NCBI GenBank assembly: GCA_000092065.1
Contig: CP000597.1
Source of the DNA: Ostreococcus lucimarinus
Lineage: Eukaryota
Reading direction: 5' to 3' (one strand)
Length of the DNA stretch: 64,000 nt
How positions within the stretch are numbered: position 1 is the first letter of the stretch; every line of letters begins with the position of its first letter. Both the position numbers and the translations under genes were made by a program. The notes under the pieces are model-generated. The model saw only the letters and a program-made list of their open reading frames with translations. It had not been told where the DNA came from and made no database searches. Shown here piece after piece: positions 1-64,000 of the stretch.

Positions 1-558
1 GCGGATGTGCGCCAGGCGTCTGTTTACGGCGTCGGCGTGATGTCCGAGCACTGCGGCCAAAGCTTTAACGCTCACGTGCCGAGCGCGCTCAGCGCGCTCG
101 CGAGCGTCATTCAAGCGCCGGGCGCTCGAGACGATGAGAACATCTACGCCTTCGAGAACGCGGTCGCCGCGCTCGGGAAGATGTGTGAATTTCAGAACGC
201 CGCCTTGGACGCTAGCGTCATCTTGCCTTCGTGGTTGGCGAGCTTGCCGCTGACGGAGGACAGGGTTGAGGCGAGAAACGTGCACGCGCAACTCATGCGC
301 CTGCTCGAGAGCAACGGGCAAGCCTTGATGGGTGCCTCTTACGAGCACCTTCCCCGCGTCGTCAGTGTACTCGCGGATGTTTTACCAACCTCCGGTTTGA
401 GCGCGAAGCTCCGTCTCGTCGAGCCCGAAGTCGCGGCAAAGATGAAGGCGTTCCTCGTGCAAATGCAATCGAGCCTTCCTCAAGACAAGCTCAGCGCCGC
501 GTGGGGCATCTTGAGCGCGGAGAAACAAGCCGCGCTGCAGGCGGCACTTCAAGGTTAG
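1..558 (+). CDS. Importin-5 / karyopherin beta-3 (RanBP5)-like, C-terminal part. The gene begins upstream of the window.
   Basis: The ORF is open from the window edge to TAG at 556-558. Its C-terminal HEAT-repeat region aligns by eye with IPO5: ENAVAALGKMCEF, VILPSWLASLPLTEDRVEA and a terminal ...EKQAALQAALQG resembling IPO5 ...EQQAAIQELL. The opposite strand in this span is not protein-like. Confidence 0.55.
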   Translation, partial: ADVRQASVYGVGVMSEHCGQSFNAHVPSALSALASVIQAPGARDDENIYAFENAVAALGKMCEFQNAALDASVILPSWLASLPLTEDRVEARNVHAQLMRLLESNGQALMGASYEHLPRVVSVLADVLPTSGLSAKLRLVEPEVAAKMKAFLVQMQSSLPQDKLSAAWGILSAEKQAALQAALQG

Positions 559-694
559 GACGAAACGCTAGAAATACAACACAGAGACTTCATCAAACAC
601 GCGCGCGTCGCGTCATATATTCGTTCGTTCGTTTTAAATTAAAACCTCCTCGAGCGCGTTCGATTCGAAACGGAACGCGAAGAGACTGCGACGC

Positions 695-1099
695 TCACTT
701 CCAATGCTCTTTCACCTCTTGCACCCAGCCGTATCTTCCATCGTACTTGGACGGGTCCCAGTCCGGTAAATCACTCGCGCTTCCCGCGCCGAGATCATTC
801 AATTCGTGCGCCGTCAACAACCTCTCATCGCGCGTCGCCGCGCTCGCCCCGCACGACCCCACCTTTAAAACCGCGCCGTACCGCCCGTCCTCGAACGCCA
901 ACAGTTCGTTAAACATCCCGAGCCGTATCTTCAGCCTCGAAAACTTCGCCCCCGTCGCCAGCGCGATCGCCTTTCGCACGTCCGTCTTCGTGTCCGTCGC
1001 CTCGACGTCCACGTCGACGTACCACACCGCGAACGCCCCGAGCTTCGCCTCGCGCGCGTTTTCCACTGGAAAGTAACACGTCACGCGCGTCTTCACCAT
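695..1099 (-). CDS. Conserved hypothetical protein of about 134 aa, function unknown.
   Basis: In-frame ATG (CAT at 1097-1099) to the stop at 695. The amino-acid composition is natural: MVKTRVTCYFPVENAREAKLGAFAVWYVDVDVE...DWDPSKYDGRYGWVQEVKEHWK. The composition changes sharply to Arg-rich junk upstream of the ATG. The opposite-strand frame is low-complexity. Confidence 0.35.
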   Translation of the reverse strand: MVKTRVTCYFPVENAREAKLGAFAVWYVDVDVEATDTKTDVRKAIALATGAKFSRLKIRLGMFNELLAFEDGRYGAVLKVGSCGASAATRDERLLTAHELNDLGAGSASDLPDWDPSKYDGRYGWVQEVKEHWK

Positions 1100-1333
1100 C
1101 GCGTCTCGCGTCGCGCCGACGAAGGCGTCGCGCCGTCGTCGTCTTTCGTCGCTTTCGTTTTCGGTTCGCGTCGCGCGAGTGACGCGCGCGTTCGCGTCGC
1201 TTTCGCGTCGCGCGCGCGCGTCGACGCGTCGGCGTTTTCGTGCGTTTTTTTTCGCGTCGGCGTCGCGCGCGGTGTGATTTTCGCGACGCGATTGTCCCGC
1301 GCGTCGACCGTCGACGCCGCGTTCGCGCGCGCG

Positions 1334-3424
1334 ATGCGCGTGTTCGACGTCCCCGAGCCGCGCGCGCGTCCGCGCGACGACGTCGCACCGCCCGGACCGC
1401 CCGGACGGCGACGCGTCGCGCGCCCGACGCCGCGCGGACGCGAAAACGATGGCGAAAACGCGACGTCGAGCGACGACGACGCGACGGATGACGATTCGAC
1501 GCGCGAGAGCGACGACGCGAGCGACGAAAACGGCGGCGCGAGCGAACGACGCGCGCGGTATCGAAGCGTCGCGGGCGCGGGCGACGGGGCGCAGTGCTGC
1601 GTGGTGGGCGCGGACGGCGTCGCGCGAGGGGTGTGGCGCGCGACGCTCTTCGCGGAGGACGACGCGAGGGACGACGACGCGAGCGTCGAGGACGCGTTTC
1701 GAGCGCTGGTGGCGAGGAAAGAGCGGCCGTGGGTGGTGGTGCTCGCGCGGGGGGGGCACTTCGCGGCGAGCGCGTTCGACGCGAGGGAGATCGGGGAGGA
1801 GGGAGACGCGCGGGCGAGCGCGGCGAAGAGACGCGCGACGGCGAGTCGGTACGTCGTGCGAGCGAAAGCGGGAGGGAGGCAGGTGAGCAAGGACGGGGTG
1901 AAGAATATAAAGAGCGCGGGGAGCTCGATGCGACGGGCGAACGAGCGGGCGCTGGAGGCGGACATGCGAGAGGCGTTCGCTTCGATGAAGACTGAGTTGG
2001 AGGTGCGAGACGACGCGCGTTTTCGCGAGCGTCGCGACGACGATCCGGATGATGAAGAACTTGCTCCCGAGACGGACGGCGCGCGCGTCGTCCGAGTGGC
2101 TGCGGTGCGCTCGCGCGTGAACGCGCGCGAGAGTAGACGAAATCTGTGTTCACGCCAGAGTCGGTGGGCGGCGAAGACGAGGCAAAGTCAAATTTGTCTC
2201 GACGACGTCGCTCCGCCTTTTCGAGCACGGATGCGGGTGGAGTTATCACGCTCTCGCGCGATCGTTCGCGCGCGCGTTGCGTCGCGTGAAGGTCGTCTAT
2301 GAGCGGTTACGTTATGAGAGCTGACGGATTGATTTTTTCGGCGAGCGACCGCGATTCGCGTACTGAATTCACCGACTGACGCGCGTTTGTACTCGTCGAC
2401 CGCGGCAGAGCGCGAGTCTGATTTTTGTGAGCGTCAGTAAAGTAGACGCGAGGACGATTTTCAACGATAAGAACCCGATGCTCGATAGGAAGGATCCGCG
2501 CGTGCGGCGCGTGCCGTTTATGACTGGCCGGCCGACGTTCAACGAGACGAGACGCGTCATCGGTCGCCTCGCCACCGTAAACTTAAACGTCGTTGAAGAA
2601 GAAGAACGATTGGACGAAGACGCCGACGCGCTCGCGGGATTGGCGGATACAAAGTTTGTCATCGCGGCGAAACCGAAGCCGCCGCCAATCGAGGCACCGC
2701 CAGAGGCAGAAGTCGAAATCATCCCTGAGCCGGAATTGCACGCGGCGGCGAGAGCGGGAGATTCCGAGCGAGTGCTTCATCTCCTCATCGAAGAGAACGC
2801 CGATCCGACGGAGTCGTATAAAGGAAAGTTGCCGTACGTAGTGAGTAAGGACAGAGAGACGCGCGACGCGTTCCGCCGCGCGATGGCGCAAAAGCCAGAC
2901 GCGTGGGACTGGATCGGTCGCGCCGCGGTGCCGAGTGCGTTGACCGAAGAACTCGAAGCGAAGAAGGCCGCTAAAGAAGCGGAATACGAAGCGGCGCGGA
3001 AGGAAAAAGAGAAAGAGCGCAAGAAGGCGCAGAAGGAACGCAAGAAGAAACAATCAGCGGCGGCGGCACTCTTGGAGAAAACGGCGGCGCCCGCCTCGAG
3101 CGGTGTCGCGGAGAAGAAATCCGCGGCGTTGGTGGAGCAGGTGGACAAAGTTTCGAACGATCGCCGCGAACAAATGGTGAGTGTTTACGTCGTCATCGCT
3201 CGTTTTTCTTGATGTTTTCCTCGACGTTTTTCTCGGCGATTTTCTCACCCTCGATCGGTCGACTCATCATTGGATCACGTTTACTAACGAAACAGGCTCT
3301 CGCCGCAGAGCGACGAATGCAAGCGCAAGAAGCGGCGCGCAAAGCCAGCGTCGGCGCGCTCGGGGGCGCGCGCTTTCGCGATACGACTACGATCGGTGGT
3401 GGGCCGACTGGGCCGACGCAGTAA
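1334..3424 (+). CDS. Vms1/ANKZF1-type peptidyl-tRNA hydrolase homolog (VLRF1 domain, ankyrin repeat, coiled coil), multi-exon. Approximate exons: 1334..2002, 2409..3176 and 3296..3424.
   Basis: The VLRF1 core reads ERPWVVVLARGGHFAASAFD ... RYVVRAKAGGRQVSKDG, matching the ANKZF1 catalytic loop RYTVRAKRGTAQG with its conserved Gln. Downstream lie an ankyrin repeat (ELHAAARAGDSERVLHLLIEENADP) and a Lys/Glu-rich coiled coil. The last intron, 3177..3295, is supported by the frame. The first intron is tentative, with a GTGCGA donor at 2003 and a CAG acceptor at 2406-2408 that keep the frame. The ATG at 1334 is the first in-frame ATG; the ORF-track start at 1274 is GTG. Confidence 0.6.
3177..3295 (+). 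other. Spliceosomal intron (119 nt) in the Vms1-like gene.
   Basis: The donor is ATG|GTGAGT at 3177. A TTACTAAC branch-point consensus lies at 3281-3288. The acceptor is AACAG| at 3291-3295. The intron is T-rich, unlike the flanking GC-rich exons. Splicing joins ...REQM to ALAAERRMQAQEAARKAS... in frame and the reading ends at TAA 3422-3424. Confidence 0.75.
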
Positions 3425-3629
3425 CGCGCTCTTGCGCGAGAACGCAGAGGCGATGGCGAAGGGCGCGTTCAGTGGCATCGCGATCGCGGTCGTGCTTCAG
3501 AGCACGGCCCGGACGGCGCGTAACGGACGTGAAAAGGCACGATTAGGACGATGGCGAGATAGATAGGATGTTGTAGACAACGAAAACTGTGTAGTGTACG
3601 GGTCGGGTTGAAAAGAATCAGAGATAAAT

Positions 3630-4640
3630 TTACGGCGCGGTGCTTTCGATCGTCTTCAAGCACTCCACGACGCTCGCGCCATCGAGCATCTTTTCCGTCA
3701 ACGTGTCCCACGCGCTCTTATTCGTCTTAAGAATGCTCGCGGCTTGGAAGACGGCCCATCGCGTGAGCTCTTGCTGCGACGCGTCGGAGAGCTTCGGGTC
3801 GACTCGGTTGAGAATTCTCTGCAAATCGTACAGATCCGCGCTCTGACCCATGACTTCGTCGAACTCCATCGCTTCCGCCGCGACGCCAGACATGCTCACC
3901 ACGGCGAGCGGGAGCATCTCGCTTTCGCTCAGTTTCGCGCCTTGAAAAATTTTCCGCTCCAGCTTGGACTCCATAAAATTCACGTGCGACTGATCGATGC
4001 CGAGATCGTACGACCCCACGGGCACGCCCAGCGCGTACCCTACCAAAAAGTGCCCAGCCTCGTGTCTCGCGATCCTTCGTCGGTACTCCGGGTTCACCCT
4101 CGCCAACCGATCCGTCGCCACGCGCAGCAACCCGGGCGCCGTCGACCCCACCGCGAGCACCGCCAACGAAATCCCCCCGATCAAATACGCCCCGAACGCC
4201 CCCCAATCCCCCGGAAGCGTCGCCCCCACCACCGTGGCCAACAAGCTCGTGCTCAGCGTCACCGTGACGATGAGATTAAAGTCATTCGCGTCGCTCGGTC
4301 GCGCGATTTGTTCCGGCGCGCACTTCAGCAGCCGCTTCAGTTCATTAGGAAACACGTTTCGTCGCTGCATCGGCGCCTCGCCCGCGCTGTTCCACACTTT
4401 CACCGCGCCCGAGTCTTTCAAAGTCTTCAGCGCCGCGCGCACGTCCGTCGTCGCGCGCTCCAGCGCCTCGGCGCGCTCGCTCGGCGGCAGCGCGCGAACT
4501 TTGGATAAAACGTCATCGATGGCGTCGTACGACGCCGCGGGCGACGCGCGAGCGACGACGACGCGCGAGCGACGCGCGATGACTCGCGCGTGACGCCGCG
4601 CCGGCGCGGGGGCGCGCGCGGACGACGTCAACGTGAACAT
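3630..4640 (-). CDS. FtsH-like peptidase M41-domain protein without an AAA ATPase module, with a predicted plastid transit peptide.
   Basis: ATG (CAT 4638-4640). The N-terminus is Arg/Ala/Ser-rich (MFTLTSSARAPAPARRHARVIARRSRVVVARAS). It is followed by predicted TM helices and an HEAGHFLVGYALG zinc-binding motif of HEAGH type, as in FtsH M41. No Walker A/B motifs are present in the 336 aa. Confidence 0.5.
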   Translation of the reverse strand: MFTLTSSARAPAPARRHARVIARRSRVVVARASPAASYDAIDDVLSKVRALPPSERAEALERATTDVRAALKTLKDSGAVKVWNSAGEAPMQRRNVFPNELKRLLKCAPEQIARPSDANDFNLIVTVTLSTSLLATVVGATLPGDWGAFGAYLIGGISLAVLAVGSTAPGLLRVATDRLARVNPEYRRRIARHEAGHFLVGYALGVPVGSYDLGIDQSHVNFMESKLERKIFQGAKLSESEMLPLAVVSMSGVAAEAMEFDEVMGQSADLYDLQRILNRVDPKLSDASQQELTRWAVFQAASILKTNKSAWDTLTEKMLDGASVVECLKTIESTAP

Positions 4641-4781
4641 CGATCGGATCGGCGCGTCTCGGTGTGACGCGCGGGCTCGCGCGGCGAGCGCGAGCGAGCG
4701 CGCGAGAGATTGAATAACGATAACGATGAGATAAGAAAATCGAACGACGGCGTGCGACGGTGAACGAGCGCGACGAAGTGA

Positions 4782-6323
4782 TCACGCGGTGAAATCGACC
4801 TCGTTGGCGAGGATTTGCTCGAGGGTTTGCTTGCGACGAATGACGGCGAAACCGGCGCCGTCGGCGAGTCGCATGACTTCGGGAGCCTCGGGGAAGGAGT
4901 TGTAGTTCTTGGAACTCATGCCGGCGCAGTAGGCGCCGGACCCCTCGATGACGACGTAATCGCCGATGTTGACTTCGCCCATGCGACGCTCGGAGATGGT
5001 CTCCGGCTCGTCCGGGGCCGGGGTGAGCAAATCTCCGGATTCGCAGCAGTGCCCGACGACGACGTAATCGGCTTGCGCGGCGGGCAATTCGCCAGCCTTG
5101 CTCACCGACACCAGCGGGTGCTGAGAGCCGTACAAGCTCGGGCGTAAGACTTCGGTCATACCCATGTCGAGTTTCAAGAACGTGTGCCCTTCGGCGGTGC
5201 CGGTGACGACCTTGTCTTGCACCGAGGTGACGACGGCGCACGAGTTGGCCAACAAAAACGTACCGGGCTCGATTTCGAGCTTTAACTTACGTCCGGTCTC
5301 CTTCGCGAACGCTTCGAACGCTTCTTTCACCGGCACGCCGACGACGGCGAGATCGGTGGACTTTTCGTACGACATCCGCCCGACCTTGTAGCCGCCGCCC
5401 AGGTTGAGCGTGTCGACGCTCGGAAACTCTCGGCACAAATCCAAGGACATCCCGCTCACCTTTTGCCACACCGCCGGATCGCTTCCGCTTCCGATGTGCG
5501 TGTGCACGCGCACGACCTTCAAGTCGTACTGCTCCACGATTTCCTTCACTCGCGGCAGAGACTCGAACCAAATCCCGAACGACGAGCTCGGCCCCCCCAC
5601 GTTCGTCTTCCCCGTCCCGCCGCTGCCCAGCCCCGGGTTAAACCGCACGCCGACCTCCCCTCCCGGGAACGCCCTTCCGAATCGTTCCAACTGATCCAGC
5701 GAGCACGCGTTCACCTTCACCCCGCGTCGCACCAAATCCTCGAAAAACCTCGGCAGCTCTTGCGTCGACAGCGAGATCTCCCCCCCCTCGAATCCCGCCT
5801 TCATCGCTCGCTCGCACTCGTATCCGCTCGACGCGTCGACGTGCAGGCCAGCCTTTTTAAACGTCTTCAGGATCGCCGCGTTCGGGCTCGCCTTCATCGC
5901 GTACCGCACCGTCAATCCGTACGCGTTCGGAAACGCCCTCGCCCGCGCCGCCTGCGCGTCCAGCGTCGCGCGGTCGTACACGTACGTCGGCGTCCCGTGC
6001 GTCTCCGCCACGTCGCGCGCGTCCTCGGGCGTCAGGAACCGCAGCGTCTCCACCGCGCTCGCGCTCGAGCGCGCGCCGAGGCGCGCGCGCGGCGCCGTCG
6101 CGGTGCGCGCGCGCGTCCATCGTCCCGTCGCGCGCGTCGCGCGATCGCGTCGCGCGCGCGCCGTCGCGACGCGCGGCGCCGTCGCGGTCGCGCGCATGCC
6201 GTCTCGAGCGAGCGCTTTCGTCGTCGGCGCGCGCGTCGGCGCGTCGAGGCGTGCGGCGCGGCGACGATCGCGAAACCTCGATCGACGTCGCATCGCGACG
6301 CGCTCCGATGCGCGCGCGCGCAT
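4782..6323 (-). CDS. lysA: Diaminopimelate decarboxylase (LysA-like; PLP-dependent Orn/DAP/Arg decarboxylase fold) with a long organellar presequence.
   Basis: [22 protein letters not shown] near the mature N-terminus; [16 protein letters not shown]; [10 protein letters not shown]; [12 protein letters not shown]. The ORF starts with a true ATG (CAT 6321-6323), but the first ~90 residues are Arg/Ala/Thr-rich. Internal ATGs at 6293 and 6197 are alternative starts. Confidence 0.75.
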
Positions 6324-6444
6324 CGCGGGCGTCGACGACGTCCGCGACGGGACGGACGACGACCGCGACGCGCGCCGGCGGGCGCGGCGCGCGCGCGACG
6401 CGATGGACGACGCGCGCGAACGACGACGGCGCGGCGAACGATTC

Positions 6445-6473
6445 GACGACGACGACGACGACGACGACGACGG
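6445..6473. repeat. (GAC)n trinucleotide microsatellite.
   Basis: cgacgacgacgacgacgacgacgacgacg is read directly. It lies in the divergent spacer, or the presequence region, between lysA and the binding-protein gene. Confidence 0.8.
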
Positions 6474-6529
6474 GCGCGCGCACGCGACGCGCGCTCGCGC
6501 GCGACGCGGCGTCGAGCGCGATCGCGGCG

Positions 6530-7696
6530 ATGGCGTGGCGCGCGCGCGCGGCGGGCGCGACGACGACGGTGACGTACGAGGGGAGGACGCGGCCGGCGTA
6601 CGCGTTCGACGCGGCGCTGCGGGTGGCGACGCTGCGGCGGAGCGCGCCGCCGAACGCGGCGAACGAGTTCTCGAGGACGCAGACGAACAGGGTGAAATTT
6701 AAGATGACGGCGGTGGCGAGCGTGGGGGAGATTTACGGGAGCCTGGCGAGGGGAGGGAAGAAGACGAGGGGGGCGGACGCGACGACGCTGGGCGACGAGT
6801 GGTTGGCGCCGGCGATCGCGAATGGGTTGATACGGCCGATTCCGGGGGCGGAGTCCTCGGCGTGGTTCGCGAGGTTGTCGCCGGTGTGGCGAACGCTGGT
6901 GCGGCGAGACGCGCGCACGGGGAGGGTGAGCGCGGGGGGGGAGATTTACGGCGCGCCGTACGGGTTTGGATGCGCGGTGATCGCGTACAGAAAGGATAAG
7001 CTGCCGAAGGGGGTGAAGCCACCGCGAGATTGGGAGGATTTGTTCGATCCGAGGTTGAAGGGTTTGATCGGGATGCCCAACGCGCCGCGGTTGGTTTTGA
7101 GCGCGGCGCTGAAGGCGGAGGGGATGTCCGCGAACGCGAGCGACATCGGCGGCGCGGACGGGCGAGTGAGCGCGCGCGTGCGCGCGCTGCGCGAAAACGT
7201 CAAGGTATTCGATGACTTGCAATACACGCAAGCGATCGCGTGTGGCGATTGCGCCGTCGTCATCGGGCCTTCGGAGGATGTATTTTCCGTCGCCCGTCGA
7301 TCGACTCTGATCGGTCTCGCGGTGCCGAGCTCGGGAACGACGCTGTGGAGCGATTGTTGGGTCGTGCCCACCGCGACGGTGGCGAACAAAGGCGGTGGTC
7401 CATCGCCGGTCTTAGAGCAGTGGATCGATTACACGCTTCAGCCGGCGCGCGTGAACATGCGGGTTGGCTTGAAGGGGGGGATTTCGCCTCTCATGTTTGA
7501 CGGCCGCGGCGTCGACGGCGGTTACGCTAGGTACCCCAACGTCGCTCGTCCCGTGCTCGGGAGTGATGACGGCGATATGCTAAAAGGTTGGATACCAGAC
7601 GACTCCGTGTGGTCGGCGAGCGAGTTTCAGCTTCCGCTCAGCGACCGCGCGCGCGCACAATACGTCGCGATGTCACAGGCCATCGTGCGTCGATGA
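6530..7696 (+). CDS. Bacterial periplasmic solute-binding-protein-like protein (family 1; PotD/AfuA/ThiB-like). The start is uncertain.
   Basis: The C-terminal 330 aa have a natural composition resembling type-II periplasmic binding proteins ([22 protein letters not shown]...[25 protein letters not shown]...[11 protein letters not shown]). The ORF is open from 6251, but upstream of about 6530 it is Arg/Thr-rich and overlaps the divergent lysA N-terminus. An ATG at 6530 was chosen, with an alternative at 6308. Confidence 0.45.
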
Positions 7697-7733
7697 AATT
7701 AGGAATGAATTTGTCAATAAATGGAATAGCGTT

Positions 7734-9710
7734 CTAGCACTTCGCTGCGGTGGTGGATAAAACCAGGGTCGATAACTCCTCCTCTTGCCTGAGGAGCGTG
7801 CGAAATTTATCGACGCGCGCGCGCAAACGTTCGACATCTGCGGCGCGTTCCGCGAGCACCGCGTCTAGTTCGTCGACGTACGCGTCCACCGCCGATCCTG
7901 GCTTGTCCACACGAGCGAGGAACTCCATCTCGTGCTTGACCATCTCCATTGATCTCTCGATGTGCCCTCGATGGGCGGCGATTATGGAGTCTTCTTCACC
8001 GAGAATGACATTGATGAGCGCGTCGTGCGCTTGCTCGGCTTCTTCTCGCGACATGCTCGCCGTCGAGTCGACGAAAGTCGGAAGCGTTGTCGCGCTCACG
8101 CTCGCGCGCCGACTCGCACTCGTCGTGGATTTTCGACCATTCACGCGCGAAGGCGCGCTCGAACCATCTTGTGGAGGCGTGGATCGAATCAGCGACTGTC
8201 GCGTTGCGCCGGGCGTCGACGCTCGCGGCGCAAACGCCATCGTGCGCGGATCCCGAGTCGGTGTCGATGCCGTGGTCAACGATGGTGGCGCCACGATCGG
8301 TTCCCCACTGCTAGTACCACGCGTGAGCTCTTTTACACGATCGGCATATCGCAGCGTGTTGAGCGTGTGCTCGCACGAACCCTCCGCCGGGGAGATGTTC
8401 GCGATCATCACCGTTCGCGAATCCCCCAAGAACGAATCCCGAAGCACTTCCGTGAGTTTTGACCCGCGAAACGGCACGTGCGACGCCCCTGAATCAAGCG
8501 CACGTATGCACTCTTTCAGTGCGAGCAGAGATTTGTTGATTTCCGCGCCCTCGATGCGGGTTTGTCGATCGTTATCCGTCGTGTCCGCGCCGCGCTCGCT
8601 CCCAGCCAAATCTATAAAGGAAAGTTTGCCAAAGATTTCCGTTGCAGGCGCGTCGTTCGGCGCTAGCGCCGCCGCCACTGCGTTTCGATGCTTTAATTCG
8701 ATCGGTTTCTTCAGCACGAGCTGTAATATTGCGTGCGATCGAGATGATTCTGCGTTAGCACCCGTGCTACCGACGCATCGAGCCTTTGTGCTGTGCTCGA
8801 CGAGTCGATCGAACGTGTCGTCGGCGTCAACGCGGTACTCTTGCAATCCAACGACGCAAATCTGTGATTTGGAATCTTCGAGCACGCGGAGTTTTCGTCG
8901 TCCGTTAAGCAAGTCGAAAACGCGTCCGCCGTAGATTTCAAACGCGCTGACCCAGAGTTGCAGATCTGCGCGACTGTCGGCGGATTCGGCTCGATTGACG
9001 GCGGCGAGAATATCCCTCGCCGCGCGTCCCGGCAACGGCTGCATCGTGTACGTCTTCCCGCTTCCCGTTTGTCCGTACGCAAAGCACGTCGCATTAGCGC
9101 GGCTGAGCGCAAACTCCACCAAAGGCGCGACCTCGCTCACGTACACGTCGTCGTTGGACGCCGACTCGTCGAAGACGGCGTCAAACGAGAAGGCGTGCTT
9201 CTCTACGAATCGCGTCAAGTCAACCTTCACTTTAGGTTCCCAAACCGTGAGCTCGCGCGAAATATCATCGCTCGTACAAATATCGCGCTCTTTTCTCGAC
9301 TGTTCTTTCGCGTTCAGCGGTCGCTTACGCACGGAAACTCGGATTTTTGACTTTCGCTGCGGCGACTTGGGCCTCGGCGTTGACTTTCGAGGTGACGGCG
9401 CCGTCGATTCGTCTTCGTCTACGTCACCACCGTCCTCGACGTTTCGTCGTTCGTCTGCATCCATCTCCGAGTTAGTTTTCGCATCGTCATCCTCGTCACC
9501 ACCTGCGTCGCCGCCCTCATCGCCATCCTTCGGCTCGGCCTCCGCCGTCGCGCTCGCGTTCGCGAAATCCCGACACATTTCCTTCACCATCCGCATCGCC
9601 TTCGCTCGATCCGCCACGTCCCGTATCCCGAGCTCGCTCAAATCGTCTCCGCGCAGCTTACAAACCTCACCGAACTCCAAATGCTTCAGATTATCGCGAT
9701 ACCGCGCCAA
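7734..9710 (-). CDS. Kinesin-13 family motor (KIF24/MCAK-like) with a SAM-like N-terminal domain and a C-terminal coiled coil. The 5' end is probably in an upstream exon.
   Basis: The kinesin-13 neck and motor signature reads KIRVSVRKRPLNAKE. P-loop FAYGQTGSGKTYTM; switch II LSFIDLAGSERGAD; switch I SSRSHAIL. The motor domain is internal. The N-terminal ~70 aa (LKHLEFGEVCKLRGDDLSELGIRDVADRAKAMRMV) are SAM-like. The codon at 9708-9710 is TTG and there is no in-frame ATG before the SAM-like region. Confidence 0.8.
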   Translation of the reverse strand: MARYRDNLKHLEFGEVCKLRGDDLSELGIRDVADRAKAMRMVKEMCRDFANASATAEAEPKDGDEGGDAGGDEDDDAKTNSEMDADERRNVEDGGDVDEDESTAPSPRKSTPRPKSPQRKSKIRVSVRKRPLNAKEQSRKERDICTSDDISRELTVWEPKVKVDLTRFVEKHAFSFDAVFDESASNDDVYVSEVAPLVEFALSRANATCFAYGQTGSGKTYTMQPLPGRAARDILAAVNRAESADSRADLQLWVSAFEIYGGRVFDLLNGRRKLRVLEDSKSQICVVGLQEYRVDADDTFDRLVEHSTKARCVGSTGANAESSRSHAILQLVLKKPIELKHRNAVAAALAPNDAPATEIFGKLSFIDLAGSERGADTTDNDRQTRIEGAEINKSLLALKECIRALDSGASHVPFRGSKLTEVLRDSFLGDSRTVMIANISPAEGSCEHTLNTLRYADRVKELTRGTSSGEPIVAPPSLTTASTPTRDPRTMAFAPRASTPGATRQSLIRSTPPQDGSSAPSRVNGRKSTTSASRRASVSATTLPTFVDSTASMSREEAEQAHDALINVILGEEDSIIAAHRGHIERSMEMVKHEMEFLARVDKPGSAVDAYVDELDAVLAERAADVERLRARVDKFRTLLRQEEELSTLVLSTTAAKC

Positions 9711-10186
9711 TCCGTGCGCTCGAATGTACCTGCGCGCGCCTCGCGAGCGTCGTCAGTGATGAATACGAACGGACACCGCGCGATCATCGCGCGCGCGTCG
9801 ACGCCCTTGCCGTTCGCGAGCGCGCGCGCGACGCAAACACTTCGCTCGCGCACCATCGCGCGTCGCGCCGCGCCATCCTCGCCCTCGCGCGTCCGCGCCG
9901 TCGCGCGCCGTCGCGCTCGATAGATTCGATAGATTCGATTCGTGTTCACCGCGCGCGCACGTCGTCTCCAGCGCCTCGCTCGCCGCGCGCGCGCGCGAGC
10001 GTGCGGCGCGATCGATGTCACGCCCGTCGACCGCGCGCGCTCGCACCGCGGGCGCTCGCGCGCGACGCGCGGCGCGTCTGAATGTGCCGCGCGCGCGTCC
10101 ACCGTTGACTCGACTCGTCATTCGTCGTCGCGCGCGCGCGCGCCGACGCGCGCGCGTCGCGTCGCGCGCGCGCGCGAGCGCGCATC

Positions 10187-10461
10187 ATGACGCGTGACCT
10201 CCCTCGCGCGCGCGAGGGCCGGGCGCGCGACGACGACGTCGCGAGCGACCGAGAAGTTTTGCTCGCGTCGTCCGTCGATGGCGACGCGAGAGACGCCGCG
10301 ACGACGACGTACGAGCGCGCGATGGACGCCGTGAGCGAAATCGCGTCGTCGAGCGCGCTCGCGGGCGCGCTCGCGGGGCCGCTGGGCATCGCTCGAGGGA
10401 CGGAGGCGACGGCGGCGACGGAGACGACGGCGGCGAGCGCGCGCGCGAACGAGGGCGCCGA

Positions 10462-10502
<41 letters not shown>

Positions 10503-11461
10503 GAACGCGAGCGCTGGAGAGTCAAGGGCGCATAGTCTCGCTGCTGGCGAGTTTTGAGCGCGGGACGCCGATGATGGCGCTGTTCTTGATGATTTTCTTT
10601 TATAAACACTTCGCGCAGCTCGCGTTCGTGGGGTGGTTGACGTACGCGCTGCTGCGGGCGAACGGACGGACGGTGACGGAGGTGGCGAAAAGAGAGGCGA
10701 GGAAGGTGGCGGACGTGGGAGCGGTGATGGTGGCGCTGCTCGCGCACTTGCTCGTCGTGTGGACGATGACACCGACCGGGCGACGGGCGCGAGGGATGTT
10801 TCAGGAACCGGCGGGATTTTGGACGTGCGCGTTTGACGTCGCGGCGCTCGATTTGTGCGCGAGGTACGCGTTCATCGTCGCGAAGTTGTTGATCGTGGCG
10901 TTGCCTATGCACGTGTTGCAGCGCGTGCTGAGAATTTCTAGCAAGGCGGCGGCGAAGATGCCGACTGCGCGCGTGTACAGACGGCGCGCGTCGTTGTTGA
11001 GCACGATCGAGTACGCGAACGCGGCGTGTCGAACGATGATTCCCGCGCCCGTGTGGTTAGCTTACTTCAAGAGAGAGCTTCCAAGCTTGTTTGCTTCCTT
11101 CGTCACGGGGCTTTACGTGATTTTCAAGCTCAGAGGCGTCGTTCAGCGCGGATTCGACTTCATCAACGCGGCGTCGATGTGGTTGACGGCGAGCAAAAGA
11201 GCGGGCGACATCGCGACGAGTGAAGACTTGATGGAAGCGGGCGATGTGTGCGCGATTTGCCGAGAACCGTGCGTGGACGCCACGAAACTGCGCTGTTCGC
11301 ACATATTTTGCGAAGACTGTATAGGAGAGTGGTTCGACCGACAGCCAAGTCGCGGAGCGAGTAGGGAGAAGACGTGCCCGGTGTGTCGAGCCGTCGTTCA
11401 CTCTGGAACGCTCAAAAGTTTTGGCGATGGCTCGACGCAGCTGTCGCCATTGTTCTTCTAG
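10187..11461 (+). CDS. Multi-pass membrane RING-finger (C3HC4) E3 ubiquitin ligase-like protein.
   Basis: ATG at 10187. An acidic DADDADDADDADDAG repeat is followed by at least four hydrophobic helices. The RING reads CAICREPCVDATKLRCSHIFCEDCIGEWFD...CPVCRAV at the C-terminus. Confidence 0.6.
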
Positions 11462-11569
11462 TACGTAGAGTTGTTGAAGGAGAGATGAATGAATATAAAA
11501 GTGCGATAGTTCACTATAGACTAGCGACTCTATGAGAAAGGTTTGGTGACGCTCAACACAACAATACAC

Positions 11570-12733
11570 TTACAGCTTTTCGTCGCCGTCCGCAGCGCGC
11601 AACTGACCGAGTTCGGTCGGCGCTTGCGTGCCACAGATGGTGGACTTACCGAAAGCGGCGGCGGTGTCAACACCCTTGGCCTTCTCTTCGGCAATCTTGC
11701 TCGAGATCCACTCAAACGTAACCTTCAAGCCGTCCGCGAGCTTGACAGACGGCGCCCAACCGAGCTTTTCCTTGATGAGTTCGTTGTTGGAGTTGCGACC
11801 GCGCACACCTTCCGGACCCGGAATATGCTTGATTGGCAAGTCCTTGCCCGCGAACTTCAACGTCATGGCTTGCATATCGTTCATGGAGATCATTTCGTCG
11901 GAACCGATGTTCACCGGCTCGGCGAAGTCGCTCTTGGTGAGACGCAAGATGCCCTCGACGCAATCGTCGATGTAGGTGAAAGAGCGCGTTTGCTTACCGT
12001 CACCCCACATTTCGACTTCGCTTTCAGCCGTCGCAGCCTTACGGCAGAACGCCGCCGGCGCCTTTTCGCGACCGCCCTTCCACGTGCCGTACGGACCGTA
12101 AATGTTGTGGAATCGACCGATGCGCGTCTGAATACCAAAATCTTGCTGGTAGTGCTTGTACACTTCCTCGCTCGCGAGCTTTTCGAGACCATACGCGTCT
12201 TGCGGCTGCGCCGGCCACGCGCTCGCTTCCTTCAACCCGTCTTGCATCTCCGTGCTCAACTGCGTGCCCTCCGGGTAGATGCACGCGCTCGACGCGTAAA
12301 AGCATCGCGTCACGCCCTGCACCCGCATCGCTTCCATCATATTGAAGGAAATCATCACGTTGTTGTAGAAGATGACGGAGTGGTTGGACTGAATGAATCC
12401 CATCCCTCCCATGTCCGCCGCGAGGTTGAAGCAGTGGTCGCACCCCTCGAGAACCTTTTTACAGTTTTCGTACAGCCTCAAATCAGCCAAGATGAACTCA
12501 TCGCAGAACATCGCCTCTTCCATGTGTTCATTGCGCTTCCAATCGCACGCCACGACGTGATGTCCCTCCTCTTTCAATCGTTTCGCGAGATGCGACCCGA
12601 TGAAACCTCCCGCGCCCGTCACGCAAATCTTCAGCTTCTTCTCCGGCCAGTACTCCTCCGTGCCGTAAATCCCGCGCAATTCGTACCCTGCGCGCGGCGA
12701 AACATCGTCAGTATTATTTTCCCTCCAAATCAT
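11570..12733 (-). CDS. GME: GDP-mannose 3,5-epimerase (NAD-dependent epimerase/dehydratase; ascorbate pathway).
   Basis: LKICVTGAGGFIGSHLAKRLKEEGHHVVACDWKRNEHM; YASSACIYPE; strongly GME-like along its whole length. The start was set at the ATG (CAT 12731-12733) of MIWRENNTDD. The ORF extends 117 codons further upstream as Arg-rich text. Confidence 0.8.
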   Translation of the reverse strand: MIWRENNTDDVSPRAGYELRGIYGTEEYWPEKKLKICVTGAGGFIGSHLAKRLKEEGHHVVACDWKRNEHMEEAMFCDEFILADLRLYENCKKVLEGCDHCFNLAADMGGMGFIQSNHSVIFYNNVMISFNMMEAMRVQGVTRCFYASSACIYPEGTQLSTEMQDGLKEASAWPAQPQDAYGLEKLASEEVYKHYQQDFGIQTRIGRFHNIYGPYGTWKGGREKAPAAFCRKAATAESEVEMWGDGKQTRSFTYIDDCVEGILRLTKSDFAEPVNIGSDEMISMNDMQAMTLKFAGKDLPIKHIPGPEGVRGRNSNNELIKEKLGWAPSVKLADGLKVTFEWISSKIAEEKAKGVDTAAAFGKSTICGTQAPTELGQLRAADGDEKL

Positions 12734-13372
12734 CGCCTCCCGCCCCGCGCGCGTCGTCGCGCGCGCCGCACCGCGCCGCCACGCGCGCCGTTTCCGGGTT
12801 CCGCACTCGCCCACGTCATCGGATAACTCGCGCGCGTCGCGCGTCGCGCGACGCCGCGCGCGACGCCGCGCGATCCGCGGGCGGCGCGAAAAATTCCCAC
12901 GCCTCGTTCTCGAGGTCGTCACGCACCGGCGGCCGCCATGTCGAGCGACGTTCGTCTCGTCTCGTTGTGCGGACGCGCGACGCTTTTCGCGCGTCGCGGC
13001 GGCGGCTCTCCGCAAACGACGCCGCGTGCGCAAACAGTGACGCGCTAAAAACCTGCGCGCGACGCGCGCACTTTTTCGTCTCATCGGCCTTTAAGACATC
13101 GCGATGCGATATCGCGCGCGCGTTCGTCCATTATGACTCATTCGACGGTTCGCGACTCGTCGATTGATTCGCCGCTAAAATCCGTCCCCTTGGCGGCGGC
13201 GCCCGGTCGCGGCGCCGCATTCCTCGACCGACGCGCGCGACGCGCGGGCGTGGACGCGCGCGCGGACGCGAACGAACGCGAGCGAACGATCGAGACGCCT
13301 CGCGATCGCGACGACCGCGCTCGAGCGGGCGAGCGGGCGCGAGGGGACGACGGGAACGGGCGACGCGTGACG

Positions 13373-13734
13373 ATGGCGCCGCCGCCGGCGAGCGCGGTGG
13401 ATGACGCGCGACTCGGGCCGTTGCTGGCGCCCGTGGAGGAGTATCTGCGCGCGTGTGGACTGAATAAGACGGTGCAAGCGATGCGGAGCGAACGGAAGCT
13501 GAAGGCGCACCGGACGCTGGTGGAGGCGAGCGAGGCGGCGGGGGCGGACGCGAGCGAGGGCGGCGCCGAGGCGCTCGTGGAGGCGTGGGAGGAGAGTCGA
13601 GGGGCGAAGCGCAAGGCGAATGATTCTAGCGGAGGGTCGGCGGCGAAGAAGGCGAAACCGGCGGATTCGAGCTCGTCGAGCGAGTCGGGGAAGAAAAGCG
13701 CGAGTGGGTCGGGTTCGAAGTCGTCGTCTTCGTC

Positions 13735-13770
<36 letters not shown>

Positions 13771-14996
13771 GGAGGAAGCGAAGAAGGAAAAGTCCAGCTC
13801 CTCGTCGTCGAGCAGCAGCAGCAGTAGTAGCTCGGAGAAAAAGGAGAAGTCGAGCGCATCTTCGAGCGATAGCGAATCGGACAAGAGCAAGAGCAAGAGC
13901 AAGAGCAAGAGTAGCTCTTCGTCTTCGTCTTCGTCTTCGTCTTCGTCTTCGTCTTCGTCTTCGTCTGAAAAACAGGAGGAAGCCAAGAAGGATGACTCGT
14001 CTTCGTCTTCGTCGTCTTCGTCGTCTTCGTCGTCTTCGTCAGAGAAGAAGAAAGAAAGCTCTTCCTCCTCATCGTCGTCCTCCTCCTCCTCTTCCTCGTC
14101 GGAAAAGAAGGAAGAAGCCAAGAAGGATTCCTCCTCTTCCTCCTCTTCCTCCTCTTCCTCCTCTTCCTCCTCTTCCTCCTCTTCCTCCTCTTCTTCTTCC
14201 TCGGAACAAAAGAAGGAAGAGACCAAGGATGACGCCTCCTCGTCATCTTCTTCTTCATCATCTTCTTCTTCTTCTTCTTCCTCGGAAGAAAAGAAGGAAG
14301 AGGAGAAGGATGACTCTTCGTCTTCCAGCAGCTCTTCGAGCTCTTCCTCAAAGTCCAAGTCCAAGTCCAAGTCGTCCTCATCTTCATCTTCATCTTCATC
14401 TTCATCTTCTTCGGAAAAGGCGGAAGAAGAGGCGAAGAAGGATGATTCTTCCTCGTCATCAAGCTCTTCAAGCTCCTCCTCCGACGCGAAATCTGAGTCC
14501 AAGTCGTCTTCGTCGTCCTCGTCTTCGTCTTCCAGCAGCTCGTCGAGCTCGAGCGACAAGGTACGCAAGGATAGCGCGAAGGGAAGCAAGAGCGCGCCTC
14601 CGGGCGAGAAGCAACCGGGTGTGCCTTTTCAAAGGTGAGAGCCTTCTTGTCCTCGGTGGCGCGTTTGACACCCTCATCGATGCATCGACACTCGTCTCGT
14701 TTGAAAAACTCGCGACTATTAACTCGTTTCTGAGACTGACGGCGACGCGTTATTCGTTTTCTTCACCGCACAGAGTTAATAGCGCGGAATGGTTGGGCAA
14801 GAAAGGCTCGTGGGATATGTCTTATGAAGGTACATTCGGTGATGCGGGATACGGCGCCAAGGCGCAGGAAGTCCTCGGACAAGTGCGTGGCGCGCGTTTT
14901 CAACACGAGAAGAACAAACGTAAACGAAGCTACTTTGGCGGAGCCATTGACGACAGCGCCGTGAATTCTATTAAATTTCAATCGGATAGCGAATAA
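13373..14996 (+). CDS. Nopp140/SRP40-like nucleolar phosphoprotein (LisH motif, Ser-acidic/Lys-basic repeats, SRP40_C domain), two exons: 13373..14634 and 14774..14996.
   Basis: LisH-like LGPLLAPVEEYLRACGLNKTVQAM near the N-terminus. About 330 aa of alternating poly-Ser and EEKKEE blocks follow. After splicing, the C-terminus is GSWDMSYEGTFGDAGYGAKAQEVL...RFQHEKNKRKRSYFGGAIDDSAVNSIKFQSDSE, matching the conserved SRP40_C tail. The intron runs 14635..14773 (AG|GTGAGA ... CACAG|A) and restores the frame. Confidence 0.6.
14635..14773 (+). other. Spliceosomal intron (139 nt) in the Nopp140-like gene.
   Basis: The donor GTGAGA lies at 14635-14640 and the acceptor CAG at 14771-14773. The in-frame TGA at 14636-14638 is removed by splicing, and exon 2 continues in the only frame carrying the SRP40_C-like tail. 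Confidence 0.6.
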
Positions 14997-15027
14997 GTTG
15001 TTAAAAACGACACTTCATAAAAGCAAA

Positions 15028-15052
15028 GAATGAATGAATGAATGAATGAATG
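15028..15052. repeat. (GAAT)6 microsatellite in the 58-bp gap between convergent 3' ends.
   Basis: gaatgaatgaatgaatgaatgaatg is read directly. It is flanked by the stops of the Nopp140-like gene (14996) and the channel gene (15055). Confidence 0.85.
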
Positions 15053-15054
15053 CA

Positions 15055-16536
15055 TTAAAACGCTACGTCTTCCTCTAATTCGAGCTCCAAACCGTCCAGG
15101 CCCGCCAAAAGATCGGCTTCGTCCAACGCCTTTCGGAGCTTTCTATTCTCCGTCCTCAGCGCTGCGATGGAGATCTCCTGAGATTTGATCTTCTTTCTCG
15201 CATCTCTCAACTCTTCGCGCTCTCGAAGGCGCAACCACTGCGAATCTTCGTCCATGGTCCCGCTCCAAAAATCGTTACCGAAGTCAGACGCCATCGTCGA
15301 CATCGCCTCTTCCTCTTGCGGCGACCTCCTCTTCGGCGCGATCGGCGGCCCCGCGAGTCCAATTTTTGCCATCGACGGCGGAGGCGCACTCAATGTCGCG
15401 CCTCCCTCTCCTATTCGTGCCTGCGCTTCGGTTTGCGCGGACACTAAAACCGCGAGCTGCAACGGGACGACGACGACGGCGGTTAAAATCGAAACCACCG
15501 TCGCCACGCGCCCTTGCGCCGTCGTCGCCTCGAAAGGTTGTCCGATGCCCGTCAGGGTCAAAAAACTCCAATAAATCGCGTCGCCTACGTCCGAAATGTT
15601 CGGATTCGTGTCGACTTCTAAATCATAAAACAACTCCCCGCTGATTAAAAACACGCACAAAAACTCCACGGCGACGGCGACGACTTTTTCGTTTTGCGTC
15701 TTCTCCCGCTTCGTCGTCTCGCGCGTCTTCTCTCCGTCGAGATCTAACACCCGGAGCAAGCGCAGCGCTCGAAACAAACGCAACGGGCGGAACTGCTCCG
15801 TCGCGCCCTGCCCCGCCCCCCCGATCCCGACTAAACTCAAGATGAACCCAAACGTCGGCAGCAGCGACAAAAAATCGATGAGCGCCACCGGCGAGCGCAA
15901 ATACTTCAACTGAAACTCCTCGCTCCACGCCCGCACGACGTACTCAAACAAGAATATCGCCTGCAAGCACGATTCCGCGCGTTCGATCCCCCCGTCCGCC
16001 AGCGCCGGCGCGAACGCCTTCGGCACGAATTGCGGCAGCACGTACTCCAGCGACACGCCTCGCGTCGCCGCCTCCGCCTCCAACGACTCGAATCCCGCGA
16101 TCACGAACACCAGCGCCGTCGTCCCGACCGTCCATATCCCGCTCGAATCCGCCAATTTCAAGCAATCCCTCGTGCGCTTCGCCAGCGACTGCGACGTCCA
16201 CTCCGCGAGCTCGAACGCCGCGCGCTCCGGGTCGTCGTCGTCGTTCTCCCGCCCCGTCCCTCGCGCGCCGCCGTCGACGTCGTCGAACGAGTCGTACGTC
16301 CCCGACCCGAAAAACATGCGTCTGACGTCTCTCGCGCGCCGTCGCGCGTTCGCGCGCGTCCCGCGCGCGTCCCGCGCGTCCCGCGCGCGTCTCGCCGTCG
16401 CCGTCGCCGTCGCCGTCGTCGCGTCGTCGCGCCGTCGCGTCGCCGTCGCGCGCGCCCGCGCGCGCGCGCGCCGCGCGCCGTCGCGCGCGACGCCGCGCGC
16501 GCCGATCTCGACGCGCGCGCGCGCGCGCGCCGCCAT
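15055..16536 (-). CDS. Voltage-gated cation-channel-superfamily protein (6TM with an S4 voltage sensor and a P-loop) carrying a non-canonical selectivity filter.
   Basis: S4-like RPLRLFRALRLLRVLDLDG; pore helix and filter AIYWSFLTLTGIGQPFE; S6 VATVVSILTAVVVVPLQLAVLVSA; a C-terminal coiled coil follows. The ORF-track start at 16611 is TTG. In-frame ATGs lie at 16536 (chosen) and 16317. Confidence 0.55.
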   Translation of the reverse strand: MAARARARVEIGARGVARDGARRARARARATATRRRDDATTATATATARRARDARDARGTRANARRRARDVRRMFFGSGTYDSFDDVDGGARGTGRENDDDDPERAAFELAEWTSQSLAKRTRDCLKLADSSGIWTVGTTALVFVIAGFESLEAEAATRGVSLEYVLPQFVPKAFAPALADGGIERAESCLQAIFLFEYVVRAWSEEFQLKYLRSPVALIDFLSLLPTFGFILSLVGIGGAGQGATEQFRPLRLFRALRLLRVLDLDGEKTRETTKREKTQNEKVVAVAVEFLCVFLISGELFYDLEVDTNPNISDVGDAIYWSFLTLTGIGQPFEATTAQGRVATVVSILTAVVVVPLQLAVLVSAQTEAQARIGEGGATLSAPPPSMAKIGLAGPPIAPKRRSPQEEEAMSTMASDFGNDFWSGTMDEDSQWLRLREREELRDARKKIKSQEISIAALRTENRKLRKALDEADLLAGLDGLELELEEDVAF

Positions 16537-16941
16537 CGCCGCCGTCTGCCGCGCCGCGCGCGCGCGCCGCGCGCGATGGGTCGCGAACCCGGCCGATCGC
16601 CCGTCGCCCAACCTCGCGCCGTCGATCGACGCCGCGCGCGCGAAACTCGCCTCGACGGGTCGCGCGCGCGCGTCGTGACGTCACGGCGTTTCGCGGTTAT
16701 AGCGCGCCAGGCCCCCTCCGTCGGCACCGTCGCGTGATTTTCGCATCGTTTCATAGCGTCATTCACATCGTTATACGCGCTCAATCCGTTATCCGTCGCC
16801 GTGTGCCACGACTCGATGCGTGTAACTGTAATTACACTGTATGCGCAGCCACGCGTGTCCGAACGGGTCGTCTCGCGTCGGTTCGGCGCGCGCGCGCGTC
16901 GCCGCGCCCCGCACACGGCGACGCGCGCGACGACGGCGACG

Positions 16942-18294
16942 ATGTACGCCCTCCGACGACGCGCGCTCGGCGCGGCGCGCGAACAAATCCACGCGCGTCT
17001 CGCTCGCGGCGCGTCCGCGGCGAACGCGACGGCGGCGACGACGCGCGACGTCGCGATGGCGACGACGCAGGGGGGCGTGCGCGCGAAGAGCGCGGGCGCG
17101 CACCACCTCGGCGACTTCAGCGATAAGGGGTTCCACGATCGCCCGCTCGCGCTCGAACACAACGGTGGATTGAAGGAGTACTCCGTCGTGTACACGGATC
17201 GAGCGATCAATCACATGTCGCCGGTGTTCTGCGAGACGATGAAGAACATCGACGGGATGATGAAGCGGGCGTACAACGCGAGCGGCGTGGTGATCATGCC
17301 GGGAAGCGGGACGTACGGGATGGAGGCGGTCGCGCGACAGTGGTGCAGCGGGAAAAAGGCGCTCGTGATTCGTAATGGGTACTTTAGCTATCGATGGACG
17401 GATATTTTTGAGCAAACGCAAATCCCGAGCGAGACGATCGTGATGCGAGGACGCGCGGTGGACGACGAAAAGACGCCGGCGTTCGCGCCACCGCCCTTGG
17501 CGGAGGTCGTGGAGATGATCAACAAGGAAAAACCCGCGGTGGTGTTCGCGCCGCACGTGGAGACGTCGACTGGGATCATTCTGCCGGATTCGTACATCAA
17601 GGCTGTGGCCGACGCCGTGCACGCGCACGGGGGGCTGTTCGTGCTCGATTCCATCGCGAGCGGCACGATTTGGGTGGACATGAAGGCGACCGGCGTGGAC
17701 GCCATCTTGAGCGCGCCGCAAAAGGGCTGGACTGGTCCGGCGTGCGCGAGCGTGATCATGCTCGGCGAACGCGGCGTGCACGCGACGCGCAACTCGCAAT
17801 CCACCTCCATGGTCATCAACATGCGCAAGTGGCTCGAAGTCATGGATGCCTACTTGGCGGGCGGGTTCGCGTACTACACCACCATGCCCACCGACGCGTT
17901 GACTTTGTTCGAACGCGCGGCGATGGCGACCGAAAAGGTTGGTTTCGACAAGGTCAAGCAAATGGCATGGGATCTCGGCACTGAGTGCCGCAAGATGATG
18001 GCGAGCAAGGGATTGAAATCCGTCGCCGCCAAGGGGTTCGAGGCGCCGGGCGTCGTCGTGTCGTACACGGATGACGCCACCATGTTCGCCAAGTTCAAGT
18101 CTAAGGGTTTCCAAATCGCCGCGGGCGTTCCGTTCATGATCAACGAACCCGCCGGCAACAACACTTTCCGCATCGGTTTGTTCGGCTTGGACAAAATCAT
18201 GAACAAGGACAACTGCATCAACACCCTCGAGCCGACGTTGGATGAAATTTTACGCGAAAACGCCGAAGCGGCCGGCGCCGAAGCCGCCTCTTAA
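16942..18294 (+). CDS. Class V (fold-type I) PLP aminotransferase of the AGXT/SGAT/PhnW family, with an organellar presequence.
   Basis: VVFAPHVETSTGIILPD; FVLDSIASG; SAPQKGWTGPA, the Lys-containing PLP site; a C-terminal FRIGLFGLD as in AGXT LRIGLLG. The ATG at 16942 begins MYALRRRALGAAREQIHARLARGASAANA. The ORF-track start at 16801 is GTG. Confidence 0.65.
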   Translation: MYALRRRALGAAREQIHARLARGASAANATAATTRDVAMATTQGGVRAKSAGAHHLGDFSDKGFHDRPLALEHNGGLKEYSVVYTDRAINHMSPVFCETMKNIDGMMKRAYNASGVVIMPGSGTYGMEAVARQWCSGKKALVIRNGYFSYRWTDIFEQTQIPSETIVMRGRAVDDEKTPAFAPPPLAEVVEMINKEKPAVVFAPHVETSTGIILPDSYIKAVADAVHAHGGLFVLDSIASGTIWVDMKATGVDAILSAPQKGWTGPACASVIMLGERGVHATRNSQSTSMVINMRKWLEVMDAYLAGGFAYYTTMPTDALTLFERAAMATEKVGFDKVKQMAWDLGTECRKMMASKGLKSVAAKGFEAPGVVVSYTDDATMFAKFKSKGFQIAAGVPFMINEPAGNNTFRIGLFGLDKIMNKDNCINTLEPTLDEILRENAEAAGAEAAS

Positions 18295-18513
18295 TTTCTT
18301 CGTCCGCGGAGATTAAGCACTTATACTCGAGCGACTCAAGCGAGCGACGCAAGTATCATTTAGCACGGCTGTAACTTTAACCACTTTACTCGTTTCGTTT
18401 TCGCCGTCGCCCAGAGCTCGAGTTCCAATTCTTGGCGCGCGAACGCGCGTCGTCCGCACTTCCACGCGCGTCGCGCACCCGCGCGCTCGCACGCACGCGC
18501 ACGCGCGCACACG

Positions 18514-19995
18514 ATGCAACGCCTCGCGCGCGGCGCCTCGTTCGCCCTGCGCGCGCGTCCATCGCGCGCGCAAACGCGACGTTTCGTAACCTCCGCCGCC
18601 GCCACCGCGCCGAGAAAACCGTCGACGAGCGGTCGTGGACGCCCCGACGGCGGCCGTCGCGCGCAGTCCTCGAGCGCGGACGTTGTGCAGCGCCAGCGAC
18701 GGAACTTTGACGGCGAACAGAGCGCGAATCTGGAGGACGCGCGGCGGAGCGCGCTGACGCGCGTGGTGGTGGCTCGAGGCAAGGCGAACATGTTCTTGGA
18801 CGGTAATCCTATCGTCTACGCGGGCGCGATCGAACGCGTGGAGGGCGAAGCGCGAACGGGCGATTGGGTGCAAGTCACCGATCACGCGCTCTCGCCGATA
18901 TGCTACGGATTTTATAACGAGACTAGCTCGTATTCGGTGCGGGCGCTGAGCCAGGCGTGGGAGCGAGGATGCGAAGACGGCGACGGCGTCGTGGCGCAGA
19001 GGATACGCGAAGCGTACGAGTTGAGACGGGATTTAGGGTTAGTCGGGAACGAACGAACGACGTGTTACAGGCTGCTGAACTCGGAGGGGGATAAGATTTC
19101 TGGGTTAAACGCGGACGTGTACGGCGAAATCGTCGTGGCGAGCTCCACGGCGGCGTGGGTGGAGCAGAGACGAGACGTCATCTTGCGCGCGTTCGCGGAC
19201 GTTTTGGGGGCGAACACGAAGGTGGTGTGGCGACGAGACGAGAAAATGTACGAAGTCGAGGGAACGCCCTGGGAAGGGGAAAACTTGATTGATTATTACG
19301 ACGCCGCGACGGGCGCCAAAGTCGGAGAAGCGGTGCCGAGCGACGTGAAGGTGCTCGAAGACGGCGTGCAATACGCGATCGACATCGCCGGTGGTCACAA
19401 GACAGGATTCTACGTCGATCAACGAGATAATCGCAAGGTGATGCGCGAGATCGCGCGCGGAAAACGCGTTTTGGACGTTTGCTGTTACACCGGTGGCTTC
19501 GCGCTGAACGCGGCGCTCGGAGGCGCCTCGGACGTCGTCGCCGTCGACAGCTCCGAGTCCGCGCTCGACATGGCGAAAAAGAACGCCGAGTTAAACGGTC
19601 TTCAGGACAAAGTCAACTTTGTTCGCGCAGACGCGTTCGATTTCATGCAAGCCGAGATCGACGCCGGCCGCGCCGGATCGTACGACGTCGTAGTTTTGGA
19701 CCCGCCCAAGTTCGCGCCGACCAAGCCCGCGCTCAAAAAAGCCATCCCGAAGTACGTCGGGTTGAACAAGCGCGCGATGACCTTGCTTCGTCCGGGCGGT
19801 ATTTTAATCACCTGCTCGTGTTCGGGCGCGGTGACGCAAGAGCGGTTGCTTCCCAAAATCGTCGAAAACGCCTCGCGCGCCAGCGGCGTCTCCGCCACGA
19901 TGCTCTCCATCCGCGGCGCCGGGTGCGATCAGCCCATCGACCCCGCGTACGCGTTCGGCGAGTATTTATCCGTCGTCACAGCGCGCATCGCGTGA
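18514..19995 (+). CDS. rlmI: RlmI-type SAM-dependent rRNA (cytosine-C5) methyltransferase (PUA-like domain plus Rossmann MTase), organelle-targeted.
   Basis: GFYVDQRDNRKVMREIARGKRVLDVCCYTGGFALNAALGGASDVVAVDSSESALDMAKKNAELNGL and YDVVVLDPPKFAPTK align closely with E. coli RlmI: GYYLDQRDSR...VLNCFSYTGGFAVSA...VIVMDPPKF. The N-terminus MQRLARGASFALRARPSRAQTRRFVTSAAA looks like a presequence. Confidence 0.7.
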   Translation: MQRLARGASFALRARPSRAQTRRFVTSAAATAPRKPSTSGRGRPDGGRRAQSSSADVVQRQRRNFDGEQSANLEDARRSALTRVVVARGKANMFLDGNPIVYAGAIERVEGEARTGDWVQVTDHALSPICYGFYNETSSYSVRALSQAWERGCEDGDGVVAQRIREAYELRRDLGLVGNERTTCYRLLNSEGDKISGLNADVYGEIVVASSTAAWVEQRRDVILRAFADVLGANTKVVWRRDEKMYEVEGTPWEGENLIDYYDAATGAKVGEAVPSDVKVLEDGVQYAIDIAGGHKTGFYVDQRDNRKVMREIARGKRVLDVCCYTGGFALNAALGGASDVVAVDSSESALDMAKKNAELNGLQDKVNFVRADAFDFMQAEIDAGRAGSYDVVVLDPPKFAPTKPALKKAIPKYVGLNKRAMTLLRPGGILITCSCSGAVTQERLLPKIVENASRASGVSATMLSIRGAGCDQPIDPAYAFGEYLSVVTARIA

Positions 19996-20157
19996 GATCG
20001 AACGGCGCGCGTATTTTGTATTTTCACGCCCCGTTCCGCGCCTCCGACGCAACTAAACCCCAAGATTTCACGGTGAGTAAAGATTGCCGCCCGCGCGCGC
20101 ACACGCGCGCGCGCGCGCATTCGCGACGCCGCGATCGCCTGAATCGATCCACGCGCG

Positions 20158-21081
20158 ATGTCCCCGCTCGACCTCGACGCCTGGCTCGCCAAGATCCGCC
20201 GCTGCGAGCCGCTCGAAGAGCACGAACTGAGAAATCTCTGCGCCCGCGTCAAAGAGCTCCTCGTCGAGGAATCCAACGTCCAGAGCGTGCACAGCCCGGT
20301 GACGGTGTGCGGTGACATTCACGGACAGTTTCACGACCTGATGAAACTGCTCGAGACCGGCGGAGAGGTGCCGGGGACGAATTACATTTTCATGGGCGAC
20401 TTCGTCGATCGCGGATACAACAGTCTGGAGTCGTTCACGCTGCTGATGCTGCTGAAAGCGCGCTGGCCCGCGCACGTGACGCTGTTGCGAGGAAATCACG
20501 AGAGCCGACAGATCACGCAGGTGTACGGGTTCTACGATGAGTGTCAGAGGAAGTACGGAAGCGCGAACGCGTGGCGGTGGTGCACGGACGTGTTCGATTA
20601 CTTGGGGTTGGCGTGCGTGATCGATGGGAAGGTGCTGTGCGTGCACGGTGGGTTGAGTCCAGACATACGAACGATTGATCAAGTGCGGACGATCGATCGG
20701 TTGTGCGAGATTCCGCACGAGGGACCGTTTTGTGATTTAATGTGGAGCGACCCGGAGGACATCGAGACGTGGGCGGTGAGCCCGAGAGGGGCGGGGTGGT
20801 TGTTCGGCCGAAGGGTGACGGACGAGTTCAACGAGATAAATGGATTAAACTTGATTTGTAGGGCGCATCAGTTGGTGCAGGAAGGGTTGAAGTACATGTT
20901 TCCGGATAAGAATTTGGTGACGGTTTGGAGCGCGCCGAATTATTGCTACCGGTGCGGCAACGTCGCCTCCATCTTAGCTTTTGACGATAACCTCGATCGC
21001 GAGGTTAAGTATTTCACGGAAACCACCGAAAACTCAACCATGATGGCGCCTCGCGCGACGTTGCCCGGTTATTTCCTATAA
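20158..21081 (+). CDS. Serine/threonine protein phosphatase 6 catalytic subunit (PPP family, PP2A clade; Sit4/PPP6C-like).
   Basis: [31 protein letters not shown] and a C-terminal ...YFL are present. Near-colinear identity to PPP6C: [74 protein letters not shown]. Single exon. Confidence 0.85.
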
Positions 21082-21328
21082 CCCCGGCGGCGCTATCGGC
21101 GACCGACGGAGCGAACGAACGAACGAGGCGACGCCGTTCGTCATCCCTAGCGTGAAACTTATTAGCGGGTTGTACTGTGACCACACAGCGAGTAGCACAC
21201 AAAACACTACAGTATACGATGTTCGGTATTTTACATCCTCGCGCGATCGACGCGTCGTTTTCGCGATCCCGCGGCTTTTTCGCCTCTCAGCCGCCGCGTC
21301 CCGCCCTCGCGTTCCCGCGACCTCGCCC

Positions 21329-21616
21329 TCACGCCCCGCCCCCGTGTTTGCGCTCCTTCAGCGTCAACTTCGCTCGCAAGTTCTTCAATTCCTTCGCCGT
21401 CGCCTTATCGAGCGTTCCCTTCGCCTCCTCCGCGCTCAGCGCGTCCACCTTGGCTCGCAGTTCCACAAACTTTTGATAGTCCGCGCCGCGATTCCGCGCG
21501 ATCGGCGCCCGTCGCGCCGGTCGGCTCTTGCTGCGAAACGCGCTCAGTCCCGAGACGCCGTACCGTCCGCGACTGCCGCCCTTGGCGAGCTTTTGCCGCT
21601 GAATCTTCCCCGCCAT
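21329..21616 (-). CDS. Small basic protein of about 95 aa, identity unknown; weak call.
   Basis: MAGKIQRQKLAKGGSRGRYGVSGLSAFRSK...KFVELRAKVDALSAEEAKGTLDKATAKELKNLRAKLTLKERK. The ORF also extends to an upstream ATG at 21727 (MGKSNSGSSHAST...). The opposite strand is also open, so evidence is only compositional. Confidence 0.25.
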   Translation of the reverse strand: MAGKIQRQKLAKGGSRGRYGVSGLSAFRSKSRPARRAPIARNRGADYQKFVELRAKVDALSAEEAKGTLDKATAKELKNLRAKLTLKERKHGGGA

Positions 21617-21790
21617 CGTCGACGCGACGCGGCACTGTGTGGCGGCCGCCGTCCCGTCGCGCGAGCGTCGCGCGCGATGCCCGCGTGCTGTCGAGGCGTG
21701 GGACGATCCGGAATTGCTCTTACCCATGGTGTGAGACCTCGTGTTGCGCGTGTCTAGTTAGAGTTGTATTTACATGCTTCATCTATTGCG

Positions 21791-24700
21791 CTACGTGACG
21801 GTGATGATGAATGGCGCGTTGCGGGCATCCGTCGGAACGGCGACGCGAGCGCCGTCGGTGGCTCGCGAGACCGAGGATATGGACATCGATCCCGGCGTCG
21901 CGGAGGGCGCGGGCGCAGTTTCGGTCCAGCTCAGCGTGTAACCATCTAAAATGTGATCGCCTTTGGCGAAACACGCGATGGTGAGGGGGAAATTGAAAAC
22001 CGCGCCAGGGGCGACGTTTTTGGCGACGCGGCGCACTGGGCCAACCCACACAATAGGTTTGCCAGGCGGCAGGGGAATCGGCCGTCGGCGCTTGTCCTCG
22101 CTTGTGGGTAGCGTTTCTCGGTTTTGCCACGCGTTCTTATCGATTTCCAGAGACCAGCCGCCGCTTTCAACGTTGGCGGGCGCCGATGACGTCGCGTCGG
22201 CGACAAAGACAATGTCGAGCGCGTCGTCGGATTCGTTCCGAGCGCTCAAGGTGACGGATGAGTACGTCATGTTACCTGGCGCCGTCTCGTCGAGCTTAAT
22301 CGTGCTAGCATAATTGATTGTCCAGGTCACCTTGCTTTTCAGCTCGTTGGGTGTGCGGGTAGTATCCGTGCACCGCGTGAGCTCGACGACGTTGCGTACG
22401 TGCTGCGCGCCGACGACATCTCCACCCTTCAACGACCATGTTATCATCAAACCATCCGTGATCGCTTCGTTGCGCACTTTCAACGCACGTTTTGCATCGT
22501 TCTTTTTGAATGAATTGTGAAACGCAAACAAGGGTTTCGCGCTTTCTTCCGGGATGGCGTCCACAAAGTTGAGCAGTTCCTTCGCGTTTGCCTCCTCGCT
22601 CGGCGAACATTTTATGAGCGTCTCGATCGTCTCCCCGGGAGCAATCAATCGCGGTGCCGTGGCGTGCTTCATGAGAGGTATCAGTTCGTACTTCACGCGA
22701 TCTTTGCTCGATCCAAGCCGCACGCTTCCGAGTTTGAAGATATCCGTTTGCTCTCGCCCACTCGCAATGGACAATCGAATGACTCGCGCCAACGGATGCG
22801 AAGGCGACGGTATCGTCATCGCGCTCACGCGCATGGAAGGTGTGACCTCCACGCTTTCAAAGATACGAATCGTACGATAGCGCAATAACTTTGGCGCTGG
22901 AGGTTCGGGCTGATAGCACACGCAGATGCGCACAGCGGTGCGACCGACGGCGTTTGGATGAAACCACAGTGGCCAGCGAATCGTTGACCCAGACTCGAGC
23001 GTCTCCCAAGCAGGCAGCGCGTAGATCACACCATCGCTATCTACGACGTCATCGTCCCCACCGTCACCATCACCGCGATTTATCGAGTCTCTTTCGAGAT
23101 CCTCTCGACTCGAATTACGCTTCACGGTCGGTTCGGTCACGGGCACGTGAGACGCGTCAACTGGACGGAGAACGGATCTCGGCAAACGCACCCGGATCCA
23201 TTTTGCCATCGGTTGCGTGACGTTGGAGATGACTAAGTCTATTCTCTGCAGAGCGCCATCCATTGAGCGCTTGGGGACGCCTTCGAGCGTGCCATCACAT
23301 CTTGGCACCGTCTCGCAAACGTTAAACACCAACCGTTTGTGCTTTGTGACGTCGCGTAACCACTCGCCGTTTGCCCCACGACGCGTTCGAGGCGCACTGA
23401 CATCGAAGTATCGACGGCCGTGTAGCACCCGTTTCGACCCCACGGTCCACGCCACGCCTGACACGCGTAAGACACCCGAAGCGCTCGGCGTGATGGTGAG
23501 CCGAATCGTTTGCTCTGACTGCGGCGCGAAAACTTTATTCTCCACCTTTGCTCGCACGAGTGCGTCCGAAGTCTCGCCGCGGTCGTTTGATACTAACGTC
23601 CCATTCGATGGCGTAAACTCCCACAGCAAACGCAGATTATTCACGTCCAAAGGCAAGCGGAGTGGATTCTTCAAATCGACGTCTATTTTCACGTCTTCGC
23701 CGGAGGCGCACACTGCTGTTTGCTCGATCTCAATCGTGCGAGGACCACCACTCAGCCAATTCGCTCCCGGTGCGGCCGCAAGCAAGTTCTGTGGGATAAC
23801 TCCACCCCGTTCAATGGCGCTCCACGCTTCTTCACCGTGATCAGAAGTCGATTCGCTCGACTCACGATCGTCCGCAAATATCACTTTGACTTTTTGGACG
23901 TTCATTTCGGGCAAGGGACACGCCAGCTCGTCGTCTTTCGCGTTGCGCTGCTCCGCGGGCACTTCACTCGCGTATTTCGCAGCGAATTCTTCGAGCGCAT
24001 CGATACGAACGGTTTGTGCGTCGGCCGGTAAATATGCCGCACACCCCACCGCGTCTCTGAAAAACTCCAGCGCCGCTTTCGTGTGTCCGATGTTCGCCAC
24101 GAGACGACCGAGGGTGGTGTTCAAGTGCTCTAATGCCGCACTCCAGCCATACTCGTTCGACACCGGCAGAGCGAAGGAGTAGCATCGAGTCGCAGCCGCT
24201 ATAGCGCCCGCACGCACGTACCTCGCGCCGGCTAAAATCATGTACGACGCGAATTTGCGCACCATAGGAGGGTGACAGCGGACGAACGCGAACGCGGCGC
24301 GCTCAAGCAAGAGTGCCGCTCGCAGATCGGAGTGTACAAATGCAGACGCCGAAACAAGTGGCGCGTGCGCTTCCCGATACGCACCGATGGCTGTCAGCGC
24401 CTTGGCATGTTCCACCGCCGAACGCGCCTTCAACATCTCGACGTGCGCTAGATGCAAATCACCAACCCCACCGATCGTTTCGTACTTCAACAGACTCGTC
24501 ATCGCGCTGTCATATGCGTGGTTGATGTCTTTTTTCAAATCCGCCTTATTGCGCAAATGACGAGTCGCTACGTACACGTGCGCCATGGCTTCGTACGAAC
24601 TCGCCAATCGCTTCCACGCACTTTGCGATTTGTAATCCGAATGTACGAGCTTGAAATTCGCCAACGCAGTGTCGTAATCGCCGAGCATGAACGCTAAATC

Positions 24701-25813
24701 TCCGGCGAGCCGAATTTGTCCCTCGGGCGATCGATGGCCTTGTTCGCCATCTCGATGTGCCGTCGCCGTCGCCGTGCTTCGTCCCCAAAAGGTCTTGAAT
24801 TGATTTCTTAAACCTTTTCTCGTGTTGTAAATCTGTGTCGATAGCGCGAAGAGCTTTCGCTCCATGTGTGGAAGTAAGGTTTTCGTTACGAACACTCGCA
24901 CGTACGTTTTTGCCCGATCGACGTCTTCCAAGCTCATGTAACGCCCCATGGTTTTACTCGCCTCGTTCGCCACGCCCGCGCGCTCAGCCGCGGCGCGGGA
25001 AATAACCGTTTCCCTATGCTCGTTCCAATCGACCCCAGACGCGCACGTGCCTTCGAGATCGGAATTCAGTGTCAATAGTTCGCAGTCCCAGGCCCCTGTC
25101 TGACGCACGCGCTGCAACAAAGCCTCCGCTTCTTCCTTTGTCGTCGCTCCATCTCTCGCGTCCCACACGAGCACCTTCCCGAAACACGTCTCTGGATCCG
25201 CTCCACCCGTGGCGAACACCGGCAGTCGCAAAAACTGCTGTTTTAAGTCCTCGAATGATTGTAGCACGTCCTCGTACGAAGATTTTCCCGCGCGCACGCA
25301 AAGAATCGCTCCGAGCGCGTGATCAAACGCCTCGCACTCGTTAAACGCCGTCGCCCGCTCGTTCGCGTCAAAGAATTTCTCAAACCTCCCGCTCGTCTCC
25401 GCCTCCGTTCTCGCTCGTCGCACGCACGCATCACCCGTCTCTCGTCGCGCCCGTCCGCACGTATCGTCGGTCATGGTCGAAACATCGAAGCATTCGCTCG
25501 CGACGGCGTCCCGGCCGCGCGCTTCCGCGTCGTCCCGCGTCGCCGACGTCGCCCCCGAATCGCTCTTAAACCGCACCTCTAGCGCCCGCACGCTCAGCGC
25601 TCGCTGCGGGTTCTCCGCGTCCGCGCGCACGACGACGTTCAGGTCGTCGACGACGCGAAACGGGCGCAAAACGTCGACGAGTCTGGGGACATCCAGCGCC
25701 GCGCTCAAACTTTCGCGCGCGCGCGCATCGTCGTCGGGCGTGAGCACGACCACGCACGGCGCGCGCCGCGCGCGTTGGCGTTCGATGTACGCCGCGACGT
25801 CGCGCGGGTCCAT
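21791..25813 (-). CDS. TRAPP complex subunit 8 (TRAPPC8/Trs85)-like protein, 1340 aa, single exon.
   Basis: N-terminal VVLTPDDDARARESLSAALDVPRLVDVLRPFRVV resembles the TRAPPC8 N-terminus (...AELLKPFSRL). A central block reads KFASYMILAGARYVRAGAIAAATRCYSFALPVSNEYGWSAALEHLNTTLGRL, compared with TRAPPC8 ...FHMILAGHRY...GWSLAEDHINFTIGRQ. A beta-rich C-terminal half follows. The ATG is at 25811-25813 (MDPRDVAAYIERQ). Confidence 0.5.
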   Translation of the reverse strand: MDPRDVAAYIERQRARRAPCVVVLTPDDDARARESLSAALDVPRLVDVLRPFRVVDDLNVVVRADAENPQRALSVRALEVRFKSDSGATSATRDDAEARGRDAVASECFDVSTMTDDTCGRARRETGDACVRRARTEAETSGRFEKFFDANERATAFNECEAFDHALGAILCVRAGKSSYEDVLQSFEDLKQQFLRLPVFATGGADPETCFGKVLVWDARDGATTKEEAEALLQRVRQTGAWDCELLTLNSDLEGTCASGVDWNEHRETVISRAAAERAGVANEASKTMGRYMSLEDVDRAKTYVRVFVTKTLLPHMERKLFALSTQIYNTRKGLRNQFKTFWGRSTATATAHRDGEQGHRSPEGQIRLAGDLAFMLGDYDTALANFKLVHSDYKSQSAWKRLASSYEAMAHVYVATRHLRNKADLKKDINHAYDSAMTSLLKYETIGGVGDLHLAHVEMLKARSAVEHAKALTAIGAYREAHAPLVSASAFVHSDLRAALLLERAAFAFVRCHPPMVRKFASYMILAGARYVRAGAIAAATRCYSFALPVSNEYGWSAALEHLNTTLGRLVANIGHTKAALEFFRDAVGCAAYLPADAQTVRIDALEEFAAKYASEVPAEQRNAKDDELACPLPEMNVQKVKVIFADDRESSESTSDHGEEAWSAIERGGVIPQNLLAAAPGANWLSGGPRTIEIEQTAVCASGEDVKIDVDLKNPLRLPLDVNNLRLLWEFTPSNGTLVSNDRGETSDALVRAKVENKVFAPQSEQTIRLTITPSASGVLRVSGVAWTVGSKRVLHGRRYFDVSAPRTRRGANGEWLRDVTKHKRLVFNVCETVPRCDGTLEGVPKRSMDGALQRIDLVISNVTQPMAKWIRVRLPRSVLRPVDASHVPVTEPTVKRNSSREDLERDSINRGDGDGGDDDVVDSDGVIYALPAWETLESGSTIRWPLWFHPNAVGRTAVRICVCYQPEPPAPKLLRYRTIRIFESVEVTPSMRVSAMTIPSPSHPLARVIRLSIASGREQTDIFKLGSVRLGSSKDRVKYELIPLMKHATAPRLIAPGETIETLIKCSPSEEANAKELLNFVDAIPEESAKPLFAFHNSFKKNDAKRALKVRNEAITDGLMITWSLKGGDVVGAQHVRNVVELTRCTDTTRTPNELKSKVTWTINYASTIKLDETAPGNMTYSSVTLSARNESDDALDIVFVADATSSAPANVESGGWSLEIDKNAWQNRETLPTSEDKRRRPIPLPPGKPIVWVGPVRRVAKNVAPGAVFNFPLTIACFAKGDHILDGYTLSWTETAPAPSATPGSMSISSVSRATDGARVAVPTDARNAPFIITVT

Positions 25814-26097
25814 GCGCGCGATCGACGACGCGCGAGCGCGTGACGACGTGTGCGGAGGGCGGTTGGCTGTTGGTTGTCACCCCGCAGCGTCGCTAATGTT
25901 TGAGTTCGCGCGCGCGTGCGCGGTCGATCGCGACCGAGCGTCGATCGAGGCGATCGAAATTATTTTCATCTCTTGGATCGCGCGCTTTCAACGCGAAATC
26001 GACGGATCTCGGGCGGTTTCGATCGCATCATTGGACGTACCAACATGTGACGGCCAACATGTGACGGGACGTGTGACCGCACATTTACGCGCGCACG

Positions 26098-27801
26098 ATG
26101 CGATTTCTCGACGACCGCGAGTTCCCGACGACGCAAGACGCGTTATTGTTTTACGCCGCGTTCGTCCTGGCTTGGGCTGTCTTTTTACCGCCGGTGTTTT
26201 GGGTATGCGTCGAGCTCGCTCGAGCCTTGTGCCTCTGCTGCAAGTACATCGCGTTCGCGTTCGCGGCGATGTTTCCAGCGTGGTGCGTCATGGCGTACGT
26301 GAACGCGAAAAAAATGCGCGAGTCGGTTCCGCTTGGTGTGCGTCGAAAGACTGTCGGCGAAGCGGATCCGCTCCAGGGGCGATCGAACGGTGCGAAAAGG
26401 CTATGCATCGTCGGCGCCGGCGCCGCCGGCTTGTGCGCGACGAGAGCAGCGTTACGCCGCGGGTTCAAGGTGTGCACTTACGAGAAAAGCGACTCGCCGG
26501 GAGGCGTCTGGGCTTACGGGCGGCGATCAGGCAAAGTTTTCAACTCTGTTTTACAAAACGTGACGAAGATGGCGAATTGTTTCGCGGACTATCCCGCGCC
26601 CCGATCTTTTCCGGCCTACGTTGGATGGCGGAAAACGATGGAGTACCTCTGCGGCTACGCTGCGGCTTTTCAGTTAACTTCAGTGATTGAACTGAACGCG
26701 GAGGTGATCAGTGTCGAAAAATGCGCGAACGGCGAGTTCGAAGTGACGATCGCGAGCGGGACGCCGCGGAAAGACTCGAACCTCTCGCATCGCGTGGAGA
26801 GGTTCGACTTCGTGTGGGTCGCGTCCGGGCAATTGACCAAACCCGAGACTCCGGTGGTGCGCGGGTTGGATTCTTTCACGGGCGACGTGATGCACTCGAG
26901 TGAATACACCGAGCCGACGTCGTTTCTCAATCGTCACGTGCTCGTCGTCGGGCTCGGTGCCGCGAGCGGATCGGACATCGCGCAGGATCTTTCGACGACG
27001 GCTGCGTCGGTGACCCTGAGCATTCGCACCGAGCGATACGTCATGAGTCGTGGGTTGAAGCATGGCATAGCCACGTTTTTGAATTGGATATCGCTATTCA
27101 CGCCCGCTTGGCTCGGCGTCGTTGGATACACGTATTTCGATTGGTGGCCGTGTGTTCACAGGATCTCCCCGGGCGTGACTGATTCGGGCGATTTGCTCAA
27201 AGAGTTTGCGCTACAACGCATCAAGCGGGCCACACTCGTCGATCGAATTCAAGGACGCGAAGTATTCTTCGTCGACGGCACGAGTGGAAAGTTTGATGCG
27301 ATCATTTTCGCCACTGGGTACCGGCGCGAGTTCAACTTTATGGCGGAAAATCTCCGACCGACGAGCGGATTGTTCGAGCACTGCGTGCTGCCTACAGAGC
27401 CGCGCGTCGGGTACATTCTATTCGTTCTACCCTTCGGCACGCACTGGCAAGTCGCCGAGTTGCAAGCGAATTACCTCGCCCGCGTGCACGATGGGACGAT
27501 TCCACTGCCTTCGATTGAAACAATGTCCGTGCTCGCCGAACGATTCCAGACGAGCTCGCACCACGAACACTTCGCCGAGTACTTCAGAATGAAGTACCTG
27601 TTTCTACTCGCGCCGTACATCTTCCCAAAGCTTGAGACGCTTTTACGACAACCGCGGCTTTTGATGCGAATCTTGTGGTCGCCGTACGTCGCACCGCCGT
27701 GCGAGTGGGCGAGCGAATCGTGGCGAGATCGTACGGCGTACGGCGACGCCCGCGGGCACATGAGCGTCAAATGGAACAAGTTTCGCTGGAATAGATGGTG
27801 A
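26098..27801 (+). CDS. Flavin-containing monooxygenase (FMO/YUCCA-like class B flavoprotein).
   Basis: FAD GxGxxG CIVGAGAAGLCATRAAL...GGVWAY; NADP site HVLVVGLGAASGSDIA; FATGY motif IIFATGYRREF. An N-terminal hydrophobic segment is present. ATG at 26098. Confidence 0.7.
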   Translation: MRFLDDREFPTTQDALLFYAAFVLAWAVFLPPVFWVCVELARALCLCCKYIAFAFAAMFPAWCVMAYVNAKKMRESVPLGVRRKTVGEADPLQGRSNGAKRLCIVGAGAAGLCATRAALRRGFKVCTYEKSDSPGGVWAYGRRSGKVFNSVLQNVTKMANCFADYPAPRSFPAYVGWRKTMEYLCGYAAAFQLTSVIELNAEVISVEKCANGEFEVTIASGTPRKDSNLSHRVERFDFVWVASGQLTKPETPVVRGLDSFTGDVMHSSEYTEPTSFLNRHVLVVGLGAASGSDIAQDLSTTAASVTLSIRTERYVMSRGLKHGIATFLNWISLFTPAWLGVVGYTYFDWWPCVHRISPGVTDSGDLLKEFALQRIKRATLVDRIQGREVFFVDGTSGKFDAIIFATGYRREFNFMAENLRPTSGLFEHCVLPTEPRVGYILFVLPFGTHWQVAELQANYLARVHDGTIPLPSIETMSVLAERFQTSSHHEHFAEYFRMKYLFLLAPYIFPKLETLLRQPRLLMRILWSPYVAPPCEWASESWRDRTAYGDARGHMSVKWNKFRWNRW

Positions 27802-27820
27802 TTTGTGATCACAATGCGCG

Positions 27821-27954
27821 CTACGGCATATCACTCATCTCTATCTGCGCGTCGATCGACACGTCGTCCTCGAGCCGCTGCCACTGTCTACGGCATATCA
27901 CTCATCTCTATCTGCGCGTCGATCGACACGTCGTCCTCGAGCCGCTGCCACTGT
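27821..27954. repeat. Perfect tandem duplication of a 67-bp unit (copies at 27821..27887 and 27888..27954).
   Basis: The unit ctacggcatatcactcatctctatctgcgcgtcgatcgacacgtcgtcctcgagccgctgccactgt occurs twice back to back. Copy 2 encodes the last about 16 codons and the TAG stop of the minus-strand aspartic protease (...DDVSIDAQIEMSDMP*). Copy 1 lies in its 3' UTR, 20 bp beyond the FMO stop. Confidence 0.9.
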
Positions 27955-29498
27955 CTTTCGTTGCCTCTCGACGCCCACGTAAACGCGTTCGCAAACACGT
28001 CAGACCTTTGTAGCTTCTTTGAACCGAAGCAAACGCCTATAATCGCTACGATTAACGCCCCTAGTGAAACAAACACCTCCGTCAATGCGTCTCCACCGCC
28101 GCTCGGCGTAGATGAATTCGACGGCGTCGGCTCGGGGGAATCGTGGGTGTACTTTTCTCGTAGTCGCCTGCAATTCGCCGGCGCCATACCTACGCGAGAG
28201 TTCGCGACATCAAACTCCATGAGCGTATCGCGCATGGTGATTTGCCCTAATAAAATCTGATTATTTGGATTCGCAAAAATACCCACACAAAACGCCGCCG
28301 AGTTCGTCTCGTGCGCGAAGAGATAATTCTCCGGCCCGAGCGTCAACGAAACTCCGCCTTCGTACGCGATCGTGAGCGGCGGGAACCACTCGCTCACGGT
28401 GCTTTGACTCAACGTCATGTTCATCGCCGCCGCGGAAACGCCGTAGCACACGTCGTCGTACTGTGGATCTGGTCCCGCGACGATCTCTAGTCCCGCCTGC
28501 GTCGCCTGCGTGTCCAATCGCGTCTTGAAGCTGACCCACACACTTCGCGGAACGAACGTAAACGTCGTCCCCGAATCCAGCGTCGTCGTGTACGAGTTTA
28601 AATGCTCGATCAAACTATCGCCCAGCTTCCACGAACTCGTTCGTACGTTGTGAAACGCGGGATTGGCGGGATCCGCGACCAACGGCGTCCGCGCCAACGC
28701 CGGCGCGTCGGCGCCGAAATCAAACCTCCCGAGCGTCAACACCCCCCCATTCGCCCCGAACCCCTCGACGCAGAACGAAAACACATTTTCAATCAATCCC
28801 GCGCTCGCCAATTGCGCGTGCACCGTCGCCGTTCCCCGTCCGAATCCAAACAATCCGTCCGCCTTTTGCTCGTAAATCGCGTTCGTCTCCGCCTCCTCGC
28901 ACCCGAACGCCAACATCGCGCTCAACGTCCCCTCCCCCAGTCGCACTCTGTCCCGCACGACGTACCCACGACTCGAGCTCCCCTCCGCGTAACTCACGAC
29001 GTACGAACACCTCCCATCGCTCTGACACGTCCCCTTCATCGTCTCCTCGCAAAGCGTCGCGTCGCTCGCCTCGCCGCAGTCCAACCTCTCGAATTCCATC
29101 GACCGATCGTAATCGTAATACCCGTGCGCGTGCTCCCCGCACCGCGCGCATCCCTTACACGGCACGTACGTCCGCGCGCTTCCCGTGTCGACGATCAAAT
29201 CGTACGTCTGTCCATCCGCGAGCGCGTACTCGGCGACGAGCGTCCCCGTCCCGAGCACGCCGCCGCGCAGTCGCGTCGCCGCGCTCGCCGTCGCCGCCGT
29301 CGATCGCGCGCGCGCGCTCGGACGCGCGTCGCGCTCGATCGTCGTCCGTCGCATCGCCGTCGCGACGCCTCCGCCGCGCGCGACGCATCGCGCGCGCGCG
29401 ACGCACGCGCACAAGATGACGCATCGCAGCGCGACCGCGCGCGTCCCGTCGACGCGTTTGGCGCGCGCGCGCGCCGCGCGCGACGCCGCGCGCGCCAT
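27888..29498 (-). CDS. Pepsin-family (A1) aspartic protease with an N-terminal signal and a C-terminal membrane anchor.
   Basis: Catalytic motifs DTGSARTYVP and DSGTTFTFVP; a hydrophobic N-terminal segment RAVALRCVILCACVARARCVA; a C-terminal TM LGALIVAIIGVCFGS followed by a short cytoplasmic tail. ATG (CAT 29496-29498). Confidence 0.75.
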   Translation of the reverse strand: MARAASRAARARAKRVDGTRAVALRCVILCACVARARCVARGGGVATAMRRTTIERDARPSARARSTAATASAATRLRGGVLGTGTLVAEYALADGQTYDLIVDTGSARTYVPCKGCARCGEHAHGYYDYDRSMEFERLDCGEASDATLCEETMKGTCQSDGRCSYVVSYAEGSSSRGYVVRDRVRLGEGTLSAMLAFGCEEAETNAIYEQKADGLFGFGRGTATVHAQLASAGLIENVFSFCVEGFGANGGVLTLGRFDFGADAPALARTPLVADPANPAFHNVRTSSWKLGDSLIEHLNSYTTTLDSGTTFTFVPRSVWVSFKTRLDTQATQAGLEIVAGPDPQYDDVCYGVSAAAMNMTLSQSTVSEWFPPLTIAYEGGVSLTLGPENYLFAHETNSAAFCVGIFANPNNQILLGQITMRDTLMEFDVANSRVGMAPANCRRLREKYTHDSPEPTPSNSSTPSGGGDALTEVFVSLGALIVAIIGVCFGSKKLQRSDVFANAFTWASRGNERQWQRLEDDVSIDAQIEMSDMP

Positions 29499-29586
29499 GC
29501 CGACGCGCGCGTCTCCGTTCCGTCGACGCCCGCGCGTCGACGCGCGCGCGACGGCGCGGTGTGCGGCGTCAGACGCCGACGCATCG

Positions 29587-31428
29587 ATGCGTCGCGCGCG
29601 GCGCGCGTGCCAGCGCGCGCTCGGCGCCGCGCGCGGCGCGCGCGCGGCGACGACGCTGACGTCGACGTCCGTCGACGCGCGCGCGTCGACGCGCGCGCGC
29701 GGCGCGACGCGGCGGCGCCGACCGCCGACCGAGCGCGCGCTGCCGAGACTCCCGCCGACGACGCTGACGCCGCGACCGGGCGACCGCGAGCGCTACGCGC
29801 GATCGCTGCGAGAGCAATTCGCGCGATGCGCCGTCGTGCGGGAGCGCGAGCACGGCGTGCCGAGGGCGACGCGATTGACGCGAGACGCGCCGGGGGGGAC
29901 GACGCGCGCGCTCGAGCGGCTGCGAAGACGGGCGGGGGCGGACGCGTACGTCGTCGGAGGCGCGGTGCGGGATTGGATCGCGCTCGGGGAGCGGGCGAAA
30001 CCGCGAGACGTGGATCTGGTGACGAGCGCGACGTACGAGGAGATCGAGGCGGCGATGGATGGACGGGCGAAGGTGGTGGGACGACGGTTTCGAGTGGCGC
30101 TGGTGCGCGCGAACGCGGGACGGTGGATCGAGGTGGCGAGCTTTGAGAGCGAGGGCGAGGGCGAGGGCGAGGGCGAGAGTGAGGAAGACGCGACGCGCGC
30201 GGACGCGGAGGGCGCGCCGGTGACGGCGAGTGGGGAGACGGATTACGACGCGATGTTGCGACGGCGGCGCGCGGAGCGAGCGAAGCGCGAGGCGACTTCG
30301 ACGTCGACGACGTCGTCGCGACGAGCGTCGACGACGGAGACGATCGCGGAGGATGGATCGCGGGATGATTTCGCGAGATTGTTGGCGGTGCACGATAACG
30401 CGAGGAGGCGCGATTTCACGGTGAATGCGATGTATTACGATCCGTGGAGGAATGAAATTTTAGACTTTCACGGCGGGATGAACGACACGCACGCGGGCGT
30501 CGTTCGTACGGTGGGCGACACGAACGTGAGTTTGAGGGAAGATCCCGTGCGGATGTTGCGTGCCATTCGTCTCGCCGCGCGTCATGGATTCACGATGACG
30601 AAAGAGTTGCGAGCGGCTTTGAGGGCGTACGCGGCGACGCTCGCGTCGGCGTCTCCTCGTCGCGTGGCGTCAGAGATCGAGACTTTGATGCAGAACGGGT
30701 ACTCCGAGGCGAGTTTCAAGCTACTCTGGCACTCGACGTTGATGAAGTACGCGTTTCCGGTGCAGCACGAATTTTTCAAACCGCGGTTGCCCAACAAATC
30801 GTCGTTGACGTACGACTTGGAGAGTTTGGTATCGCCGAATCGCGACTTCGACGGCGGCGCGCGCGTGCTGTTCGACGCTTTGAAGGCGTACGACGGACAC
30901 GTCTCAGACGATATCAGTAAATCTAGTGTCGCACAATGGCTCGCTATCATCGTCGCGCCGGTGGCGATGCACAGAATGGCCACGCGGCGCGACTCGGAGG
31001 AAGACCCGTACGCCTTGCCTCCGCGTTGGAGCGATGTCGATGCGGCGTCGCGCGATGAGGTCAGAGCGCACTGGAACGCATTTACCGCGTCCGTGCTCGA
31101 CGTTTTCGACGAGATGCTCGAGCGCACAGCCGCCGAAACGCGCGACGGAGGTCGAACGGAGCTGTCGATTTTGAACAGATCCGAGTGCGCGAGCGCGCTT
31201 TTGCTTCTCCTCGCGCACGGACCGGTGTTTGCCGACGCCCCGAGCGGGGACTTAAAATGGCGTCACGCGTCGTTCGAATCGCTCGTGGATCGTGGCGAAC
31301 GCGTATTCGCCTTAGTAAAGACGAAGCGAAGGAACGAGTGGAGCGACGCCAACAAGGCGTCGCCGACAGCCGAAGCCGAAGTCGTTCGCGCCAGCCTCGA
31401 AGTCGCGACGACGACGACGACGCGATAG
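29587..31428 (+). CDS. tRNA nucleotidyltransferase / poly(A) polymerase family protein (Pol-beta-like head domain, PcnB/CCA-type), organelle-targeted.
   Basis: GGAVRDWIALGERAKPRDVDLVT and RRDFTVNAMYYD are hallmark head-domain motifs. A C-terminal helical body follows. A presequence-like N-terminus is present. The ORF is open from 29185 (GTG). In-frame ATGs lie at 29497, overlapping the protease ATG, and at 29587, chosen here. Confidence 0.7.
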   Translation: MRRARRACQRALGAARGARAATTLTSTSVDARASTRARGATRRRRPPTERALPRLPPTTLTPRPGDRERYARSLREQFARCAVVREREHGVPRATRLTRDAPGGTTRALERLRRRAGADAYVVGGAVRDWIALGERAKPRDVDLVTSATYEEIEAAMDGRAKVVGRRFRVALVRANAGRWIEVASFESEGEGEGEGESEEDATRADAEGAPVTASGETDYDAMLRRRRAERAKREATSTSTTSSRRASTTETIAEDGSRDDFARLLAVHDNARRRDFTVNAMYYDPWRNEILDFHGGMNDTHAGVVRTVGDTNVSLREDPVRMLRAIRLAARHGFTMTKELRAALRAYAATLASASPRRVASEIETLMQNGYSEASFKLLWHSTLMKYAFPVQHEFFKPRLPNKSSLTYDLESLVSPNRDFDGGARVLFDALKAYDGHVSDDISKSSVAQWLAIIVAPVAMHRMATRRDSEEDPYALPPRWSDVDAASRDEVRAHWNAFTASVLDVFDEMLERTAAETRDGGRTELSILNRSECASALLLLLAHGPVFADAPSGDLKWRHASFESLVDRGERVFALVKTKRRNEWSDANKASPTAEAEVVRASLEVATTTTTR

Positions 31429-31498
31429 CCTTAGAACCTAGCGTAGCCTTGTTTTGTTTTCTAGAATGTAGCTGTCCCTATATTTCAATTCGTCGTCT

Positions 31499-32233
31499 TC
31501 AAATCGCGCTAAGATCGCTCGCGCTCGCGTTCAATTTTCGTTTCTTCGCATTCGTCTTCGGCGCCGTCTCCGAGGGCTCGTACGTAAACACGTGATAATG
31601 TGGCACGTCCACGGAATGGTTCTCATTTAAATCGAAATTCCATTCTGTCACGTTCGGTTTATTCTCCCGCAGCCACGCGCACGTCCAATCCACGATCGCC
31701 TCCCCGTCCATCTCCTCCCGACTCCACAGCGTCATGTGCGTCACCCCGCGCGGCGTCTCGTACGGAAACATGTTCGTCTCGATCGCCACCGGTTTCCCTT
31801 TCAGCACCGTCCGCTCGATGTGTTCCTCCACGCCGTAATATCCCAGCTCGTCGTCCAACCTATCGATGTGCGCGCGTTTCGCCTCCGTCGTCGTCTCGTC
31901 CCTCGTCCAATACTCCAGCCGCAGCGTCGCCGGCGGCGTCGCCGCGCGTCTTCGCGCCTCCCCCACGCACCCGCTCCGCGCCAGAAAATCGCGCGCGAAA
32001 TCATCCCGCCTGCGATCCGCGCCCTCGCGCGCGTCCTCGTCCTCGTCCTCGCGCGCGCGTCGCGCCTCCGTCGCGCCGTCGTCGCCGCAGAAATCATCTT
32101 CATCGACGCGACTCGGCGTCGTCACGCCGCTCTTCGACCCATCGCGCGCGCGCGCGCGTCCCTCGGCGTCGCCCTTCGCCGTCGTCGCGCGCGTCGGCGT
32201 CGTCCGGCGCGCGCCGGCGTCGTCGCGCGCCAT
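31499..32233 (-). CDS. Conserved hypothetical protein: a low-complexity acidic N-terminus and a conserved ~120-aa C-terminal domain of unknown function.
   Basis: The C-terminal block reads YWTRDETTTEAKRAHIDRLDDELGYYGVEEHIERTVLKGKPVAIETNMFPYETPRGVTHMTLWS...HYHVFTYEP. The ORF extends to 32836 but would then overlap the divergent glycosyltransferase gene by 300 bp. The internal ATG at 32233 is taken as the start. Confidence 0.35.
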   Translation of the reverse strand: MARDDAGARRTTPTRATTAKGDAEGRARARDGSKSGVTTPSRVDEDDFCGDDGATEARRAREDEDEDAREGADRRRDDFARDFLARSGCVGEARRRAATPPATLRLEYWTRDETTTEAKRAHIDRLDDELGYYGVEEHIERTVLKGKPVAIETNMFPYETPRGVTHMTLWSREEMDGEAIVDWTCAWLRENKPNVTEWNFDLNENHSVDVPHYHVFTYEPSETAPKTNAKKRKLNASASDLSAI

Positions 32234-32528
32234 CGACGTCGGCGGCGCCGCGATGTGACGCGGCCGGTCGCGTCGATCGACGTCGAGGTTCGCGCGGCGC
32301 GGTCGAACCTCGCGCTGAGGTTCGATCGCGCGCGCGATCGAACCTCGAGCGACGGTTCGACGGTCGATTCGCGGCGTCGGCGACCGTCGCCGCCGCACCG
32401 CGCGACGCGATCGTCGAGCGCGCGCGCCGAGGGCGCCGAACGCGCGCGGCGCGAGCGGCGCGCGTCTCGAGCGGTGCGCGCGACCGCGCGGCGCGCCGGC
32501 GAGGCGAGGCGAGGCGGCGATCGACGCG

Positions 32529-34544
32529 ATGGTGTTGCGCCGCGACGACGCGGCGACGACGACGGACGCGCGCACGGCGCTCGCGCGCGATCTCGCGCGC
32601 GATGGGTGGTACGGCGACGACGCGGACGACGTCGAGCGCGGCGAGCGGCGGCGGACGCGCGGACGGGGTGGGTTTTGGACGCGCGCGCGGTGCGCGGCGT
32701 TGGCGTTGGGTGTTACGGCGTGCGCGTGCGCGAGCGGCGCGGGCGTCGCGTCCACGGCGCGCGGACGCGCGGGCGCGAGCGCGCTCGGGGTGCAACCCGA
32801 CGCGAGAGGGACGCCGCCGCCGGAGAGCGCGTTCATGCGAACGGCGAGGAAGGCGTTCGGGGCGGCGTTGATGCGAGCGAGTTATCACCAGACGCGCGCG
32901 AGCGGCGACGTGGACACCGCGGAGGAGGCGGATGCGCTCGCGGATCGAGAGGCGATGGCGGTCGTCGTGGATGAGGATTTCGAGGACGATTCCAGGGAGG
33001 GTGATTTTCTGCGCGACGCGGGGAGACGCGCGGGGCCGGTTTCGGAGCTCGAACGGAGGCGAGAGGCGCGAAGGCGAGCGCATCGAGCGGCGGCGCGGCG
33101 CGCGGTGGCGCGCGCGAGCGCCGCGACGTCCGAACCACCGCCGGCGCCACCAGCGCCGACACCGCCGGCGCCGGCGCGCGCGACGACGCACGGCGCGGCG
33201 CATCAGCACCACGACGGCGGCGAGGGCGGTTTCTTGTCCGCGGCGCACGTGCGAGAGGCGAAGCGACAACACGCTCGTCACGACCGTCGAGTCGAACGGC
33301 GAGTGGAATCGCGCGAAGACGAAAAGGAAGAGAAAACAAAGAGGAAGGATGCGGCGGAGGGTGATGCCGTCGAGGATCAACCTGGTGCGACGATGGACGC
33401 GTACGACGACGACGAAGACTTCGTAGAGGCGGCGCCGTCAAAGCCGGCGGATGAGAGCGCGAAACAAAAGTACTTTAAATCCATCAACGGCGGTTACTTT
33501 GCCGCGCCACAGACGACGCGAGGCGACGATATCGGACGAATGATGAGACACGACAGAGCGAAGCACCAAAGTTTAGCGTCCTTGCACAACCGACCCGGAG
33601 CGATTCCGGGCTTGATCGACCATTTGCAAGCCAACGGCGCTCAAGTCGGCCAAATGCGTCTGATGACGTACACGAATTCCGCGTATTGGCCCATGGCGAA
33701 GCTTTTCATCGAGTCTGCCCAGCGCATACCGGGATTGGCCGATGCGTTGACGGTGATGGTGAGCGACCGCGCGACGCTCAAGCAGTGCGTGGCCACGGGG
33801 GTGATGTGCTTCTTAGATACGGATATGATCGACGTCCTCGGCGAACACATGAACAAAGACGGGAGCATCCAAGCCGGACAAGAAGATATGAGTGGAGATT
33901 TAGGCAAAGCCTTGCGCGTAGTGTGGACGTGGCGAAAAGTGCACGTGGTGTACACTCTCGTGAACGCCGGCTACGGGTGCTTGTTCCTCGACGCGTCGAC
34001 GCTGCTGCTGCGCGATCCGCGCTTGCTGATCAAGCAAAAGCTCGACGCTGGCGCACTCTTGGTGACGCTTTCGGACTTTGGCGGCGCACTGGAGCAAAAG
34101 GCCATCAACACGGGCTTAATCGGGGCGCGGCCGAATGAGTACGTCGGGAAATTGCTGGAGGATTGGATGGCGCTCGAACCCGAGGCGACGGATACCGAGC
34201 AAGCTTCGCTCACATGGAACATTGCGCCCAATGCTCGCGCAGACGGTGTTATCATCACCGCCCTCTCGCAGGAAGTCGCACCGTCGTACCTGACGTTCGA
34301 CGTCTCGCAGCACTTGGATCTAGACGAAGACGGAAGCGGCGAGCATCGCGGGTACATCGTACACGCCGCGTATTGCGGCTCAATCTCCGGAAAGTCAGCG
34401 TTCTTGTCGCGCGTGTCTCAATTAGCCGAAAATCCTAACCAGATCTTACCCGCGACGGAGGAAGAGAACGCGGGGTGCGACGTGTTCGATAGGCGCAAGT
34501 TCTTCACCTGCGGCCTCGCGCCTTGGGACGGCGTGTGCGAATGA
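32529..34544 (+). CDS. Type II membrane glycosyltransferase with a nucleotide-diphospho-sugar-transferase domain (plant/algal GT77-like).
   Basis: ATG at 32529. A signal-anchor reads FWTRARCAALALGVTACACASGAGV. A long acidic/basic stem follows, and the C-terminal domain is protein-like (...SAYWPMAKLFIESAQRIPGLADALTVMVSDRATLKQCVATGVMCFLD...VVYTLVNAGYGCLFLDASTLLLRDP...) of the Nucleotid_trans/DUF23 type. Confidence 0.5.
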   Translation: MVLRRDDAATTTDARTALARDLARDGWYGDDADDVERGERRRTRGRGGFWTRARCAALALGVTACACASGAGVASTARGRAGASALGVQPDARGTPPPESAFMRTARKAFGAALMRASYHQTRASGDVDTAEEADALADREAMAVVVDEDFEDDSREGDFLRDAGRRAGPVSELERRREARRRAHRAAARRAVARASAATSEPPPAPPAPTPPAPARATTHGAAHQHHDGGEGGFLSAAHVREAKRQHARHDRRVERRVESREDEKEEKTKRKDAAEGDAVEDQPGATMDAYDDDEDFVEAAPSKPADESAKQKYFKSINGGYFAAPQTTRGDDIGRMMRHDRAKHQSLASLHNRPGAIPGLIDHLQANGAQVGQMRLMTYTNSAYWPMAKLFIESAQRIPGLADALTVMVSDRATLKQCVATGVMCFLDTDMIDVLGEHMNKDGSIQAGQEDMSGDLGKALRVVWTWRKVHVVYTLVNAGYGCLFLDASTLLLRDPRLLIKQKLDAGALLVTLSDFGGALEQKAINTGLIGARPNEYVGKLLEDWMALEPEATDTEQASLTWNIAPNARADGVIITALSQEVAPSYLTFDVSQHLDLDEDGSGEHRGYIVHAAYCGSISGKSAFLSRVSQLAENPNQILPATEEENAGCDVFDRRKFFTCGLAPWDGVCE

Positions 34545-34604
34545 ACCCGATCCCGTCACATCCAACGCATCGTGTGTGATAACAACTCTATATTACGTAG
34601 CTAA

Positions 34605-36008
34605 TCATTTCTCATTATTTTCCAAAATGTCTCGTTGGAACAAACGCGTGCGGCGGCGCTTCTCAGCTACTTCCACGACGGCGTTGATTTTCGGCTCGAA
34701 CTGTAGTCGTTCGGGTATGACGCGCAGTTCGCTCCATTTTTCGCGAAGCTTGACTTGCGCGGCTTTGAAATCCTGCTTACCTTCCTTGGTGATGTTCAAG
34801 AAGCCTTGATCTTTGAAGAATCGAATCGAACTAAACGGCTGTAGCGTTGAGACGATGTCGTCGACGCGAATGTTCGTCTTTTTGCTCAGCTCCGCCACGT
34901 TCACCCCGCCGGCGCTGGTGCTGCTGAGACTTTCGTAAATCACTCGGCTCCAGTACGTTCGATAGGAAGCGAACCCCAAATCGCTCAGAGGTCGCTCCGG
35001 GGTGCCGATGCGTCCCTCGCGTTTGGCGAGCTCGTACGAAAACTCAATCAAAAACCCCCCGTAGCCGCGACGCTGGTACGGCGGCAACGTGAGAATGCAC
35101 GCCAGATTCGTCTCCACTTGACCCTTCTCCTTGCTGAAGTACCCGATTATTCGATAGAGCGGCTTTCCACTCTCGTCAAAGTCCCGTTCGGTCAAGACAT
35201 AAAAGTAAAACGCGGCGACGTCGTAATACAGCGTCTTGTGATCCAAGAAGAGTTTCGCGATGAGGCACAAGTTTTGACAATACGTCGTCGCGTTCGACCC
35301 GTCCACTTCCCACATGCGCAACTGCGCGCGCGCGGGCGATTTCTCCGTCGCCTGTCGCTCTGGATGCCTATAAATCTCATTCCCCGGCGGATGTCGCAGT
35401 TCGCACGTCTTCTTATGCGCGATGTACGCCCTCCGCTTCCGATGATACTTTAAGCAAAAATCGCATACAAATAGCTTTCGCTCGTCGGTGTATTCCTCCG
35501 GAAACGGCGAGTCGAACCAGCAATCGCAAATGTACCGCCCGAGCTCGATCCACCGCACCTTCCGCCCCCCCTCCTCGCCGCGCTCGCCCCCGTCCTTCTC
35601 TCCCGTCGTCTTCCGCTTTCTCGCCGCCGCCGCCGCCGCCGCCGCTCTCGCCGCCGTCGCCGCGTCCGATCTCGACCCCCCGCCCGTGGTCTCGCTCCCT
35701 CCCACGCTCTCCCCACCCGCGCTCGTCAACCTTTCGACCCTCACCCACTCGTCCGCGACCCCCGTCGCGTCGTACCGCACGTAATACTTGACCTCGCCGT
35801 CCGTCGCGCTCGCGCCGTCGCCCCGCCTCGCCGCCACGACGCCCTCGCGCGCGTCCGCGCCGTCCGCCTCGTTCGCCCCGTCCCGCACGCGCACCCGCGC
35901 GCCGACCGCGAACGCCGCGCGCGCGTCGATCGCCGCGAACGCGTCGGGTCGCGCCGGCGCGTTCGTCTTCGGCGCGCGCATCGTTTCATCCCTTCGCGCC
36001 GTCTCCAT
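34605..36008 (-). CDS. MYST-family histone acetyltransferase (Esa1/Tip60/MOF-like) with a chromo-barrel (tudor-knot) domain.
   Basis: N-terminal tudor-knot GARVRVRDG...EVKYYVRYDATGVADEWV; C2HC zinc finger LFVCDFCLKYHRKRRAYIAHKKTC; acetyl-CoA site RRGYGGFLIEFSYELAKREGRIGTPERPLSDLG. ATG at 36006-36008. Single exon. Confidence 0.8.
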   Translation of the reverse strand: METARRDETMRAPKTNAPARPDAFAAIDARAAFAVGARVRVRDGANEADGADAREGVVAARRGDGASATDGEVKYYVRYDATGVADEWVRVERLTSAGGESVGGSETTGGGSRSDAATAARAAAAAAAARKRKTTGEKDGGERGEEGGRKVRWIELGRYICDCWFDSPFPEEYTDERKLFVCDFCLKYHRKRRAYIAHKKTCELRHPPGNEIYRHPERQATEKSPARAQLRMWEVDGSNATTYCQNLCLIAKLFLDHKTLYYDVAAFYFYVLTERDFDESGKPLYRIIGYFSKEKGQVETNLACILTLPPYQRRGYGGFLIEFSYELAKREGRIGTPERPLSDLGFASYRTYWSRVIYESLSSTSAGGVNVAELSKKTNIRVDDIVSTLQPFSSIRFFKDQGFLNITKEGKQDFKAAQVKLREKWSELRVIPERLQFEPKINAVVEVAEKRRRTRLFQRDILENNEK

Positions 36009-36284
36009 CGTTTCGCGCGCGTCGCGCCGTCACCGCGCGTCCGATCGACCTCGCGCGCGACGCACCGCTCGCGTCGATCGTCGCGCGTCGATCGCGCGCG
36101 ATCGCGACGCTCGAGCCCCCCGCGCGCGCGAATCGCGCGCGAATCGATCGATTCGCGAATCCAATCCGCACTCGCCGACGCGCGATTCGATCGCCGACGC
36201 GCGCGCGCGCGCGCCCCGATCGCCGCGATCTCGCGCCGAGCGACGCGACGCGTCTTTTCGCGCGTCCGGGCGCGATCTCGAGCG

Positions 36285-38513
36285 ATGACGACGCGCGACG
36301 ACGACGAGACACCGCGCGACGCGCCGAGGAGTGCCCGGTTCGGCGTCGCGCGCGCGCACGTCGAGCGCGGCGCGACGCGCGACGGCGCCGCGACGGCGCG
36401 CGTCAACGCGCGCGCGCTCGAAGAGCATCGCGGCGTCGACGACGTCCGACCGGGGCTGGCGCTCGCGTTCGACGGCGCGTCGGGAGGGGCGTTCGGGACG
36501 ACGACGACGACGCGCGAGCGCGGCGACGTCGACGCGTTCGACGCGGCGATCGAACTGCGGTTCGACGTCGACGCGAGCTTCGACGCGCGCATCGAGGCGC
36601 GCGTGGTGAGGAACGACGGCGAGCGGGTCGCGCGGGAGGTGCACCTGGGGCGGTTGGGCGAGCGCGGGGGGGGGAAAGGGGTCGCGCGGGCGCCGAAGCG
36701 GGCGCGGAGCGCGGCGATCGATCGCGCGGTGGCGCTCGAGGGAGGAATACGGGGGAATTGGACGGAGAGTTTGATCTTTTCGGTGGATCCGGTGGGTGAT
36801 GGCGAAAACGAAGGGTTTGGGAACGCGTCGACGGTGGTGCGAGGGACGGTGTACGAGGCGGTGGTGGTGTCGGCGTACGACGACGACGACGACGCGTCGG
36901 CGGGGTACTTTTTCGCGAGCGGGAACGATACGACGGCGGCGGAGGAGGCGGAGGCGTACGCGCGCGCGGTGGAAACCATGGCGGAGGTGATCAGGGAAGC
37001 GCGCGCGTCGGCGGTGATCGATCCCGGTGACGATGCTTCGGCGCCGATCGCCGTCGTTTGGTCGACGATCGGTACGCTGGCGGCGCTTCTGTCGTTCGTC
37101 TCGTGTTTCGCGTGCGCGCGGCGACGACGGGCGCGACGACGCGCGCTGGAGCTCGCGATGGCGACCGAGAAGAAGGTTGATGATGAACCGGCACCGAAGA
37201 TCGAAACGAGCGCGCGCGAGGTTCGACGACGAAGAACGCCCGTGAAGTCGCCGACGCCGCCGCCGAATAGATTCGTCGCGTCCAATCGCGCGTCCAACGC
37301 GCCAATTTTTCCACACACCAACGCGTTGACGCGTAACGTGGTGTCGCGATTGGACTCGCTCGATGTCGCCACCGCGGGGCTTCGCAACGATTCCTTGCTC
37401 GACGCCGATGACGGCGTGGATGAGCACTTGGCGCTCGACGTCAATCGCACCCAGGACAGCGAAGAGTTTCATCAGCACGCCGTGGACATTCGCGATCGCA
37501 CGCGCGATGGCGAGGGCGCGTTCGACGACGACGCGGAAGACGAAAACGACGATGACGATCAGTCGAGGAGCGGCTCTGAGATTTCCGCGATTTTTGCATC
37601 CGCGATCGACGAAGACGACGAAGCGGTGGAATTGACGGCGGCGGAGTTTGCCCACGAAATCGCGCAGTCCCTCGACGTCGATGACACCTCTTTCGCGTTC
37701 ATCACGAGCGATGAATTTGAACGGTATGTGCAAGTTTTCGAAAAGCTAGGCTCGGGCGGTCATTCGACCGTGTACAGCGCGAAGTGGAACGAACGGCAGG
37801 TGGCGCTGAAAATCATGCACGACGAGAGCGATCGAATGACGCTGCAAAGCGAGATCGAGATCATGCGCGCCGTGAACCATCCATCGATCGTCAAAATTTA
37901 CGGCGCGTGCTCGTCACCGATGTGTCTGATGTTACAAATCGTTCATGGGGGGAGTCTTCACGAGGTATTGCACTGCTCTACCGCCGCCGAAGCGCCTCTG
38001 GCGGAGACGCAAACGCTTCGCATCGCTCGAGACATCTCGAGCGCGATGACGTACCTACACGAACTCAATCCAAAAATCATCCATCGAGATCTAAAGCCTC
38101 AGAATGTTTTGATCGAGCAAGACACGCTTCGCGCGTTGCTCTCAGACTTTGGCGTATCGCGCGCCGTGCGCACAAGCTTGTCGCCGAGTTCGCTCGGCGC
38201 GGGAACGGTCAACTACATGGCGCCCGAACTCTTCGACGACGGTCGCGCGGATGAAAAAGTGGACGTATATTCGTTTGCGATGATTCTTTGCGAAACGCTC
38301 AGCGGTAAGCAGCCCTGGAAAGGGATTCAACCGGTGCGAATCGCTTCGACGATCCTCGGCGACTCGGAGGCGACGTCTCGACCACCGTTGCCGCCAAACG
38401 TCTCCGAATTCACGACCGAGCTCATCCGCGCGTGCTGGCACCGCGACTCCGAGCGTCGACCGGCGTTCCGCGAAATTCTCACCGCGCTCGATCGACACAT
38501 CTCGGACGCGTGA
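36285..38513 (+). CDS. Single-pass transmembrane receptor-like protein kinase (TKL/dual-specificity type).
   Basis: Acidic, Asn-glyco-site-rich ectodomain; TM PIAVVWSTIGTLAALLSFVSCFAC; kinase GSGGHSTVYSAKW...VALK, IIHRDLKPQNVLI, DFGVSR, VNYMAPE. There is no obvious signal peptide at the ATG 36285, so the 5' end may be incomplete. Confidence 0.7.
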   Translation: MTTRDDDETPRDAPRSARFGVARAHVERGATRDGAATARVNARALEEHRGVDDVRPGLALAFDGASGGAFGTTTTTRERGDVDAFDAAIELRFDVDASFDARIEARVVRNDGERVAREVHLGRLGERGGGKGVARAPKRARSAAIDRAVALEGGIRGNWTESLIFSVDPVGDGENEGFGNASTVVRGTVYEAVVVSAYDDDDDASAGYFFASGNDTTAAEEAEAYARAVETMAEVIREARASAVIDPGDDASAPIAVVWSTIGTLAALLSFVSCFACARRRRARRRALELAMATEKKVDDEPAPKIETSAREVRRRRTPVKSPTPPPNRFVASNRASNAPIFPHTNALTRNVVSRLDSLDVATAGLRNDSLLDADDGVDEHLALDVNRTQDSEEFHQHAVDIRDRTRDGEGAFDDDAEDENDDDDQSRSGSEISAIFASAIDEDDEAVELTAAEFAHEIAQSLDVDDTSFAFITSDEFERYVQVFEKLGSGGHSTVYSAKWNERQVALKIMHDESDRMTLQSEIEIMRAVNHPSIVKIYGACSSPMCLMLQIVHGGSLHEVLHCSTAAEAPLAETQTLRIARDISSAMTYLHELNPKIIHRDLKPQNVLIEQDTLRALLSDFGVSRAVRTSLSPSSLGAGTVNYMAPELFDDGRADEKVDVYSFAMILCETLSGKQPWKGIQPVRIASTILGDSEATSRPPLPPNVSEFTTELIRACWHRDSERRPAFREILTALDRHISDA

Positions 38514-38602
38514 CGCCCTCTCGAAGCGCCGCGATGCGCACGACGACGACGACGACGACGCGAAGACGAAGACGAAGACGCGTCTATGTAAACGTAAATA
38601 TT

Positions 38603-39127
38603 TCACGACGTCTCTCGCTCGTCTCCCGAACCCTCTAAACCAAAGCTCCTCGTCGCGTGTCGTTTCATCAACTGCGCGTTCCCTTTGCGTATCATATCCT
38701 CCACCAACGTCTTCGCGCGCGCGTAATCAAACTCCTCCATGTACGTCTCCCTGCACGCGCAAATCCGCAGCGCCACCTCCGGATTCGTCCCGAAGAACGC
38801 GTCCAACCATTCGTCCCCATCGCCCAGCGGCACGCCCTCCATCGCGCGTCGCAGGTCGTCGTAATCCGGGCACATGCACGTCCCGTCGCGCCCCGTGACC
38901 TGCGGCGCGAATCCTCCGTCGTTTCCCGCGCCCTCGAGGTGGCTCTGCACGACGCGAATCGCGACGAACGTGAACAGTCGGCGCAGCGTCTTCGCCGCCT
39001 TGGCCTCGGCGCTCTCGCCGCCCATCGCGTCGCCGGGGACGTAGAGCTTCGGCAGCGAGCGCGCGCGCGCGCGGCGCGCGCCGGGCGGCGGCGGCGCGAC
39101 GCGACGCGGGCGCGCGGCGGCGCGCAT
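38603..39127 (-). CDS. RbcX-like Rubisco assembly chaperone (small plastid-targeted protein).
   Basis: FTFVAIRVVQSHLEG...GDGDEWLDAFFGTNPEVALRICACRETYMEEFDYARAKTLVEDMIRKGNAQLMKRH resembles cyanobacterial RbcX (...LYTYQALRTVLAQL...DLALRILTVRETIAEEIAEF...). The N-terminus is Arg/Pro-rich. ATG (CAT 39125-39127). Confidence 0.5.
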   Translation of the reverse strand: MRAAARPRRVAPPPPGARRARARSLPKLYVPGDAMGGESAEAKAAKTLRRLFTFVAIRVVQSHLEGAGNDGGFAPQVTGRDGTCMCPDYDDLRRAMEGVPLGDGDEWLDAFFGTNPEVALRICACRETYMEEFDYARAKTLVEDMIRKGNAQLMKRHATRSFGLEGSGDERETS

Positions 39128-39366
39128 CGTCGGTCGGTCGGCGGTTCGTTATGCCGACACACCGAGGGGGCGATGAGCGCGAGGCGAGACGAGACTGGAT
39201 TCGCATCCAGCGCCGACGCGCGCGTTTTTACCGCTTCGCGCGAGAGCGACGATTTTCGTTGTAACCGCATCGCGCATCGCGTGTCGTGCGCGCGCGTTCG
39301 TTCGTTTGGTTCGTCGCGGTGGTCGGAACATCGTATTGCACGCGTCGACGCGTCGCGACTCGATTG

Positions 39367-40482
39367 CTAAAAGTTCAACCACGCCGTCATGTACTCGCAC
39401 GACGATGGGTTGATCAGCCCGTCCGGGCGACACTCGTTGATCACCGGACACACCCCACACGGGATGTCGGTGTAGGCGTTGGACTCGGGAACCGGCAGCG
39501 CCGCTCGCGTGTAAAACGTGATCGGCTGGAAATCCTCGTCTGCCTTACCCATCCCGTCGTCCTGAGACTCGTCTTTGATTTCATCCACCTTGCCGTCGTA
39601 CACGAGCGTGTTGACTATTTGTAAAACTTCATCCTGTCCGAGATCGATGCGACTGAGCTCGCTCGCGCGAACGAAATCGCTCACTTCTTTCAGCGTCACG
39701 CGCTCGCGCGAGTAGATGAATTTCACGCACTGCTCGCGCAACACGCTGATAAATTCGGCGTCGTACTCCTGCTCGGTGTACCACGCCCCGCCAGTGATCT
39801 CTCGGCTCGGTTCGAGCTCGTACAGCATGTACACCTTTCGATTTTGTTGCGCCACGTGCTTGACGGATTTGATCAACTTTCTCGCCTCGAGCGTCTTGAA
39901 AATCTTCGTAATCTGCGGCACCGGTAGATTCGACCGCTGTTTCAGCTCCTTCGTCCACATCCCCGCGTTCCCGGCGTGCTGAATGATCTGATACACCAGC
40001 ATATCTTCCGTGCTCAAACCCTTAAACTTCGCCGCCTGCGCCTCGCGCACTCGCGCGTACACCAACCCCCCGCCCCGTCCGAACACGTCAATCTTCTTCT
40101 CCCGCAGCAAGGTGTTGATCGCCTCCGCGCGCTCTTCCACCGACATCTCCTGCCCGAGCATCGTCGCCAACTCGTCCTCCGTCACGCCCGTTCGCGCGCC
40201 CTCGCGTCTCGACGCGTTCGACGAGCTCGCGCCGTCGCCCCGTCCCGCGCCCGCGCGTCCTCGCGCGTCGCCATCCTCGTCCCGTTCCCCTCCCTCCGCG
40301 TCCTCGCTCGCGCCGGACCGTCGTCGCTTTCCCGGCGCGTCCGCGCGCGCGCCCTCCGCGCCGCGCGCGTCGTCGCCGTCGCCGTCGCCGTCGCCGCCGT
40401 CCGCCTTTTCGATGTGTTCCAAAACCACCCGCGCGCGGTTCCGCGCCGCCGCCTGCGCCGCCGCCTGCGCCGCGCGCGACAT
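39367..40482 (-). CDS. RNA polymerase III subunit C34 (RPC6/POLR3F) homolog with a C-terminal cysteine cluster.
   Basis: Tandem winged-helix region LVYQIIQHAGNAGMWTKELKQRSNLPVPQITKIFKTLEARKLIKSVKHV...KVYMLYELEPS; C-terminal CGVCPVINECRPDGLINPSSCEYMTAW, the four-Cys [4Fe-4S] module of RPC34. The ORF-track start at 40629 is GTG. The ATG at 40480-40482 is chosen. Confidence 0.7.
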   Translation of the reverse strand: MSRAAQAAAQAAARNRARVVLEHIEKADGGDGDGDGDDARGAEGARADAPGKRRRSGASEDAEGGERDEDGDARGRAGAGRGDGASSSNASRREGARTGVTEDELATMLGQEMSVEERAEAINTLLREKKIDVFGRGGGLVYARVREAQAAKFKGLSTEDMLVYQIIQHAGNAGMWTKELKQRSNLPVPQITKIFKTLEARKLIKSVKHVAQQNRKVYMLYELEPSREITGGAWYTEQEYDAEFISVLREQCVKFIYSRERVTLKEVSDFVRASELSRIDLGQDEVLQIVNTLVYDGKVDEIKDESQDDGMGKADEDFQPITFYTRAALPVPESNAYTDIPCGVCPVINECRPDGLINPSSCEYMTAWLNF

Positions 40483-40880
40483 CGACGTCGCGCGTTCGAT
40501 CGATCGTCGCGCGGCGCGGGCGCTCGAGCGCGGCGCGCGCGTCGCGCGATGGCGACGGCGGCGCGCGCGCGTCGGTCGCCGCCGTTGTAGCGCGGTGTGT
40601 AAATAATCTGGTGGCGTGTGATAACGCACGCATACGACGATGATTTAAGCCCAGTATCGTTCCCAACCATCGTTCGTAGTGCGCGCGCGAAAGCGCCGTG
40701 TCGTCGTCGCGGCGCCCGCGCGCGCGATCGATCGATCGAGGTTCACCGCGCGCGAGCGAAACGCGCGCCGAGTTTCGCTCGCGCGCGGTGAACCTCGACG
40801 CGAGTTTCGCGCGCGAACGACGCGGTCGATCGATCGCGCGCGGGCGCGCGGCGCGCGGCCTCATTCCCGCACGCACCCCG

Positions 40881-42086
40881 ATGTTCGCGCGAACCTTGAA
40901 CACCGTCACCCTCGCGAGCGCCCCCGCGCGCGCGACGAAGCGCTGCGCGAAGCGCGCGACCGTGGTCGTGCGCGCCGAGGGCGAAACCGAGGCCGAGGCC
41001 GCGCCGGCGCCGGTCAAGGTGCGACGATTCGACGACGCGCGCGCGCGATGCGGGATCGCGTTTCGGACGTTCGGGCGGTGTGACGACGCGCGCGAACGCG
41101 CGGTGGGACGAACGACGGCGCGAAACTGTGGATGGGAAAAGTTTGCGGCGGATCGACGGCGTCGCGAGGGCGCGCGCGCGAGGGCGCGCGCGCGAGGGAG
41201 GGGCGATGGCGATCGGGGCGTTGATACGATCGCGCACCGTATCTCGCGACGGGGTTCAAAGATTTGGGTGATTTGTTGAGTCGTGACTCGCCAATCGTGG
41301 GGGTTGGGCGAGCGCGCGCGAGACGAGACGAGACGCGCGGTGACTGACGACGAATGCGTGTTTTTGTGTGTTTTACAGAAGGCGGCGCGCAAGACGGATG
41401 ACCTCGCGCCGTTGTACGTGCTCGGGAACTCTGACCAGTCGTTGTCTTACCTCGACGGCTCTTTGCCGGGCGACTACGGGTTCGATCCGCTCGGGTTGTC
41501 CGACCCGGAAGGTGCCGGTGGTTTCATCAACCCGCAATGGTTGGCGTACTCTGAAGTGATCCACGGTCGATGGGCAATGCTCGGTGTGGCCGGTATGGTT
41601 GCCCCGGAGGTGCTCGGCGGCCTCGGCATCATCCCGCAAGAAACCGGCTTGGTCTGGTACAAGGCGGGTATGATCCCGGCGCAAGGCACGTACGATTACT
41701 GGGCCAACCCGTTCACGATCTTCTGGATCAACGCCGCGTTGATGAACTTTGCTGAACTTCGCCGCGCGCAAGATTACTGGAACCCGGGCTCCATGGGCAA
41801 GCAAGAACTCATCGGCTGGGAAAAGATGCTCGGGGGCTCCGGCGAACCGGCATACCCGGGTGGTTTCTTCAACATCATGGGCCAAGGCAAGTCCGACATG
41901 GCGAAGATGCGTGTCAAGGAAATCAAGAACGGTCGTCTTGCGATGATGGCGTGCTTCGCGTGCGGCGCGCAAGCCGTGATGACGGGTGAAGGCCCGGTGA
42001 AGAACTTGATTGACCACGTCTCCGATCCGTTCGGCCACAACTTGCTCGTGAACTTCCAAAACATTGGCGGCGTCTCTCCGTTCTAA
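40881..42086 (+). CDS. Light-harvesting chlorophyll a/b-binding protein (LHC), two exons: 40881..41018 and 41379..42086.
   Basis: Exon 1 is the transit peptide [46 protein letters not shown]. Exon 2 carries [64 protein letters not shown] and [11 protein letters not shown]. The intron donor is AAG|GTGCGA at 41019 and the acceptor TTTTACAG| at 41371-41378. Confidence 0.75.
41019..41378 (+). other. Spliceosomal intron (360 nt) in the LHC gene, at the transit-peptide/mature-protein junction.
   Basis: The donor is GTGCGA. A CTGAC branch-like element lies at 41342-41346. A T-rich tract and CAG acceptor end at 41378. Exons join in frame (...PAPVK|[16 protein letters not shown]...). Confidence 0.55.
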
Positions 42087-42177
42087 GCGGGTTGACATTT
42101 AGCTAGTAGCAGCGCTTTGTTTTGTATGTAAACACAACAAAAGCATCATCAAAAACAATCGTCCCATCAACTTCCTC

Positions 42178-42876
42178 CTACTCGGCGACGCCCCACGCCT
42201 GGCGCGCGCATTCGACGGCGTCGCTCGGTTTGGCGAGACGCAGCGTTTCCAACGCCGCGGTCGCGGTCGCGGTCCCGGCCAAACGTAAGTGCGCGCGAAA
42301 GCAACCACAGCGCGTCAGCGCGCACAGAATGCTCGCCGCACGCTCGACGCAATTTTCGTCTCGCTCGACGCGAGCGCGAATCAGTCGAACGAAATCGCGC
42401 AACGCGTCCAACCCGATCTCAACCTTGAACACTGACTCGAACGCGTCGAGCGGAAAGTCGAACAAGAATTGTGTCTTCAACGCGTCGTCGGTTCCGCACG
42501 TGCGTCGCCATGCGCGCGCGAATTCATCCGCCGTGCGCGGCGCGCGCGGCGACGGCGCGGTCAACGAACCGCCGCCGTTGACCTCGGACGCGCGCGGGCG
42601 ACGTAGATCGAACGCGACGTTCGAGATCTGAACGTCGTGACTCTGAGCCGCATGAAACACTCGCGACGTCGTCGTCGCCGCCGCCGTTCGCGATTTCTCG
42701 ATCGGTTTCAAGTTGGCTCCGAGCACGAGCTGGCGAAAGGCTTGGTAGTCGCACCGTTGCTCAGCGGCGCGCTTCTTCGCGTCGTCCACGGCGGCGCGGT
42801 GACGATCGAGTTCGAGCGCGCGAGAGAATGCGATTTCCATAGATTCGTGGCGCTGGAGCGCCCGCGGGGCGTTCAT
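42178..42876 (-). CDS. Hypothetical protein with an RPAP3_C/CCDC103-like C-terminal region; low confidence.
   Basis: An ATG at 42874-42876 begins MNAPRALQRHESMEIAFSRALELDRHRAAVDDAKKRAAEQRCDYQAFRQLV. The C-terminal ...TQFLFDFPLDAFESVFKVEIGLDALRDFVRLI block is reminiscent of the RPAP3_C fold of CCDC103-type dynein assembly factors. The call rests on weak pattern memory only. Confidence 0.3.
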   Translation of the reverse strand: MNAPRALQRHESMEIAFSRALELDRHRAAVDDAKKRAAEQRCDYQAFRQLVLGANLKPIEKSRTAAATTTSRVFHAAQSHDVQISNVAFDLRRPRASEVNGGGSLTAPSPRAPRTADEFARAWRRTCGTDDALKTQFLFDFPLDAFESVFKVEIGLDALRDFVRLIRARVERDENCVERAASILCALTRCGCFRAHLRLAGTATATAALETLRLAKPSDAVECARQAWGVAE

Positions 42877-43015
42877 CGTCGACGATGGTACGAGGGGAAG
42901 AGTGACGCCGCGCGTGGCGCGACGAAGTAGTGGATATTTTTTCTCGGATAACAAACTTCAACGCGTTTCCGCATTGAGGGATCAACCAAACGCTGCGATT
43001 CGCGGGCTAAGGCGC

Positions 43016-44100
43016 TTAGTACACCTCGACGTGCCATTGGCCCTTCTTCTTGAGGCCTTCGAGCCATTCTTCGTAGCTGATGCCCTTCTCCTTGCACACG
43101 CCTTCCAACATGGACAAGATGCCCGGCATCATACCCTTGAGACCGCAGAAGTACATGTGAGCGCCGCCGTCGAGGAGTTGGAACACTTGGTCCTTGTACT
43201 CTTCAACCTTGTCTTGGATGTACATCTTACCACCGTTCTTGTTGGTGTCTTCGCGGGAGAGCGCGTAGTCGATGCGGAACTGATCCGGGAAACGCTTGGC
43301 GCACTCTTGGAACTCGTCGTCGTACAACTTGGCGTCAGAGTTAGCGACACCCATGAACAACCACGCGAGACCCTTGAATTCCCAGTTCGGGACGTCTTCG
43401 AGGAAGAATCGGCGAATGTAGGAGCGCATCGGGGCGATACCGGTACCGGTGGCGACCATGATGACCGGCGTCGCCGGGTCCTTCGGCAAGAGCATGACTT
43501 GACCAGTCGGGCCAGTCATCATGACTTCGGCACCCGGCTTGGCGTCGCACAAGAAGTTGGAGCAGATGCCCTTCTTGGCCGGATCTTCGGCGTTCATTTC
43601 CGGATCCCAGTACGTCGCACGGCGAACGCACAAGGTCGCGGTTTGGCCGTCGTAGGAGTCGCCGTAACGGGACGACGCGATGGAGTACAAGCGCACGCCG
43701 TGCGGCACTTCCTTACCCTTGGAGTTCACCTTGGTACCCGGCGGGATGACACCGTACGATTGACCTTCCCAGAACGGCATCTTACCACCGTGTTCGATGA
43801 TGATGTGGCACGTTTCGCCAGTCGCGTTCGGGCCGACGATGCGCTCGACGGAGCGCACCTTACCCGTGAACGGTTCCTTGTTCTTGAACGTGTTCAACGG
43901 AAGCGGCATGTCCTCGAGCTCGAGCGGCACCTTCGCGCGTCCCTTCGGGTCGATGTTCTTGTTCGCCGTCGGCGAGCACTGCAAGCCGAGACCGTAGTCC
44001 GTGCCTTCGGCGCGCACCACCGCCGTCGCGCGGCGCGCCTTGGTTTGGCGCGCCGCGTTGATCTTCGCGCCGGCGAACGCGGAAACCTATCGCACCGCGT
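43016..44100 (-). CDS. petH: Ferredoxin--NADP+ reductase, chloroplast (FNR). The 5' exon with the start codon is unresolved.
   Basis: FAD site RLYSIASS; NADP site [13 protein letters not shown]; C-terminus [12 protein letters not shown]...[14 protein letters not shown]...[18 protein letters not shown]. The frame is open upstream of the first ATG (44020) and encodes a transit-peptide tail ...[34 protein letters not shown]|G acceptor-like site near 44085-44090 suggests an upstream exon. Confidence 0.8.
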
Positions 44101-44769
44101 CATCACGCGCGTCACATCGTCAGTCTCCGCGCGCATCGCATCGCGCGCCTTCGCATTCATCCCCCTCGCGCCTCCGCGCGCGTCTCGTCGCGCGCGTCGC
44201 GCTCGCCTCGCGTCTCGCCGGGTTCCAAAGCCCGATCGCCCGCCCGCTCGGTCCATCGCGCATCGCTCGGCGCACCTTCGCGGAAACGTTCATCTGCGCT
44301 CGTGGAAGCGATCGCACGATTTCATTCCATTCGTCAGTCCTCCGCGCGCGTCTCGCGCGCGTTCGCCTTCGTCGTCGCGTCCCGTCGAAGCGATCGCCGT
44401 CGACCCGCGATCGCCGCGCGTCGATCGCCGCGCGTCGCGTTTTTCCCGCCGTTCGCGCGCGCGCGTCCCTACGCGCGCGCGCGACGGCGACGCGATCGAG
44501 CGCGCGAATATTTTTGTCGCGCGCGCGTCGCGCGCGAGACGCACCGTGAGCGCCATCGCGCGCGTCGTTCGAGAGTGTCGCGCGCGGCGCGGCGTCGGCC
44601 GACCTTATCCGAGTCTCGCGTCGTCGTGGGTGATACACGGAACATCTCTCGGGGTGGTCGGTCGCCGTTTGCGTATTGTGCGCCGCGGAACGCCATGTGT
44701 GTGGGATTTTCGTGACGACCGGCGCGTGCCCGTCATCGCGCGCGCGTCGACGCGAGACCGCGACGCGCG

Positions 44770-45639
44770 ATGCGTGCGAACGCGAGCCCGCGCGACGCGC
44801 GTGACGCGATGCCGCCGCGCGGTGGCGCGCGCGCGACGACGCGACGCGCGACGCGCGCGACGACGCGGCGATGCGAAGGGACGCGTAACGCGATGACGTC
44901 GCGCGTCGCGCGCGCGCGCGTCGTCGCGCGCGCGTCGGACGCGCGCGAGGGATCGCTGTTGGACGCGATGGACGACGCGTGCCCGGTGCCGCGGGATCAG
45001 CGGCCGCGGGCGCAGTACGAGGAGCTCAGGGACGGGGTGGTGCAGTCGTGGCCGACGCGCGGCGCGGCCGGCTACGCGGCGCGCGTGACGGGGCTGTTTG
45101 GGTTCTTTTACGGCGTCGTCGCGTACCCGATCGCGTGTGAGTCGTACGATCCGACGAGTCAGTTCACGGAGACGTGCGTGAGCGCGCTCGTGGGGGCGTC
45201 GGGAGCGACGGCGGCGATGGTGTTGAACATGTACAACGGGTGGTCGTACGTGCGCGACAGGTTGTTGAGCGCGACGGTGGAGTACGAGGAGACGGGGTGG
45301 TACGATGGGCAGGTGTACGTGAAGGATCCGGAGATGCTGGCGAGGGATAGACTTTTGGGGACGTACACCGTGCGACCGGTGGTGGAGATGTTGAGGAAAA
45401 CGTTGATTGGGTGCGGGGCGACGGCGATGATTTCGCTGCTCGCGCTGCGAGTCATCGACGCGCCGAGCGGGCAGGGTCGAGGCGATTTCGGCGCGCAACA
45501 AGGGTATTACTCCGAGACGTCCGCGGCGAAATATGAAGAAGACGAGGAGGAGGAGGAAGACATGGAGCAAATGCAAGCGAGCGCGTTTCGTTGGTCTTCT
45601 GACGCGGACGCTCCGGCGATCGAGATTTCCAGAGAATGA
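44770..45639 (+). CDS. Ycf36/DUF1230-family (CGLD27-like) plastid protein.
   Basis: CPVPRDQRPRAQYEELRDGVVQSW matches the CPVPxEQQPxNEYxxL signature at the start of Ycf36. Two TM helices are predicted, and EYEETGWYDGQ follows. The N-terminus is Arg/Ala/Thr-rich (MRANASPRDARDAMPPRGGARATTRRATRATTRR), consistent with a transit peptide. The C-terminus is an acidic Glu-rich tail. Confidence 0.55.
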   Translation: MRANASPRDARDAMPPRGGARATTRRATRATTRRCEGTRNAMTSRVARARVVARASDAREGSLLDAMDDACPVPRDQRPRAQYEELRDGVVQSWPTRGAAGYAARVTGLFGFFYGVVAYPIACESYDPTSQFTETCVSALVGASGATAAMVLNMYNGWSYVRDRLLSATVEYEETGWYDGQVYVKDPEMLARDRLLGTYTVRPVVEMLRKTLIGCGATAMISLLALRVIDAPSGQGRGDFGAQQGYYSETSAAKYEEDEEEEEDMEQMQASAFRWSSDADAPAIEISRE

Positions 45640-45703
45640 ATAGATTTTGCTGCGTAGTTTGTCAATTCTAAACCCCCTAGTGTAACTCCCTTCTACCTAC
45701 TTA

Positions 45704-47758
45704 CTACTGCTCCCCGTTCGCCTCGAGCGTCTGGAGCGTGCTGGCGAACCGCACGCACACCTCGGCGTGCAGCGGGAGCGGCGCGCGAATGCTTCCAAAT
45801 TCATCCGCGATGTTTTCGCTCAAGCACATCATTCCGAGCTGCGACAGACGCGTGGCGTATAGCGCGGCCAAATGCTTCAGCGTGTTCATATCTGTCGTGG
45901 CGTCGAGCGCTCGCACGCGCGCGCTCGATACGTTGGTGTTGAATGCGACGCGGAATGATTTCTGCGCACACGGCGGCGCCGCGTACGTCTTGACGGTCTT
46001 GGTCTCCTCGACGCTCTCCGCGACGAATGACACATCGCGCGCCGTGGTCGGCACCAGGGCGGCGATGCGCGCGGGCACGGAGTCGGGCTCAAAGCATGTC
46101 ATCTCCAGACGCGTCAAGAAATCGCGATCGAGCGGTGCGGGCGCAGCTTTGCACGCTGTTTCCAGCGCCGCGCGCTCCGCCGATGACGGCGCACCCAGGC
46201 GACAAATCGCCGCGCGCTGAAACTTTAATCGCTCATTCGCTTTCGCGCCGTACGCGAACGCCAACTGCTCGGCGAGTGCGCTCGTTCGATCTATGAGCCA
46301 TCGCAAGCCAGTCGCGAGGCAGTCGGCCTCGTCCGCGAACGGTTCGGCCTCGAGCGTGAGGAATTCGCCGTGTGAGTCGGACCACGAGGCGACGATCCAT
46401 CGCGACGCCGCCACGACGTACGCGCAGTGCAAGCCACGAACACGCGAGTCGTCGTCGTCGATTTCGGGCGTCAACGTGTATAGCGGCTCGTACGCGGGAA
46501 ACGGTGGGAGATTGCGCTCGCTCGACGTCTCTGGAATCCTAAACAACGGGTGCGGCGTTCGCCTGCCGACGACGGCGGCGCCCGAGACGCCCTCGCGCCC
46601 GTCCGTCGTCTCGGAGGTGCGAAAACTTCGCGGGGCATCGTTGAGATGATCGTTCGGGAGCGACAATCCCCGCGTCACCGTAGGTCTGGTGAGTTTAGTG
46701 AAGACGTTGAACGCCATCGCTCGCACGCTCGTGGATGACCAAGAGTACGCGTCTTCGCACCACGACGACGGAATCGCTTGCACGGAGACGGACAAGAAGC
46801 GTCGCGCCACCGACGCCGTCGCGGCGCTCATGACGTGCGATGCGAGCGCGATCACGGTCAAGGCGTCGATATCTTCGACTTCGTCGGGAATGACGACGTA
46901 AATCACGCACATTCGCGGACCGAGCGCGCCGAGCTCAGCCGCGCGCTGCGCCGCCGCGCTCAACGTTCTCGAATACCGCTCCAACGCCGAAAGCGTCGAC
47001 GCGCTCGCACCGTCCTCGGCGCCGTCGAACAAGCCCGCGTCGTCGCCTTCGACCATCGATGCGTGCGTCCCCAGCCCCAGCGCCGCGTACTCGCGAGAAA
47101 TCTCTCGCATCACCGTCGCCGCGCCGCGTCTCGCGCGTTCGCTCGTCGTCTCCCCCGCGCACACCGCGTACGCGCAATCCTTCCCTCTCCCCGCGTACGG
47201 CTCAAACGGCGCCGCGCGCCACCGCTCCACGCACTCCTCCACCGCGCACGTCCCATCTTTCCCTCCCACGTCCAACCAATCCCCTTGATACCGCGTCCTG
47301 ATCCCCCGCCCCGTCGTCGCCGCCGTCGCCTCGCGCGTCCCGCCCGCCCCCCGTGCCTCGTCGTCTCTCCCTCCCATCCCGCACTTCGCCCGCGCCCGCG
47401 TCGCCGCCGCGCGTCTCACCGGATCCCCAGCGCTCATCGCCGCGCGCGCCGCGATCGCCAGCGCCTCCGCGTCGCGCAGCGTCGCCGCGAACGCCGTCGC
47501 CCGCGCGCGCGCCGGCGTCCGCCGCGTCCGCGCGCGCCCGCGATTCCTCCCTCCCTCGTCGCGCCCGCGCGCGCGCGCGCGCGCGCGTGGCGATCGACGC
47601 GTCGCCGGCGTCGGCGTGTTCGCGATCCACGGCGCGACGTACGGGCGTCGATACGGCGTCGCGCGCGTCGAGGAGCGCGTCGTCGTCGTCGCGTCGTCGT
47701 CGCTCGCGCGTCGCGCGTCGTCGCTCGAGCGTCGCGCGTCGCGCGCGGGCGAGTCCAT
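45704..47758 (-). CDS. Conserved hypothetical large protein (684 aa), function unknown.
   Basis: Continuous ORF with an ATG at 47756-47758. The composition is natural over most of its length (e.g. LIDRTSALAEQLAFAYGAKANERLKFQRAAICRLG, DMNTLKHLAALYATRLSQLGMMCLSENIADEFG). No recognised catalytic motif. Confidence 0.4.
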   Translation of the reverse strand: MDSPARDARRSSDDARRASDDDATTTTRSSTRATPYRRPYVAPWIANTPTPATRRSPRARARARGRDEGGRNRGRARTRRTPARARATAFAATLRDAEALAIAARAAMSAGDPVRRAAATRARAKCGMGGRDDEARGAGGTREATAATTGRGIRTRYQGDWLDVGGKDGTCAVEECVERWRAAPFEPYAGRGKDCAYAVCAGETTSERARRGAATVMREISREYAALGLGTHASMVEGDDAGLFDGAEDGASASTLSALERYSRTLSAAAQRAAELGALGPRMCVIYVVIPDEVEDIDALTVIALASHVMSAATASVARRFLSVSVQAIPSSWCEDAYSWSSTSVRAMAFNVFTKLTRPTVTRGLSLPNDHLNDAPRSFRTSETTDGREGVSGAAVVGRRTPHPLFRIPETSSERNLPPFPAYEPLYTLTPEIDDDDSRVRGLHCAYVVAASRWIVASWSDSHGEFLTLEAEPFADEADCLATGLRWLIDRTSALAEQLAFAYGAKANERLKFQRAAICRLGAPSSAERAALETACKAAPAPLDRDFLTRLEMTCFEPDSVPARIAALVPTTARDVSFVAESVEETKTVKTYAAPPCAQKSFRVAFNTNVSSARVRALDATTDMNTLKHLAALYATRLSQLGMMCLSENIADEFGSIRAPLPLHAEVCVRFASTLQTLEANGEQ

Positions 47759-47857
47759 GCCGGCGTCGTGGTGGACGAGGCGCGTCGATCACCGCGCGCG
47801 CGACGCCCGCGGCGTCGGTCGCGCGTCGCCGCGTCGCGCGCGTCGCCGGGGACGGTT

Positions 47858-48030
47858 GGACGGGCGTTCGGACGCCGAATGTCCGAATCGTGTTCGAATC
47901 GTGTGCGTAAACAGTGCGACGATGGTTTGCACATCGGTCGGACGGACGTTCGGACGCCGAATGTCCGAATCGTGTTCGAATCGTGTGCGTAAACAGTGAG
48001 ACGATGGTTTGTACATCGGTCGGACGGACG
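47858..48030. repeat. Tandem duplication of an 82-bp unit (about 2.1 copies, 2 to 3 mismatches).
   Basis: cggacgccgaatgtccgaatcgtgttcgaatcgtgtgcgtaaacagtg[c/a]gacgatggtttg[c/t]acatcggtcggacggac is repeated with a period of 82 bp (47869 and 47951). It lies in the long spacer between the 684-aa gene start and the cyclin gene. Confidence 0.85.
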
Positions 48031-49032
48031 CTTTTTCAAACGTTTTTCAAACCGACGCGCGCGCGAACCGACGGCGCGACACGCGCGCGCGCGCCCGCGA
48101 GCGCGCCTCACGCGCGGGCGACGCGGGACGACGCGGGAATAATACTCGCGCGGGCGACGCGCGTCGCGCGCGAACGCACGGCGCGAACGGACCGTCGGGC
48201 ACGGACAGAACGCGTCGAACGGCGCGAGGCGCGTTTAAACGACGCGCGGTCGCCATGGCGAACGTTCGACGGTCCGCGCGCGCGCGCGGCGCGGCGACGG
48301 GGAAACCGACGGCGACGCGCGGGCGACAAAATTCTCAACCGTTGATCGATCTCACGAATCGCGGCGGCGCCGCGCGGGGGCGCGCGCGGACGGGCGCGAG
48401 CGAGGCGAGGGGCGACGGCGAGGCGAAGCGGGCGCGCGGCGACGGGGGCGACGACGACGGCGCGAGCGAGGCGCGGGCGAAGGCGACGAAGCGGGCGCGG
48501 AGTCGAGAGAATGATTTTCGATGCACGGAATCGATGGACGCGACGAGAGGTACGTTTGATGGGAAGGGCGCATTGCGGGTTTGAATTCGCGCTCGAAGAG
48601 TTTGAAAAAATTCAAACGACTGACCGCGCGGTGTTTGAACGACAGCGACGGCGAGAGGAATGGTGGCGACGAACAGCGTGGATTATCCGTTTAGCGTCAG
48701 GGGAGGAAGACGGGAGCAGGAACGGGTGAAGGCGAACGTGTTGGCGCCGTACGTGGTGGATGGGAAGTATTTCAAGTGCGTGATTTGAGACGAGCGAGCG
48801 AACGCGCGCGAACGCGAAGACGTTTGAATTCGAAACGGCGACGACGGATTCGAGGATGAGAATTCGGAGGGTGATGCGACGCGTCGTCGATCGTGATGGG
48901 CGTCGCGAGATGTTGGTGATCAAACGCGGGCGCGCGCGGGCGTTGGGGGGATTTCGCGACGTGGATGGGTGGCGGTACATTTACAAGTTTGAGAGACTGA
49001 CGACGCGTTTAAAACTCGTTCAACCTTCGCAG

Positions 49033-49909
49033 CGTGGCGATTCGACAACAGCTCGTCGATTGGATGGCGGAACAGCACAATGCGATGTCGCTCACGGATG
49101 AGACGTTACATCTTGCGATCGTGTACGTGGATACGTTCTTGACGCATCGAGTTCCGGATACGTTTTTGCAGCGACACGGAAGCGGGAGCGAGCCTGTGGA
49201 AGCCAAGCCGCTGCGCGCGCTCGACGGCGACAGAGTTTTGCACGCTATGGATGCGCAACATCCTTTGTGCAACAAGCTCAAGCGCTTGGGCATCACGTGT
49301 GTATTCGTTGCGGCGAAAGTGACGGAAGTAACGACGCCTTCGGCGAACGTTTTCGCGCGCTATGCACAAGTGTCGTCGTTCACGCGCGAGCAGCTCTTGC
49401 TCGCCGAGCGCGCGCTGTTGCGAGAGATGAACTACGCGCTGATCCGCCCGACGGCGTTTTCGTTCGCCGAAGCCTACGTCGAGAGCGTTTTGCGCTCGAC
49501 GAATCGACTGCGAAGATTCCCCGATCGAATCGACTTTTGCGGTTCCGGGTTCGCCGACTACGGTGACATGCCGACGTGCTTCAAGGAGACGACGTACTAC
49601 TTGGTCGAGCTCTCGGCGTACGGACACGAGGGATTGAAATTCGCGCCATCACTCCTCGCCGCCGCCGCTGTGGCTTCATCGCTATCGTACTTGAAGATCA
49701 CTTGGGACGAGGTGCCGATCCTGGAAGAAGTCGTCGGATACACTTCAGACGAGCTCAAAGAACCGATTGATTTCTTGCGACGCGTTGCGCGAGACGCGCA
49801 AATGATCGAGGAGTGGGGCGAAGGTTTGATGGTGAACGAGAAGTATGAAGGATGTTCAAACTTTGTTTTCAGTGAGATTAACTCGGAGGGTGACCCGACG
49901 AGACGCTGA
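49033..49909 (+). CDS. Cyclin (3' exon holding most of the cyclin box and the C-terminal fold). Upstream exon(s) within about 48250..48550 are unresolved.
   Basis: Cyclin box QLVDWMAEQHNAMSLTDETLHLAIVYVDTFL...CVFVAAKVTEV and a second cyclin fold follow. The frame opens only at 49013, after a stop, and is preceded by a CTTCGCAG acceptor at 49025-49032. An upstream candidate exon ends at GAG|GTACGT (48546-48553) after a basic N-terminal region with a D-box-like RGRQNSQPLIDLTN. Confidence 0.6.
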
Positions 49910-50260
49910 AGGTAACATATAGAGAGGGTGGGTATATAGAGAGAGTTATAGAGAGTGTGTATGTTTTGCGACTCGCGCGAGTCGCAAACCCGTAAAATAT
50001 AGCAGCGACGCGGTGCGTAACCGACGTCGTCATTGATATGAAACGATATTAGGGCGCGATATGTATCTTGGATATTGAAAACCAGCGATGGATTTCACGC
50101 GCAAATTAGAACCGTGAGTAATGTTAATGACAACGACTTCTTATTGAAGATTTAAACAACGCACGCGCGCCGCCGACGCGTCTGATAATCAATGAAAGGA
50201 TTTGCAAAGGAATCTGGCGGCATGGGCAATAATATGAAAACAACGGGAGCGTGAAGCGAT

Positions 50261-51151
50261 TTATTTCAGCATGGAAACCCCGCTGGAAATGAGCGCGACG
50301 ACGATGAATTGTTTCACGTGCGCCTCGGGAATTTGCAGCGATAGGTTCTTCGCCACGAGATACGAACACGCCATCGCGGATCCCGCCAAGAGCGCGGCCG
50401 ATCGGAATTTTACGTTCCCGTTCCTAAAGTGCGCCGTACTCACCGCCAAATTCGTCAACACCGTCGCCAAGAGCGCGGTCCCACAAATCCTATGCACCTC
50501 CATATCCGTCATCCCCGTGAGATACGCCGACACCAATACCCCGCCGCCGACGCCCACCGTCCCTTGCAGTAACCCACACGCCACACCGAGCGCCAGCATC
50601 TCCCGCTCCCCACGCAGCGCTTCCATCCATCCGCCCCACTTATCGTGTCGATCTAAAAACTGATTCCGCACGATTTCCCACGTATTCGTCGCCGGTTCCC
50701 GCTCGCGTTTAATCGCCCAGCCCTCCTTCGCGTCCTTCCCCGCTTCCTCCACCTCCTCCGCGTGCTTCTTCAGCATCGCGCTCGGCGAGCACAGTATCAA
50801 CGCTCCCCCGAGCATCTTTCGCAGCGTCTTTCCGCTCAACCGTTTCGCGAGCAACTGTCCCACCGGCGTGCACGCCGCGCCGACGCAGCCCACCGTCACC
50901 GCCGCCGGGACATCGCTCACGCCGTTCTGCGCGTACGCGAAGCTCCCGGCCGCGGTCGCGCCCGTGACGGCGACGACGGCGGTGCCGACGATGTGTCGCG
51001 CCTCGTATCCGAGCTTGCTCAGGGCGGGGATGAAGACGACGGCGCCGCCGAGGCCGGTGACCGCGGACACGGAACCGGCGAATCCACCGCTGGCGACGGT
51101 GAACGCGCCGCGGACGAGCGAGGACGCGCGCGCGAGGTGAGGAGACGCCAT
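50261..51151 (-). CDS. TauE/SafE-family (DUF81) sulfite/anion exporter-like membrane protein.
   Basis: About eight hydrophobic helices show the internal two-fold repeat typical of TauE: GGFAGSVSAVTGLGGAVVFIPALSKLGY ... LLQGTVGVGGGVLVSAYL. ATG at 51149-51151. Confidence 0.6.
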   Translation of the reverse strand: MASPHLARASSLVRGAFTVASGGFAGSVSAVTGLGGAVVFIPALSKLGYEARHIVGTAVVAVTGATAAGSFAYAQNGVSDVPAAVTVGCVGAACTPVGQLLAKRLSGKTLRKMLGGALILCSPSAMLKKHAEEVEEAGKDAKEGWAIKREREPATNTWEIVRNQFLDRHDKWGGWMEALRGEREMLALGVACGLLQGTVGVGGGVLVSAYLTGMTDMEVHRICGTALLATVLTNLAVSTAHFRNGNVKFRSAALLAGSAMACSYLVAKNLSLQIPEAHVKQFIVVALISSGVSMLK

Positions 51152-51480
51152 CGAACGCGCGACGCGCGCGGCGAAGGCGCGAGCCGCGGCGCGACGCGGC
51201 GCGAAGTGGCGGGGCGGTTTTCAGGGTCGAACTGAGGGTCTGGGACTCAAGGGGAGGGACTCAAAAGGGCCGTGTTTTTTGTGTCATCGCGTAAAGACGA
51301 GACGAGAGGATCGCGCGGCGGGGGCGAACGACGACGACGACGTCTTCGGGAACGATCTCGAGTCGTAATAATTGAGTTCAAATAAAAAGTCAGTCACTCG
51401 CGAGAGACTTCTAGTAGTTATAGGGAATTAACAGCGCGTGGTGGACGCGCGGCGCGCGAATGATCGGCGACGCGCGGCGC

Positions 51481-53787
51481 TCATTGGCCCGCGCGCTCGT
51501 CGCGAGCGGCGGCTTCTTCAGCCTTCATCTTGGCGATCTTCCTCGACATGCCGAGAGTTTTGACGAGCGCCGGCGGGGCGTTGACCGGAGCGCCGTTGTT
51601 GTCGTCGCAGTCCTTGCAGTAGCAGAGCAAGATGGTGTCGATACCGAGTTCGACGATGGACATGAAGACGTTCGCGATGATGAAGGCAAACAAGACGACG
51701 ACGATGACGATGAAGAGCGGGGAAGAAACCTTTTCGTCACCGTAGTTGAACGTGTCGGCGTCGAGCATCAAGAAGGCGATCGTACCAGAGCCCAAGGCGA
51801 CGACCAGCTTGCCGAGGACGAGCATGATGTCGCCGACGATGTTGACTGTGGCGACGGCCGCGACGTTCTTCACCATGAGCGCCAAGGCGTTCCAGGCAGA
51901 GTTGCAGAAGGACGTGCCTTCGATGGCGGTCATGATGTACGCGTTGCGGTTCAACCACTCGATCGTCTTTTGCAAGTACCACAAGCAGTATTCCACGTAG
52001 TACCCGACGTACTTGATAATCTTGCTGTCCTTGGACAACTTTTTCATGCGGTGCACGATGAAGCGCACGATGAGTCGAATGAACTGCAACAAGGCGACGA
52101 AGAAAGAACCGACGGCGGCGGTACCGGTGTGGTACCACATCATCCTTTTGGTCGAGGTGATAATCGGTTTGTTCTTAAGGCCGTTGTAGTTACCGCCCTT
52201 GAAGTAGTACTGCACAAAGACGCACGCGATGATCAAGTAGCACATGGCGACGATCCACTGCGAGCCCCAGAGGAAGCCAAAGACGTAGTACGCGAGAGCG
52301 CCTTGCAAGTTGCGGTCCCAGACGGTCGCGTAACCGCAGTGGCAGTCATCAGTCGGCGTCGTCGAAGGAGTGGCGCAGTACATGTACGGCGGTTCGCCCG
52401 CCGCCAAGGTGCAATCTTGTTGCTTGACTTCACCCGCCGCGAACAAGTAGACGAAGGTGATGAGCCAGTAGACGAAGAGCAACACCATGGCAACGGCGGG
52501 CAAGATCGGGAACAGAGTCAACTGCGGCATCTTTCCGAGAGCACCCGTGGCAACCTTGATGACGCCGACGGCAACCTTGACGCGACGGAGCATCAACAAG
52601 GTGAAGAGGAAAATGACGCAGGTGAGCGCCGTCGAGATGTACGCGAAAATCTTGAGCGTGTCTTGACCGCTCTCAGCCGGATCGGCGTAGTTGGTGATAG
52701 AAGCCGACGCACTATCGGAAACCTTGCTCACGTACGCGTTGACTTGATCGGAACCGATGACACCGGCCTTGAGGTACAAGTAAATGGTGACCACGACGGC
52801 GAGCGCGTTCACCGAGAAGAGCGTGGTGTACGCGAAGACGCTGGTGAAGTATCGGAGGAAGAACAAGAAGGCGATGCTCAAAACGATCGGACAGGCGCCA
52901 CCGGCGACGACGACAACCTTCCAACCAGTGGTGAAGTCATCGATGTAGCGTTCCACCGTGGCGAGCGGACCAGAGAGCGCCTTGTCGATTTCGTCGCCGA
53001 GCAACTTGGTGTAAGTCCCCAAATTGCCGGAGCTGTAACCGGTGCCGAAAGGATCGACGTACGGACGTACTCCTACTGTCTCGGGCTCCTCGCGTTCCGC
53101 CTTCGTTTCTCCTTGCGAATCGCCGTCACCAAAGAGTTGGCAAGTGTAGAACGTGTTGACGCTCTCGTAGAGCACGGGGTAGCACGGCCCCATCCACTTG
53201 AGCGAGGACGTTTTTTGGGGGCCGCTCAAGTACTGGTAGTAGTCGTAGTTGTCCGCCACCCATTGATTCTTGTCGTAGTTCGGTTGGGACGCGATAGTGA
53301 CGTCTTCGGGGTAATCGCACACAAACGCAACCGAGCTGGCCGTCATTGTCGGCTTCGGGCATTCCTTCAAGCAAATGCTCTTCGCGTCGCGCAAGTTGTA
53401 CTTACGCGTCGCGCTCGCCGATTGATCGGTGTGCACACCCGCCGCCCAAGCGAGTTCGCCCGGGTTCATGAAATACCGCGTCTTGAACCCATCGTTCTTC
53501 CCTTGATCGCAAACTTCGCCGCGGTAATCGGTGCCGAAGAGCAAAATCTTCGGTTTCCCCGTGCCGACGCCGTAAAAGCCCAGCACGAGCATCGCGATCC
53601 AAAACGCGATGAAAACGATCAGAAACAAAATATCCGTGCATTTTCGCGGTCCTTTCATGTGTTGATCCAACTCATCCTTATCGCTGTGCGTCGAATCGTC
53701 GCGCGCGTTCGCGTCGTCAGTCGCGCGTTCGTCGCCACCTGGCGCCGCGTCTCCTCCCTCCTCCCCCCTCCCTCCATTCTCACCCAT
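51481..53787 (-). CDS. Choline-transporter-like (CTL/SLC44) family membrane protein.
   Basis: N-terminus ...KGPRKCTDILFLIVFIAFWIAMLVLGFYG, the typical CTL start; a Cys-rich extracellular loop; ten predicted TM helices in the conserved C-terminal half, matching the choline_transpo domain. The ORF-track start at 54264 is TTG. In-frame ATGs lie at 53856 and 53787, the latter chosen. Confidence 0.55.
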   Translation of the reverse strand: MGENGGRGEEGGDAAPGGDERATDDANARDDSTHSDKDELDQHMKGPRKCTDILFLIVFIAFWIAMLVLGFYGVGTGKPKILLFGTDYRGEVCDQGKNDGFKTRYFMNPGELAWAAGVHTDQSASATRKYNLRDAKSICLKECPKPTMTASSVAFVCDYPEDVTIASQPNYDKNQWVADNYDYYQYLSGPQKTSSLKWMGPCYPVLYESVNTFYTCQLFGDGDSQGETKAEREEPETVGVRPYVDPFGTGYSSGNLGTYTKLLGDEIDKALSGPLATVERYIDDFTTGWKVVVVAGGACPIVLSIAFLFFLRYFTSVFAYTTLFSVNALAVVVTIYLYLKAGVIGSDQVNAYVSKVSDSASASITNYADPAESGQDTLKIFAYISTALTCVIFLFTLLMLRRVKVAVGVIKVATGALGKMPQLTLFPILPAVAMVLLFVYWLITFVYLFAAGEVKQQDCTLAAGEPPYMYCATPSTTPTDDCHCGYATVWDRNLQGALAYYVFGFLWGSQWIVAMCYLIIACVFVQYYFKGGNYNGLKNKPIITSTKRMMWYHTGTAAVGSFFVALLQFIRLIVRFIVHRMKKLSKDSKIIKYVGYYVEYCLWYLQKTIEWLNRNAYIMTAIEGTSFCNSAWNALALMVKNVAAVATVNIVGDIMLVLGKLVVALGSGTIAFLMLDADTFNYGDEKVSSPLFIVIVVVLFAFIIANVFMSIVELGIDTILLCYCKDCDDNNGAPVNAPPALVKTLGMSRKIAKMKAEEAAARDERAGQ

Positions 53788-54455
53788 CGCGCGCGTCCGC
53801 GTCCGCGCCTCGTCCGCGCGCGATCGCGTCTCCATCGTCCTCGCGCGCGTCTCCATCGCCGCGCGTCCGATCCGCGCCGCCCGCGCGTCCGCGCGCGCGA
53901 CTCCCCGGACGATTCGATGCACGAATTTCGCGACGATTCTCAACGATCGTCGCCGCTCGCGCGCCTCTCGCGCGCCTCTCGCGCGTTCGCGCGCGCGTTC
54001 GCGCGCATCGCGCGAGCGCGCGTCCGTCGCCCGCGTCGCACGCGTCGCGCGCACCTCATGACGACCGTGATCGCGCGTCGCGCGCGTGTGCGGGCGCGCG
54101 CGACGACGCGCGTCGCCCGCGGCCCCGCGCTGTCGCGCGATCACGCGTTCGAGCGCCGAAAACGCCCATGTAAAACGACGAGGCGCGCGCGAACATAAAC
54201 GGTCGGTCGCCGTCGCGCGACGCCGCACGCGCGAGTCGTAAAAATTCAATTGGAAATTGTACAAATGTTATACGCGTTCGAGCGCGAAGAACGCCCGCGT
54301 AAAACGACGAGGCGCGCGTCGGCGTCGCGTCGGCACTCGGCGACGGTCGACGACGACGGCGCGCGCGATGGGCGACGGCGACGCGCGCGCGAGCGACGGC
54401 GCGATGGACGACGCGGTGCGCGGCGCGCGCGCGCGATCGGTGGTGCGGTGCGTGC

Positions 54456-54457
<2 letters not shown>

Positions 54458-54523
<66 letters not shown>
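54458..54523. repeat. Long (GAC)n microsatellite in the divergent CTL/ABCA spacer.
   Basis: cgacgacgacgacgacgacgacgacgacgacgacgcgacgacgacgacgacgacgacgacg is read directly. It produces the poly-Asp and poly-Thr spurious ORFs at 54250..54672. Confidence 0.85.
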
Positions 54524-54525
<2 letters not shown>

Positions 54526-54671
54526 AAACGACGCGACGCGACGTTTGACGAGGCGAAACGACGCGACGATGGCGGCGCGCGCGGGCGCGGCGCGCGCGAG
54601 ACGGTGGGACTGACGACGACGCGAAACGACGCGGCGACGCGCGCAGACGAGGGCGACAGTTTCGCGCGCTG

Positions 54672-57600
54672 ATGCGGAAAAATTACCTGCTGAAGACGAA
54701 GGGCGTGCTGCGGTGCTGCACGCTGTGCGAGATCTTGGTGCCGGTGATTTTCTTGGGGCTCATGTGCCTGCCGAAGGCGTTGGTGCCGGATTCGAGGACG
54801 AACGATGAGCTGTCGAGGCCGTACGCGCTCGCGGGGGGGATCGAGAGCGTGAACCAGAGGACGCCGAGGGGGTTTCGGTTCGTGGTGGCGCCGGCGAGCG
54901 CGGAGACGCTGGAGCTCGGACGGCGAGCGTACGTGCACGCGATGTGCTTGAGCGAGCGGTCGATCGCGAAGGATAGGAGCTATGCGAACGATTTTGAGGA
55001 CGGGAAAAAGAATTTGTTGAATTTGATGGATGATCAGGTGCAGGCGTCGTCGAACGTCGCGACGGGGGTCAAATCGGCGTTCGCCGCGCTGTCGTACGAC
55101 GTCACGGCGATGCCCGCGGCGTGTTCGGATGCGTGCCTGCAGGACTCGTCGTGCGTGACGAGTACGTGGGACGCTATTTTAGACGAAGTCGTCGTGACCA
55201 AGGCGGATGAAGCCGCGGCGATGGCGTACGTCGCCAGTCGTCCCGGGGAAGTTTTCGCGTACGCGCGTTTTGATTCGGGAGGTAACGTCGCGAGCACGCG
55301 CGCGTTCGCGTACACGCTGCGCTTGAATTCGACGAACGTTGCGAACGAGGACAAGGCGGTGGCGGCGTTCATGGAGGACGACTTTACCGGGAGATGGGAC
55401 AGCGCGTACAACACAGATGATTGGGCAAAGTACAAGTCGTTTGCGTATGCGCAAAACGCGTTCGACGCGGCGATCATCGACATGAAGGACGGAGGCAGTG
55501 CGTATAGCGTGACGTTAGACACATCTCTCAAGCCATTTCCTTGGTTGGGGTTCGACTACAACGTCGGTGGCGTCATCGCCGCAGCCTTTTACGGCTTCGT
55601 CGGCTCGCTCGCGTTTCAAACCAACGTCGTCCTCGTCATGAAATCCATCGTCGTTGAGAAGGAATTGCGATTGCGAGAAGGGATGAAGATGATGGGTATG
55701 TCAAACACGATGTTCTGGTGGTCTTGGTTCTTCACGCACTGGCTTTCGGCGATGATTTCCGTCGTCTTGATCACGTTGGTCGGGATTTACCCGTTTTCGT
55801 ACACGAATCAATTCATTCAATTCATCTTTTACACGTTTTGGGTGGCGTCTTTAACGCTTTGGAACTTTTGGATCTCGACATTCTTTTCCAAATCGATCAC
55901 CGCCACCATAGTCGGCTGTTTCGCATACGTCCTCACCATGGTTCCTTCCATCGCGGTCCGCATCACGCAGCCCGAGGGCAGCGGCGCTTGGATCTTAGCG
56001 TGCATATTTCCATCCGGGGCGATGAACATGTGGGGCGCGGCGCTGGCTATTCTGGAGGTGAATAAGAAGGGTATCACGATGGAGACATTCAACGAAGACG
56101 TAACGCTCAAGGGGAACGTCACGTGCGCTGGTATCTTAGGCATGGTGATTTTCGATTGCTTATTTTACGCGTTTCTCACCTTTTACTTCGACGCCGTGTG
56201 GAAAACCGAATACGGCACGCGCCAGCCTCCTTGGTTTCTATTCACGCGTAAGTACTGGTGCGGTGACGCGTCGAAGGTCATCGATGATGAAACGCTTGGA
56301 ATGCACGAGCAAGAGTCTGGGGACGCCGTCGAGCCGCTCACGAAGCAACAGATGAAGTCAGCCAGCGTCGTCGTTCGCGGTTTGACGAAGAAGTTTGGCG
56401 ACGAAGTCACTGCGGTGGATAATTTGAGTATGACCTTTGTTCCTGGCCAAGTGAGTGGATTACTTGGTCACAATGGTGCTGGTAAAACGACGACGATTAG
56501 TGTTCTCACGGGTATGATTGAACGGACCTCTGGTCGAGCGACTATTGACGGGTACGACACCAAAACCCAGATGCGAGAAATTCGCGCCGGTCTCGGTATC
56601 TGCCCTCAATTCGACGTCCTTTGGCCGACACTCACGGTGCGCGAACATTTACAATTATACGCCGCATTTGCGGGTATGCAAAAAGAGGATGTAGAACGAG
56701 AACTCAAGCAAGTCGTGGAAGAGGTTGCGCTGACGGAGAAGATTGACGCGAACTCGAAGGATCTATCGGGTGGGATGAAGCGTAAGCTCTCGCTCGCTAT
56801 TGCGTTTATCGGCAGTCCGTCCGTAGTGTTTCTCGACGAACCAACGTCTGGGATGGACCCTTACTCGCGACGATTCACGTGGGACGTCATTCGCAAACGA
56901 GCCGCCAACTGCACAGTCTTGCTCACGACGCACTTTTTGGACGAGGCTGATTTGCTGTGCGATCGAGTCGCCATCATGAGCGCTGGTCATCTTGCATGCA
57001 TCGGTTCGCCACTATTCCTCAAGTCTAAATTCGGCACTGGTTATCTGCTCACGTTTGCGCGTCATAGTCGCGCGTCATCGACGCAAATCGCGTCGATGAC
57101 GCAGCACAACTCGAACGCCATGCTGCGAGTGATTCAACACTTCGTACCCAAAGCCGTTGTTCACAGCGACGTCGGCGCCGAGCTATCGTTTTCTTTACCA
57201 TTCGAGTCTACCGGCGACTTTTCTGCGTTATTCAAGGCTCTCGATGAGCAGATCGGGAATTTAGGGTACGCAAGTTACGGCATCTCGTGCACCACGCTCG
57301 AGGAGGTATTTCTATCTCTCGCACATGGGGTGAAGGCGGCGTCCACGGCGCAATCGAAAGGCAAGGTTGTGGACTTAGACGCACCCGTGGAAGAAGCCGA
57401 CGAATGTGAAGACCTCGATGCAAAATTGGTCGCTGGCAACCGCAAGGACATTCGCCAAACCTACGCGAAGGGTGGTGCCTTACTCAGAATCCAACTCAAA
57501 CGCTTGCTCTGGAAGCGTTGGCTCAATTGGCGTCGCAGCATGCGGTCGATATTCATGCAACTTCTCGTACCTTGTTTGCTCGTCGTGCTCGCGCTTTATT

Positions 57601-60113
57601 TGACCACGTTGAGTTTTGAACCTGGGAGCACGATTTCGGCGAAAGAAATCAGTCGAAAGCTACTCAATAACAAGAAGACCCTCGTGACGTACTCCCCTTC
57701 GGCGACTGAGGCGGTCGCCGTCACGACGAACTTGATGACAGACACTTACGCGTTACGCTCTCAGTATCAACCCGAGATTTCGTGTATGTGCAACTGCTTA
57801 GCGAAAGATCAAACGATCACGATGTCTGCCATGACGTGTTGCGCGTATAACAGAACCATTGAGTCAACGTGTCGAGTAGCGGCATTGGCACGTCTTGCGG
57901 GCGGGACGTATTGCGTCAAGTCTCCAAAAGGCTACGATGTACAAAGAGACATCGTTTCTATGGGGCTATCGTGCTCGTCCATGATAGATGACAGTATCGA
58001 TAGTTACTTACTAGACGTCCAAGAGCCATCGGTGCCTTGTGACATGCAACCGACGGGATCGCCGTGCGACGTCTTGTACGTTGACGAGTACGACGGCACG
58101 CGCTATAGTCACACGCTGTACGGACATCAAACAGCCTTACACGGTATGCCGACCGTCATCAACAACGTGAATAGTGCTATTTTGCGCAAGCGCACGTCCG
58201 ATTCTAGTGCGAGCATCACGACTACGATTCACTGGTATCCGAGCGCGGTGAATACACTGAAGGAAGGAGACATCGAAGAGCCGGACAACTCTGGAACTAC
58301 GTTCATCGTTTCCATGTTCGTCGTCATGGGGCTCGCTGTTCTCAGTGCTGGGATTTCAATCTTTCCAGTGTACGAACGATGCAATAACTCCAAACACTTA
58401 CAGCTCGTGAGTGGAATCGATAAACGAATTTATTGGCTGGCGCACTACGTCGCAGACGCCATACAGCTCGTTATTCCGTTCGCCGTCATCGTCGTCATTT
58501 TTGCCGGTTTCAATGCGTCTTACTTCCAAGGTCAACTCGGGGCGATCACTGTTTTGTTGGGTTTTTTCATGTTGACCTCTATTCCACACGCGCATTATCA
58601 AGGATTTTGGTACACTAGCGAATACTACACCTTTGTTGGGCAAATCGGAACAAACACCACCGTTGGCGTGATCACCACCATCGCCGGTATCGTCACCGAT
58701 GCCCTGAAAGACTTGAATAAAGAGACGTTGTTGGTGAGCAAAATCTTCAATTACACGTTTCCGCTCATCATTCCGCACTTTAGTTTCGGGAAAGGTCTAT
58801 ACGACATCGCACAAAATGGTTTGGACAAGACGCGGAAAATTTTCCGCGAGGATTGCATGTGCCTCGTCCCCGTCGTACCAAAGGGTTCTTTCAACGTCAT
58901 CGCCGACGATTTGGGCTATTTGATCGGAACATTTTTCATGTGGAGCGCTTTGTTGTTTTACAAAGAGTATAAAGAGATTTTCGCAAGTTGGATACTGATG
59001 AAACGTGGAAACTCGCAAGAGGTATCGCCGAGCGTCGACGAAGATGAAGACGTGCGAGCCGAGCGCGAACGCGTGCTCTCAGGAGACATCGACGGTGATG
59101 GCGTCATCATGGACCGCTTATCCAAGACGTACAAAGGCTTGTCAGCGAGTTCTACAAAGCTCGCCGTTCGAAATCTCAGCGTGGGTCTACATCGCGATCA
59201 ATGCTTTGGTTTGCTCGGCATCAACGGCGCGGGAAAGACGACGACATTCAAGATGCTCACGGGCGAGTTCCCACCATCTGCGGGTGACGCGATCATTCAA
59301 GATCGAGACGGTGCGTCTCACAGTGTGCGTACTGATCTTAACGACGCGCGACGATTGATGGGATATTGTCCTCAGTTCAACGGCTTGCAACCAAACTTTA
59401 CCGCACGCGAGCACATTGAATTCTACGCCGCCATTCGCGGAATGCCGACGGAGATGATTCCGCGCGTGACGGAAGATCTGCTGCAGCGTATGGGTTTGAC
59501 TTTGTATGCCGATAGACAAGCTGGAACATACAGTGGAGGCAACAAGCGTAAGCTTTCTGTCGCGTTGTCGCTCGTCGGCGAACCAGAAGTCGTCTTCTTG
59601 GATGAACCATCAACTGGTATGGATCCCGAAGCGAGACGGTTCATGTGGGACGTGATCTCGTCCATGATGGTTGGACGCACGATTGTTCTCACATCGCACT
59701 CTATGGAGGAGTGTGAGGCACTCTGTAATCGCATCGGTATCATGGTGAGTGGCGAGTTCAAGTGTCTTGGCTCCTTGCAGCACTTGAAGTCGCGCTTTAG
59801 TGAAGGATACTCCATCGATCTGCGCTTTTCCGACGGAAAAGGAAACGCCGTTATGGAAGCGCTACGAGCCAAACACGGAGACATTGGAGCGGAGATAGTA
59901 GAAACACACGCCACAGAAATTAAACTTCGCGTGATGAATCCCGAAATGAAACTTTGGCGTATTTTTGACGCCGTCGAAGCTTTGAAGCAGTCGGACGACG
60001 ACGGCGCAAGAATTGACGACTACTCCGTGTCGCAGACGACTTTAGAGCAGGTCTTCATCCGATTTGCAAAGGAGCAAACCGAGGAGATACACGCGGCACC
60101 GGGATTACAGTAG
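54672..60113 (+). CDS. ABC transporter, subfamily A (full transporter: TMD-NBD-TMD-NBD), 1813 aa, single exon.
   Basis: ATG at 54672. An N-terminal TM then a large extracellular domain, as in ABCA. NBD1 reads LLGHNGAGKTTTISVLTG, signature LSGGMKRKLSLAIAF, FLDEPTSGMDP. NBD2 reads LLGINGAGKTTTFKMLTG, YSGGNKRKLSVALSL, FLDEPSTGMDP. Confidence 0.85.
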   Translation: MRKNYLLKTKGVLRCCTLCEILVPVIFLGLMCLPKALVPDSRTNDELSRPYALAGGIESVNQRTPRGFRFVVAPASAETLELGRRAYVHAMCLSERSIAKDRSYANDFEDGKKNLLNLMDDQVQASSNVATGVKSAFAALSYDVTAMPAACSDACLQDSSCVTSTWDAILDEVVVTKADEAAAMAYVASRPGEVFAYARFDSGGNVASTRAFAYTLRLNSTNVANEDKAVAAFMEDDFTGRWDSAYNTDDWAKYKSFAYAQNAFDAAIIDMKDGGSAYSVTLDTSLKPFPWLGFDYNVGGVIAAAFYGFVGSLAFQTNVVLVMKSIVVEKELRLREGMKMMGMSNTMFWWSWFFTHWLSAMISVVLITLVGIYPFSYTNQFIQFIFYTFWVASLTLWNFWISTFFSKSITATIVGCFAYVLTMVPSIAVRITQPEGSGAWILACIFPSGAMNMWGAALAILEVNKKGITMETFNEDVTLKGNVTCAGILGMVIFDCLFYAFLTFYFDAVWKTEYGTRQPPWFLFTRKYWCGDASKVIDDETLGMHEQESGDAVEPLTKQQMKSASVVVRGLTKKFGDEVTAVDNLSMTFVPGQVSGLLGHNGAGKTTTISVLTGMIERTSGRATIDGYDTKTQMREIRAGLGICPQFDVLWPTLTVREHLQLYAAFAGMQKEDVERELKQVVEEVALTEKIDANSKDLSGGMKRKLSLAIAFIGSPSVVFLDEPTSGMDPYSRRFTWDVIRKRAANCTVLLTTHFLDEADLLCDRVAIMSAGHLACIGSPLFLKSKFGTGYLLTFARHSRASSTQIASMTQHNSNAMLRVIQHFVPKAVVHSDVGAELSFSLPFESTGDFSALFKALDEQIGNLGYASYGISCTTLEEVFLSLAHGVKAASTAQSKGKVVDLDAPVEEADECEDLDAKLVAGNRKDIRQTYAKGGALLRIQLKRLLWKRWLNWRRSMRSIFMQLLVPCLLVVLALYLTTLSFEPGSTISAKEISRKLLNNKKTLVTYSPSATEAVAVTTNLMTDTYALRSQYQPEISCMCNCLAKDQTITMSAMTCCAYNRTIESTCRVAALARLAGGTYCVKSPKGYDVQRDIVSMGLSCSSMIDDSIDSYLLDVQEPSVPCDMQPTGSPCDVLYVDEYDGTRYSHTLYGHQTALHGMPTVINNVNSAILRKRTSDSSASITTTIHWYPSAVNTLKEGDIEEPDNSGTTFIVSMFVVMGLAVLSAGISIFPVYERCNNSKHLQLVSGIDKRIYWLAHYVADAIQLVIPFAVIVVIFAGFNASYFQGQLGAITVLLGFFMLTSIPHAHYQGFWYTSEYYTFVGQIGTNTTVGVITTIAGIVTDALKDLNKETLLVSKIFNYTFPLIIPHFSFGKGLYDIAQNGLDKTRKIFREDCMCLVPVVPKGSFNVIADDLGYLIGTFFMWSALLFYKEYKEIFASWILMKRGNSQEVSPSVDEDEDVRAERERVLSGDIDGDGVIMDRLSKTYKGLSASSTKLAVRNLSVGLHRDQCFGLLGINGAGKTTTFKMLTGEFPPSAGDAIIQDRDGASHSVRTDLNDARRLMGYCPQFNGLQPNFTAREHIEFYAAIRGMPTEMIPRVTEDLLQRMGLTLYADRQAGTYSGGNKRKLSVALSLVGEPEVVFLDEPSTGMDPEARRFMWDVISSMMVGRTIVLTSHSMEECEALCNRIGIMVSGEFKCLGSLQHLKSRFSEGYSIDLRFSDGKGNAVMEALRAKHGDIGAEIVETHATEIKLRVMNPEMKLWRIFDAVEALKQSDDDGARIDDYSVSQTTLEQVFIRFAKEQTEEIHAAPGLQ

Positions 60114-60146
60114 ATATTGTACAGTATATTGCAACGAAATAAATCG

Positions 60147-61793
60147 CTACCCAGACGCCGCAGGCGTCTCCAAGCAAACACCTCTGGCGTCGAGCTTTCT
60201 CGCGCGCGTCATGGACGCGGGGTGCAGCAACGCGTTGATTTCCGCCACCGTTGCGTAAGTCGCAGCTATTTCAGCGACAGGTCGCCCGGTGGCCAACGCC
60301 TCTTTCGCCACCGCCGAAGATTTTTTGTATCCAATCAACGGCAAGAGAGCAGTGACGATGCCGATGGAGTTTTCGACGGATTTCTTGCACACTTCCTCGT
60401 TCGCCGTGATGCCGTCGATACACTTCACGCGGAGAGTGTTAAGTCCACGCTCCATCATATCCATATTATTCAATAAATTGTAAACGATCAACGGTTCAAA
60501 AACGTTCAACTGCAACTGCGCCGCCTCCGACGCGTGGGCAATCGAAGCGTCTGTGCCCATGATTTGAAAACACACCTGGTTCATCACTTCTGGGATGACG
60601 GGATTGATTTTACCTGGCATGATAGAGCTTCCAGGGGCAACTGCAGGAAGATTGATTTCATTAAACCCACATCGCGGGCCGCTGGACAGCAACCGCAAAT
60701 CGTTGCAGATTTTTGAAATCTTCACGGCGACGCGGCGCAAGATGTTAGAAAACAACAGAAAACTCGACGTCGAGCTCGATGCCTCAATAAAATCTTGCGG
60801 TGAGCGTAACGGAAGTCCGGTGAGCTCCGATAATGCCGCCACAGCCTCCTCAGAAAACGCCTCGTCGGCGCAAATCGAAGTCCCGATCGCGGTGCCGCCG
60901 AGATTCATCTCATACATTTGGTCGACGTTTCGTTCCAGAAACGTCAAATCCGCCTCTAGCGTCGCCGCAAACGAGTGAAATTCTTGACCCAGCGTCATTG
61001 GTACCGCATCTTGAAGCTGTGTGCGTCCCATCTTGATTATTCCTTGAAACTCGTCACCCTTCGCGCGCAAACTGACGATCATCTTTTTCAACGCCTCGAC
61101 GACGATGCCGTGCTTCAACACTACCGCGAGTTTTGCGGCGCTCGGGTACGCATCGTTCGTGCTTTGACACAAATTTACGTGATCATTCGGATTTACCACG
61201 CTGTACTCGCCGATGGGCACCCCCAAAAACCGCGCCGCCAAATTCGCGATCACCTCGTTCGCGTTCATATTCGTCGACGTCCCGGCGCCGCCCTGAATGA
61301 CGTCCACCGCGAAGTGATGATGATGTTCCTCCGAATCGATCAGCTCATCGCACGCGAACGATATAGCGCGATACACATCATCCGGCAGCAGCCCTATCTT
61401 CCGATTCGCCACCGCGCACGCCTTCTTCGTCAACGCCAGCGCTCGTATGAATTCCGGGTACTTTCTCAGCGTCGTCCCCGTGATGTGATAATTTTCCATC
61501 GCCCGCGCCGTGGCGATCCCGTACAGCGCCTCCGACGGTATTTCCATCGACCCGAGCAAATCGCTCTCCGTGCGGTGCGTTTTCACGTGCTCGAACCGCA
61601 CCGAGGCGTACGCGCGACGTCGTAACGCTTTTTCCCCATCTTGTCCCGCCAAGTGCCCAGCGGTCGTTACGCCGCTCCACGGCGCCTCATCGCGACGCGC
61701 GCCCTCGAGCGCGCGTCCGCGGCGCAGCATAAATATCGCGCTTTCATCGCGCGCCAGCGCGCGCAGCGCTCGCGCGCTCGAGCGCGCGAACAT
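60147..61793 (-). CDS. aspA: Aspartate ammonia-lyase (aspartase; fumarate-lyase superfamily) of bacterial type, with a mitochondrial-type presequence.
   Basis: GSSIMPGKINPVIPEVMNQVCFQIMG, QLQLNVFEP, IDGITANEEVC and NSIGIVTALLPLIGY follow E. coli AspA ([26 protein letters not shown]...INGITANKEVC...NSIGIVTYLNPFIG), not fumarase C (NPTQCEALT). The ATG at 61791-61793 begins MFARSSARALRALARDESAIF. The ORF-track start at 61811 is TTG. Confidence 0.8.
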   Translation of the reverse strand: MFARSSARALRALARDESAIFMLRRGRALEGARRDEAPWSGVTTAGHLAGQDGEKALRRRAYASVRFEHVKTHRTESDLLGSMEIPSEALYGIATARAMENYHITGTTLRKYPEFIRALALTKKACAVANRKIGLLPDDVYRAISFACDELIDSEEHHHHFAVDVIQGGAGTSTNMNANEVIANLAARFLGVPIGEYSVVNPNDHVNLCQSTNDAYPSAAKLAVVLKHGIVVEALKKMIVSLRAKGDEFQGIIKMGRTQLQDAVPMTLGQEFHSFAATLEADLTFLERNVDQMYEMNLGGTAIGTSICADEAFSEEAVAALSELTGLPLRSPQDFIEASSSTSSFLLFSNILRRVAVKISKICNDLRLLSSGPRCGFNEINLPAVAPGSSIMPGKINPVIPEVMNQVCFQIMGTDASIAHASEAAQLQLNVFEPLIVYNLLNNMDMMERGLNTLRVKCIDGITANEEVCKKSVENSIGIVTALLPLIGYKKSSAVAKEALATGRPVAEIAATYATVAEINALLHPASMTRARKLDARGVCLETPAASG

Positions 61794-61866
61794 TTCGATC
61801 GCGCGTCGCAAAGTCGCGAATTCCGCGCCCGCGCCACGTCAGCACATCACACGCCGACGCCGACCG
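61794..61866. promoter_or_regulatory. Putative bidirectional promoter and 5'-UTR spacer (73 bp) between the divergent aspartase and TPM-domain genes.
   Basis: Only 73 bp separate the two opposing ATGs (61793 minus, 61867 plus). No TATA is evident. The call rests on position only. Confidence 0.3.
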
Positions 61867-62655
61867 ATGCCGACCGTCGCGCGCGCGCCGGCGCGATGCG
61901 CGCGCGCGACGCGCGCGACCGCCGGCGCGACGCGCGCGCGACGCCGCGACGCGACGCCGCGAGGGACGACGGCGCGACGGCGCGACGAAATCGTCCGCCG
62001 CGGCGCGCGCGATCGCGCCGACGACGCCGCGGCGGCGCCGGTCGACGCGTTCGACGCGGTGAAACGCGGCGCGGCGTCGCTTGCGTTGGCGCTGACGCTC
62101 AGCGCGCACGCGTGCGCGCCCGCGAGCGCGCGATTGGAGGGGGTGAACAACCCGGCGCTGCTGCCGCCGGGACCCGCGGCGCCGGTGCTCGACGTCGCGG
62201 GATACCTCACGAAATCCGACGTCGCGCGCCTGACGACCGAGGTCGAGGCCCTGGAGAAAGACACGGGCGTGCGGTTGCGCGTGCTCGCGCAGGCGTACCC
62301 GCAGACGCCGGGATTGGCGGTGAAGGAGTACTGGAACGTGGACGACGACACCGTCGTCTTCGTCGCCGATCCGGGCTTGGGGAACATTTTAAACTTTAGC
62401 GTCGGTGGGAATCTCGATTTAGAGATCCCGCCCTCGTTTTGGACGCGGTTGGCGAATAAGTACGGCACGAAGTTTTACTGGAGCGAACGCGGGGAGGAGG
62501 CGAGCATCTCCGCCGCGGTGCGAGCCATCGACGCGTGCGCGCGCGAGCCGTCGGGGCGCGCCAAGTGCTCGAAAATTATGGAGTACGACGACGGCGGCGC
62601 CGGCGGATTCACCGACGGCGACGCCCCCAAGGGTTTAGGCAAGTTTTTTAAATAA
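61867..62655 (+). CDS. TPM-domain (TLP18.3/Psb32-like) thylakoid-lumen protein.
   Basis: TPM_phosphatase-like LDVAGYLTKSDVARLTTEVEALEKDTGVRLRVLAQAY...DDDTVVFVADPGLGNILNFSVGGNL. The N-terminus MPTVARAPARCARATRATAGATRARRRD... has a hydrophobic ASLALALTLSAHACAPASA before the mature domain, i.e. a bipartite transit-plus-lumenal signal. ATG at 61867. Confidence 0.55.
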   Translation: MPTVARAPARCARATRATAGATRARRRDATPRGTTARRRDEIVRRGARDRADDAAAAPVDAFDAVKRGAASLALALTLSAHACAPASARLEGVNNPALLPPGPAAPVLDVAGYLTKSDVARLTTEVEALEKDTGVRLRVLAQAYPQTPGLAVKEYWNVDDDTVVFVADPGLGNILNFSVGGNLDLEIPPSFWTRLANKYGTKFYWSERGEEASISAAVRAIDACAREPSGRAKCSKIMEYDDGGAGGFTDGDAPKGLGKFFK

Positions 62656-62660
62656 TTTTT

Positions 62661-62690
62661 CGCTTCGTTTCGCTTCGTTTCGCTTCGTTC
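62661..62690. repeat. (CGCTTCGTTT)3 tandem decamer in the 3' UTR of the TPM-domain gene.
   Basis: cgcttcgtttcgcttcgtttcgcttcgttc is read directly, immediately after the TAA stop at 62653-62655. Confidence 0.8.
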
Positions 62691-62922
62691 CGCGCTCGGC
62701 GTCGCCGCGAGCCGCGCGCGCCTTCGCGCCGCCGCGAAAACCCACACACGAGGGTTTTAATGACGCTCCCATCGAACGCCGACCCGTCGCCCCCGCACAC
62801 TTCGTCGCCCGCGCGCGCGAACCGCTCAAAAGTTCGCACGGTTTTTACCGCACGACCTCGTTCCGCTCGATCGCCCTCGCGCTCGTCGCACAGACGCACA
62901 GACGCGCACTCATCGCGCCATC

Positions 62923-63306
62923 ATGTTCACCCGCTCGCCGACCGCGGCGACGATCAAAACGCCGCTCGTCGCGCACCGCGCGACGCGCCGCACCGCGCGA
63001 CGCGCGGTGACCACGGCGGGGATGAAATCTTCCGAGTGCCAAGCCATGGGCGACCGCGTGCTCGTGCTCGCGGACAAGGCGGAGAGCCAAACCAAGGGTG
63101 GGCTGTTTTTGGCGGGCGGCGCGGGCGCGGGCGGACCGGGATCGAGCGTCACGGGAAAAGTGGCGAGCGTCGGTGAAAACGTGAAGGGAATCAAAAAAGG
63201 GGACGCGGTGCTGATCAATGGATTCTCGGGGACGGAGGTTGAGTTCGAGGATGGTGAGAAGGGGAAGTTTATCAACGCCGTCGACGTGTTGGCGGTGCTC
63301 GGATAG
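62923..63306 (+). CDS. 10-kDa chaperonin (Cpn10/GroES), organelle-targeted.
   Basis: DRVLVLADKAESQTKGGLFLAGGAGAGG...GKVASVGENVKGIKKGDAVLINGFSGTEVEFEDGEKGKFINAVDVLAVLG is a GroES fold with its mobile loop. The presequence MFTRSPTAATIKTPLVAHRATRRTARRAVTTAG precedes it. ATG at 62923. Confidence 0.8.
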   Translation: MFTRSPTAATIKTPLVAHRATRRTARRAVTTAGMKSSECQAMGDRVLVLADKAESQTKGGLFLAGGAGAGGPGSSVTGKVASVGENVKGIKKGDAVLINGFSGTEVEFEDGEKGKFINAVDVLAVLG

Positions 63307-63477
63307 ACGAGAGACGTCGCGCCGAAAACGCCCGCACGATCGCCGATCGAATGATTTGTCAATAAATACCACAGTTAAATGATTTTTAAAGCGCGCTTCG
63401 CGTTCGTTTTGTGATTAGATTACATGAATGACGCGCGCGGTGTAGTGATGATGAATCGAGAAACCGACGCCGACTGC

Positions 63478-64000
63478 TTAATGGTCGGCGTCCGGGTTGT
63501 GGAAGTGGAACTTGCTCGCGCCGAGCGCTTCCATGACGGAATCGAAGATACCGAATTGACCGGCGGTGAGAGTACCGATCATGACGCAACGCGCGGCCAA
63601 ACCTTGGGTGCAGAGCTTGACAACGCCAGTCTCCGCGGCGATGCGGCCGAGACGCGTCACAATGGAACCGGTGCCCCCCGCGCCGGCTTTGTTCACCTTA
63701 GACAACAAGGTATCGGCGGGGTGGGAGATGATGGCGGCGACGACACCAGCGACGACACCAGAAGACAGAGAGACGGAGACGTTTTCAGAGCTCGTGCATT
63801 CCTTGGGAGACTTGCCCATGGACTCGTAGATGGCTTCGGCGGCGCGCCCTTGGACGGCGAACTTGGCCATGGTGTACGGCACTTGCTTGGCCAGAATCGG
63901 ACCGAAACCAGAGTAGAAACCGCTGATGATGCCTTCTTCGCTCGCCATCTTCGCCATGGCGCTGAGAGTGGACGGCGCGTACGTCGGGTTGGACACCAAA
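63478..64000 (-). CDS. Mitochondrial carrier family protein (phosphate-carrier-like), C-terminal part. The gene continues beyond the window end.
   Basis: Carrier repeat features: PADTLLSKVNK (the Px[DE]xx[KR] signature variant), GFYSGFGPILAKQVPYTMAKFAVQ, and a C-terminal TM (GVVKLCTQGLAARCVMIGTLTAGQFGIFDSVMEAL). Stop at 63478. Confidence 0.6.
   Translation of the reverse strand, partial: LVSNPTYAPSTLSAMAKMASEEGIISGFYSGFGPILAKQVPYTMAKFAVQGRAAEAIYESMGKSPKECTSSENVSVSLSSGVVAGVVAAIISHPADTLLSKVNKAGAGGTGSIVTRLGRIAAETGVVKLCTQGLAARCVMIGTLTAGQFGIFDSVMEALGASKFHFHNPDADH

Follow-up and report, generated by a model that had tools for sequence, protein, structure and literature searches.

Vms1 of yeast and ANKZF1 of humans are eRF1-like factors in ribosome-associated quality control (RQC). 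A conserved GxxQ glutamine (Q295 in yeast) has been described as a defining feature of the VLRF1 domain (PMC7026593), and the zinc finger, which is thought to contact the ribosome, is considered accessory and not part of the family core (PMC6514570). In the green alga Ostreococcus tauri, an intron of the gene ostta18g00980 encodes Ot-CDsno131, a discrete uncapped RNA of 257–262 nt present at about 1160 TPM in mncRNA+TAP libraries; it was listed as an orphan and called O. tauri-specific, with its host given as "unnamed" (Bousquet et al. 2020, PMC7671301).

Here we describe a locus, within a stretch of 64,000 nucleotides (the window), in which these two systems appear to meet. We estimate a probability of roughly 90% that positions 1334..3424 of the plus strand are a single nuclear gene of a Mamiellophyceae alga (Ostreococcus-like), namely a three-exon orthologue of Vms1/ANKZF1 whose first intron carries a homologue of Ot-CDsno131 (Table 1). 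The affinity to Ostreococcus comes from snoRNA synteny; the neighbouring diaminopimelate decarboxylase has metagenomic proteins as its 100% matches, and its nearest matches from named organisms are those of Pyramimonas, Cymbomonas, and Tetraselmis (68–71%). The gene is of a known kind, and the modest new detail is the intronic RNA.

The window protein resembles yeast Vms1 and human ANKZF1 (PDB 5WHG, 6R84-6R87) in its eRF1-like core, GGHF motif, GxxQ loop, predicted post-core ankyrin-type helices, long charged helix, and VCP-interacting motif (VIM) of the form RRx2h3AAx2Rh. It has neither a Rei1-type C2H2 finger nor a VTC treble clef (the latter also absent from yeast), and it further differs from them in having about two sub-threshold ankyrin-like helix pairs, a short disordered acidic N-terminal region, and a Gly-rich clade-specific tail. 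Full-length green-algal VLRF1 proteins (Tetraselmis P0020, P0025, and P0029, Coccomyxa P0019, and metagenomic P0018) share 38–42% identity with it across the aligned part and are collinear from the VFD/YDLP motif to the VIM. Their fingers are of several kinds: CxxC...DWHR in Tetraselmis and most chlorophytes, the DWHR half in Coccomyxa, and a degenerate, cysteine-free version in P0018, whereas in the window clade the finger is deleted.

Table 1. Coordinates of the gene, its introns, and the predicted intronic RNA (window positions)
Feature	Position	Strand	Remarks
Intergenic region, CG-rich	1099..1333	.	between the Vms1 gene and a divergent 134-aa gene (695-1098, - strand); putative bidirectional promoter with 5' UTRs; short
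Open reading frames	1274..2302, 2427..3212, 3209..3424	+	from translation
Exon 1	1334..2002	+	aa 1-223; MRVFDVP N-terminus, disordered acidic stretch aa 15-82, first VLRF1 half from nt 1730
GGHF	1751-1762	+	exon 1, VLRF1 first half
Predicted catalytic loop RYVVRAKAGGRQ	1847-1882	+	Gln183 codon 1880-1882
Intron 1	2003..2408	+	406 nt, phase 0, GTGCGA...CAG
Predicted box C/D snoRNA	2042..2330	+	289 nt, intron-hosted
Terminal stem (6-bp)	2042-2047 / 2325-2330	+	
C box AUGAUGA	2049-2055	+	
D'-like CCGA	2067-2070	+	
Hairpin	2073-2078 / 2089-2094	+	
Conserved GAGUGGCUG	2094-2102	+	
Long central helix	2099-2151 / 2229-2287	+	
D box CUGA	2321-2324	+	
Exon 2	2409..3176	+	aa 224-479; second VLRF1 half to nt 2588, then linker
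Ankyrin-like helix pairs (exon 2)	2730-2891	+	
Long Lys/Glu-rich helix (exon 2)	2946-3086	+	
First part of VIM (exon 2)	3162-3176	+	
Intron 2	3177..3295	+	119 nt, phase 0, GTGAGT donor, AACAG acceptor
Exon 3	3296..3424	+	aa 480-521 plus TAA stop (3422-3424); rest of VIM 3296-3319

Gene Structure and Splicing

Once spliced, the coding sequence is open over 1566 nt and encodes a 521-aa product (eVLRF1), both introns being GT-AG. Gene order around the Vms1 gene is identical in all syntenic loci. The start codon and the MR[VI][FL]D motif are kept in orthologues while the sequence upstream of the start diverges, exon 2 has 93.9% amino-acid identity to that of locus L001, and exon 3 is conserved in all orthologues, with a clade-conserved tail (...GALGGxxFRDxxxIGGG...). 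The boundaries of both introns are exactly those proposed in an earlier, sequence-only reading of this DNA, and the other sequence features that it quoted are all present where it placed them. All related loci preserve the splice sites, and both introns fall at the same codon positions in about 10 related lineages.

Splicing of intron 1 is supported by comparison and by the O. tauri annotation, in which the homologous region is an intron (PMC7671301 Table S3); the protein database yielded no full-length, fully spliced product from this clade. In related loci with both ends readable, the homologous codon carries a single in-frame GTGCG donor, and xAS[LR]IF[IV]SVSK follows a YAG acceptor; the lengths of the intron in relatives (354–521 nt) fall in all three classes modulo 3, and in-frame stops occur in orthologues. 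Alignments to yeast Vms1 and to green-algal homologues are gapless over junctions 1 and 2. The sequence CTGAC at 2376-2380 resembles a branch site and is 29 nt upstream of the 3' splice site.

Removal of intron 2 is seen directly in a transcript-like contig of a close relative: L039 is 99.9–100% identical to genomic L018/L013, except that at the homologous junction their 116-nt intron (GTAAGT...TTTACTAACGCAG) is missing exactly. The same contig retains the 3' 170 nt of intron 1, which may thus be slowly spliced or sometimes retained. The junction of intron 2 is the same in every readable orthologue, with intron lengths of 80–121 nt that are not in frame and a sequence that falls to 42–52% identity in the more distant orthologues. 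In the window, TTACTAAC lies at 3281-3288, so that its branch A is 8 nt away from the final base of the intron. This motif occurs once in the 64 kb, against 0.19 expected, and was present in 17 of 100 shuffles, so that alone it is not significant; in all orthologues examined, however, TACTAAC stands 3–8 nt upstream of the acceptor. The sequence-only reading had taken it to be the intron grammar of the locus, but this did not hold, as GTGCG donors, together with a CTRAC motif 18–31 nt ahead of the acceptor, are used in intron 1 and in the introns of the neighbouring importin gene.

The Predicted RNA of Intron 1

Intron 1 is not mere spacer. Comparison identifies most of it as a probable box C/D snoRNA with a covariation-supported structure, a homologue of Ot-CDsno131 that the sequence-only reading had missed. 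The intron is conserved like the exons (95% identity to L001 and 66–68% to L002 and L007), and the strictest conservation in its conserved block falls on the C box, the D box, and the closing stem. Among 13 distinct sequences the D box never varies, the C box fits RUGAUG[AU], and the terminal stem has undergone compensatory change from GAUCCG/CGGAUC to GUUCCG/CGGAAC (A-U to U-A). For the structure as a whole, 90% of cells were paired, as compared to 78% when shuffled and 29–47% when slid; 24 pairs changed on both sides, and the covariation score was reached by none of 500 shuffles. Each of the 28 complete metagenomic copies lies between Vms1 exons 1 and 2.

The homology to Ot-CDsno131 is anchored on three short collinear blocks, size, host intron, and synteny. 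Both are long box C/D RNAs in an intron, with a 5' end of GAUCCGGAUGAUG, an internal CUCGAGUGGCUG, and a 3' end of ...GUGAG...GCUAUGAGAGCUGACGGAUC; the 3' block gave BLASTN E values of 3e-4 to 1e-8 (in a small element set). An importin gene about 2.6 kb upstream contains Ot-CDsno130, a U60/snoR60 homologue, and the loci syntenic with the window show the same arrangement. Overall identity to the window copy is, however, about 51%. A literature search for ostta18g00980 returned no match, and through the homologous introns of its relatives we identify this host as a probable Vms1/ANKZF1 orthologue. The RNA, as judged from covarying homologues in about 10 further lineages, is clade-wide and always resides in the Vms1 intron, and is not specific to O. 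tauri.

Rfam offered no credible family for the long RNA (E<=1 for window positions 1-6000 and for three divergent loci, E<=10 for intron 1 alone, and gathering thresholds for the window as a whole); the neighbouring importin-intron RNA alone was matched, weakly, to snoR60. No conserved guide of at least 10 nt was evident, as the sequence upstream of the D'-like box is variable and upstream of the D box only UAUGAGAG is invariant, and the RNA is thus classed as an orphan. Its invariant blocks are GAGUGGCUG, UUCAC, AAGGYCSUC, and UAUGAGAG. The conserved UUCAC block had suggested a U3-, U13- or U14-like processing snoRNA or an acetylation guide directed at 18S helix 45. Both were dropped, since complementarity to rRNA and snRNA sequences was limited to 5–6 nt and the flanks showed neither pairing nor covariation, although this comparison carries little weight in either direction. 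An internal C'/D' kink-turn (CGUCUAUGAG with CGAGACG) is no more than a possibility, since its suggested C-stem shows no covariation.

The long box C/D scaRNAs encoded in animal introns (e.g., SCARNA7/U90) measure 250–350 nt and have C/D ends around a large structured internal domain. The window RNA is like them in size, C/D ends, structured internal domain, and intronic location, but it is not known to be related to them in sequence, and no snRNA guide was recognised in it. Neither a conserved H box nor a conserved ACA box, as in the H/ACA insert of composite scaRNAs, was seen.

We infer that the RNA assembles and functions as a snoRNP. After splicing and debranching, the C/D kink-turn that the 6-bp stem closes would be occupied by Snu13 and Nop56/Nop58/fibrillarin, and these proteins would shield the RNA from exonucleolytic trimming, so that a stable snoRNP would be released. 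The structure could instead be a cis element and not a trans-acting snoRNA, bringing the 5' splice site and the branch point together or regulating retention of the intron. Looping out of the 289 nt by the stem and the long helix would leave about 117 nt, close to the length of intron 2, and both this and the intron 1 sequence in L039, from which intron 2 is already gone, would fit such a role, as would the lack of a conserved guide. However, the most strictly conserved positions are those of the C box, D box, and closing stem, and the O. tauri homologue is found as a discrete uncapped RNA of ~257 nt (about 1160 TPM, mncRNA+TAP libraries). We thus regard a cis element as an improbable substitute for a trans-acting snoRNA. 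The cis and trans roles are compatible with each other.

VLRF1 Domain and Integrity of the Gene

The sequence-only reading proposed a Vms1/ANKZF1 (VLRF1) homologue and suggested an alignment to Pfam VLRF1 as a check. Its proposal is borne out: PF18826 (bVLRF1) matched the spliced product far beyond chance, with 136 bits against a cut-off of 27 (E = 1e-39), over profile positions 1-143 of 145. In the unspliced sequence, profile positions 1-83 fall in the first ORF and 92-143 in the second, and the domain becomes complete only once intron 1 is taken out. Yeast Vms1 was the best match in both sequence and fold. By phmmer, its structures 6r84 and 5whg were matched at E about 1e-15 with an alignment gapless over junction 1, and when an AF2 model (mean pLDDT 76, cores above 90) was compared to the PDB with Foldseek, the best four matches were yeast Vms1 (probability 1.00), followed by aRF1, eRF1, and Pelota.

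Two peptides quoted in the sequence-only reading were located at aa 130-148 (ERPWVVVLARGGHFAASAF) and aa 172-188 (RYVVRAKAGGRQVSKDG, from nt 1847). Residues G141, H142, F143, G180, and Q183 are invariant in 40 homologues, and the loop G180-G181-R182-Q183 (GGRQ) aligns with yeast ...KQGGSQS..., with Q183 at the position of the yeast GxxQ glutamine. From the conservation of this loop and by analogy to the characterised yeast and human proteins, we infer that the protein cleaves peptidyl-tRNA: the VLRF1 domain would enter the A site of a split 60S subunit still holding peptidyl-tRNA, Q183 would cut the nascent chain off the tRNA, and the VIM helix at the C-terminus would bring in Cdc48/p97.

Public metagenome records, made by prokaryote-style callers, annotate ORFs 1334..2302 and 2427..3212 as two separate genes. 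The public protein records of this clade are all half-length (labelled "hypothetical protein", "CheA", or "primosomal protein N'"), and ORF 1 stays open for 100 codons beyond the proposed donor, both of which might be taken to favour two genes. However, this would cut a single Pfam domain at profile positions 83/92, which splicing rejoins, and translation of ORF 2 would begin partway through a VLRF1 beta-sheet. In orthologues the stretch of ORF 1 beyond the donor is not conserved and meets stops within 8–20 codons, and indels between the ORFs are not multiples of three. Two genes are therefore extremely unlikely, and the view that the three ORFs form one gene, as in the sequence-only reading, stands on the restored Pfam match and the gapless junctions. 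Equally hard to credit is a decaying pseudogene with frameshifts or insertions in place of introns, for which a frame that shifts twice in a gene read from DNA alone in this organism might speak, as canonical GT...CTRAC/TACTAAC...AG signals occur at the same codons in ~10 lineages at 60–95% protein identity, the VLRF1 core and exons 2 and 3 are conserved across lineages with invariant catalytic residues, and intron 2 is exactly removed in L039.

Accessory Domains

The protein of this clade is a trimmed Vms1 in which the VFD motif at the N-terminus, the VLRF1 core, about two pairs of ankyrin-like helices, the long charged helix, and the VIM remain; comparison with homologues indicates that the Rei1-type C2H2 finger and the treble-clef domain have been lost. 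The "full Vms1 architecture" of the sequence-only reading is thus an overstatement, as the finger and the VTC treble clef are both absent. For the ankyrin repeat, the Pfam Ank match (E = 0.047, 14.5 bits) is below the cut-off of 21.1, whereas the AF2 model has two confident ankyrin-like helix-turn-helix pairs at aa 332-384 (pLDDT 95–98 over aa 331-445; helices 332-339, 342-350, 365-368, 372-384, and 403-449). The aligned region of Tetraselmis has Pfam Ank matches.

The finger was scored by motif scan because Pfam misses the Rei1-type finger even where it is present. The CxxC...H...H motif was found in none of six orthologues, as compared to 22 of 40 homologues. It had been suggested that the finger may lie in a missed exon, and an unrecognised upstream or internal exon would be in keeping with its presence in most plant, fungal, and animal homologues (PMC6514570). 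However, MxVFDVP, found ahead of the finger in homologues, opens the coding sequence here (MRVFDVP) and runs unbroken into the VLRF1 core; the 139 residues before GGHF have no histidine, and the six orthologues agree. The start codon lies just 235 nt from the gene next door, and tblastn with the Tetraselmis and Coccomyxa fingers against 1100-3500 in all frames gave no match. A missed exon is thus very improbable. Loss of the finger removes the presumed ribosome-contacting domain, so function might differ in detail. As for the VTC treble clef, there was no PF18716 match (10 of 40 homologues have one), and no cysteine follows the VIM in any orthologue; this domain is lost in S. cerevisiae too (PMC6514570).

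The VIM, which the sequence-only reading did not mention, is created across junction 2. With RREQMALAAERRM at aa 475-487 (R475-R476-EQ-MAL-AA-ER-R486-M487), it is an exact fit to the consensus, lies in a predicted helix (AF2 helix 460-501), and is conserved in orthologues and homologues; Pfam SVIP matched the spliced protein weakly over aa 470-493. By analogy, this helix probably binds Cdc48.

Implications

The locus holds a lesson for annotation, as an intron-split eukaryotic gene has been deposited repeatedly by prokaryote-style pipelines as two unrelated "hypothetical" halves. For Ot-CDsno131 and its homologues, the comparative alignment now lets the conserved single-stranded blocks, and hence possible targets, be investigated. 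The strict residence of the RNA in the first intron of Vms1 may reflect functional coupling, either as a non-guide snoRNP acting on ribosomes or pre-rRNA within the same pathway or through an assembly step that sets the splicing rate, and with it the dosage, of Vms1. We find this doubtful but, if it were true, this green-algal RNA would define a new class, that of long structural C/D RNAs. As for the protein, Ostreococcus-type picoalgae appear to keep an RQC release factor stripped of its ribosome-contacting zinc finger.

Results

The window has a GC content of 61.7% and is eukaryotic DNA. Three ORFs occupy the + strand at 1274-3424 in frames 2, 0, and 2, and joining the three exons in the table below yields an open CDS of 1566 nt (521 aa) in which both introns are phase 0. 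Every string quoted in the sequence-only reading was found in its place, and the peptides ERPWVVVLARGGHFAASAF and RYVVRAKAGGRQVSKDG are present in ORF 1.

Features of the Vms1/ANKZF1 locus, its intronic RNA, and its neighbours (window coordinates unless a related metagenomic locus, L, is named)
Feature	Position	Strand	Signals or length	Basis
Unassigned ORF	695-1098	-	134 aa
CG-rich spacer	1099-1333		235 nt
Exon 1	1334-2002	+
Intron 1	2003-2408	+	GTGCGA at 2003, CAG ending 2408	sequence
Box C/D RNA	2042-2330	+ (strand of host gene)	289 nt; 5' GAUCCG-G-AUGAUGA, 3' UAUGAGAG-CUGA-CGGAUU	alignment
Exon 2	2409-3176	+
Intron 2	3177-3295	+	GTGAGT at 3177, TTACTAAC at 3281-3288, AACAG ending 3295	sequence
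Exon 3	3296-3424	+
Gly-rich tail	3320-3421	+
Stop codon	3422-3424	+	TAA	sequence
HEAGH-motif gene	3630-4640	-	336 aa
Ot-CDsno130-like RNA, importin-gene intron	L004 341-421; L001 ~3185-3265; L002 ~1925-2005; L007 ~465-545		~80 nt

That 1334..3424 is one spliced gene, as had been proposed, is established by restoration of a Pfam domain on splicing, gapless alignment with homologues, conserved splice sites, and a transcript-like contig. The VLRF1 profile (PF18826) is split between ORF 1 (profile 1-83) and ORF 2 (92-143), and the spliced protein matches it almost completely (1-143 of 145, 136 bits, E = 1e-39, cut-off 27). A phmmer search of PDB sequences returned yeast Vms1 only (6r84, 6r86/6r87, 5whg; E about 1e-15), with an alignment that is ungapped through the first junction (...MKTELE/SASLIFVSVSK..., the slash marking the junction), and both junctions are ungapped against full-length green-algal homologues (Tetraselmis, Coccomyxa, and others) and against an uninterrupted metagenomic protein of 666 aa, P0018.

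Syntenic orthologous loci were collected through the half-proteins called by metagenome pipelines, and 34 more by a DNA-pattern scan. All related loci with both ends of intron 1 readable have one in-frame GTGCG donor, placed at the homologous codon, and a YAG acceptor immediately 5' of xAS[LR]IF[IV]SVSK; the intron varies from 354 to 521 nt, covering all three residue classes modulo 3. ORF 1 runs on for 100 codons into intron 1 (2003-2302) without a stop, across the snoRNA, but orthologues read past the donor meet stop codons within 8-20 codons, so this extension is an accident of GC-richness rather than coding sequence. The case for splicing of intron 1 comes from comparison and from annotation of the homologous O. 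tauri region as an intron. Intron 2 measures 80-121 nt in orthologues (donors GT[GA][AC]GT) and is missing from L039 (Ga0182067_1642709), a contig of a close relative that matches the genomic contigs L018 and L013 at 99.9-100% identity to either side of the homologous junction. Exactly 116 nt, GTAAGT...TTTACTAACGCAG, are missing from L039 at the counterpart of 3176/3296, where the contig reads ...GAACAAATG/GCTCGCGCC... (positions 940-942). A spliced transcript leaves such a signature, and this is the nearest equivalent of RNA-seq evidence. Positions 1-170 of L039 correspond to the 3'-terminal 170 nt of intron 1 and cover the 3' 74 nt of the snoRNA; this remnant points to slower splicing of intron 1, its occasional retention, or its abundance in the RNA pool.

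The window has one TTACTAAC motif where 0.19 would be expected, and at least one match turned up in 17 of 100 shuffles; by itself the motif is not statistically remarkable, and its weight lies in its conservation. TACTAAC in intron 2 sits 3-8 nt before the AG in orthologues; counted to the last intron base the distance is 5-8 nt, which is unusually short (window 3281-3295) and is kept in every lineage. In intron 1 and the importin-gene introns, donors are GTGCG[ACT], acceptors are YAG, and a CTRAC motif precedes the acceptor by 18-31 nt. The gene therefore defines the intron grammar of the locus, as had been claimed, only in part, because TACTAAC close to the acceptor is peculiar to intron 2.

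An AlphaFold2 model built with 40 homologues has two confident regions, the VLRF1 core (aa 83-290) and aa 331-445. Its best four PDB matches were all yeast Vms1 (probability 1.00), and aRF1, eRF1, and Pelota came next. Residues G180-G181-R182-Q183 form the catalytic loop; Q183 and G180, like the GGHF motif, do not vary across a 40-sequence alignment. The yeast counterpart of Q183 in the alignment is the glutamine of GGSQ, the yeast catalytic residue having been defined as Q295 in a GxxQ context (PMC7026593). The spliced product also contains a VIM, R475-R476-E-Q-M-A-L-A-A-E-R-R486-M487, an exact match to the published consensus RRx2h3AAx2Rh (PMC5389986), which lies in a predicted helix (AlphaFold2) and gives a weak SVIP match. 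It straddles the second junction and had been overlooked; because the motif arises only in spliced mRNA, it supports intron 2 independently. Together with the Pfam score, the fold matches, and Q183, this exact VIM supports the Vms1/ANKZF1 identity.

The full eVLRF1 architecture comprises a Rei1-type C2H2 finger, the VLRF1 core, three ankyrin repeats, a VTC treble clef, and the VIM (Burroughs and Aravind, PMC6514570). The sequence-only reading credited the protein with the full Vms1 architecture and suggested that the finger, which it did not find, may lie in a missed exon. The core and VIM are present, but the finger is truly absent. The N-terminal motif MRVFDVP (VFDVP or YDLP in homologues) continues uninterrupted into the core, no histidine occurs among the 139 residues preceding GGHF, tblastn with algal fingers found no finger-like sequence near the gene, and the ATG stands only 235 nt from the adjacent divergent gene. 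The finger motif was found in 0 of 6 reconstructed orthologues versus 22 of 40 homologues, and the missed-exon explanation is rejected. The VTC domain is missing as well: neither a PF18716 match nor any cysteine C-terminal to the VIM was found. The ankyrin region, modelled by AlphaFold2 as two helix pairs (pLDDT 95-98), is real as predicted structure but sub-threshold by HMM (14.5 bits vs a cut-off of 21.1). This family member thus has a reduced set of accessory domains. The exon 3 tail after the VIM is Gly-rich and conserved in the clade (...GALGGxxFRDxxxIGGG...); P0018 has a related ending (...GTIGGGTGV) despite its distance, whereas the Tetraselmis and Coccomyxa proteins lack such a tail and end in QQQQLW.

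Among the neighbours, the 134-aa ORF has no Pfam match, keeps its position and length in all syntenic loci, and is divergent from Vms1 across the spacer. The HEAGH-motif gene has a sub-threshold Peptidase_M41 match (21 bits vs 29.9) and is convergent with Vms1, 205 nt separating their stop codons.

Intron 1 also appears from its sequence to be a gene, which had been overlooked. It is conserved to the same degree as the exons: in segment-wise comparison it is 95% identical to L001 (exon 1, 87%), and it is 66-68% identical to L002/L007; intron 2 falls to 42-52% in more distant orthologues. The C and D boxes of the long RNA are closed by a 6-bp terminal stem. A metagenome scan with its invariant 3' motif gave 34 loci: 28 complete elements (234-324 nt), 2 cut by contig ends with Vms1 exon 2 immediately downstream, and 4 chance matches with neither a C-box end nor any Vms1 sequence. 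All true elements lie between Vms1 exons 1 and 2, starting 36-86 nt downstream of the 5' splice site and ending 75-112 nt (usually 75-80) short of the 3' splice site. Their length differences are not multiples of three, so the element is non-coding. RNAalifold on 13 distinct sequences gave the terminal stem, a hairpin, and a long central helix. Standard pairs filled 90% of cells versus 78% in shuffles (29-47% with partners slid) and the covariation score was 0.414 versus 0.222, neither value being reached in 500 shuffles; 24 pairs changed on both sides, and the terminal stem shows a compensatory change (GAUCCG/CGGAUC to GUUCCG/CGGAAC). Rfam searches with the window, intron 1, and divergent loci found no matching family for this RNA. 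Its invariant blocks are short (GAGUGGCUG, UUCAC, AAGGYCSUC, and UAUGAGAG), and the sequence adjoining the D'-like box is not conserved among the 13 sequences.

Discussion

The same three signature blocks occur in the same order in Ot-CDsno131 of Ostreococcus tauri (supplementary sequences, PMC7671301), an uncapped, orphan, intronic box C/D snoRNA of 257 nt (chr18:183050-183308; about 1160 TPM in mncRNA+TAP libraries) whose host, ostta18g00980, is listed as "unnamed" (Table S3, PMC7671301). Overall identity to the long RNA of the window is only about 51%, and because only 13-40-nt blocks are shared, BLASTN misses the homology. The position agrees. Ot-CDsno130, an 80-nt homologue of U60 that targets 25S G1965, lies about 2.6 kb upstream of Ot-CDsno131; its host intron belongs to ostta18g00960, listed as an "Armadillo-type fold" protein (PMC7671301). 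An Ot-CDsno130-like RNA, with the conserved guide GGAUUCCCCUUCA and a weak Rfam snoR60 match (27.8 bits, E = 0.03), lies about 2.6 kb upstream of the long RNA in syntenic loci, as on O. tauri chr18; the importin-gene intron that carries it is just upstream of the window's coverage. Because this arrangement is shared, the Vms1 locus corresponds by synteny to the region around 183 kb on O. tauri chromosome 18. The source is an Ostreococcus-like alga of the Mamiellophyceae other than O. tauri, given the about 51% identity of the RNA and a neighbouring decarboxylase for which the only 100% matches are metagenomic proteins. In the general intronic snoRNA pathway (PMC7671301), the C/D kink-turn would be bound co-transcriptionally, and the spliced, debranched intron 1 would then be trimmed by exonucleases to a snoRNP.

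By homology, the protein would bind the 60S-peptidyl-tRNA complexes that arise from ribosome splitting and insert its GxxQ loop towards the peptidyl-transferase centre; cleavage of the peptidyl-tRNA would release the nascent chain, and the VIM would recruit Cdc48/p97. Both this recruitment and peptidyl-tRNA cleavage are described for the family, and ANKZF1 has been reported to remove the 3' CCA, leaving a 2',3'-cyclic phosphate (PMC7026593; PMC3639040).

Public protein records of the clade consist of half-length products only (the metagenome-derived clusters of P0001, P0002, P0010, P0014, and P0026). They go by the name "hypothetical protein" or by one of two wrong names, "chemotaxis protein histidine kinase CheA" and "primosomal protein N'", and some continue in frame through intron 2. 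The gene finding is real and its interpretation correct in essentials, and the gene is an ordinary, previously mis-annotated orthologue of a well-known family. To this are added the loss of the zinc finger, a VIM across a splice junction, and an intron 1 that carries, throughout the clade, a homologue of an orphan snoRNA abundant in O. tauri. Ot-CDsno131 has been called highly expressed, unusual in structure, and O. tauri-specific (Bousquet et al. 2020, PMC7671301). The literature can be corrected in two small respects: Ot-CDsno131 is not species-specific, since some 10 further lineages conserve it together with its covarying structure, and its host can be named as the putative Vms1/ANKZF1 orthologue.

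Follow-up and report, generated by a model that had tools for sequence, protein, structure and literature searches.

A predicted voltage-gated channel of Ostreococcus lucimarinus with a conserved G-I-G-Q-P filter in place of the potassium signature

Introduction

A stretch of 64,000 nucleotides from Ostreococcus lucimarinus (assembly GCA_000092065.1, contig CP000597.1; the whole stretch is called the window below) carries on its reverse strand an open reading frame for a channel-like protein whose pore reads TLTGIGQ. A preliminary description of this DNA took the product for a six-transmembrane (6TM) voltage-sensor channel with a filter unlike those of K+ and CNG/HCN channels, perhaps a lineage-specific channel of unknown selectivity. 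The locus thus raises the question of whether this segment is a genuine selectivity filter and, if so, which ions a channel built around it would pass.

Results and discussion

The channel subunit and its voltage sensor

The frame is listed at 15055..16611 (-) as 518 aa read from a mechanical TTG start, which we regard as an artefact of the ORF listing; the first ATG lies at aa 26 (16536). From this ATG the protein (493 aa) is 100% identical to P0001 (493 aa), a sequence common in marine metagenomes, and its closest named relative is an O. tauri protein labelled "Ion transport 2" (XP_022840552.1 / CEG00734.1, 74% identity). The frame aligns end to end with its orthologues and the gene is therefore a single exon, with a coding sequence that most likely starts at the first ATG. 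Residue numbers below are those of the 518-aa frame unless stated otherwise.

15055..16536 (-): likely coding sequence, 493 aa plus stop, single exon, beginning MAARARARV (match to P0001 and orthologue alignment)
16318..16536 (-): N-terminal extension rich in Arg, Ala and Thr, 73 aa, net charge +18, sequence not conserved
16141..16227 (-): cytosolic pre-S1 helices, ERAAFELAEW...LKLADSSG, with invariant R, F, E, W, L, D and G (two helices, pLDDT about 95)
16081..16137 (-): S1, aa 159-177 (AF2 core helix 31-56)
15922..15978 (-): S2, aa 212-230, with outer E213, charge-transfer F220, E223 and R227 (aligned with Kv1.3 IWFSFELLVR)
15829..15894 (-): S3, aa 240-261, with invariant D246 (aligned with Kv1.3 NLIDIVAIIP)
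15739..15792 (-): S4, aa 274-291, with R275, R278, R281, R284 and R287 at every third position
15688..15738 (-): S4-S5 connection, hydrophilic, of varying length among orthologues (variable gapped block in the family alignment)
15619..15687 (-): S5, aa 309-331, containing VAVEFLCVFLISGELFYDLE, with V-x-VEFLCVFLI invariant (AF2 helix 178-204)
15553..15588 (-): pore helix, aa 342-353, VGDAIYWSFLTL, ending at T354 (AF2 core residues 214-226, pLDDT about 95)
15529..15552 (-): selectivity-filter segment T354-G-I-G-Q-P-F-E361, invariant in the family and ungapped to KCNQ2 and NaK/NaK2CNG
15436..15516 (-): S6 inner helix, aa 366-392, with invariant VVVP-x-QL (family alignment columns; AF2 helix 237-268)
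15244..15435 (-): linker from S6 to the coiled coil, non-conserved and probably disordered (pLDDT <50; varies in length and sequence in the family alignment)
15106..15243 (-): C-terminal helix of the coiled coil, aa 457-502, heptads conserved, N489 invariant and at a core position

Both Pfam ion-transport profiles match above their gathering scores, as the preliminary description had proposed to check: Ion_trans (PF00520) over aa 210-397 (E 8.5e-18, 64.9 bits against a cutoff of 25) and Ion_trans_2 (E 6.6e-7). The best sequence relatives in the PDB are Kv1.3, Kv2.1 and KCNQ2 chains (E about 2e-8). Scores of this order, like the dN/dS of 0.17 against O. tauri, are well outside what chance would give. 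An AF2 monomer model of the core (aa 129-397, 88-sequence alignment; pLDDT 90.8, pTM 0.82) starts with a pair of pre-S1 helices, continues through S1-S4 and a loop into S5, and then shows a pore helix of 13 residues and a loop of 10 before S6; it replaced a full-length model (14-sequence alignment, pLDDT 60) that was badly packed and gave uninformative Foldseek matches. With the Ion_trans profile spanning S2-S6, an S4 accompanied by a charge-transfer centre, and a re-entrant P-loop between S5 and S6, the gene is judged from its sequence to encode a complete 6TM subunit belonging to the VGIC superfamily.

The voltage sensor, likewise, looks complete. Five S4 arginines within the string RPLRLFRALRLLRVLDLDG (aa 275-293) are invariant in 14 diverse family members (R250/253/256/259/262 in the numbering of the 493-aa protein), as are the E, F, E and R of S2. 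F220 and E223 of S2 and D246 of S3, all invariant in the family, align with the FSFE and LID motifs of Kv1.3, which hold the Kv1.2 charge-transfer residues F233, E236 and D259. The six-segment, voltage-sensing character first proposed for the protein is thus borne out by S1-S6 in the core model, the five S4 arginines and the S2 and S3 residues shared with Kv1.3. Kv1, Kv2, Kv4 and KCNQ channels share with it the 6TM plan, an Arg at every third position of S4, the Phe-x-x-Glu of S2 with the Asp of S3, and the S6 Pro, which is nearly invariant here and in the canonical outgroups. A match to an NCBIfam model for an archaeal hyperpolarization-activated K+ channel (29 bits, where the cutoff is 300) was too weak to say anything of gating polarity.

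The filter and its register

The string TLTGIGQP lies at aa 352-359 (15535-15558 of the window). As in K+ channels, the pore helix runs out in TLT (at T354), and the residues found at the T-V-G-Y-G position are G355-I-G-Q-P359. The helix itself carries the [FY]W-x-x-x-T-L-T motif of Kv1, Kv2, Kv4 and KCNQ and aligns with DAFWWAVVTMT of Kv1.3, and the HMMER alignment to KCNQ2 is ungapped in this region (TLTTIGYGD against TLTGIGQPF), setting G355-P359 against T-I-G-Y-G. The segment therefore sits within the P-loop, and a misread divergent region, the outcome that had been named as fatal to the original claim, did not materialise. Its departure from the K+ signature also holds: in the register of T-x-G-[YFL]-G-[DE] the protein reads G-I-G-Q-P-F. 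We looked for GYG, GFG and GLG at the filter of family members and found them in none, orthologues and paralogues included, and the motif is invariant.

Compared with Kv and KCNQ channels, which have T-[VI]-G-Y-G, the filter loop is one residue shorter, as seen also against its nearest canonical relatives (TLTTVGFgD against TLTGIGQ-P). Aligned with NaK2CNG chimeras, the protein needs no gap from here into S6, and on these two grounds we assign the loop the length of a CNG-channel filter; pores of CNG and NaK2CNG length are non-selective among monovalent cations. When P-loops taken from PDB chains were aligned on the pore-helix Trp, the filter fell in the same register as TIGET of CNGA1 and SLGQG/N of the plant CNGCs:

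Human CNGA1: LYWSTLTLTTIGETPPP, Gly at W+9, Glu at W+10
AtCNGC1: FWWGLQNLSSLGQNLKT, Gly at W+9, Gln at W+10
MtCNGC15b: LWWGLRNLSSLGQGLLT, Gly at W+9, Gln at W+10
O. lucimarinus channel: IYWSFLTLTGIGQPFEA, Gly at W+9, Gln at W+10

The protein thus shares with animal CNG channels (CNGA1 and TAX-4, T-I-G-E-T-P) the length of the P-loop and a nearly identical pore helix, but has Gln for the filter Glu and Gly for the first Thr. With the plant channels AtCNGC1, AtCNGC5 and MtCNGC15b (S-L-G-Q-[NG]), which also belong to the green lineage, it shares a Gly-Gln step at equal distance from the pore-helix Trp. The statement that the filter resembles neither K+ nor CNG/HCN filters is accordingly correct for K+ channels and overstated for CNG channels, given the CNG loop length and the CNGC-like Gly-Gln. 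An invariant acidic residue (E361; E or D in the family) follows three positions after Gln358.

The short CNG-type filter (the length of T-I-G-E-T or S-L-G-Q-x) bears on how the pore may work and not on membership of the CNG group. A cyclic-nucleotide-binding domain was sought with no cNMP_binding match at E up to 1, and beyond S6 come a probably disordered linker and a coiled coil instead of the C-linker/CNBD of cyclic-nucleotide-gated channels. Lacking a CNBD, the protein is not a CNG, CNGC or HCN channel. BacNav, EukCat and CatSper have a T-x-[ED]-x-W filter with an acidic ring and a Trp; this pattern was looked for and is absent from the O. lucimarinus sequence (TLTGIGQPFE). EukCat and BacNav, Na+/Ca2+ channels of marine phytoplankton that are not K+-selective, do resemble the protein in being single-domain and voltage-gated, and BacNav channels also end in a C-terminal coiled coil.

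A green-algal family with its own filter

The string YWSFLTLTGIGQPF[ED]A was found in 117 of the 120 homologues listed by a word-indexed search, down to 38% identity; the other three comprise a single T-to-A change and two fragments lacking the filter region. G-I-G-Q-P is thus, at the level of sequence, a conserved motif and no degenerate copy of the K+ signature. A profile of the channel core searched against 1.84 billion cluster representatives retrieved 31 proteins at E <1e-30 and 453 at E <1e-10. Every protein with the region present carries G-x-x-Q-P (mostly GIGQP) to about E 1e-34, as do several beyond, and from about E 1e-27 downward the matches are mostly canonical TLTTVG[FY]GD channels. 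Variants include GNGQP in Prasinococcus, TFTGIGQPFS in Chlorokybus, and GNEQP and GNDQP in Pyramimonas and metagenome relatives, the last two placing an acidic residue inside the filter. In a neighbour-joining tree (without support values) the G-x-x-Q-P proteins form one clade with canonical K+ channels as the outgroup, and its sister is a dinoflagellate group with VFTSQGAPFP (Symbiodinium CAE7781490.1). The O. lucimarinus channel lies inside clade A and carries the family P-loop consensus [YW]W-x-x-x-[TS]-[LF]-T-G-x-x-Q-P-[FY] together with a full S4.

Three subfamilies differ in their C-termini. The coiled-coil subfamily (clade A) comprises Ostreococcus, including the present gene, and marine-metagenome relatives; a zinc-ribbon subfamily (CxxC...CxxC, with weak matches to Pfam DZR and Zn_Ribbon_1 below thresholds) comprises O. 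tauri XP_003074067.1, Pycnococcus, Pseudoscourfieldia and Chlorokybus; and a SAM-domain subfamily is found in Pyramimonas. The named members belong to Mamiellales, Pycnococcus, Prasinococcus, Pyramimonas and Chlorokybus. Scans of 185,579 prokaryotic species genomes and of the IMG/VR viral contigs turned up no relative, and six exact back-translated TLTGIGQPF matches in bacteria proved to be out of frame or in unrelated proteins. The suspected lineage specificity fits this distribution, which points to a distinct green-algal channel family defined by the P-loop YW-x-x-LTLT-G-I-G-Q-P-F-[ED] and so far confined to early-branching green algae. It is best described, from the sequences, as a green-lineage family within the VGIC superfamily, set apart by its filter signature and carrying modular C-termini.

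The genes of this family are already in databases under generic or misleading names; the O. tauri zinc-ribbon paralogue, annotated "Voltage-dependent potassium channel", has the same filter as the O. lucimarinus channel, and its label can now be corrected. In the searchable literature, TLTGIGQ, LTGIGQP and TGIGQPF do not occur (matches to GIGQ are unrelated), algal channel surveys contain no description of a G-x-x-Q-P family that we could find, and we found no functional or comparative description of its members. Surveys of algal Kv channels that count by the S4 motif may include G-x-x-Q-P proteins.

Predicted architecture

The AF2 core model fits non-domain-swapped channels (Slo, HCN and CNGC) best. 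Slo channels and HCN1 keep a GYG filter. The O. lucimarinus channel differs from Slo2.2, Slo1 and HCN in having no RCK gating ring or CNBD, at an identity of about 14%. The domain-swapped Kv4, KCNQ and Kv1 chains superpose on the model over only 113-154 residues, so that the predicted fold is not superposable as a whole on a domain-swapped Kv channel, and the protein also lacks a T1 domain. Its S4-S5 connection is modelled as a helix-loop-helix with the lowest pLDDT (66-74), that is, as a predicted loop without an amphipathic linker helix, whereas a conserved amphipathic S4-S5 linker helix is present in domain-swapped channels (PMC10761061), Kv and KCNQ among them. From the partial Kv superposition and the variable, hydrophilic S4-S5 segment of clade A we predict a non-domain-swapped architecture, as in animal CNG channels. 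The latter have an immobilised sensor-like domain, in contrast to the S4 and countercharges of the O. lucimarinus channel, which look fully functional.

Ion selectivity

With moderate confidence, and by analogy with CNG and CNGC pores, we read the protein as the subunit of a tetrameric voltage-gated cation channel of the VGIC superfamily that is not K+-selective and may pass Ca2+. Relative to T-V-G-Y-G, the protein has Gly for Thr, Gln for Tyr and Pro for the second Gly, and because the Tyr-Gly is missing and the loop is shorter, the two outer K+ sites would be unable to form as they do in KcsA-type filters. The short filter would offer carbonyls from G355, I356 and G357, above which the four Gln358 side chains would form a capping ring, and E361 may supply an outer acidic ring. 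Through such a pore Na+ and K+ would pass with little discrimination, and Ca2+ might pass as well; CNG-length pores are non-selective among monovalent cations (PMC10761061). Movement of S4 would be passed to S6 where sensor and pore touch in a non-domain-swapped arrangement, a coupling that we predict from the looped form and variable length of the S4-S5 connection. Against this reading, the closest solved relatives by sequence are the K+-selective Kv and KCNQ channels, and the paralogue is annotated as a K+ channel.

How far Ca2+ would share the pore depends on which analogy is followed. Neutralising the filter Glu of animal CNG channels abolishes both Ca2+ current and Ca2+ block (PMC10761061), whereas in MtCNGC15b (PCa/PNa about 1, PNa/PK about 9) the Gln347 side chains line the constriction of the pore and Q347E abolishes Ca2+ current (PMC12284214). 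As these analogies disagree, Ca2+ permeability cannot be read from the sequence. The protein might even be a specific voltage-gated Ca2+-entry channel, its Gln358 and outer E361 rings selecting for or favouring divalents, in the manner of the Gln ring of plant CNGCs, and providing picoalgae with a single-domain Ca2+ pathway. The Gly-Gln in the register of AtCNGC1, AtCNGC5 and MtCNGC15b, the behaviour of Q347E, the invariant acidic residue three positions past the Gln, and the Pyramimonas relatives with G-N-[ED]-Q-P, in which the filter itself is acidic, are all consistent with this proposal, which we consider possible though on the unlikely side.

A voltage-gated channel that is K+-selective after all would require either that the carbonyls of G355, I356 and G357 suffice or that TLTGIGQ mimics T-T-V-G-Y-G-D in a shifted register, and we think it quite unlikely. 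Its attraction lies in the best sequence matches (Kv1, Kv2, Kv4 and KCNQ), in the canonical TVGFGD channels that are the nearest outgroups in the profile search, and in the presence of a G-x-G when the register is shifted by two. That shift, however, needs a pore helix two residues shorter, whereas AF2 ends the helix at T354 and TLT is common to the outgroups in the unshifted register; in the latter, T-x-G-[YFL]-G is missing at 3/5 positions and the loop is one residue short, as in the non-selective CNG and NaK2CNG pores. The name "Voltage-dependent potassium channel" of the O. tauri paralogue also speaks for K+, but it is an automatic annotation.

Silent Kv subunits exist, and at least one paralogue in the genome shares the filter, but a non-conducting or modulatory subunit, or a sensor with a dead pore acting only in heteromers with the zinc-ribbon paralogue or others, is very improbable because a dead pore would drift, whereas conservation in this protein is highest in the pore helix, filter and S6, which are invariant over about 118 sequences and three subfamilies (dN/dS 0.17).

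The family amounts to a natural experiment in filter design, in which a K+-like scaffold and an apparently working voltage sensor are combined with the loop length of CNG channels and the Gln of plant CNGCs. The role of the Gln ring, on which the literature gives opposite answers for animal CNG and plant CNGC channels, is directly testable within it. Ostreococcus is picoplankton with a minimal genome, and the retention of the channel in two or more paralogous forms under strong purifying selection suggests that it is probably physiologically important.

Terminal regions and the start codon

The C-terminal coiled coil proposed earlier is present and conserved: heptads (L, I, L spacing), assigned by inspection, run over aa 457-502, and the helix is modelled at pLDDT 74-92 in the full-length AF2 model. 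Within clade A the helix carries the conserved block ELxDARxRLRAFExEVDALRAENxxLR, in which two Glu, two Leu and one Asn do not vary. By analogy with many tetrameric channels, it probably assists subunit assembly. Its invariant core Asn489 is atypical for four-helix bundles.

At the other end, all full-length members of the three subfamilies have N-terminal extensions of about 40-180 aa that are non-conserved, strongly basic and acid-poor. Those of clade A (41-122 aa, net charge +7 to +18, D+E 2-11%) end in a basic R-x-[MFYA] junction directly before the first conserved block, and the O. lucimarinus extension is built on (GC)n-like DNA. Such an extension is compatible with an organellar presequence or, equally, with a disordered cytosolic tail encoded by GC-rich DNA. 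That the G-x-x-Q-P channels of early-diverging green algae are targeted to plastids or mitochondria and act there as voltage-gated cation channels, non-selective or permeable to Ca2+, is an unlikely proposition on these features. Were the extensions to act as transit peptides, cation conductances of algal organelles that still lack an identified channel would have a candidate in this family. It would then be the first P-loop channel family containing a voltage sensor to be placed in an algal organelle, with a previously undescribed filter chemistry.

Whether the extension belongs to the protein turns on the choice between two start codons, aa 26 (16536) and aa 99 (16317), which is ambiguous.

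16317 (-): alternative start, ATG at aa 99, beginning MFFGSG, 420 aa, used in many metagenome gene calls

The upstream ATG is supported by the O. tauri orthologue CEG00734.1, which begins MGARARARV (MAARARARV in O. lucimarinus) and has no Met at the downstream position, and by a GC3 of 0.90-1.00 over aa 18-98, extension included. An obligatory start at aa 99 was considered and rejected; it rested on a related contig (L001) in which a 1-nt indel in a (GC)n run throws the upstream ATG out of frame. The same contig carries compensating frameshifts within the conserved gene, and its indels are therefore probably assembly errors.

Conservation of the locus

Comparison with O. tauri gives a dN/dS of 0.17 at a dS of about 1.06, and by this measure the channel gene is under strong purifying selection. 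A second copy of it was looked for within the window and none was found. Gene order is shared with O. tauri contig CAID01000018.2 and a metagenome contig of 373 kb (synteny); on each of these, the divergent upstream neighbour is a class-V aminotransferase gene. Downstream, a convergent SRP40_C gene is found in the window and in the 373-kb contig; for its positional counterpart in O. tauri no Pfam match is on record. The G+C content of the window ranges from 51 to 70% in 2-kb windows.

Relatives of the channel

Database searches returned homologous channel proteins (P-numbers) that include the following groups:

P0323 / XP_003074067.1 (O. tauri) with its relatives P0182-P0197, P0340 and P0191: paralogous subfamily with a zinc-ribbon-like motif
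P0198, P0192 and P0199 (Pyramimonas MMETSP1081 and relatives): Pyramimonas-type channels
P0251 (Symbiodinium CAE7781490.1) and P0245: dinoflagellate-type sister group

The filter GIGQPFE is common to the channel gene and the zinc-ribbon paralogues, which also conserve an S4-S5 segment, LDRSxDSVLFG, and carry a zinc-ribbon-like motif (CxxC-x10-12-CxxC) at the C-terminus. The annotation given to this subfamily is "voltage-dependent potassium channel", although the GYG signature of K+ channels is missing from it. In Pyramimonas-type channels the filter reads T-G-N-[ED]-Q-P and so contains an acidic residue, and the C-terminal domain is a SAM domain (matches to Pfam SAM_1 and to SAM_2 at E ~1e-11). 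Such a pairing of acidic-residue filter and C-terminal SAM domain is unusual in a 6TM channel. The filter of the dinoflagellate-type sister group is likewise non-canonical (P-loop VFTSQGAPFP), and a full S4 is present.

Comparison with a related contig

L001:3001-4269 (ENA ERZ10646592 contig_18458): channel orthologue, 89% identity

In the linker that joins S6 to the coiled coil, this orthologue carries two frameshifts that compensate each other and account for most of its divergence. The frameshifted stretch matches the window read in another frame, and the frameshifts are probably assembly errors rather than biology. Towards its 5' end (window 16320-16560, (-)) the channel ORF consists of low-complexity DNA, (GC)n- and (GCG)n-like, and this stretch is separated from L001:2780-3000 of this closely related contig by single-base indels, apart from which the DNA of the two is near-identical over ~400 nt.

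Neighbouring genes

13133-14996, (+): SRP40/Nopp140-like gene, low-complexity ORF plus SRP40_C domain
16939-18294, (+): class-V aminotransferase gene (match to Pfam Aminotran_5 at E 1.1e-7)

The SRP40/Nopp140-like gene is convergent with the channel gene, an order also found in a related 373-kb metagenome contig. Its 5' part is a long ORF rich in Ser, Glu and Lys (13133-14638), and the SRP40_C domain (~14770-14996, E 1e-19) lies in a different frame, so that a short intron or frame change is needed at ~14620-14770. The aminotransferase gene is divergent from the channel gene, with which it would share an upstream region of ~400 bp if the channel started at 16536 (the first ATG). The aminotransferase N-terminus (MYALRRRALGAAREQIHARLARG...) is basic and resembles a presequence.

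What the first reader, a model, noticed from the sequence alone, without database searches (positions are those of the whole stretch)
60147..62655. Bacterial-type aspartase gene with a mitochondrial presequence, head-to-head with a thylakoid-lumen TPM gene across a 73-bp spacer
Motif order and sequence (NPVIPEVMNQVCFQIMG, QLQLNVFEP, IDGITANEEVC) follow AspA, not class II fumarase. Aspartase is mainly bacterial. Here it carries an N-terminal MFARSSARALRALARD... targeting-like extension, indicating a nuclear, organelle-targeted enzyme of bacterial ancestry. Its ATG lies 73 bp from the opposing ATG of a TPM/TLP18.3-like gene. Both promoters and both 5' UTRs must fit in 73 bp. This is an extreme bidirectional arrangement.
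Basis: partly seen in the sequence, partly recalled or inferred. Interest (0 to 1): 0.5.

Follow-up and report, generated by a model that had tools for sequence, protein, structure and literature searches.

The report
Ostreococcus aspartase gene, tight divergent pair
This is the nuclear gene for a bacterial-type aspartase in the tiny marine green alga Ostreococcus, already annotated in public databases, with a probable mitochondrial targeting peptide; it lies head-to-head, 73 bp apart, with a thylakoid-lumen protein gene, which is normal for this very compact genome.

Summary
A 548-codon ORF (60147-61793, minus) and a 262-codon ORF (61867-62655, plus) start 73 bp apart.

The first ORF is a true aspartate ammonia-lyase. 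It passes the NCBIfam aspartase model, its closest solved structures are aspartases, and it has the AspA residue at every motif that separates AspA from fumarase C.

The window is Ostreococcus nuclear DNA. The O. tauri orthologue (80% identical) is already annotated as aspartate ammonia-lyase. Orthologues exist in Micromonas and Bathycoccus, and dinoflagellate transcripts may be the sister group. The nearest other relatives are bacterial (53-59% identity).

All green-algal orthologues carry variable, Arg/Leu-rich amphipathic N-terminal extensions. Ostreococcus copies also have a conserved R-A-[YFLM]|[AS] motif. Both features look mitochondrial, but this is unproven.

The partner gene is the orthologue of the soluble lumenal protein LMTP1/TL15 (PDB 9H70), not TLP18.3.

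The 73-bp spacer is not extreme. The same gene pair has 141-277 bp spacers in other Ostreococcus lineages. Other divergent pairs in this window have first-ATG spacers of 83 bp or less. Overlapping UTRs are documented for O. tauri.

One new detail: a GACGTG(G) element upstream of the aspartase start is the only 6-mer shared by all five Ostreococcus spacers.

Verdict: real, ordinary, largely known.

The parts
60147..61793 (-). Aspartate ammonia-lyase (AspA) gene: a single exon of 548 codons plus the stop codon
   Evidence: ORF. Pfam Lyase_1 plus FumaraseC_C, both full length. NF008909 scores 659 bits against a cutoff of 510. The exact protein is on 24 or more public contigs annotated as aspartate ammonia-lyase.
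61569..61793 (-). N-terminal extension (residues 1-75), absent from bacterial aspartases; a probable mitochondrial presequence
   Evidence: Translation. Extensions are present but not sequence-conserved in all green-algal orthologues. Arg at positions 4, 8, 11 and 15, and a maximum helical hydrophobic moment of 0.87. AlphaFold pLDDT is 31-54 over residues 1-70.
61602..61616 (-). R-A-Y|A-S (residues 60-64): a candidate R-3 site for the mitochondrial processing peptidase
   Evidence: Translation. R-A-[YFLM]-[AS] is kept at the equivalent place in five Ostreococcus lineages and is not part of the bacterial linker. That it is a cleavage site is an inference.
60195..61568 (-). Catalytic aspartase core (residues 76-533)
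   Evidence: Aligns end to end with the bacterial aspartase structures 3oce, 6wng and 1jsw. The AlphaFold model is confident, and the top 19 PDB fold matches are all aspartases, with TM-scores of 0.90-0.95 normalised to the target.
60600..60632 (-). SS-loop signature GSSIMPGKINP, which carries the catalytic serine and lysine
   Evidence: Translation. Alignment with E. coli AspA and FumC.
60162..60185 (-). RGVCLETP: a C-terminal tail motif specific to the green-algal clade
   Evidence: Translation. RGVC[LI][DE][TS]P is conserved in Ostreococcus, Micromonas and related lineages, is degenerate in Bathycoccus, and is absent from bacterial and dinoflagellate homologues. Its function is unknown.
61794..61866 (.). 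73-bp head-to-head spacer between the two start codons (68.5% GC)
   Evidence: Nearly invariant in five environmental contigs. The orthologous spacers are 141, 181 and 277 bp in other Ostreococcus lineages.
61833..61840 (-). GACGTGGC: an ACGT-core element whose first base lies 47 nt upstream of the aspartase ATG and whose nearest base lies 27 nt from the TPM ATG
   Evidence: GACGTG is the only 6-mer shared by the spacers of five Ostreococcus lineages. It is always in the same orientation, at -32 to -65 from the aspartase ATG, and only 0.35% of shuffles share any 6-mer. The suggestion that it binds a bZIP-type factor is an inference.
61867..62655 (+). Gene for a soluble thylakoid-lumen TPM-domain protein, the orthologue of LMTP1 / TL15
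   Evidence: Pfam TPM_phosphatase scores 27 bits against a cutoff of 22.1. PDB 9H70 matches at E=1.2e-62 over residues 87-238, including both conserved cysteines. 9H70 is Chlamydomonas LMTP1, a lumenal Mn-binding protein (bioRxiv 10.1101/2024.10.28.620569).
61867..62130 (+). Bipartite transit peptide (residues 1-88): an Arg/Ala/Thr-rich stromal part followed by the hydrophobic stretch SLALALTLSAHACAPASA ending in A-x-A
   Evidence: Translation. The match to the mature 9H70 protein begins at residue 87. The region is a degenerate CG-rich tandem repeat with 82% GC. The cleavage position is an inference.
60114..60146 (.). 33-bp AT-rich gap between the convergent stop codons of the ABCA transporter gene (54672-60113, plus) and the aspartase gene
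   Evidence: It shows that the 3' side is compacted as strongly as the 5' side.

Best explanation
The locus is an ordinary, densely packed stretch of an Ostreococcus nuclear chromosome.

The minus-strand gene encodes a functional aspartate ammonia-lyase. This is a homotetrameric enzyme in which the SS-loop serine abstracts the C-beta proton of L-aspartate, giving fumarate and NH4+ in a reversible reaction. The gene came from bacteria before the Mamiellophyceae radiated. It has since gained a fast-evolving N-terminal targeting peptide and a short conserved C-terminal tail.

The targeting peptide most likely directs the enzyme to the mitochondrial matrix (my estimate is about 0.65). There the enzyme would link the aspartate pool to the fumarate step of the TCA cycle and to ammonium.

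The plus-strand gene encodes the soluble thylakoid-lumen TPM protein LMTP1/TL15, a photosystem II maturation factor, with a bipartite transit peptide.

The head-to-head pairing is genus-level synteny. In this species the spacer has shrunk to 73 bp. It keeps a conserved GACGTG(G) element that probably belongs to the core promoter region. Transcription start sites may lie in the spacer or inside the neighbouring gene, because overlapping UTRs are common in this genus.

Shown here: gene identities, orthology, conservation, synteny and the conserved motif. Inferred: enzyme activity, organelle, cleavage sites and promoter function.
For: Aspartase identity:
- NF008909 scores 659 bits (cutoff 510), while the fumC equivalog scores 425 bits (cutoff 665).
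- The best solved homologues are aspartases at E=1e-153 to 1e-125, against fumarases at about 1e-98.
- The protein has the AspA residue at GGAGTS, QSTND, GRTQLQDAVP, NPVIPE and QLQLNV.EP.
- The top 19 fold matches are all aspartases.

Eukaryotic and conserved:
- The exact protein is on many marine metagenome contigs with eukaryotic neighbours.
- O. tauri Q00SM0 'aspartate ammonia-lyase' is 80% identical and lies in the same synteny on chromosome 18.
- Orthologues exist in Micromonas pusilla and M. polaris (the latter from a transcriptome) and in Bathycoccus prasinos.

Bacterial ancestry:
- In the neighbour-joining (NJ) tree the Mamiellophyceae clade has 99% bootstrap support.
- Adding three unnamed relatives gives 100%, and adding a dinoflagellate-like group gives 68%.
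- The clade sits among bacterial sequences of 53-59% identity, many of them fused to a cNMP-binding domain.

Targeting:
- Every green-algal orthologue has an extension of 29-215 aa.
- Compared with the chloroplast transit peptides of LMTP1 orthologues from similar organisms, the extensions have more bulky hydrophobic residues, fewer Ser/Thr/Pro, and a higher helical moment (p=2e-5 to 5e-4, not corrected for phylogeny).
- A conserved R-A-[YFLM]|[AS] motif is present.
- The extension is predicted to be disordered.

LMTP1.

Spacer.
Against: - No localisation predictor or experiment was available. Green-algal chloroplast transit peptides can also be amphipathic, and only one chloroplast reference family was used.
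- The score for the strict TIGR00839 aspA equivalog model (586 bits) is below its cutoff (681), so the clade is divergent from canonical bacterial AspA.
- Enzyme activity is untested.
- The tree is neighbour-joining on 468 columns. The link to dinoflagellates has only 68% support, and no donor lineage is resolved.
- No transcript data were found, so transcription start sites and co-regulation are unknown.
- The GACGTG element is not enriched in intergenic DNA of the window. It is absent upstream of the aspartase gene in Micromonas and in the proximal Bathycoccus region.
Confidence: 0.8

Rival explanations
1. The aspartase is imported into the chloroplast, or is dual-targeted, rather than going to mitochondria. 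There it would act in plastid aspartate and ammonium metabolism alongside GS/GOGAT.
For: The extension is Arg/Ala-rich, as are chloroplast transit peptides in this genus, for example the neighbouring LMTP1 gene. Green-algal chloroplast transit peptides are known to resemble mitochondrial presequences (my own knowledge). No classifier was run.
Against: The aspartase extensions differ systematically from the LMTP1 transit peptides: 6.4 vs 4.2 bulky hydrophobic residues, 3.5 vs 6.3 Ser/Thr, 0.65 vs 1.6 Pro, and a helical moment of 0.65 vs 0.47. Arg residues at 4, 8, 11 and 15 lie on one helix face. An R-3 type R-A-Y|A-S motif is conserved in Ostreococcus. Fumarate is a mitochondrial TCA-cycle intermediate (established biochemistry).
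Confidence: 0.2
2. The protein belongs to the aspartase/fumarase superfamily but has a different activity in the alga, such as fumarase or another lyase.
For: It scores below the strict TIGR00839 equivalog cutoff (586 vs 681 bits). It carries a clade-specific C-terminal tail. No assay exists.
Against: All five motifs that separate AspA from FumC carry the AspA residue, including Gln instead of His in GRTQLQDAVP and NPVIPE instead of NPTQCE. The protein is 47% identical to E. coli AspA against 36% to FumC. NF008909 is passed. Its structural neighbours are aspartases.
Confidence: 0.07
3. The 73-bp spacer is a specialised shared bidirectional promoter that co-regulates aspartate/ammonium metabolism with photosystem II maturation. 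On this view it is an exceptional arrangement kept by selection.
For: The pairing is conserved in at least four Ostreococcus lineages. The spacer is almost invariant within the species. A GACGTG(G) element is the only 6-mer shared by all five spacers.
Against: The spacer length varies four-fold between lineages (73-277 bp). The pairing is absent in Micromonas and Bathycoccus. Equally short or shorter first-ATG divergent spacers occur elsewhere in the same 64 kb. About half of O. tauri genes lie in bidirectional pairs, and UTR overlap is common. The conserved element keeps its distance to the aspartase ATG, not to the TPM ATG. No expression data were available.
Confidence: 0.15
4. The aspartase ORF is bacterial contamination or a very recent horizontal transfer in this assembly.
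For: The core has lower GC (54%) and lower GC3 (0.67) than several neighbouring genes.
Against: The flanks are identical on many independent contigs. Synteny with O. tauri chromosome 18 and three other Ostreococcus lineages is conserved. Other clearly eukaryotic genes in the window have the same GC3: ABCA 0.65, kinesin 0.66. The nearest bacterial proteins are only 53-59% identical.
Confidence: 0.01

Closest known systems
Bacterial aspartate ammonia-lyase (AspA, EC 4.3.1.1; E. coli AspA PDB 1JSW, Bacillus YM55-1 AspB 1J3U/3R6V, Brucella 3OCE, Elizabethkingia 6WNG)
   Same: Same Lyase_1 plus FumaraseC_C architecture, the same SS loop GSSIMPGK.NP, and the same AspA-specific residues. It is 47% identical to E. 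coli AspA and about 52% identical to 3OCE, with the same fold (TM-score 0.94-0.95 normalised to the target).
   Different: It is encoded in a eukaryotic nucleus. It carries a 75-aa N-terminal targeting-like extension and a clade-specific C-terminal tail, RGVCLETP. It scores below the strict TIGR00839 equivalog cutoff.
Ostreococcus tauri Q00SM0 / XP_003084178 ('Fumarate lyase' / 'Aspartate ammonia-lyase') and its orthologues in Micromonas and Bathycoccus
   Same: A direct orthologue, 80% identical, with the same neighbours (HAD hydrolase, mitochondrial carrier, Cpn10, TPM, ABCA) and the same head-to-head partner.
   Different: The spacer is 181 bp in O. tauri against 73 bp here. The sequence of the N-terminal extension is largely different. 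In Micromonas and Bathycoccus the gene has other neighbours.
Bacterial cNMP-binding-domain/aspartase fusion proteins (PF00027 + PF00206 + PF10415; Acidobacteriota, Methylomirabilota, Delongbacteria and other MAGs)
   Same: These are the closest non-eukaryotic relatives of the catalytic core, at 53-59% identity.
   Different: The algal protein has no cNMP-binding domain. Its N-terminal extension is unrelated to the bacterial linker.
Class II fumarase (FumC / mitochondrial fumarate hydratase)
   Same: Same superfamily, same fold and same SS loop. Mitochondrial fumarases also carry presequences.
   Different: Only 36% identity. The FumC-specific residues (TGSGTQ, QSSND, GRTHLQDATP, NPTQCE) are all replaced by the AspA versions. 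The fumC model scores far below its cutoff.
LMTP1 / CPLD31 (Chlamydomonas Cre15.g636050, PDB 9H70) = Arabidopsis At5g52970 TL15B, the thylakoid lumenal 15-kDa TPM protein
   Same: The mature domain aligns over 152 residues at E=1e-62, including both cysteines of the redox pair. The protein is soluble with no C-terminal membrane helix, and it has a bipartite lumen-type transit peptide.
   Different: Manganese binding and the role in photosystem II maturation are known only for the Chlamydomonas protein. The transit peptide here is unusually CG-repeat rich.
TLP18.3 / Psb32
   Same: Same Pfam family, PF04536.
   Different: It is a different paralogue. TLP18.3 structures are not matched even at E<=1. 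According to the LMTP1 paper, TLP18.3 has no cysteines and groups separately.

Membership tests
Aspartate ammonia-lyase (AspA) | Lyase_1 domain plus FumaraseC_C domain, both full length | tested here: met
   PF00206 matches positions 1-312 of 312 at E=9e-83. PF10415 matches positions 1-54 of 54 at E=5e-14.
Aspartate ammonia-lyase (AspA) | SS-loop signature GSSxMPxKxN, which carries the catalytic Ser and Lys | tested here: met
   GSSIMPGKINP at residues 388-398.
Aspartate ammonia-lyase (AspA) | AspA residues rather than FumC residues at the discriminating motifs | tested here: met
   GGAGTS (FumC has TGSGTQ), QSTND (QSSND), GRTQLQDAVP (GRTHLQDATP), NPVIPE (NPTQCE) and QLQLNVFEP (NFELNVFRP).
Aspartate ammonia-lyase (AspA) | Score above the curated cutoff of an aspartase HMM (NCBIfam NF008909, a subfamily model) | tested here: met
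   659.3 bits against a cutoff of 510.
Aspartate ammonia-lyase (AspA) | Score above the cutoff of the strict equivalog model TIGR00839. This is a classifier threshold, not a biochemical feature. | tested here: not met
   586.3 bits against a cutoff of 681.2. The algal clade is divergent from canonical bacterial AspA.
Aspartate ammonia-lyase (AspA) | Closest solved structures, by sequence and by fold, are aspartases | tested here: met
   3oce, 6wng, 1jsw and 1j3u rank first by sequence. The top 19 Foldseek matches are all aspartases.
Aspartate ammonia-lyase (AspA) | Catalyses L-aspartate <-> fumarate + NH4+ | not testable with these tools
   This needs an assay of recombinant enzyme.
Class II fumarase (FumC) | FumC signature residues and a score above the TIGR00979 cutoff | tested here: not met
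   425 bits against a cutoff of 664.75. All signature positions carry the AspA residue.
Mitochondrial matrix presequence | An N-terminal extension relative to bacterial homologues, present in the orthologues but poorly conserved | tested here: met
   75 aa here, and 29-215 aa in the other green-algal orthologues. It evolves fast within the species complex: P0131 has 8 changes in the first 75 aa.
Mitochondrial matrix presequence | Positively charged and able to form an amphipathic helix | tested here: met
   No Asp or Glu in residues 1-15. Arg at positions 4, 8, 11 and 15. The maximum hydrophobic moment is 0.87, and the orthologue mean of 0.65 compares with 0.47 for lumen-protein transit peptides.
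Mitochondrial matrix presequence | An R-2 or R-3 processing-peptidase motif before the mature domain | tested here: met
   R60-A-Y|A-S64. R-A-[YFLM]-[AS] is conserved in five Ostreococcus lineages. The motif definition comes from my own knowledge, and cleavage is inferred.
Mitochondrial matrix presequence | Prediction by a trained classifier (TargetP, PredAlgo, DeepLoc) or experimental localisation | not testable with these tools
LMTP1 / TL15 lumenal TPM protein (PTHR35514) | Close homology of the mature domain to LMTP1, including the conserved cysteine pair, and no membrane helix | tested here: met
   9H70 matches at E=1.2e-62 over residues 87-238 with both Cys aligned. The C-terminus EYDDGGAGGFTDGDAPKGLGKFFK is hydrophilic.
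LMTP1 / TL15 lumenal TPM protein (PTHR35514) | Bipartite transit peptide with a hydrophobic segment ending in A-x-A | tested here: met
   KRGAASLALALTLSAHACAPASA|RLEG lies immediately before the start of the 9H70 match. This was judged by inspection only.
TLP18.3 / Psb32 | Closest TPM paralogue is TLP18.3, and a C-terminal membrane anchor is present | tested here: not met
   No TLP18.3 chain is matched at E<=1, and the protein has no hydrophobic C-terminus.
Bidirectional (shared) promoter pair | Head-to-head genes less than 1 kb apart | tested here: met
   73 bp between the two ATGs.
Bidirectional (shared) promoter pair | Both transcripts start in the spacer and are co-regulated | not testable with these tools
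   No transcript-end data were available. A metagenome scan returned only eight long genomic contigs.

The most novel reading that the evidence does not exclude
Mamiellophyceae, together with a related dinoflagellate clade, may have recruited a bacterial aspartase as a mitochondrial enzyme. It could run in the amination direction to recapture photorespiratory or catabolic NH4+ directly into aspartate. It could instead act as a light/dark-switched shunt from aspartate to fumarate. The green-lineage-specific cysteine-containing tail RGVC[LI][DE][TS]P would act as a regulatory (possibly redox) switch. In Ostreococcus, transcription would be coupled to a photosystem II maturation factor through a shared ACGT-box (GACGTGG) in a minimal bidirectional promoter.
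Probability: 0.12. Interest if true: 0.55.

Novelty: already known. Interest (0 to 1): 0.27.

Why it matters
Aspartase is rare in eukaryotes. This enzyme is conserved and organelle-targeted across the most abundant marine picoeukaryotic green algae, and it may share an origin with dinoflagellate copies. It is a small but concrete case of bacterial metabolism becoming fixed in phytoplankton nitrogen and carbon metabolism. I found no paper on it in the searchable library.

It would matter more if the enzyme were shown to work in ammonium recapture, or if its C-terminal tail proved to be regulatory. The tight divergent spacer with one conserved 6-7-bp element could serve as a compact test bed for minimal promoters in Ostreococcus, which can be transformed. 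As it stands, the gene is correctly annotated in public databases and the genomic arrangement is typical of the genus.

Tried and rejected
1. Transcript ends. I scanned JGI metagenome contigs with a 36-nt exact pattern just inside the aspartase 5' coding region. Only eight long genomic contigs were found, so there is no information on transcription start sites.

2. GACGTG as a general promoter motif. It is not enriched in intergenic DNA of the window (9 observed, 8.1 expected). GACGTGGC occurs 4 times against 5.6 expected. It is also absent upstream of the aspartase gene in Micromonas and in the proximal Bathycoccus region.

3. Base composition as a sign of recent transfer. The aspartase core has GC3 of 0.67, within the range of clearly eukaryotic neighbours (0.55-0.86), so this was rejected.

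4. The odd N-terminus of the cluster representative P0001 (MRGASELCAG...). I interpret it as an assembly fold-back at the palindrome GCGCGCTCGAGCGCGC, not as an alternative start.

5. Apparent 'YASV' similarity between the algal pre-core segment and one bacterial linker (P0089). It is not shared by other bacterial fusion proteins, so it is coincidence.

6. Dinoflagellate spliced leader. I looked for it at the 5' end of transcript-like contig L107, with an inconclusive result. The dinoflagellate assignment rests on one EukProt label, Biecheleria cincta.

7. Literature. Six searches on aspartase, aspartate ammonia-lyase or fumarate lyase combined with Ostreococcus, Micromonas, Bathycoccus, prasinophyte or dinoflagellate found no paper that discusses the algal enzyme. 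The supplements of the phytoplankton HGT survey PMC7190310 are not held. Derelle et al. 2006 is not held.

8. Donor lineage.

Full report
**What is in the sequence.** The stretch 60147-62655 holds two open reading frames whose start codons face away from each other. The minus-strand ORF runs from the ATG at 61793 to the stop at 60147. The plus-strand ORF runs from the ATG at 61867 to 62655 and gives 262 aa; this is the only in-frame ATG upstream of the mature domain. The gap 61794-61866 is exactly 73 bp.

**Source organism.**
- Other ORFs in the window encode a kinesin, a cyclin, a RING-finger protein, an ABCA-type transporter, a mitochondrial carrier and a Cpn10.
- The exact aspartase protein is found on many marine metagenome contigs with the same neighbours.
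- It is 80% identical to O. tauri Q00SM0/XP_003084178, which NCBI names 'Fumarate lyase' and UniProt names 'Aspartate ammonia-lyase'. That gene lies in the same gene order on O. tauri chromosome 18.
- The window is therefore nuclear DNA of another Ostreococcus species. It is probably O. lucimarinus, but no tool output gave me that name.

**The enzyme is an aspartase.**
- Pfam finds full-length Lyase_1 and FumaraseC_C domains.
- The NCBIfam aspartase subfamily model NF008909 scores 659 bits (cutoff 510). The class II fumarase equivalog scores 425 bits (cutoff 665). The strict aspA equivalog TIGR00839 scores 586 bits, below its cutoff of 681, so the clade is divergent from canonical bacterial AspA.
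- The best solved homologues are aspartases or aspartase-like lyases: 3oce, 6wng, 1jsw and 1j3u at E=1e-153 to 1e-130. Fumarases begin at about 1e-98.
- I aligned the protein with E. coli AspA and FumC, taken from NC_000913. It is 47% identical to AspA and 36% to FumC. It has the AspA residue at every discriminating motif: GGAGTS, QSTND, GRTQLQDAVP, GSSIMPGKINPVIPE and QLQLNVFEP.
- An AlphaFold model is confident for residues 71-535. Its top 19 PDB matches are all aspartases.
- The catalytic mechanism is taken from the literature on AspB and AspA as I remember it. The SS-loop serine abstracts the C-beta proton, and ammonia is then eliminated from an enediolate intermediate. It was not tested here.

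**Evolutionary placement.**
- The first 36 database hits are eukaryote-like proteins with N-terminal extensions. They include Micromonas pusilla CCMP1545, M. polaris (from an MMETSP transcriptome, so the gene and its extension are transcribed) and Bathycoccus prasinos.
- The next hits are bacterial proteins at 53-59% identity. Most are fused to an N-terminal cNMP-binding domain.
- I built a neighbour-joining tree from 468 columns and 119 sequences, rooted on FumC, with 100 bootstraps. The Mamiellophyceae clade has 99% support. Adding three unnamed relatives (P0016, P0020, P0033) gives 100%.
- A group of short, single-gene, transcript-like contigs joins this clade at 68%. One of its 90% clusters contains a protein labelled Biecheleria cincta, a dinoflagellate.
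- The green-algal and dinoflagellate-like sequences share APGSS where bacteria have QPGSS or QAGSS.
- A scan of GTDB genomes returned only bacteria from many phyla at 45-55% identity, with no obvious donor.
- Bacterial ancestry is therefore supported. The transfer is old, predating the Mamiellophyceae radiation. Base composition gives no sign of a recent arrival.

**The N-terminal extension.**
- Any product of this ORF carries at least 52 extra residues. The only other Met before the catalytic core is M22.
- All green-algal orthologues have extensions of 29-215 aa that do not align with one another.
- Within the species complex the extension changes faster than the core while keeping the reading frame (P0131).
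- In the window protein, Arg residues at positions 4, 8, 11 and 15 lie on one face of a helix, and the maximum hydrophobic moment is 0.87.
- I compared 20 aspartase N-termini with 37 N-termini of the chloroplast-lumen protein LMTP1 from similar organisms. The aspartase set has more bulky hydrophobic residues (6.4 vs 4.2), fewer Ser/Thr (3.5 vs 6.3), fewer Pro (0.65 vs 1.6) and a higher helical moment (0.65 vs 0.47). The p-values are 2e-5 to 5e-4, but the sequences are not phylogenetically independent.
- About 15 residues before the core, five Ostreococcus lineages keep R-A-[YFLM]-[AS]; here it is R60-A-Y|A-S64. This fits the R-3 rule for the mitochondrial processing peptidase and is not a leftover of the bacterial linker.
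- AlphaFold gives pLDDT of 31-54 for residues 1-70.
- I read this as a mitochondrial presequence with a probability of about 0.65. Chloroplast or dual targeting remains possible.

**The partner gene.**
- Pfam places it in the TPM family (27 bits, cutoff 22.1).
- Its only solved relative at E<=1 is 9H70, at E=1.2e-62 over residues 87-238, with both cysteines aligned.
- 9H70 is Chlamydomonas LMTP1 (CPLD31). This is a soluble, Mn-binding thylakoid-lumen protein that acts redundantly with TLP26 in photosystem II maturation. Its Arabidopsis counterpart is At5g52970 (TL15B) (bioRxiv 10.1101/2024.10.28.620569).
- Database homologues in Chlorella and Micractinium are named 'thylakoid lumenal kDa chloroplastic' (the names appear with the mass missing).
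- The protein has no hydrophobic C-terminus.
- Residues 1-88 form a bipartite transit peptide ending ...SLALALTLSAHACAPASA|RLEG.
- 'Thylakoid-lumen TPM gene' is therefore right, and 'TLP18.3-like' is the wrong paralogue.

**The 73-bp spacer in context.**
- The head-to-head pairing is kept in at least four Ostreococcus lineages, with ATG-to-ATG spacers of 73, 141, 181 and 277 bp. In a fifth lineage the contig ends inside the spacer, so the partner gene was not seen.
- The pairing is absent in Micromonas and Bathycoccus.
- I made a rough first-ATG gene map of the window. It shows other divergent pairs at -16 bp (an ornithine/arginine-decarboxylase-like gene and a solute-binding-protein gene), 48 bp (an epimerase gene and a 501-aa ORF), 65 bp and 83 bp. 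These starts are unverified and may be over-extended.
- On the 3' side, the aspartase and ABCA stop codons are 33 bp apart.
- Published work reports about 2,288 bidirectional transcript pairs in O. tauri (PMC4035068). It also reports UTR overlap so frequent that an RNA-seq assembly concatenated neighbouring genes (PMC4378021). Mean intergenic distances in Micromonas are 167-211 nt (PMC4815162).
- The arrangement is therefore at the short end of normal for this genus. Nothing requires both 5' UTRs to fit inside the spacer.

**A conserved element in the spacer.**
- I oriented the spacers of five Ostreococcus lineages on the aspartase gene. The only 6-mer they share is GACGTG, and it is GACGTGG in four of the five.
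- It always has the same orientation and lies 32-65 nt upstream of the aspartase ATG. Its distance to the TPM start varies widely.
- Only 0.35% of mononucleotide shuffles give any shared 6-mer.
- The motif is not a general promoter word in this window. It is missing upstream of the aspartase gene in Micromonas and in the proximal Bathycoccus region.
- An ACGT core of this kind is typical of plant bZIP sites. That is my own knowledge and a lead, not a test.

**Verdict.**
- The finding is real and correctly read in its main point.
- It describes a gene that public databases already annotate as aspartate ammonia-lyase, in a genomic arrangement typical of Ostreococcus.
- Several things appear undescribed in the literature I could search: the probable mitochondrial targeting, the green-clade C-terminal tail RGVC[LI][DE][TS]P, the possible common origin with dinoflagellate aspartases, and the conserved GACGTG(G) element.
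- These details are modestly interesting but not surprising.

Noticed in passing
window 60162-60185 (minus strand): The aspartase ends in a short tail, RGVCLETP. The pattern RGVC[LI][DE][TS]P is conserved in Ostreococcus, Micromonas and related unnamed lineages, and is degenerate in Bathycoccus (RGVDIESPQ). Bacterial and dinoflagellate-like homologues lack it. From memory, C-terminal proteolysis activates E. coli aspartase, so the tail might be regulatory.
   Followed up: partly
window 61833-61840 (minus strand); L009 about 3947-3954; L013 about 3936-3941; L025 1038-1044; L026 110-117: GACGTG(G) is the only 6-mer shared by the TPM/aspartase spacers of five Ostreococcus lineages. It is always in the same orientation, 32-65 nt upstream of the aspartase ATG.
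   Followed up: yes
proteins P0037-P0115 (not in the window): The closest bacterial relatives of the algal aspartase are about 620 aa long and fuse an N-terminal cyclic-nucleotide-binding domain (PF00027) to aspartase. They come from Acidobacteriota, Methylomirabilota, Delongbacteria and other MAGs. I did not look into whether this fusion has been described.
   Followed up: no
L107/L108 and proteins P0055, P0065, P0075, P0085, P0087, P0095, P0096, P0102, P0120: A clade of aspartases sits on 1.6-2 kb single-gene, transcript-like contigs with short N-termini (MDAAF.PNK...). One cluster is labelled as the dinoflagellate Biecheleria cincta. The clade joins the green-algal clade with 68% bootstrap support and shares APGSS in the SS-loop region.
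   Followed up: partly
window 60114-60146: Only 33 AT-rich bases separate the convergent stop codons of the ABCA transporter gene and the aspartase gene. The gap contains the palindrome TGTACA and an AATAAA, so the 3' UTRs must overlap or be very short.
   Followed up: no
window 61878-62011 and 61748-61788: The transit-peptide coding regions on both sides of the spacer are degenerate CG-rich tandem and inverted repeats, with 82% GC in the TPM transit peptide. They include the perfect 16-bp palindrome GCGCGCTCGAGCGCGC at aspartase codons 3-8. One database variant (P0001) looks like an assembly fold-back at this palindrome.
   Followed up: partly
window 62658-62693: A tandem repeat, TTTCGCTTCG x3.6, lies immediately after the TPM stop codon.
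   Followed up: no
window 4782-6323 (minus) and 6308-7696 (plus): An ornithine/arginine-decarboxylase-like ORF and an ORF for a bacterial-type extracellular solute-binding protein (SBP_bac_6/8) lie head-to-head, and their first-ATG ORFs overlap by 16 bp. This may be a polyamine-related pair and another gene of bacterial type.
   Followed up: no
window 11570-13084 (minus) and 13133-14638 (plus): An NAD-dependent epimerase/dehydratase ORF and a 501-aa ORF with no Pfam match are divergent, with only 48 bp between their first ATGs.
   Followed up: no
L024 1-5118 (Bathycoccus contig): In Bathycoccus the aspartase gene has a 145-215 aa low-complexity N-terminal extension and a longer C-terminal tail ending ...FWSYMYPPERQLFQSAG.M. 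It lies next to, and divergent from, a pyruvate phosphate dikinase gene.
   Followed up: no
protein P0125 (environmental variant of the window protein): One metagenome contig encodes Leu instead of the proposed start Met (…AIELFARSS…). If this is real, translation in that variant would have to begin at M22 (MLRRGRALEG…), which is also Arg-rich.
   Followed up: no
window 62923-63306 (plus): A Cpn10/GroES-like gene of 127 aa has its own N-terminal extension of about 35 aa (MFTRSPTAATIKTPLVAHRATRR…). A mitochondrial-carrier gene runs off the window end at 63478-64000.
   Followed up: no
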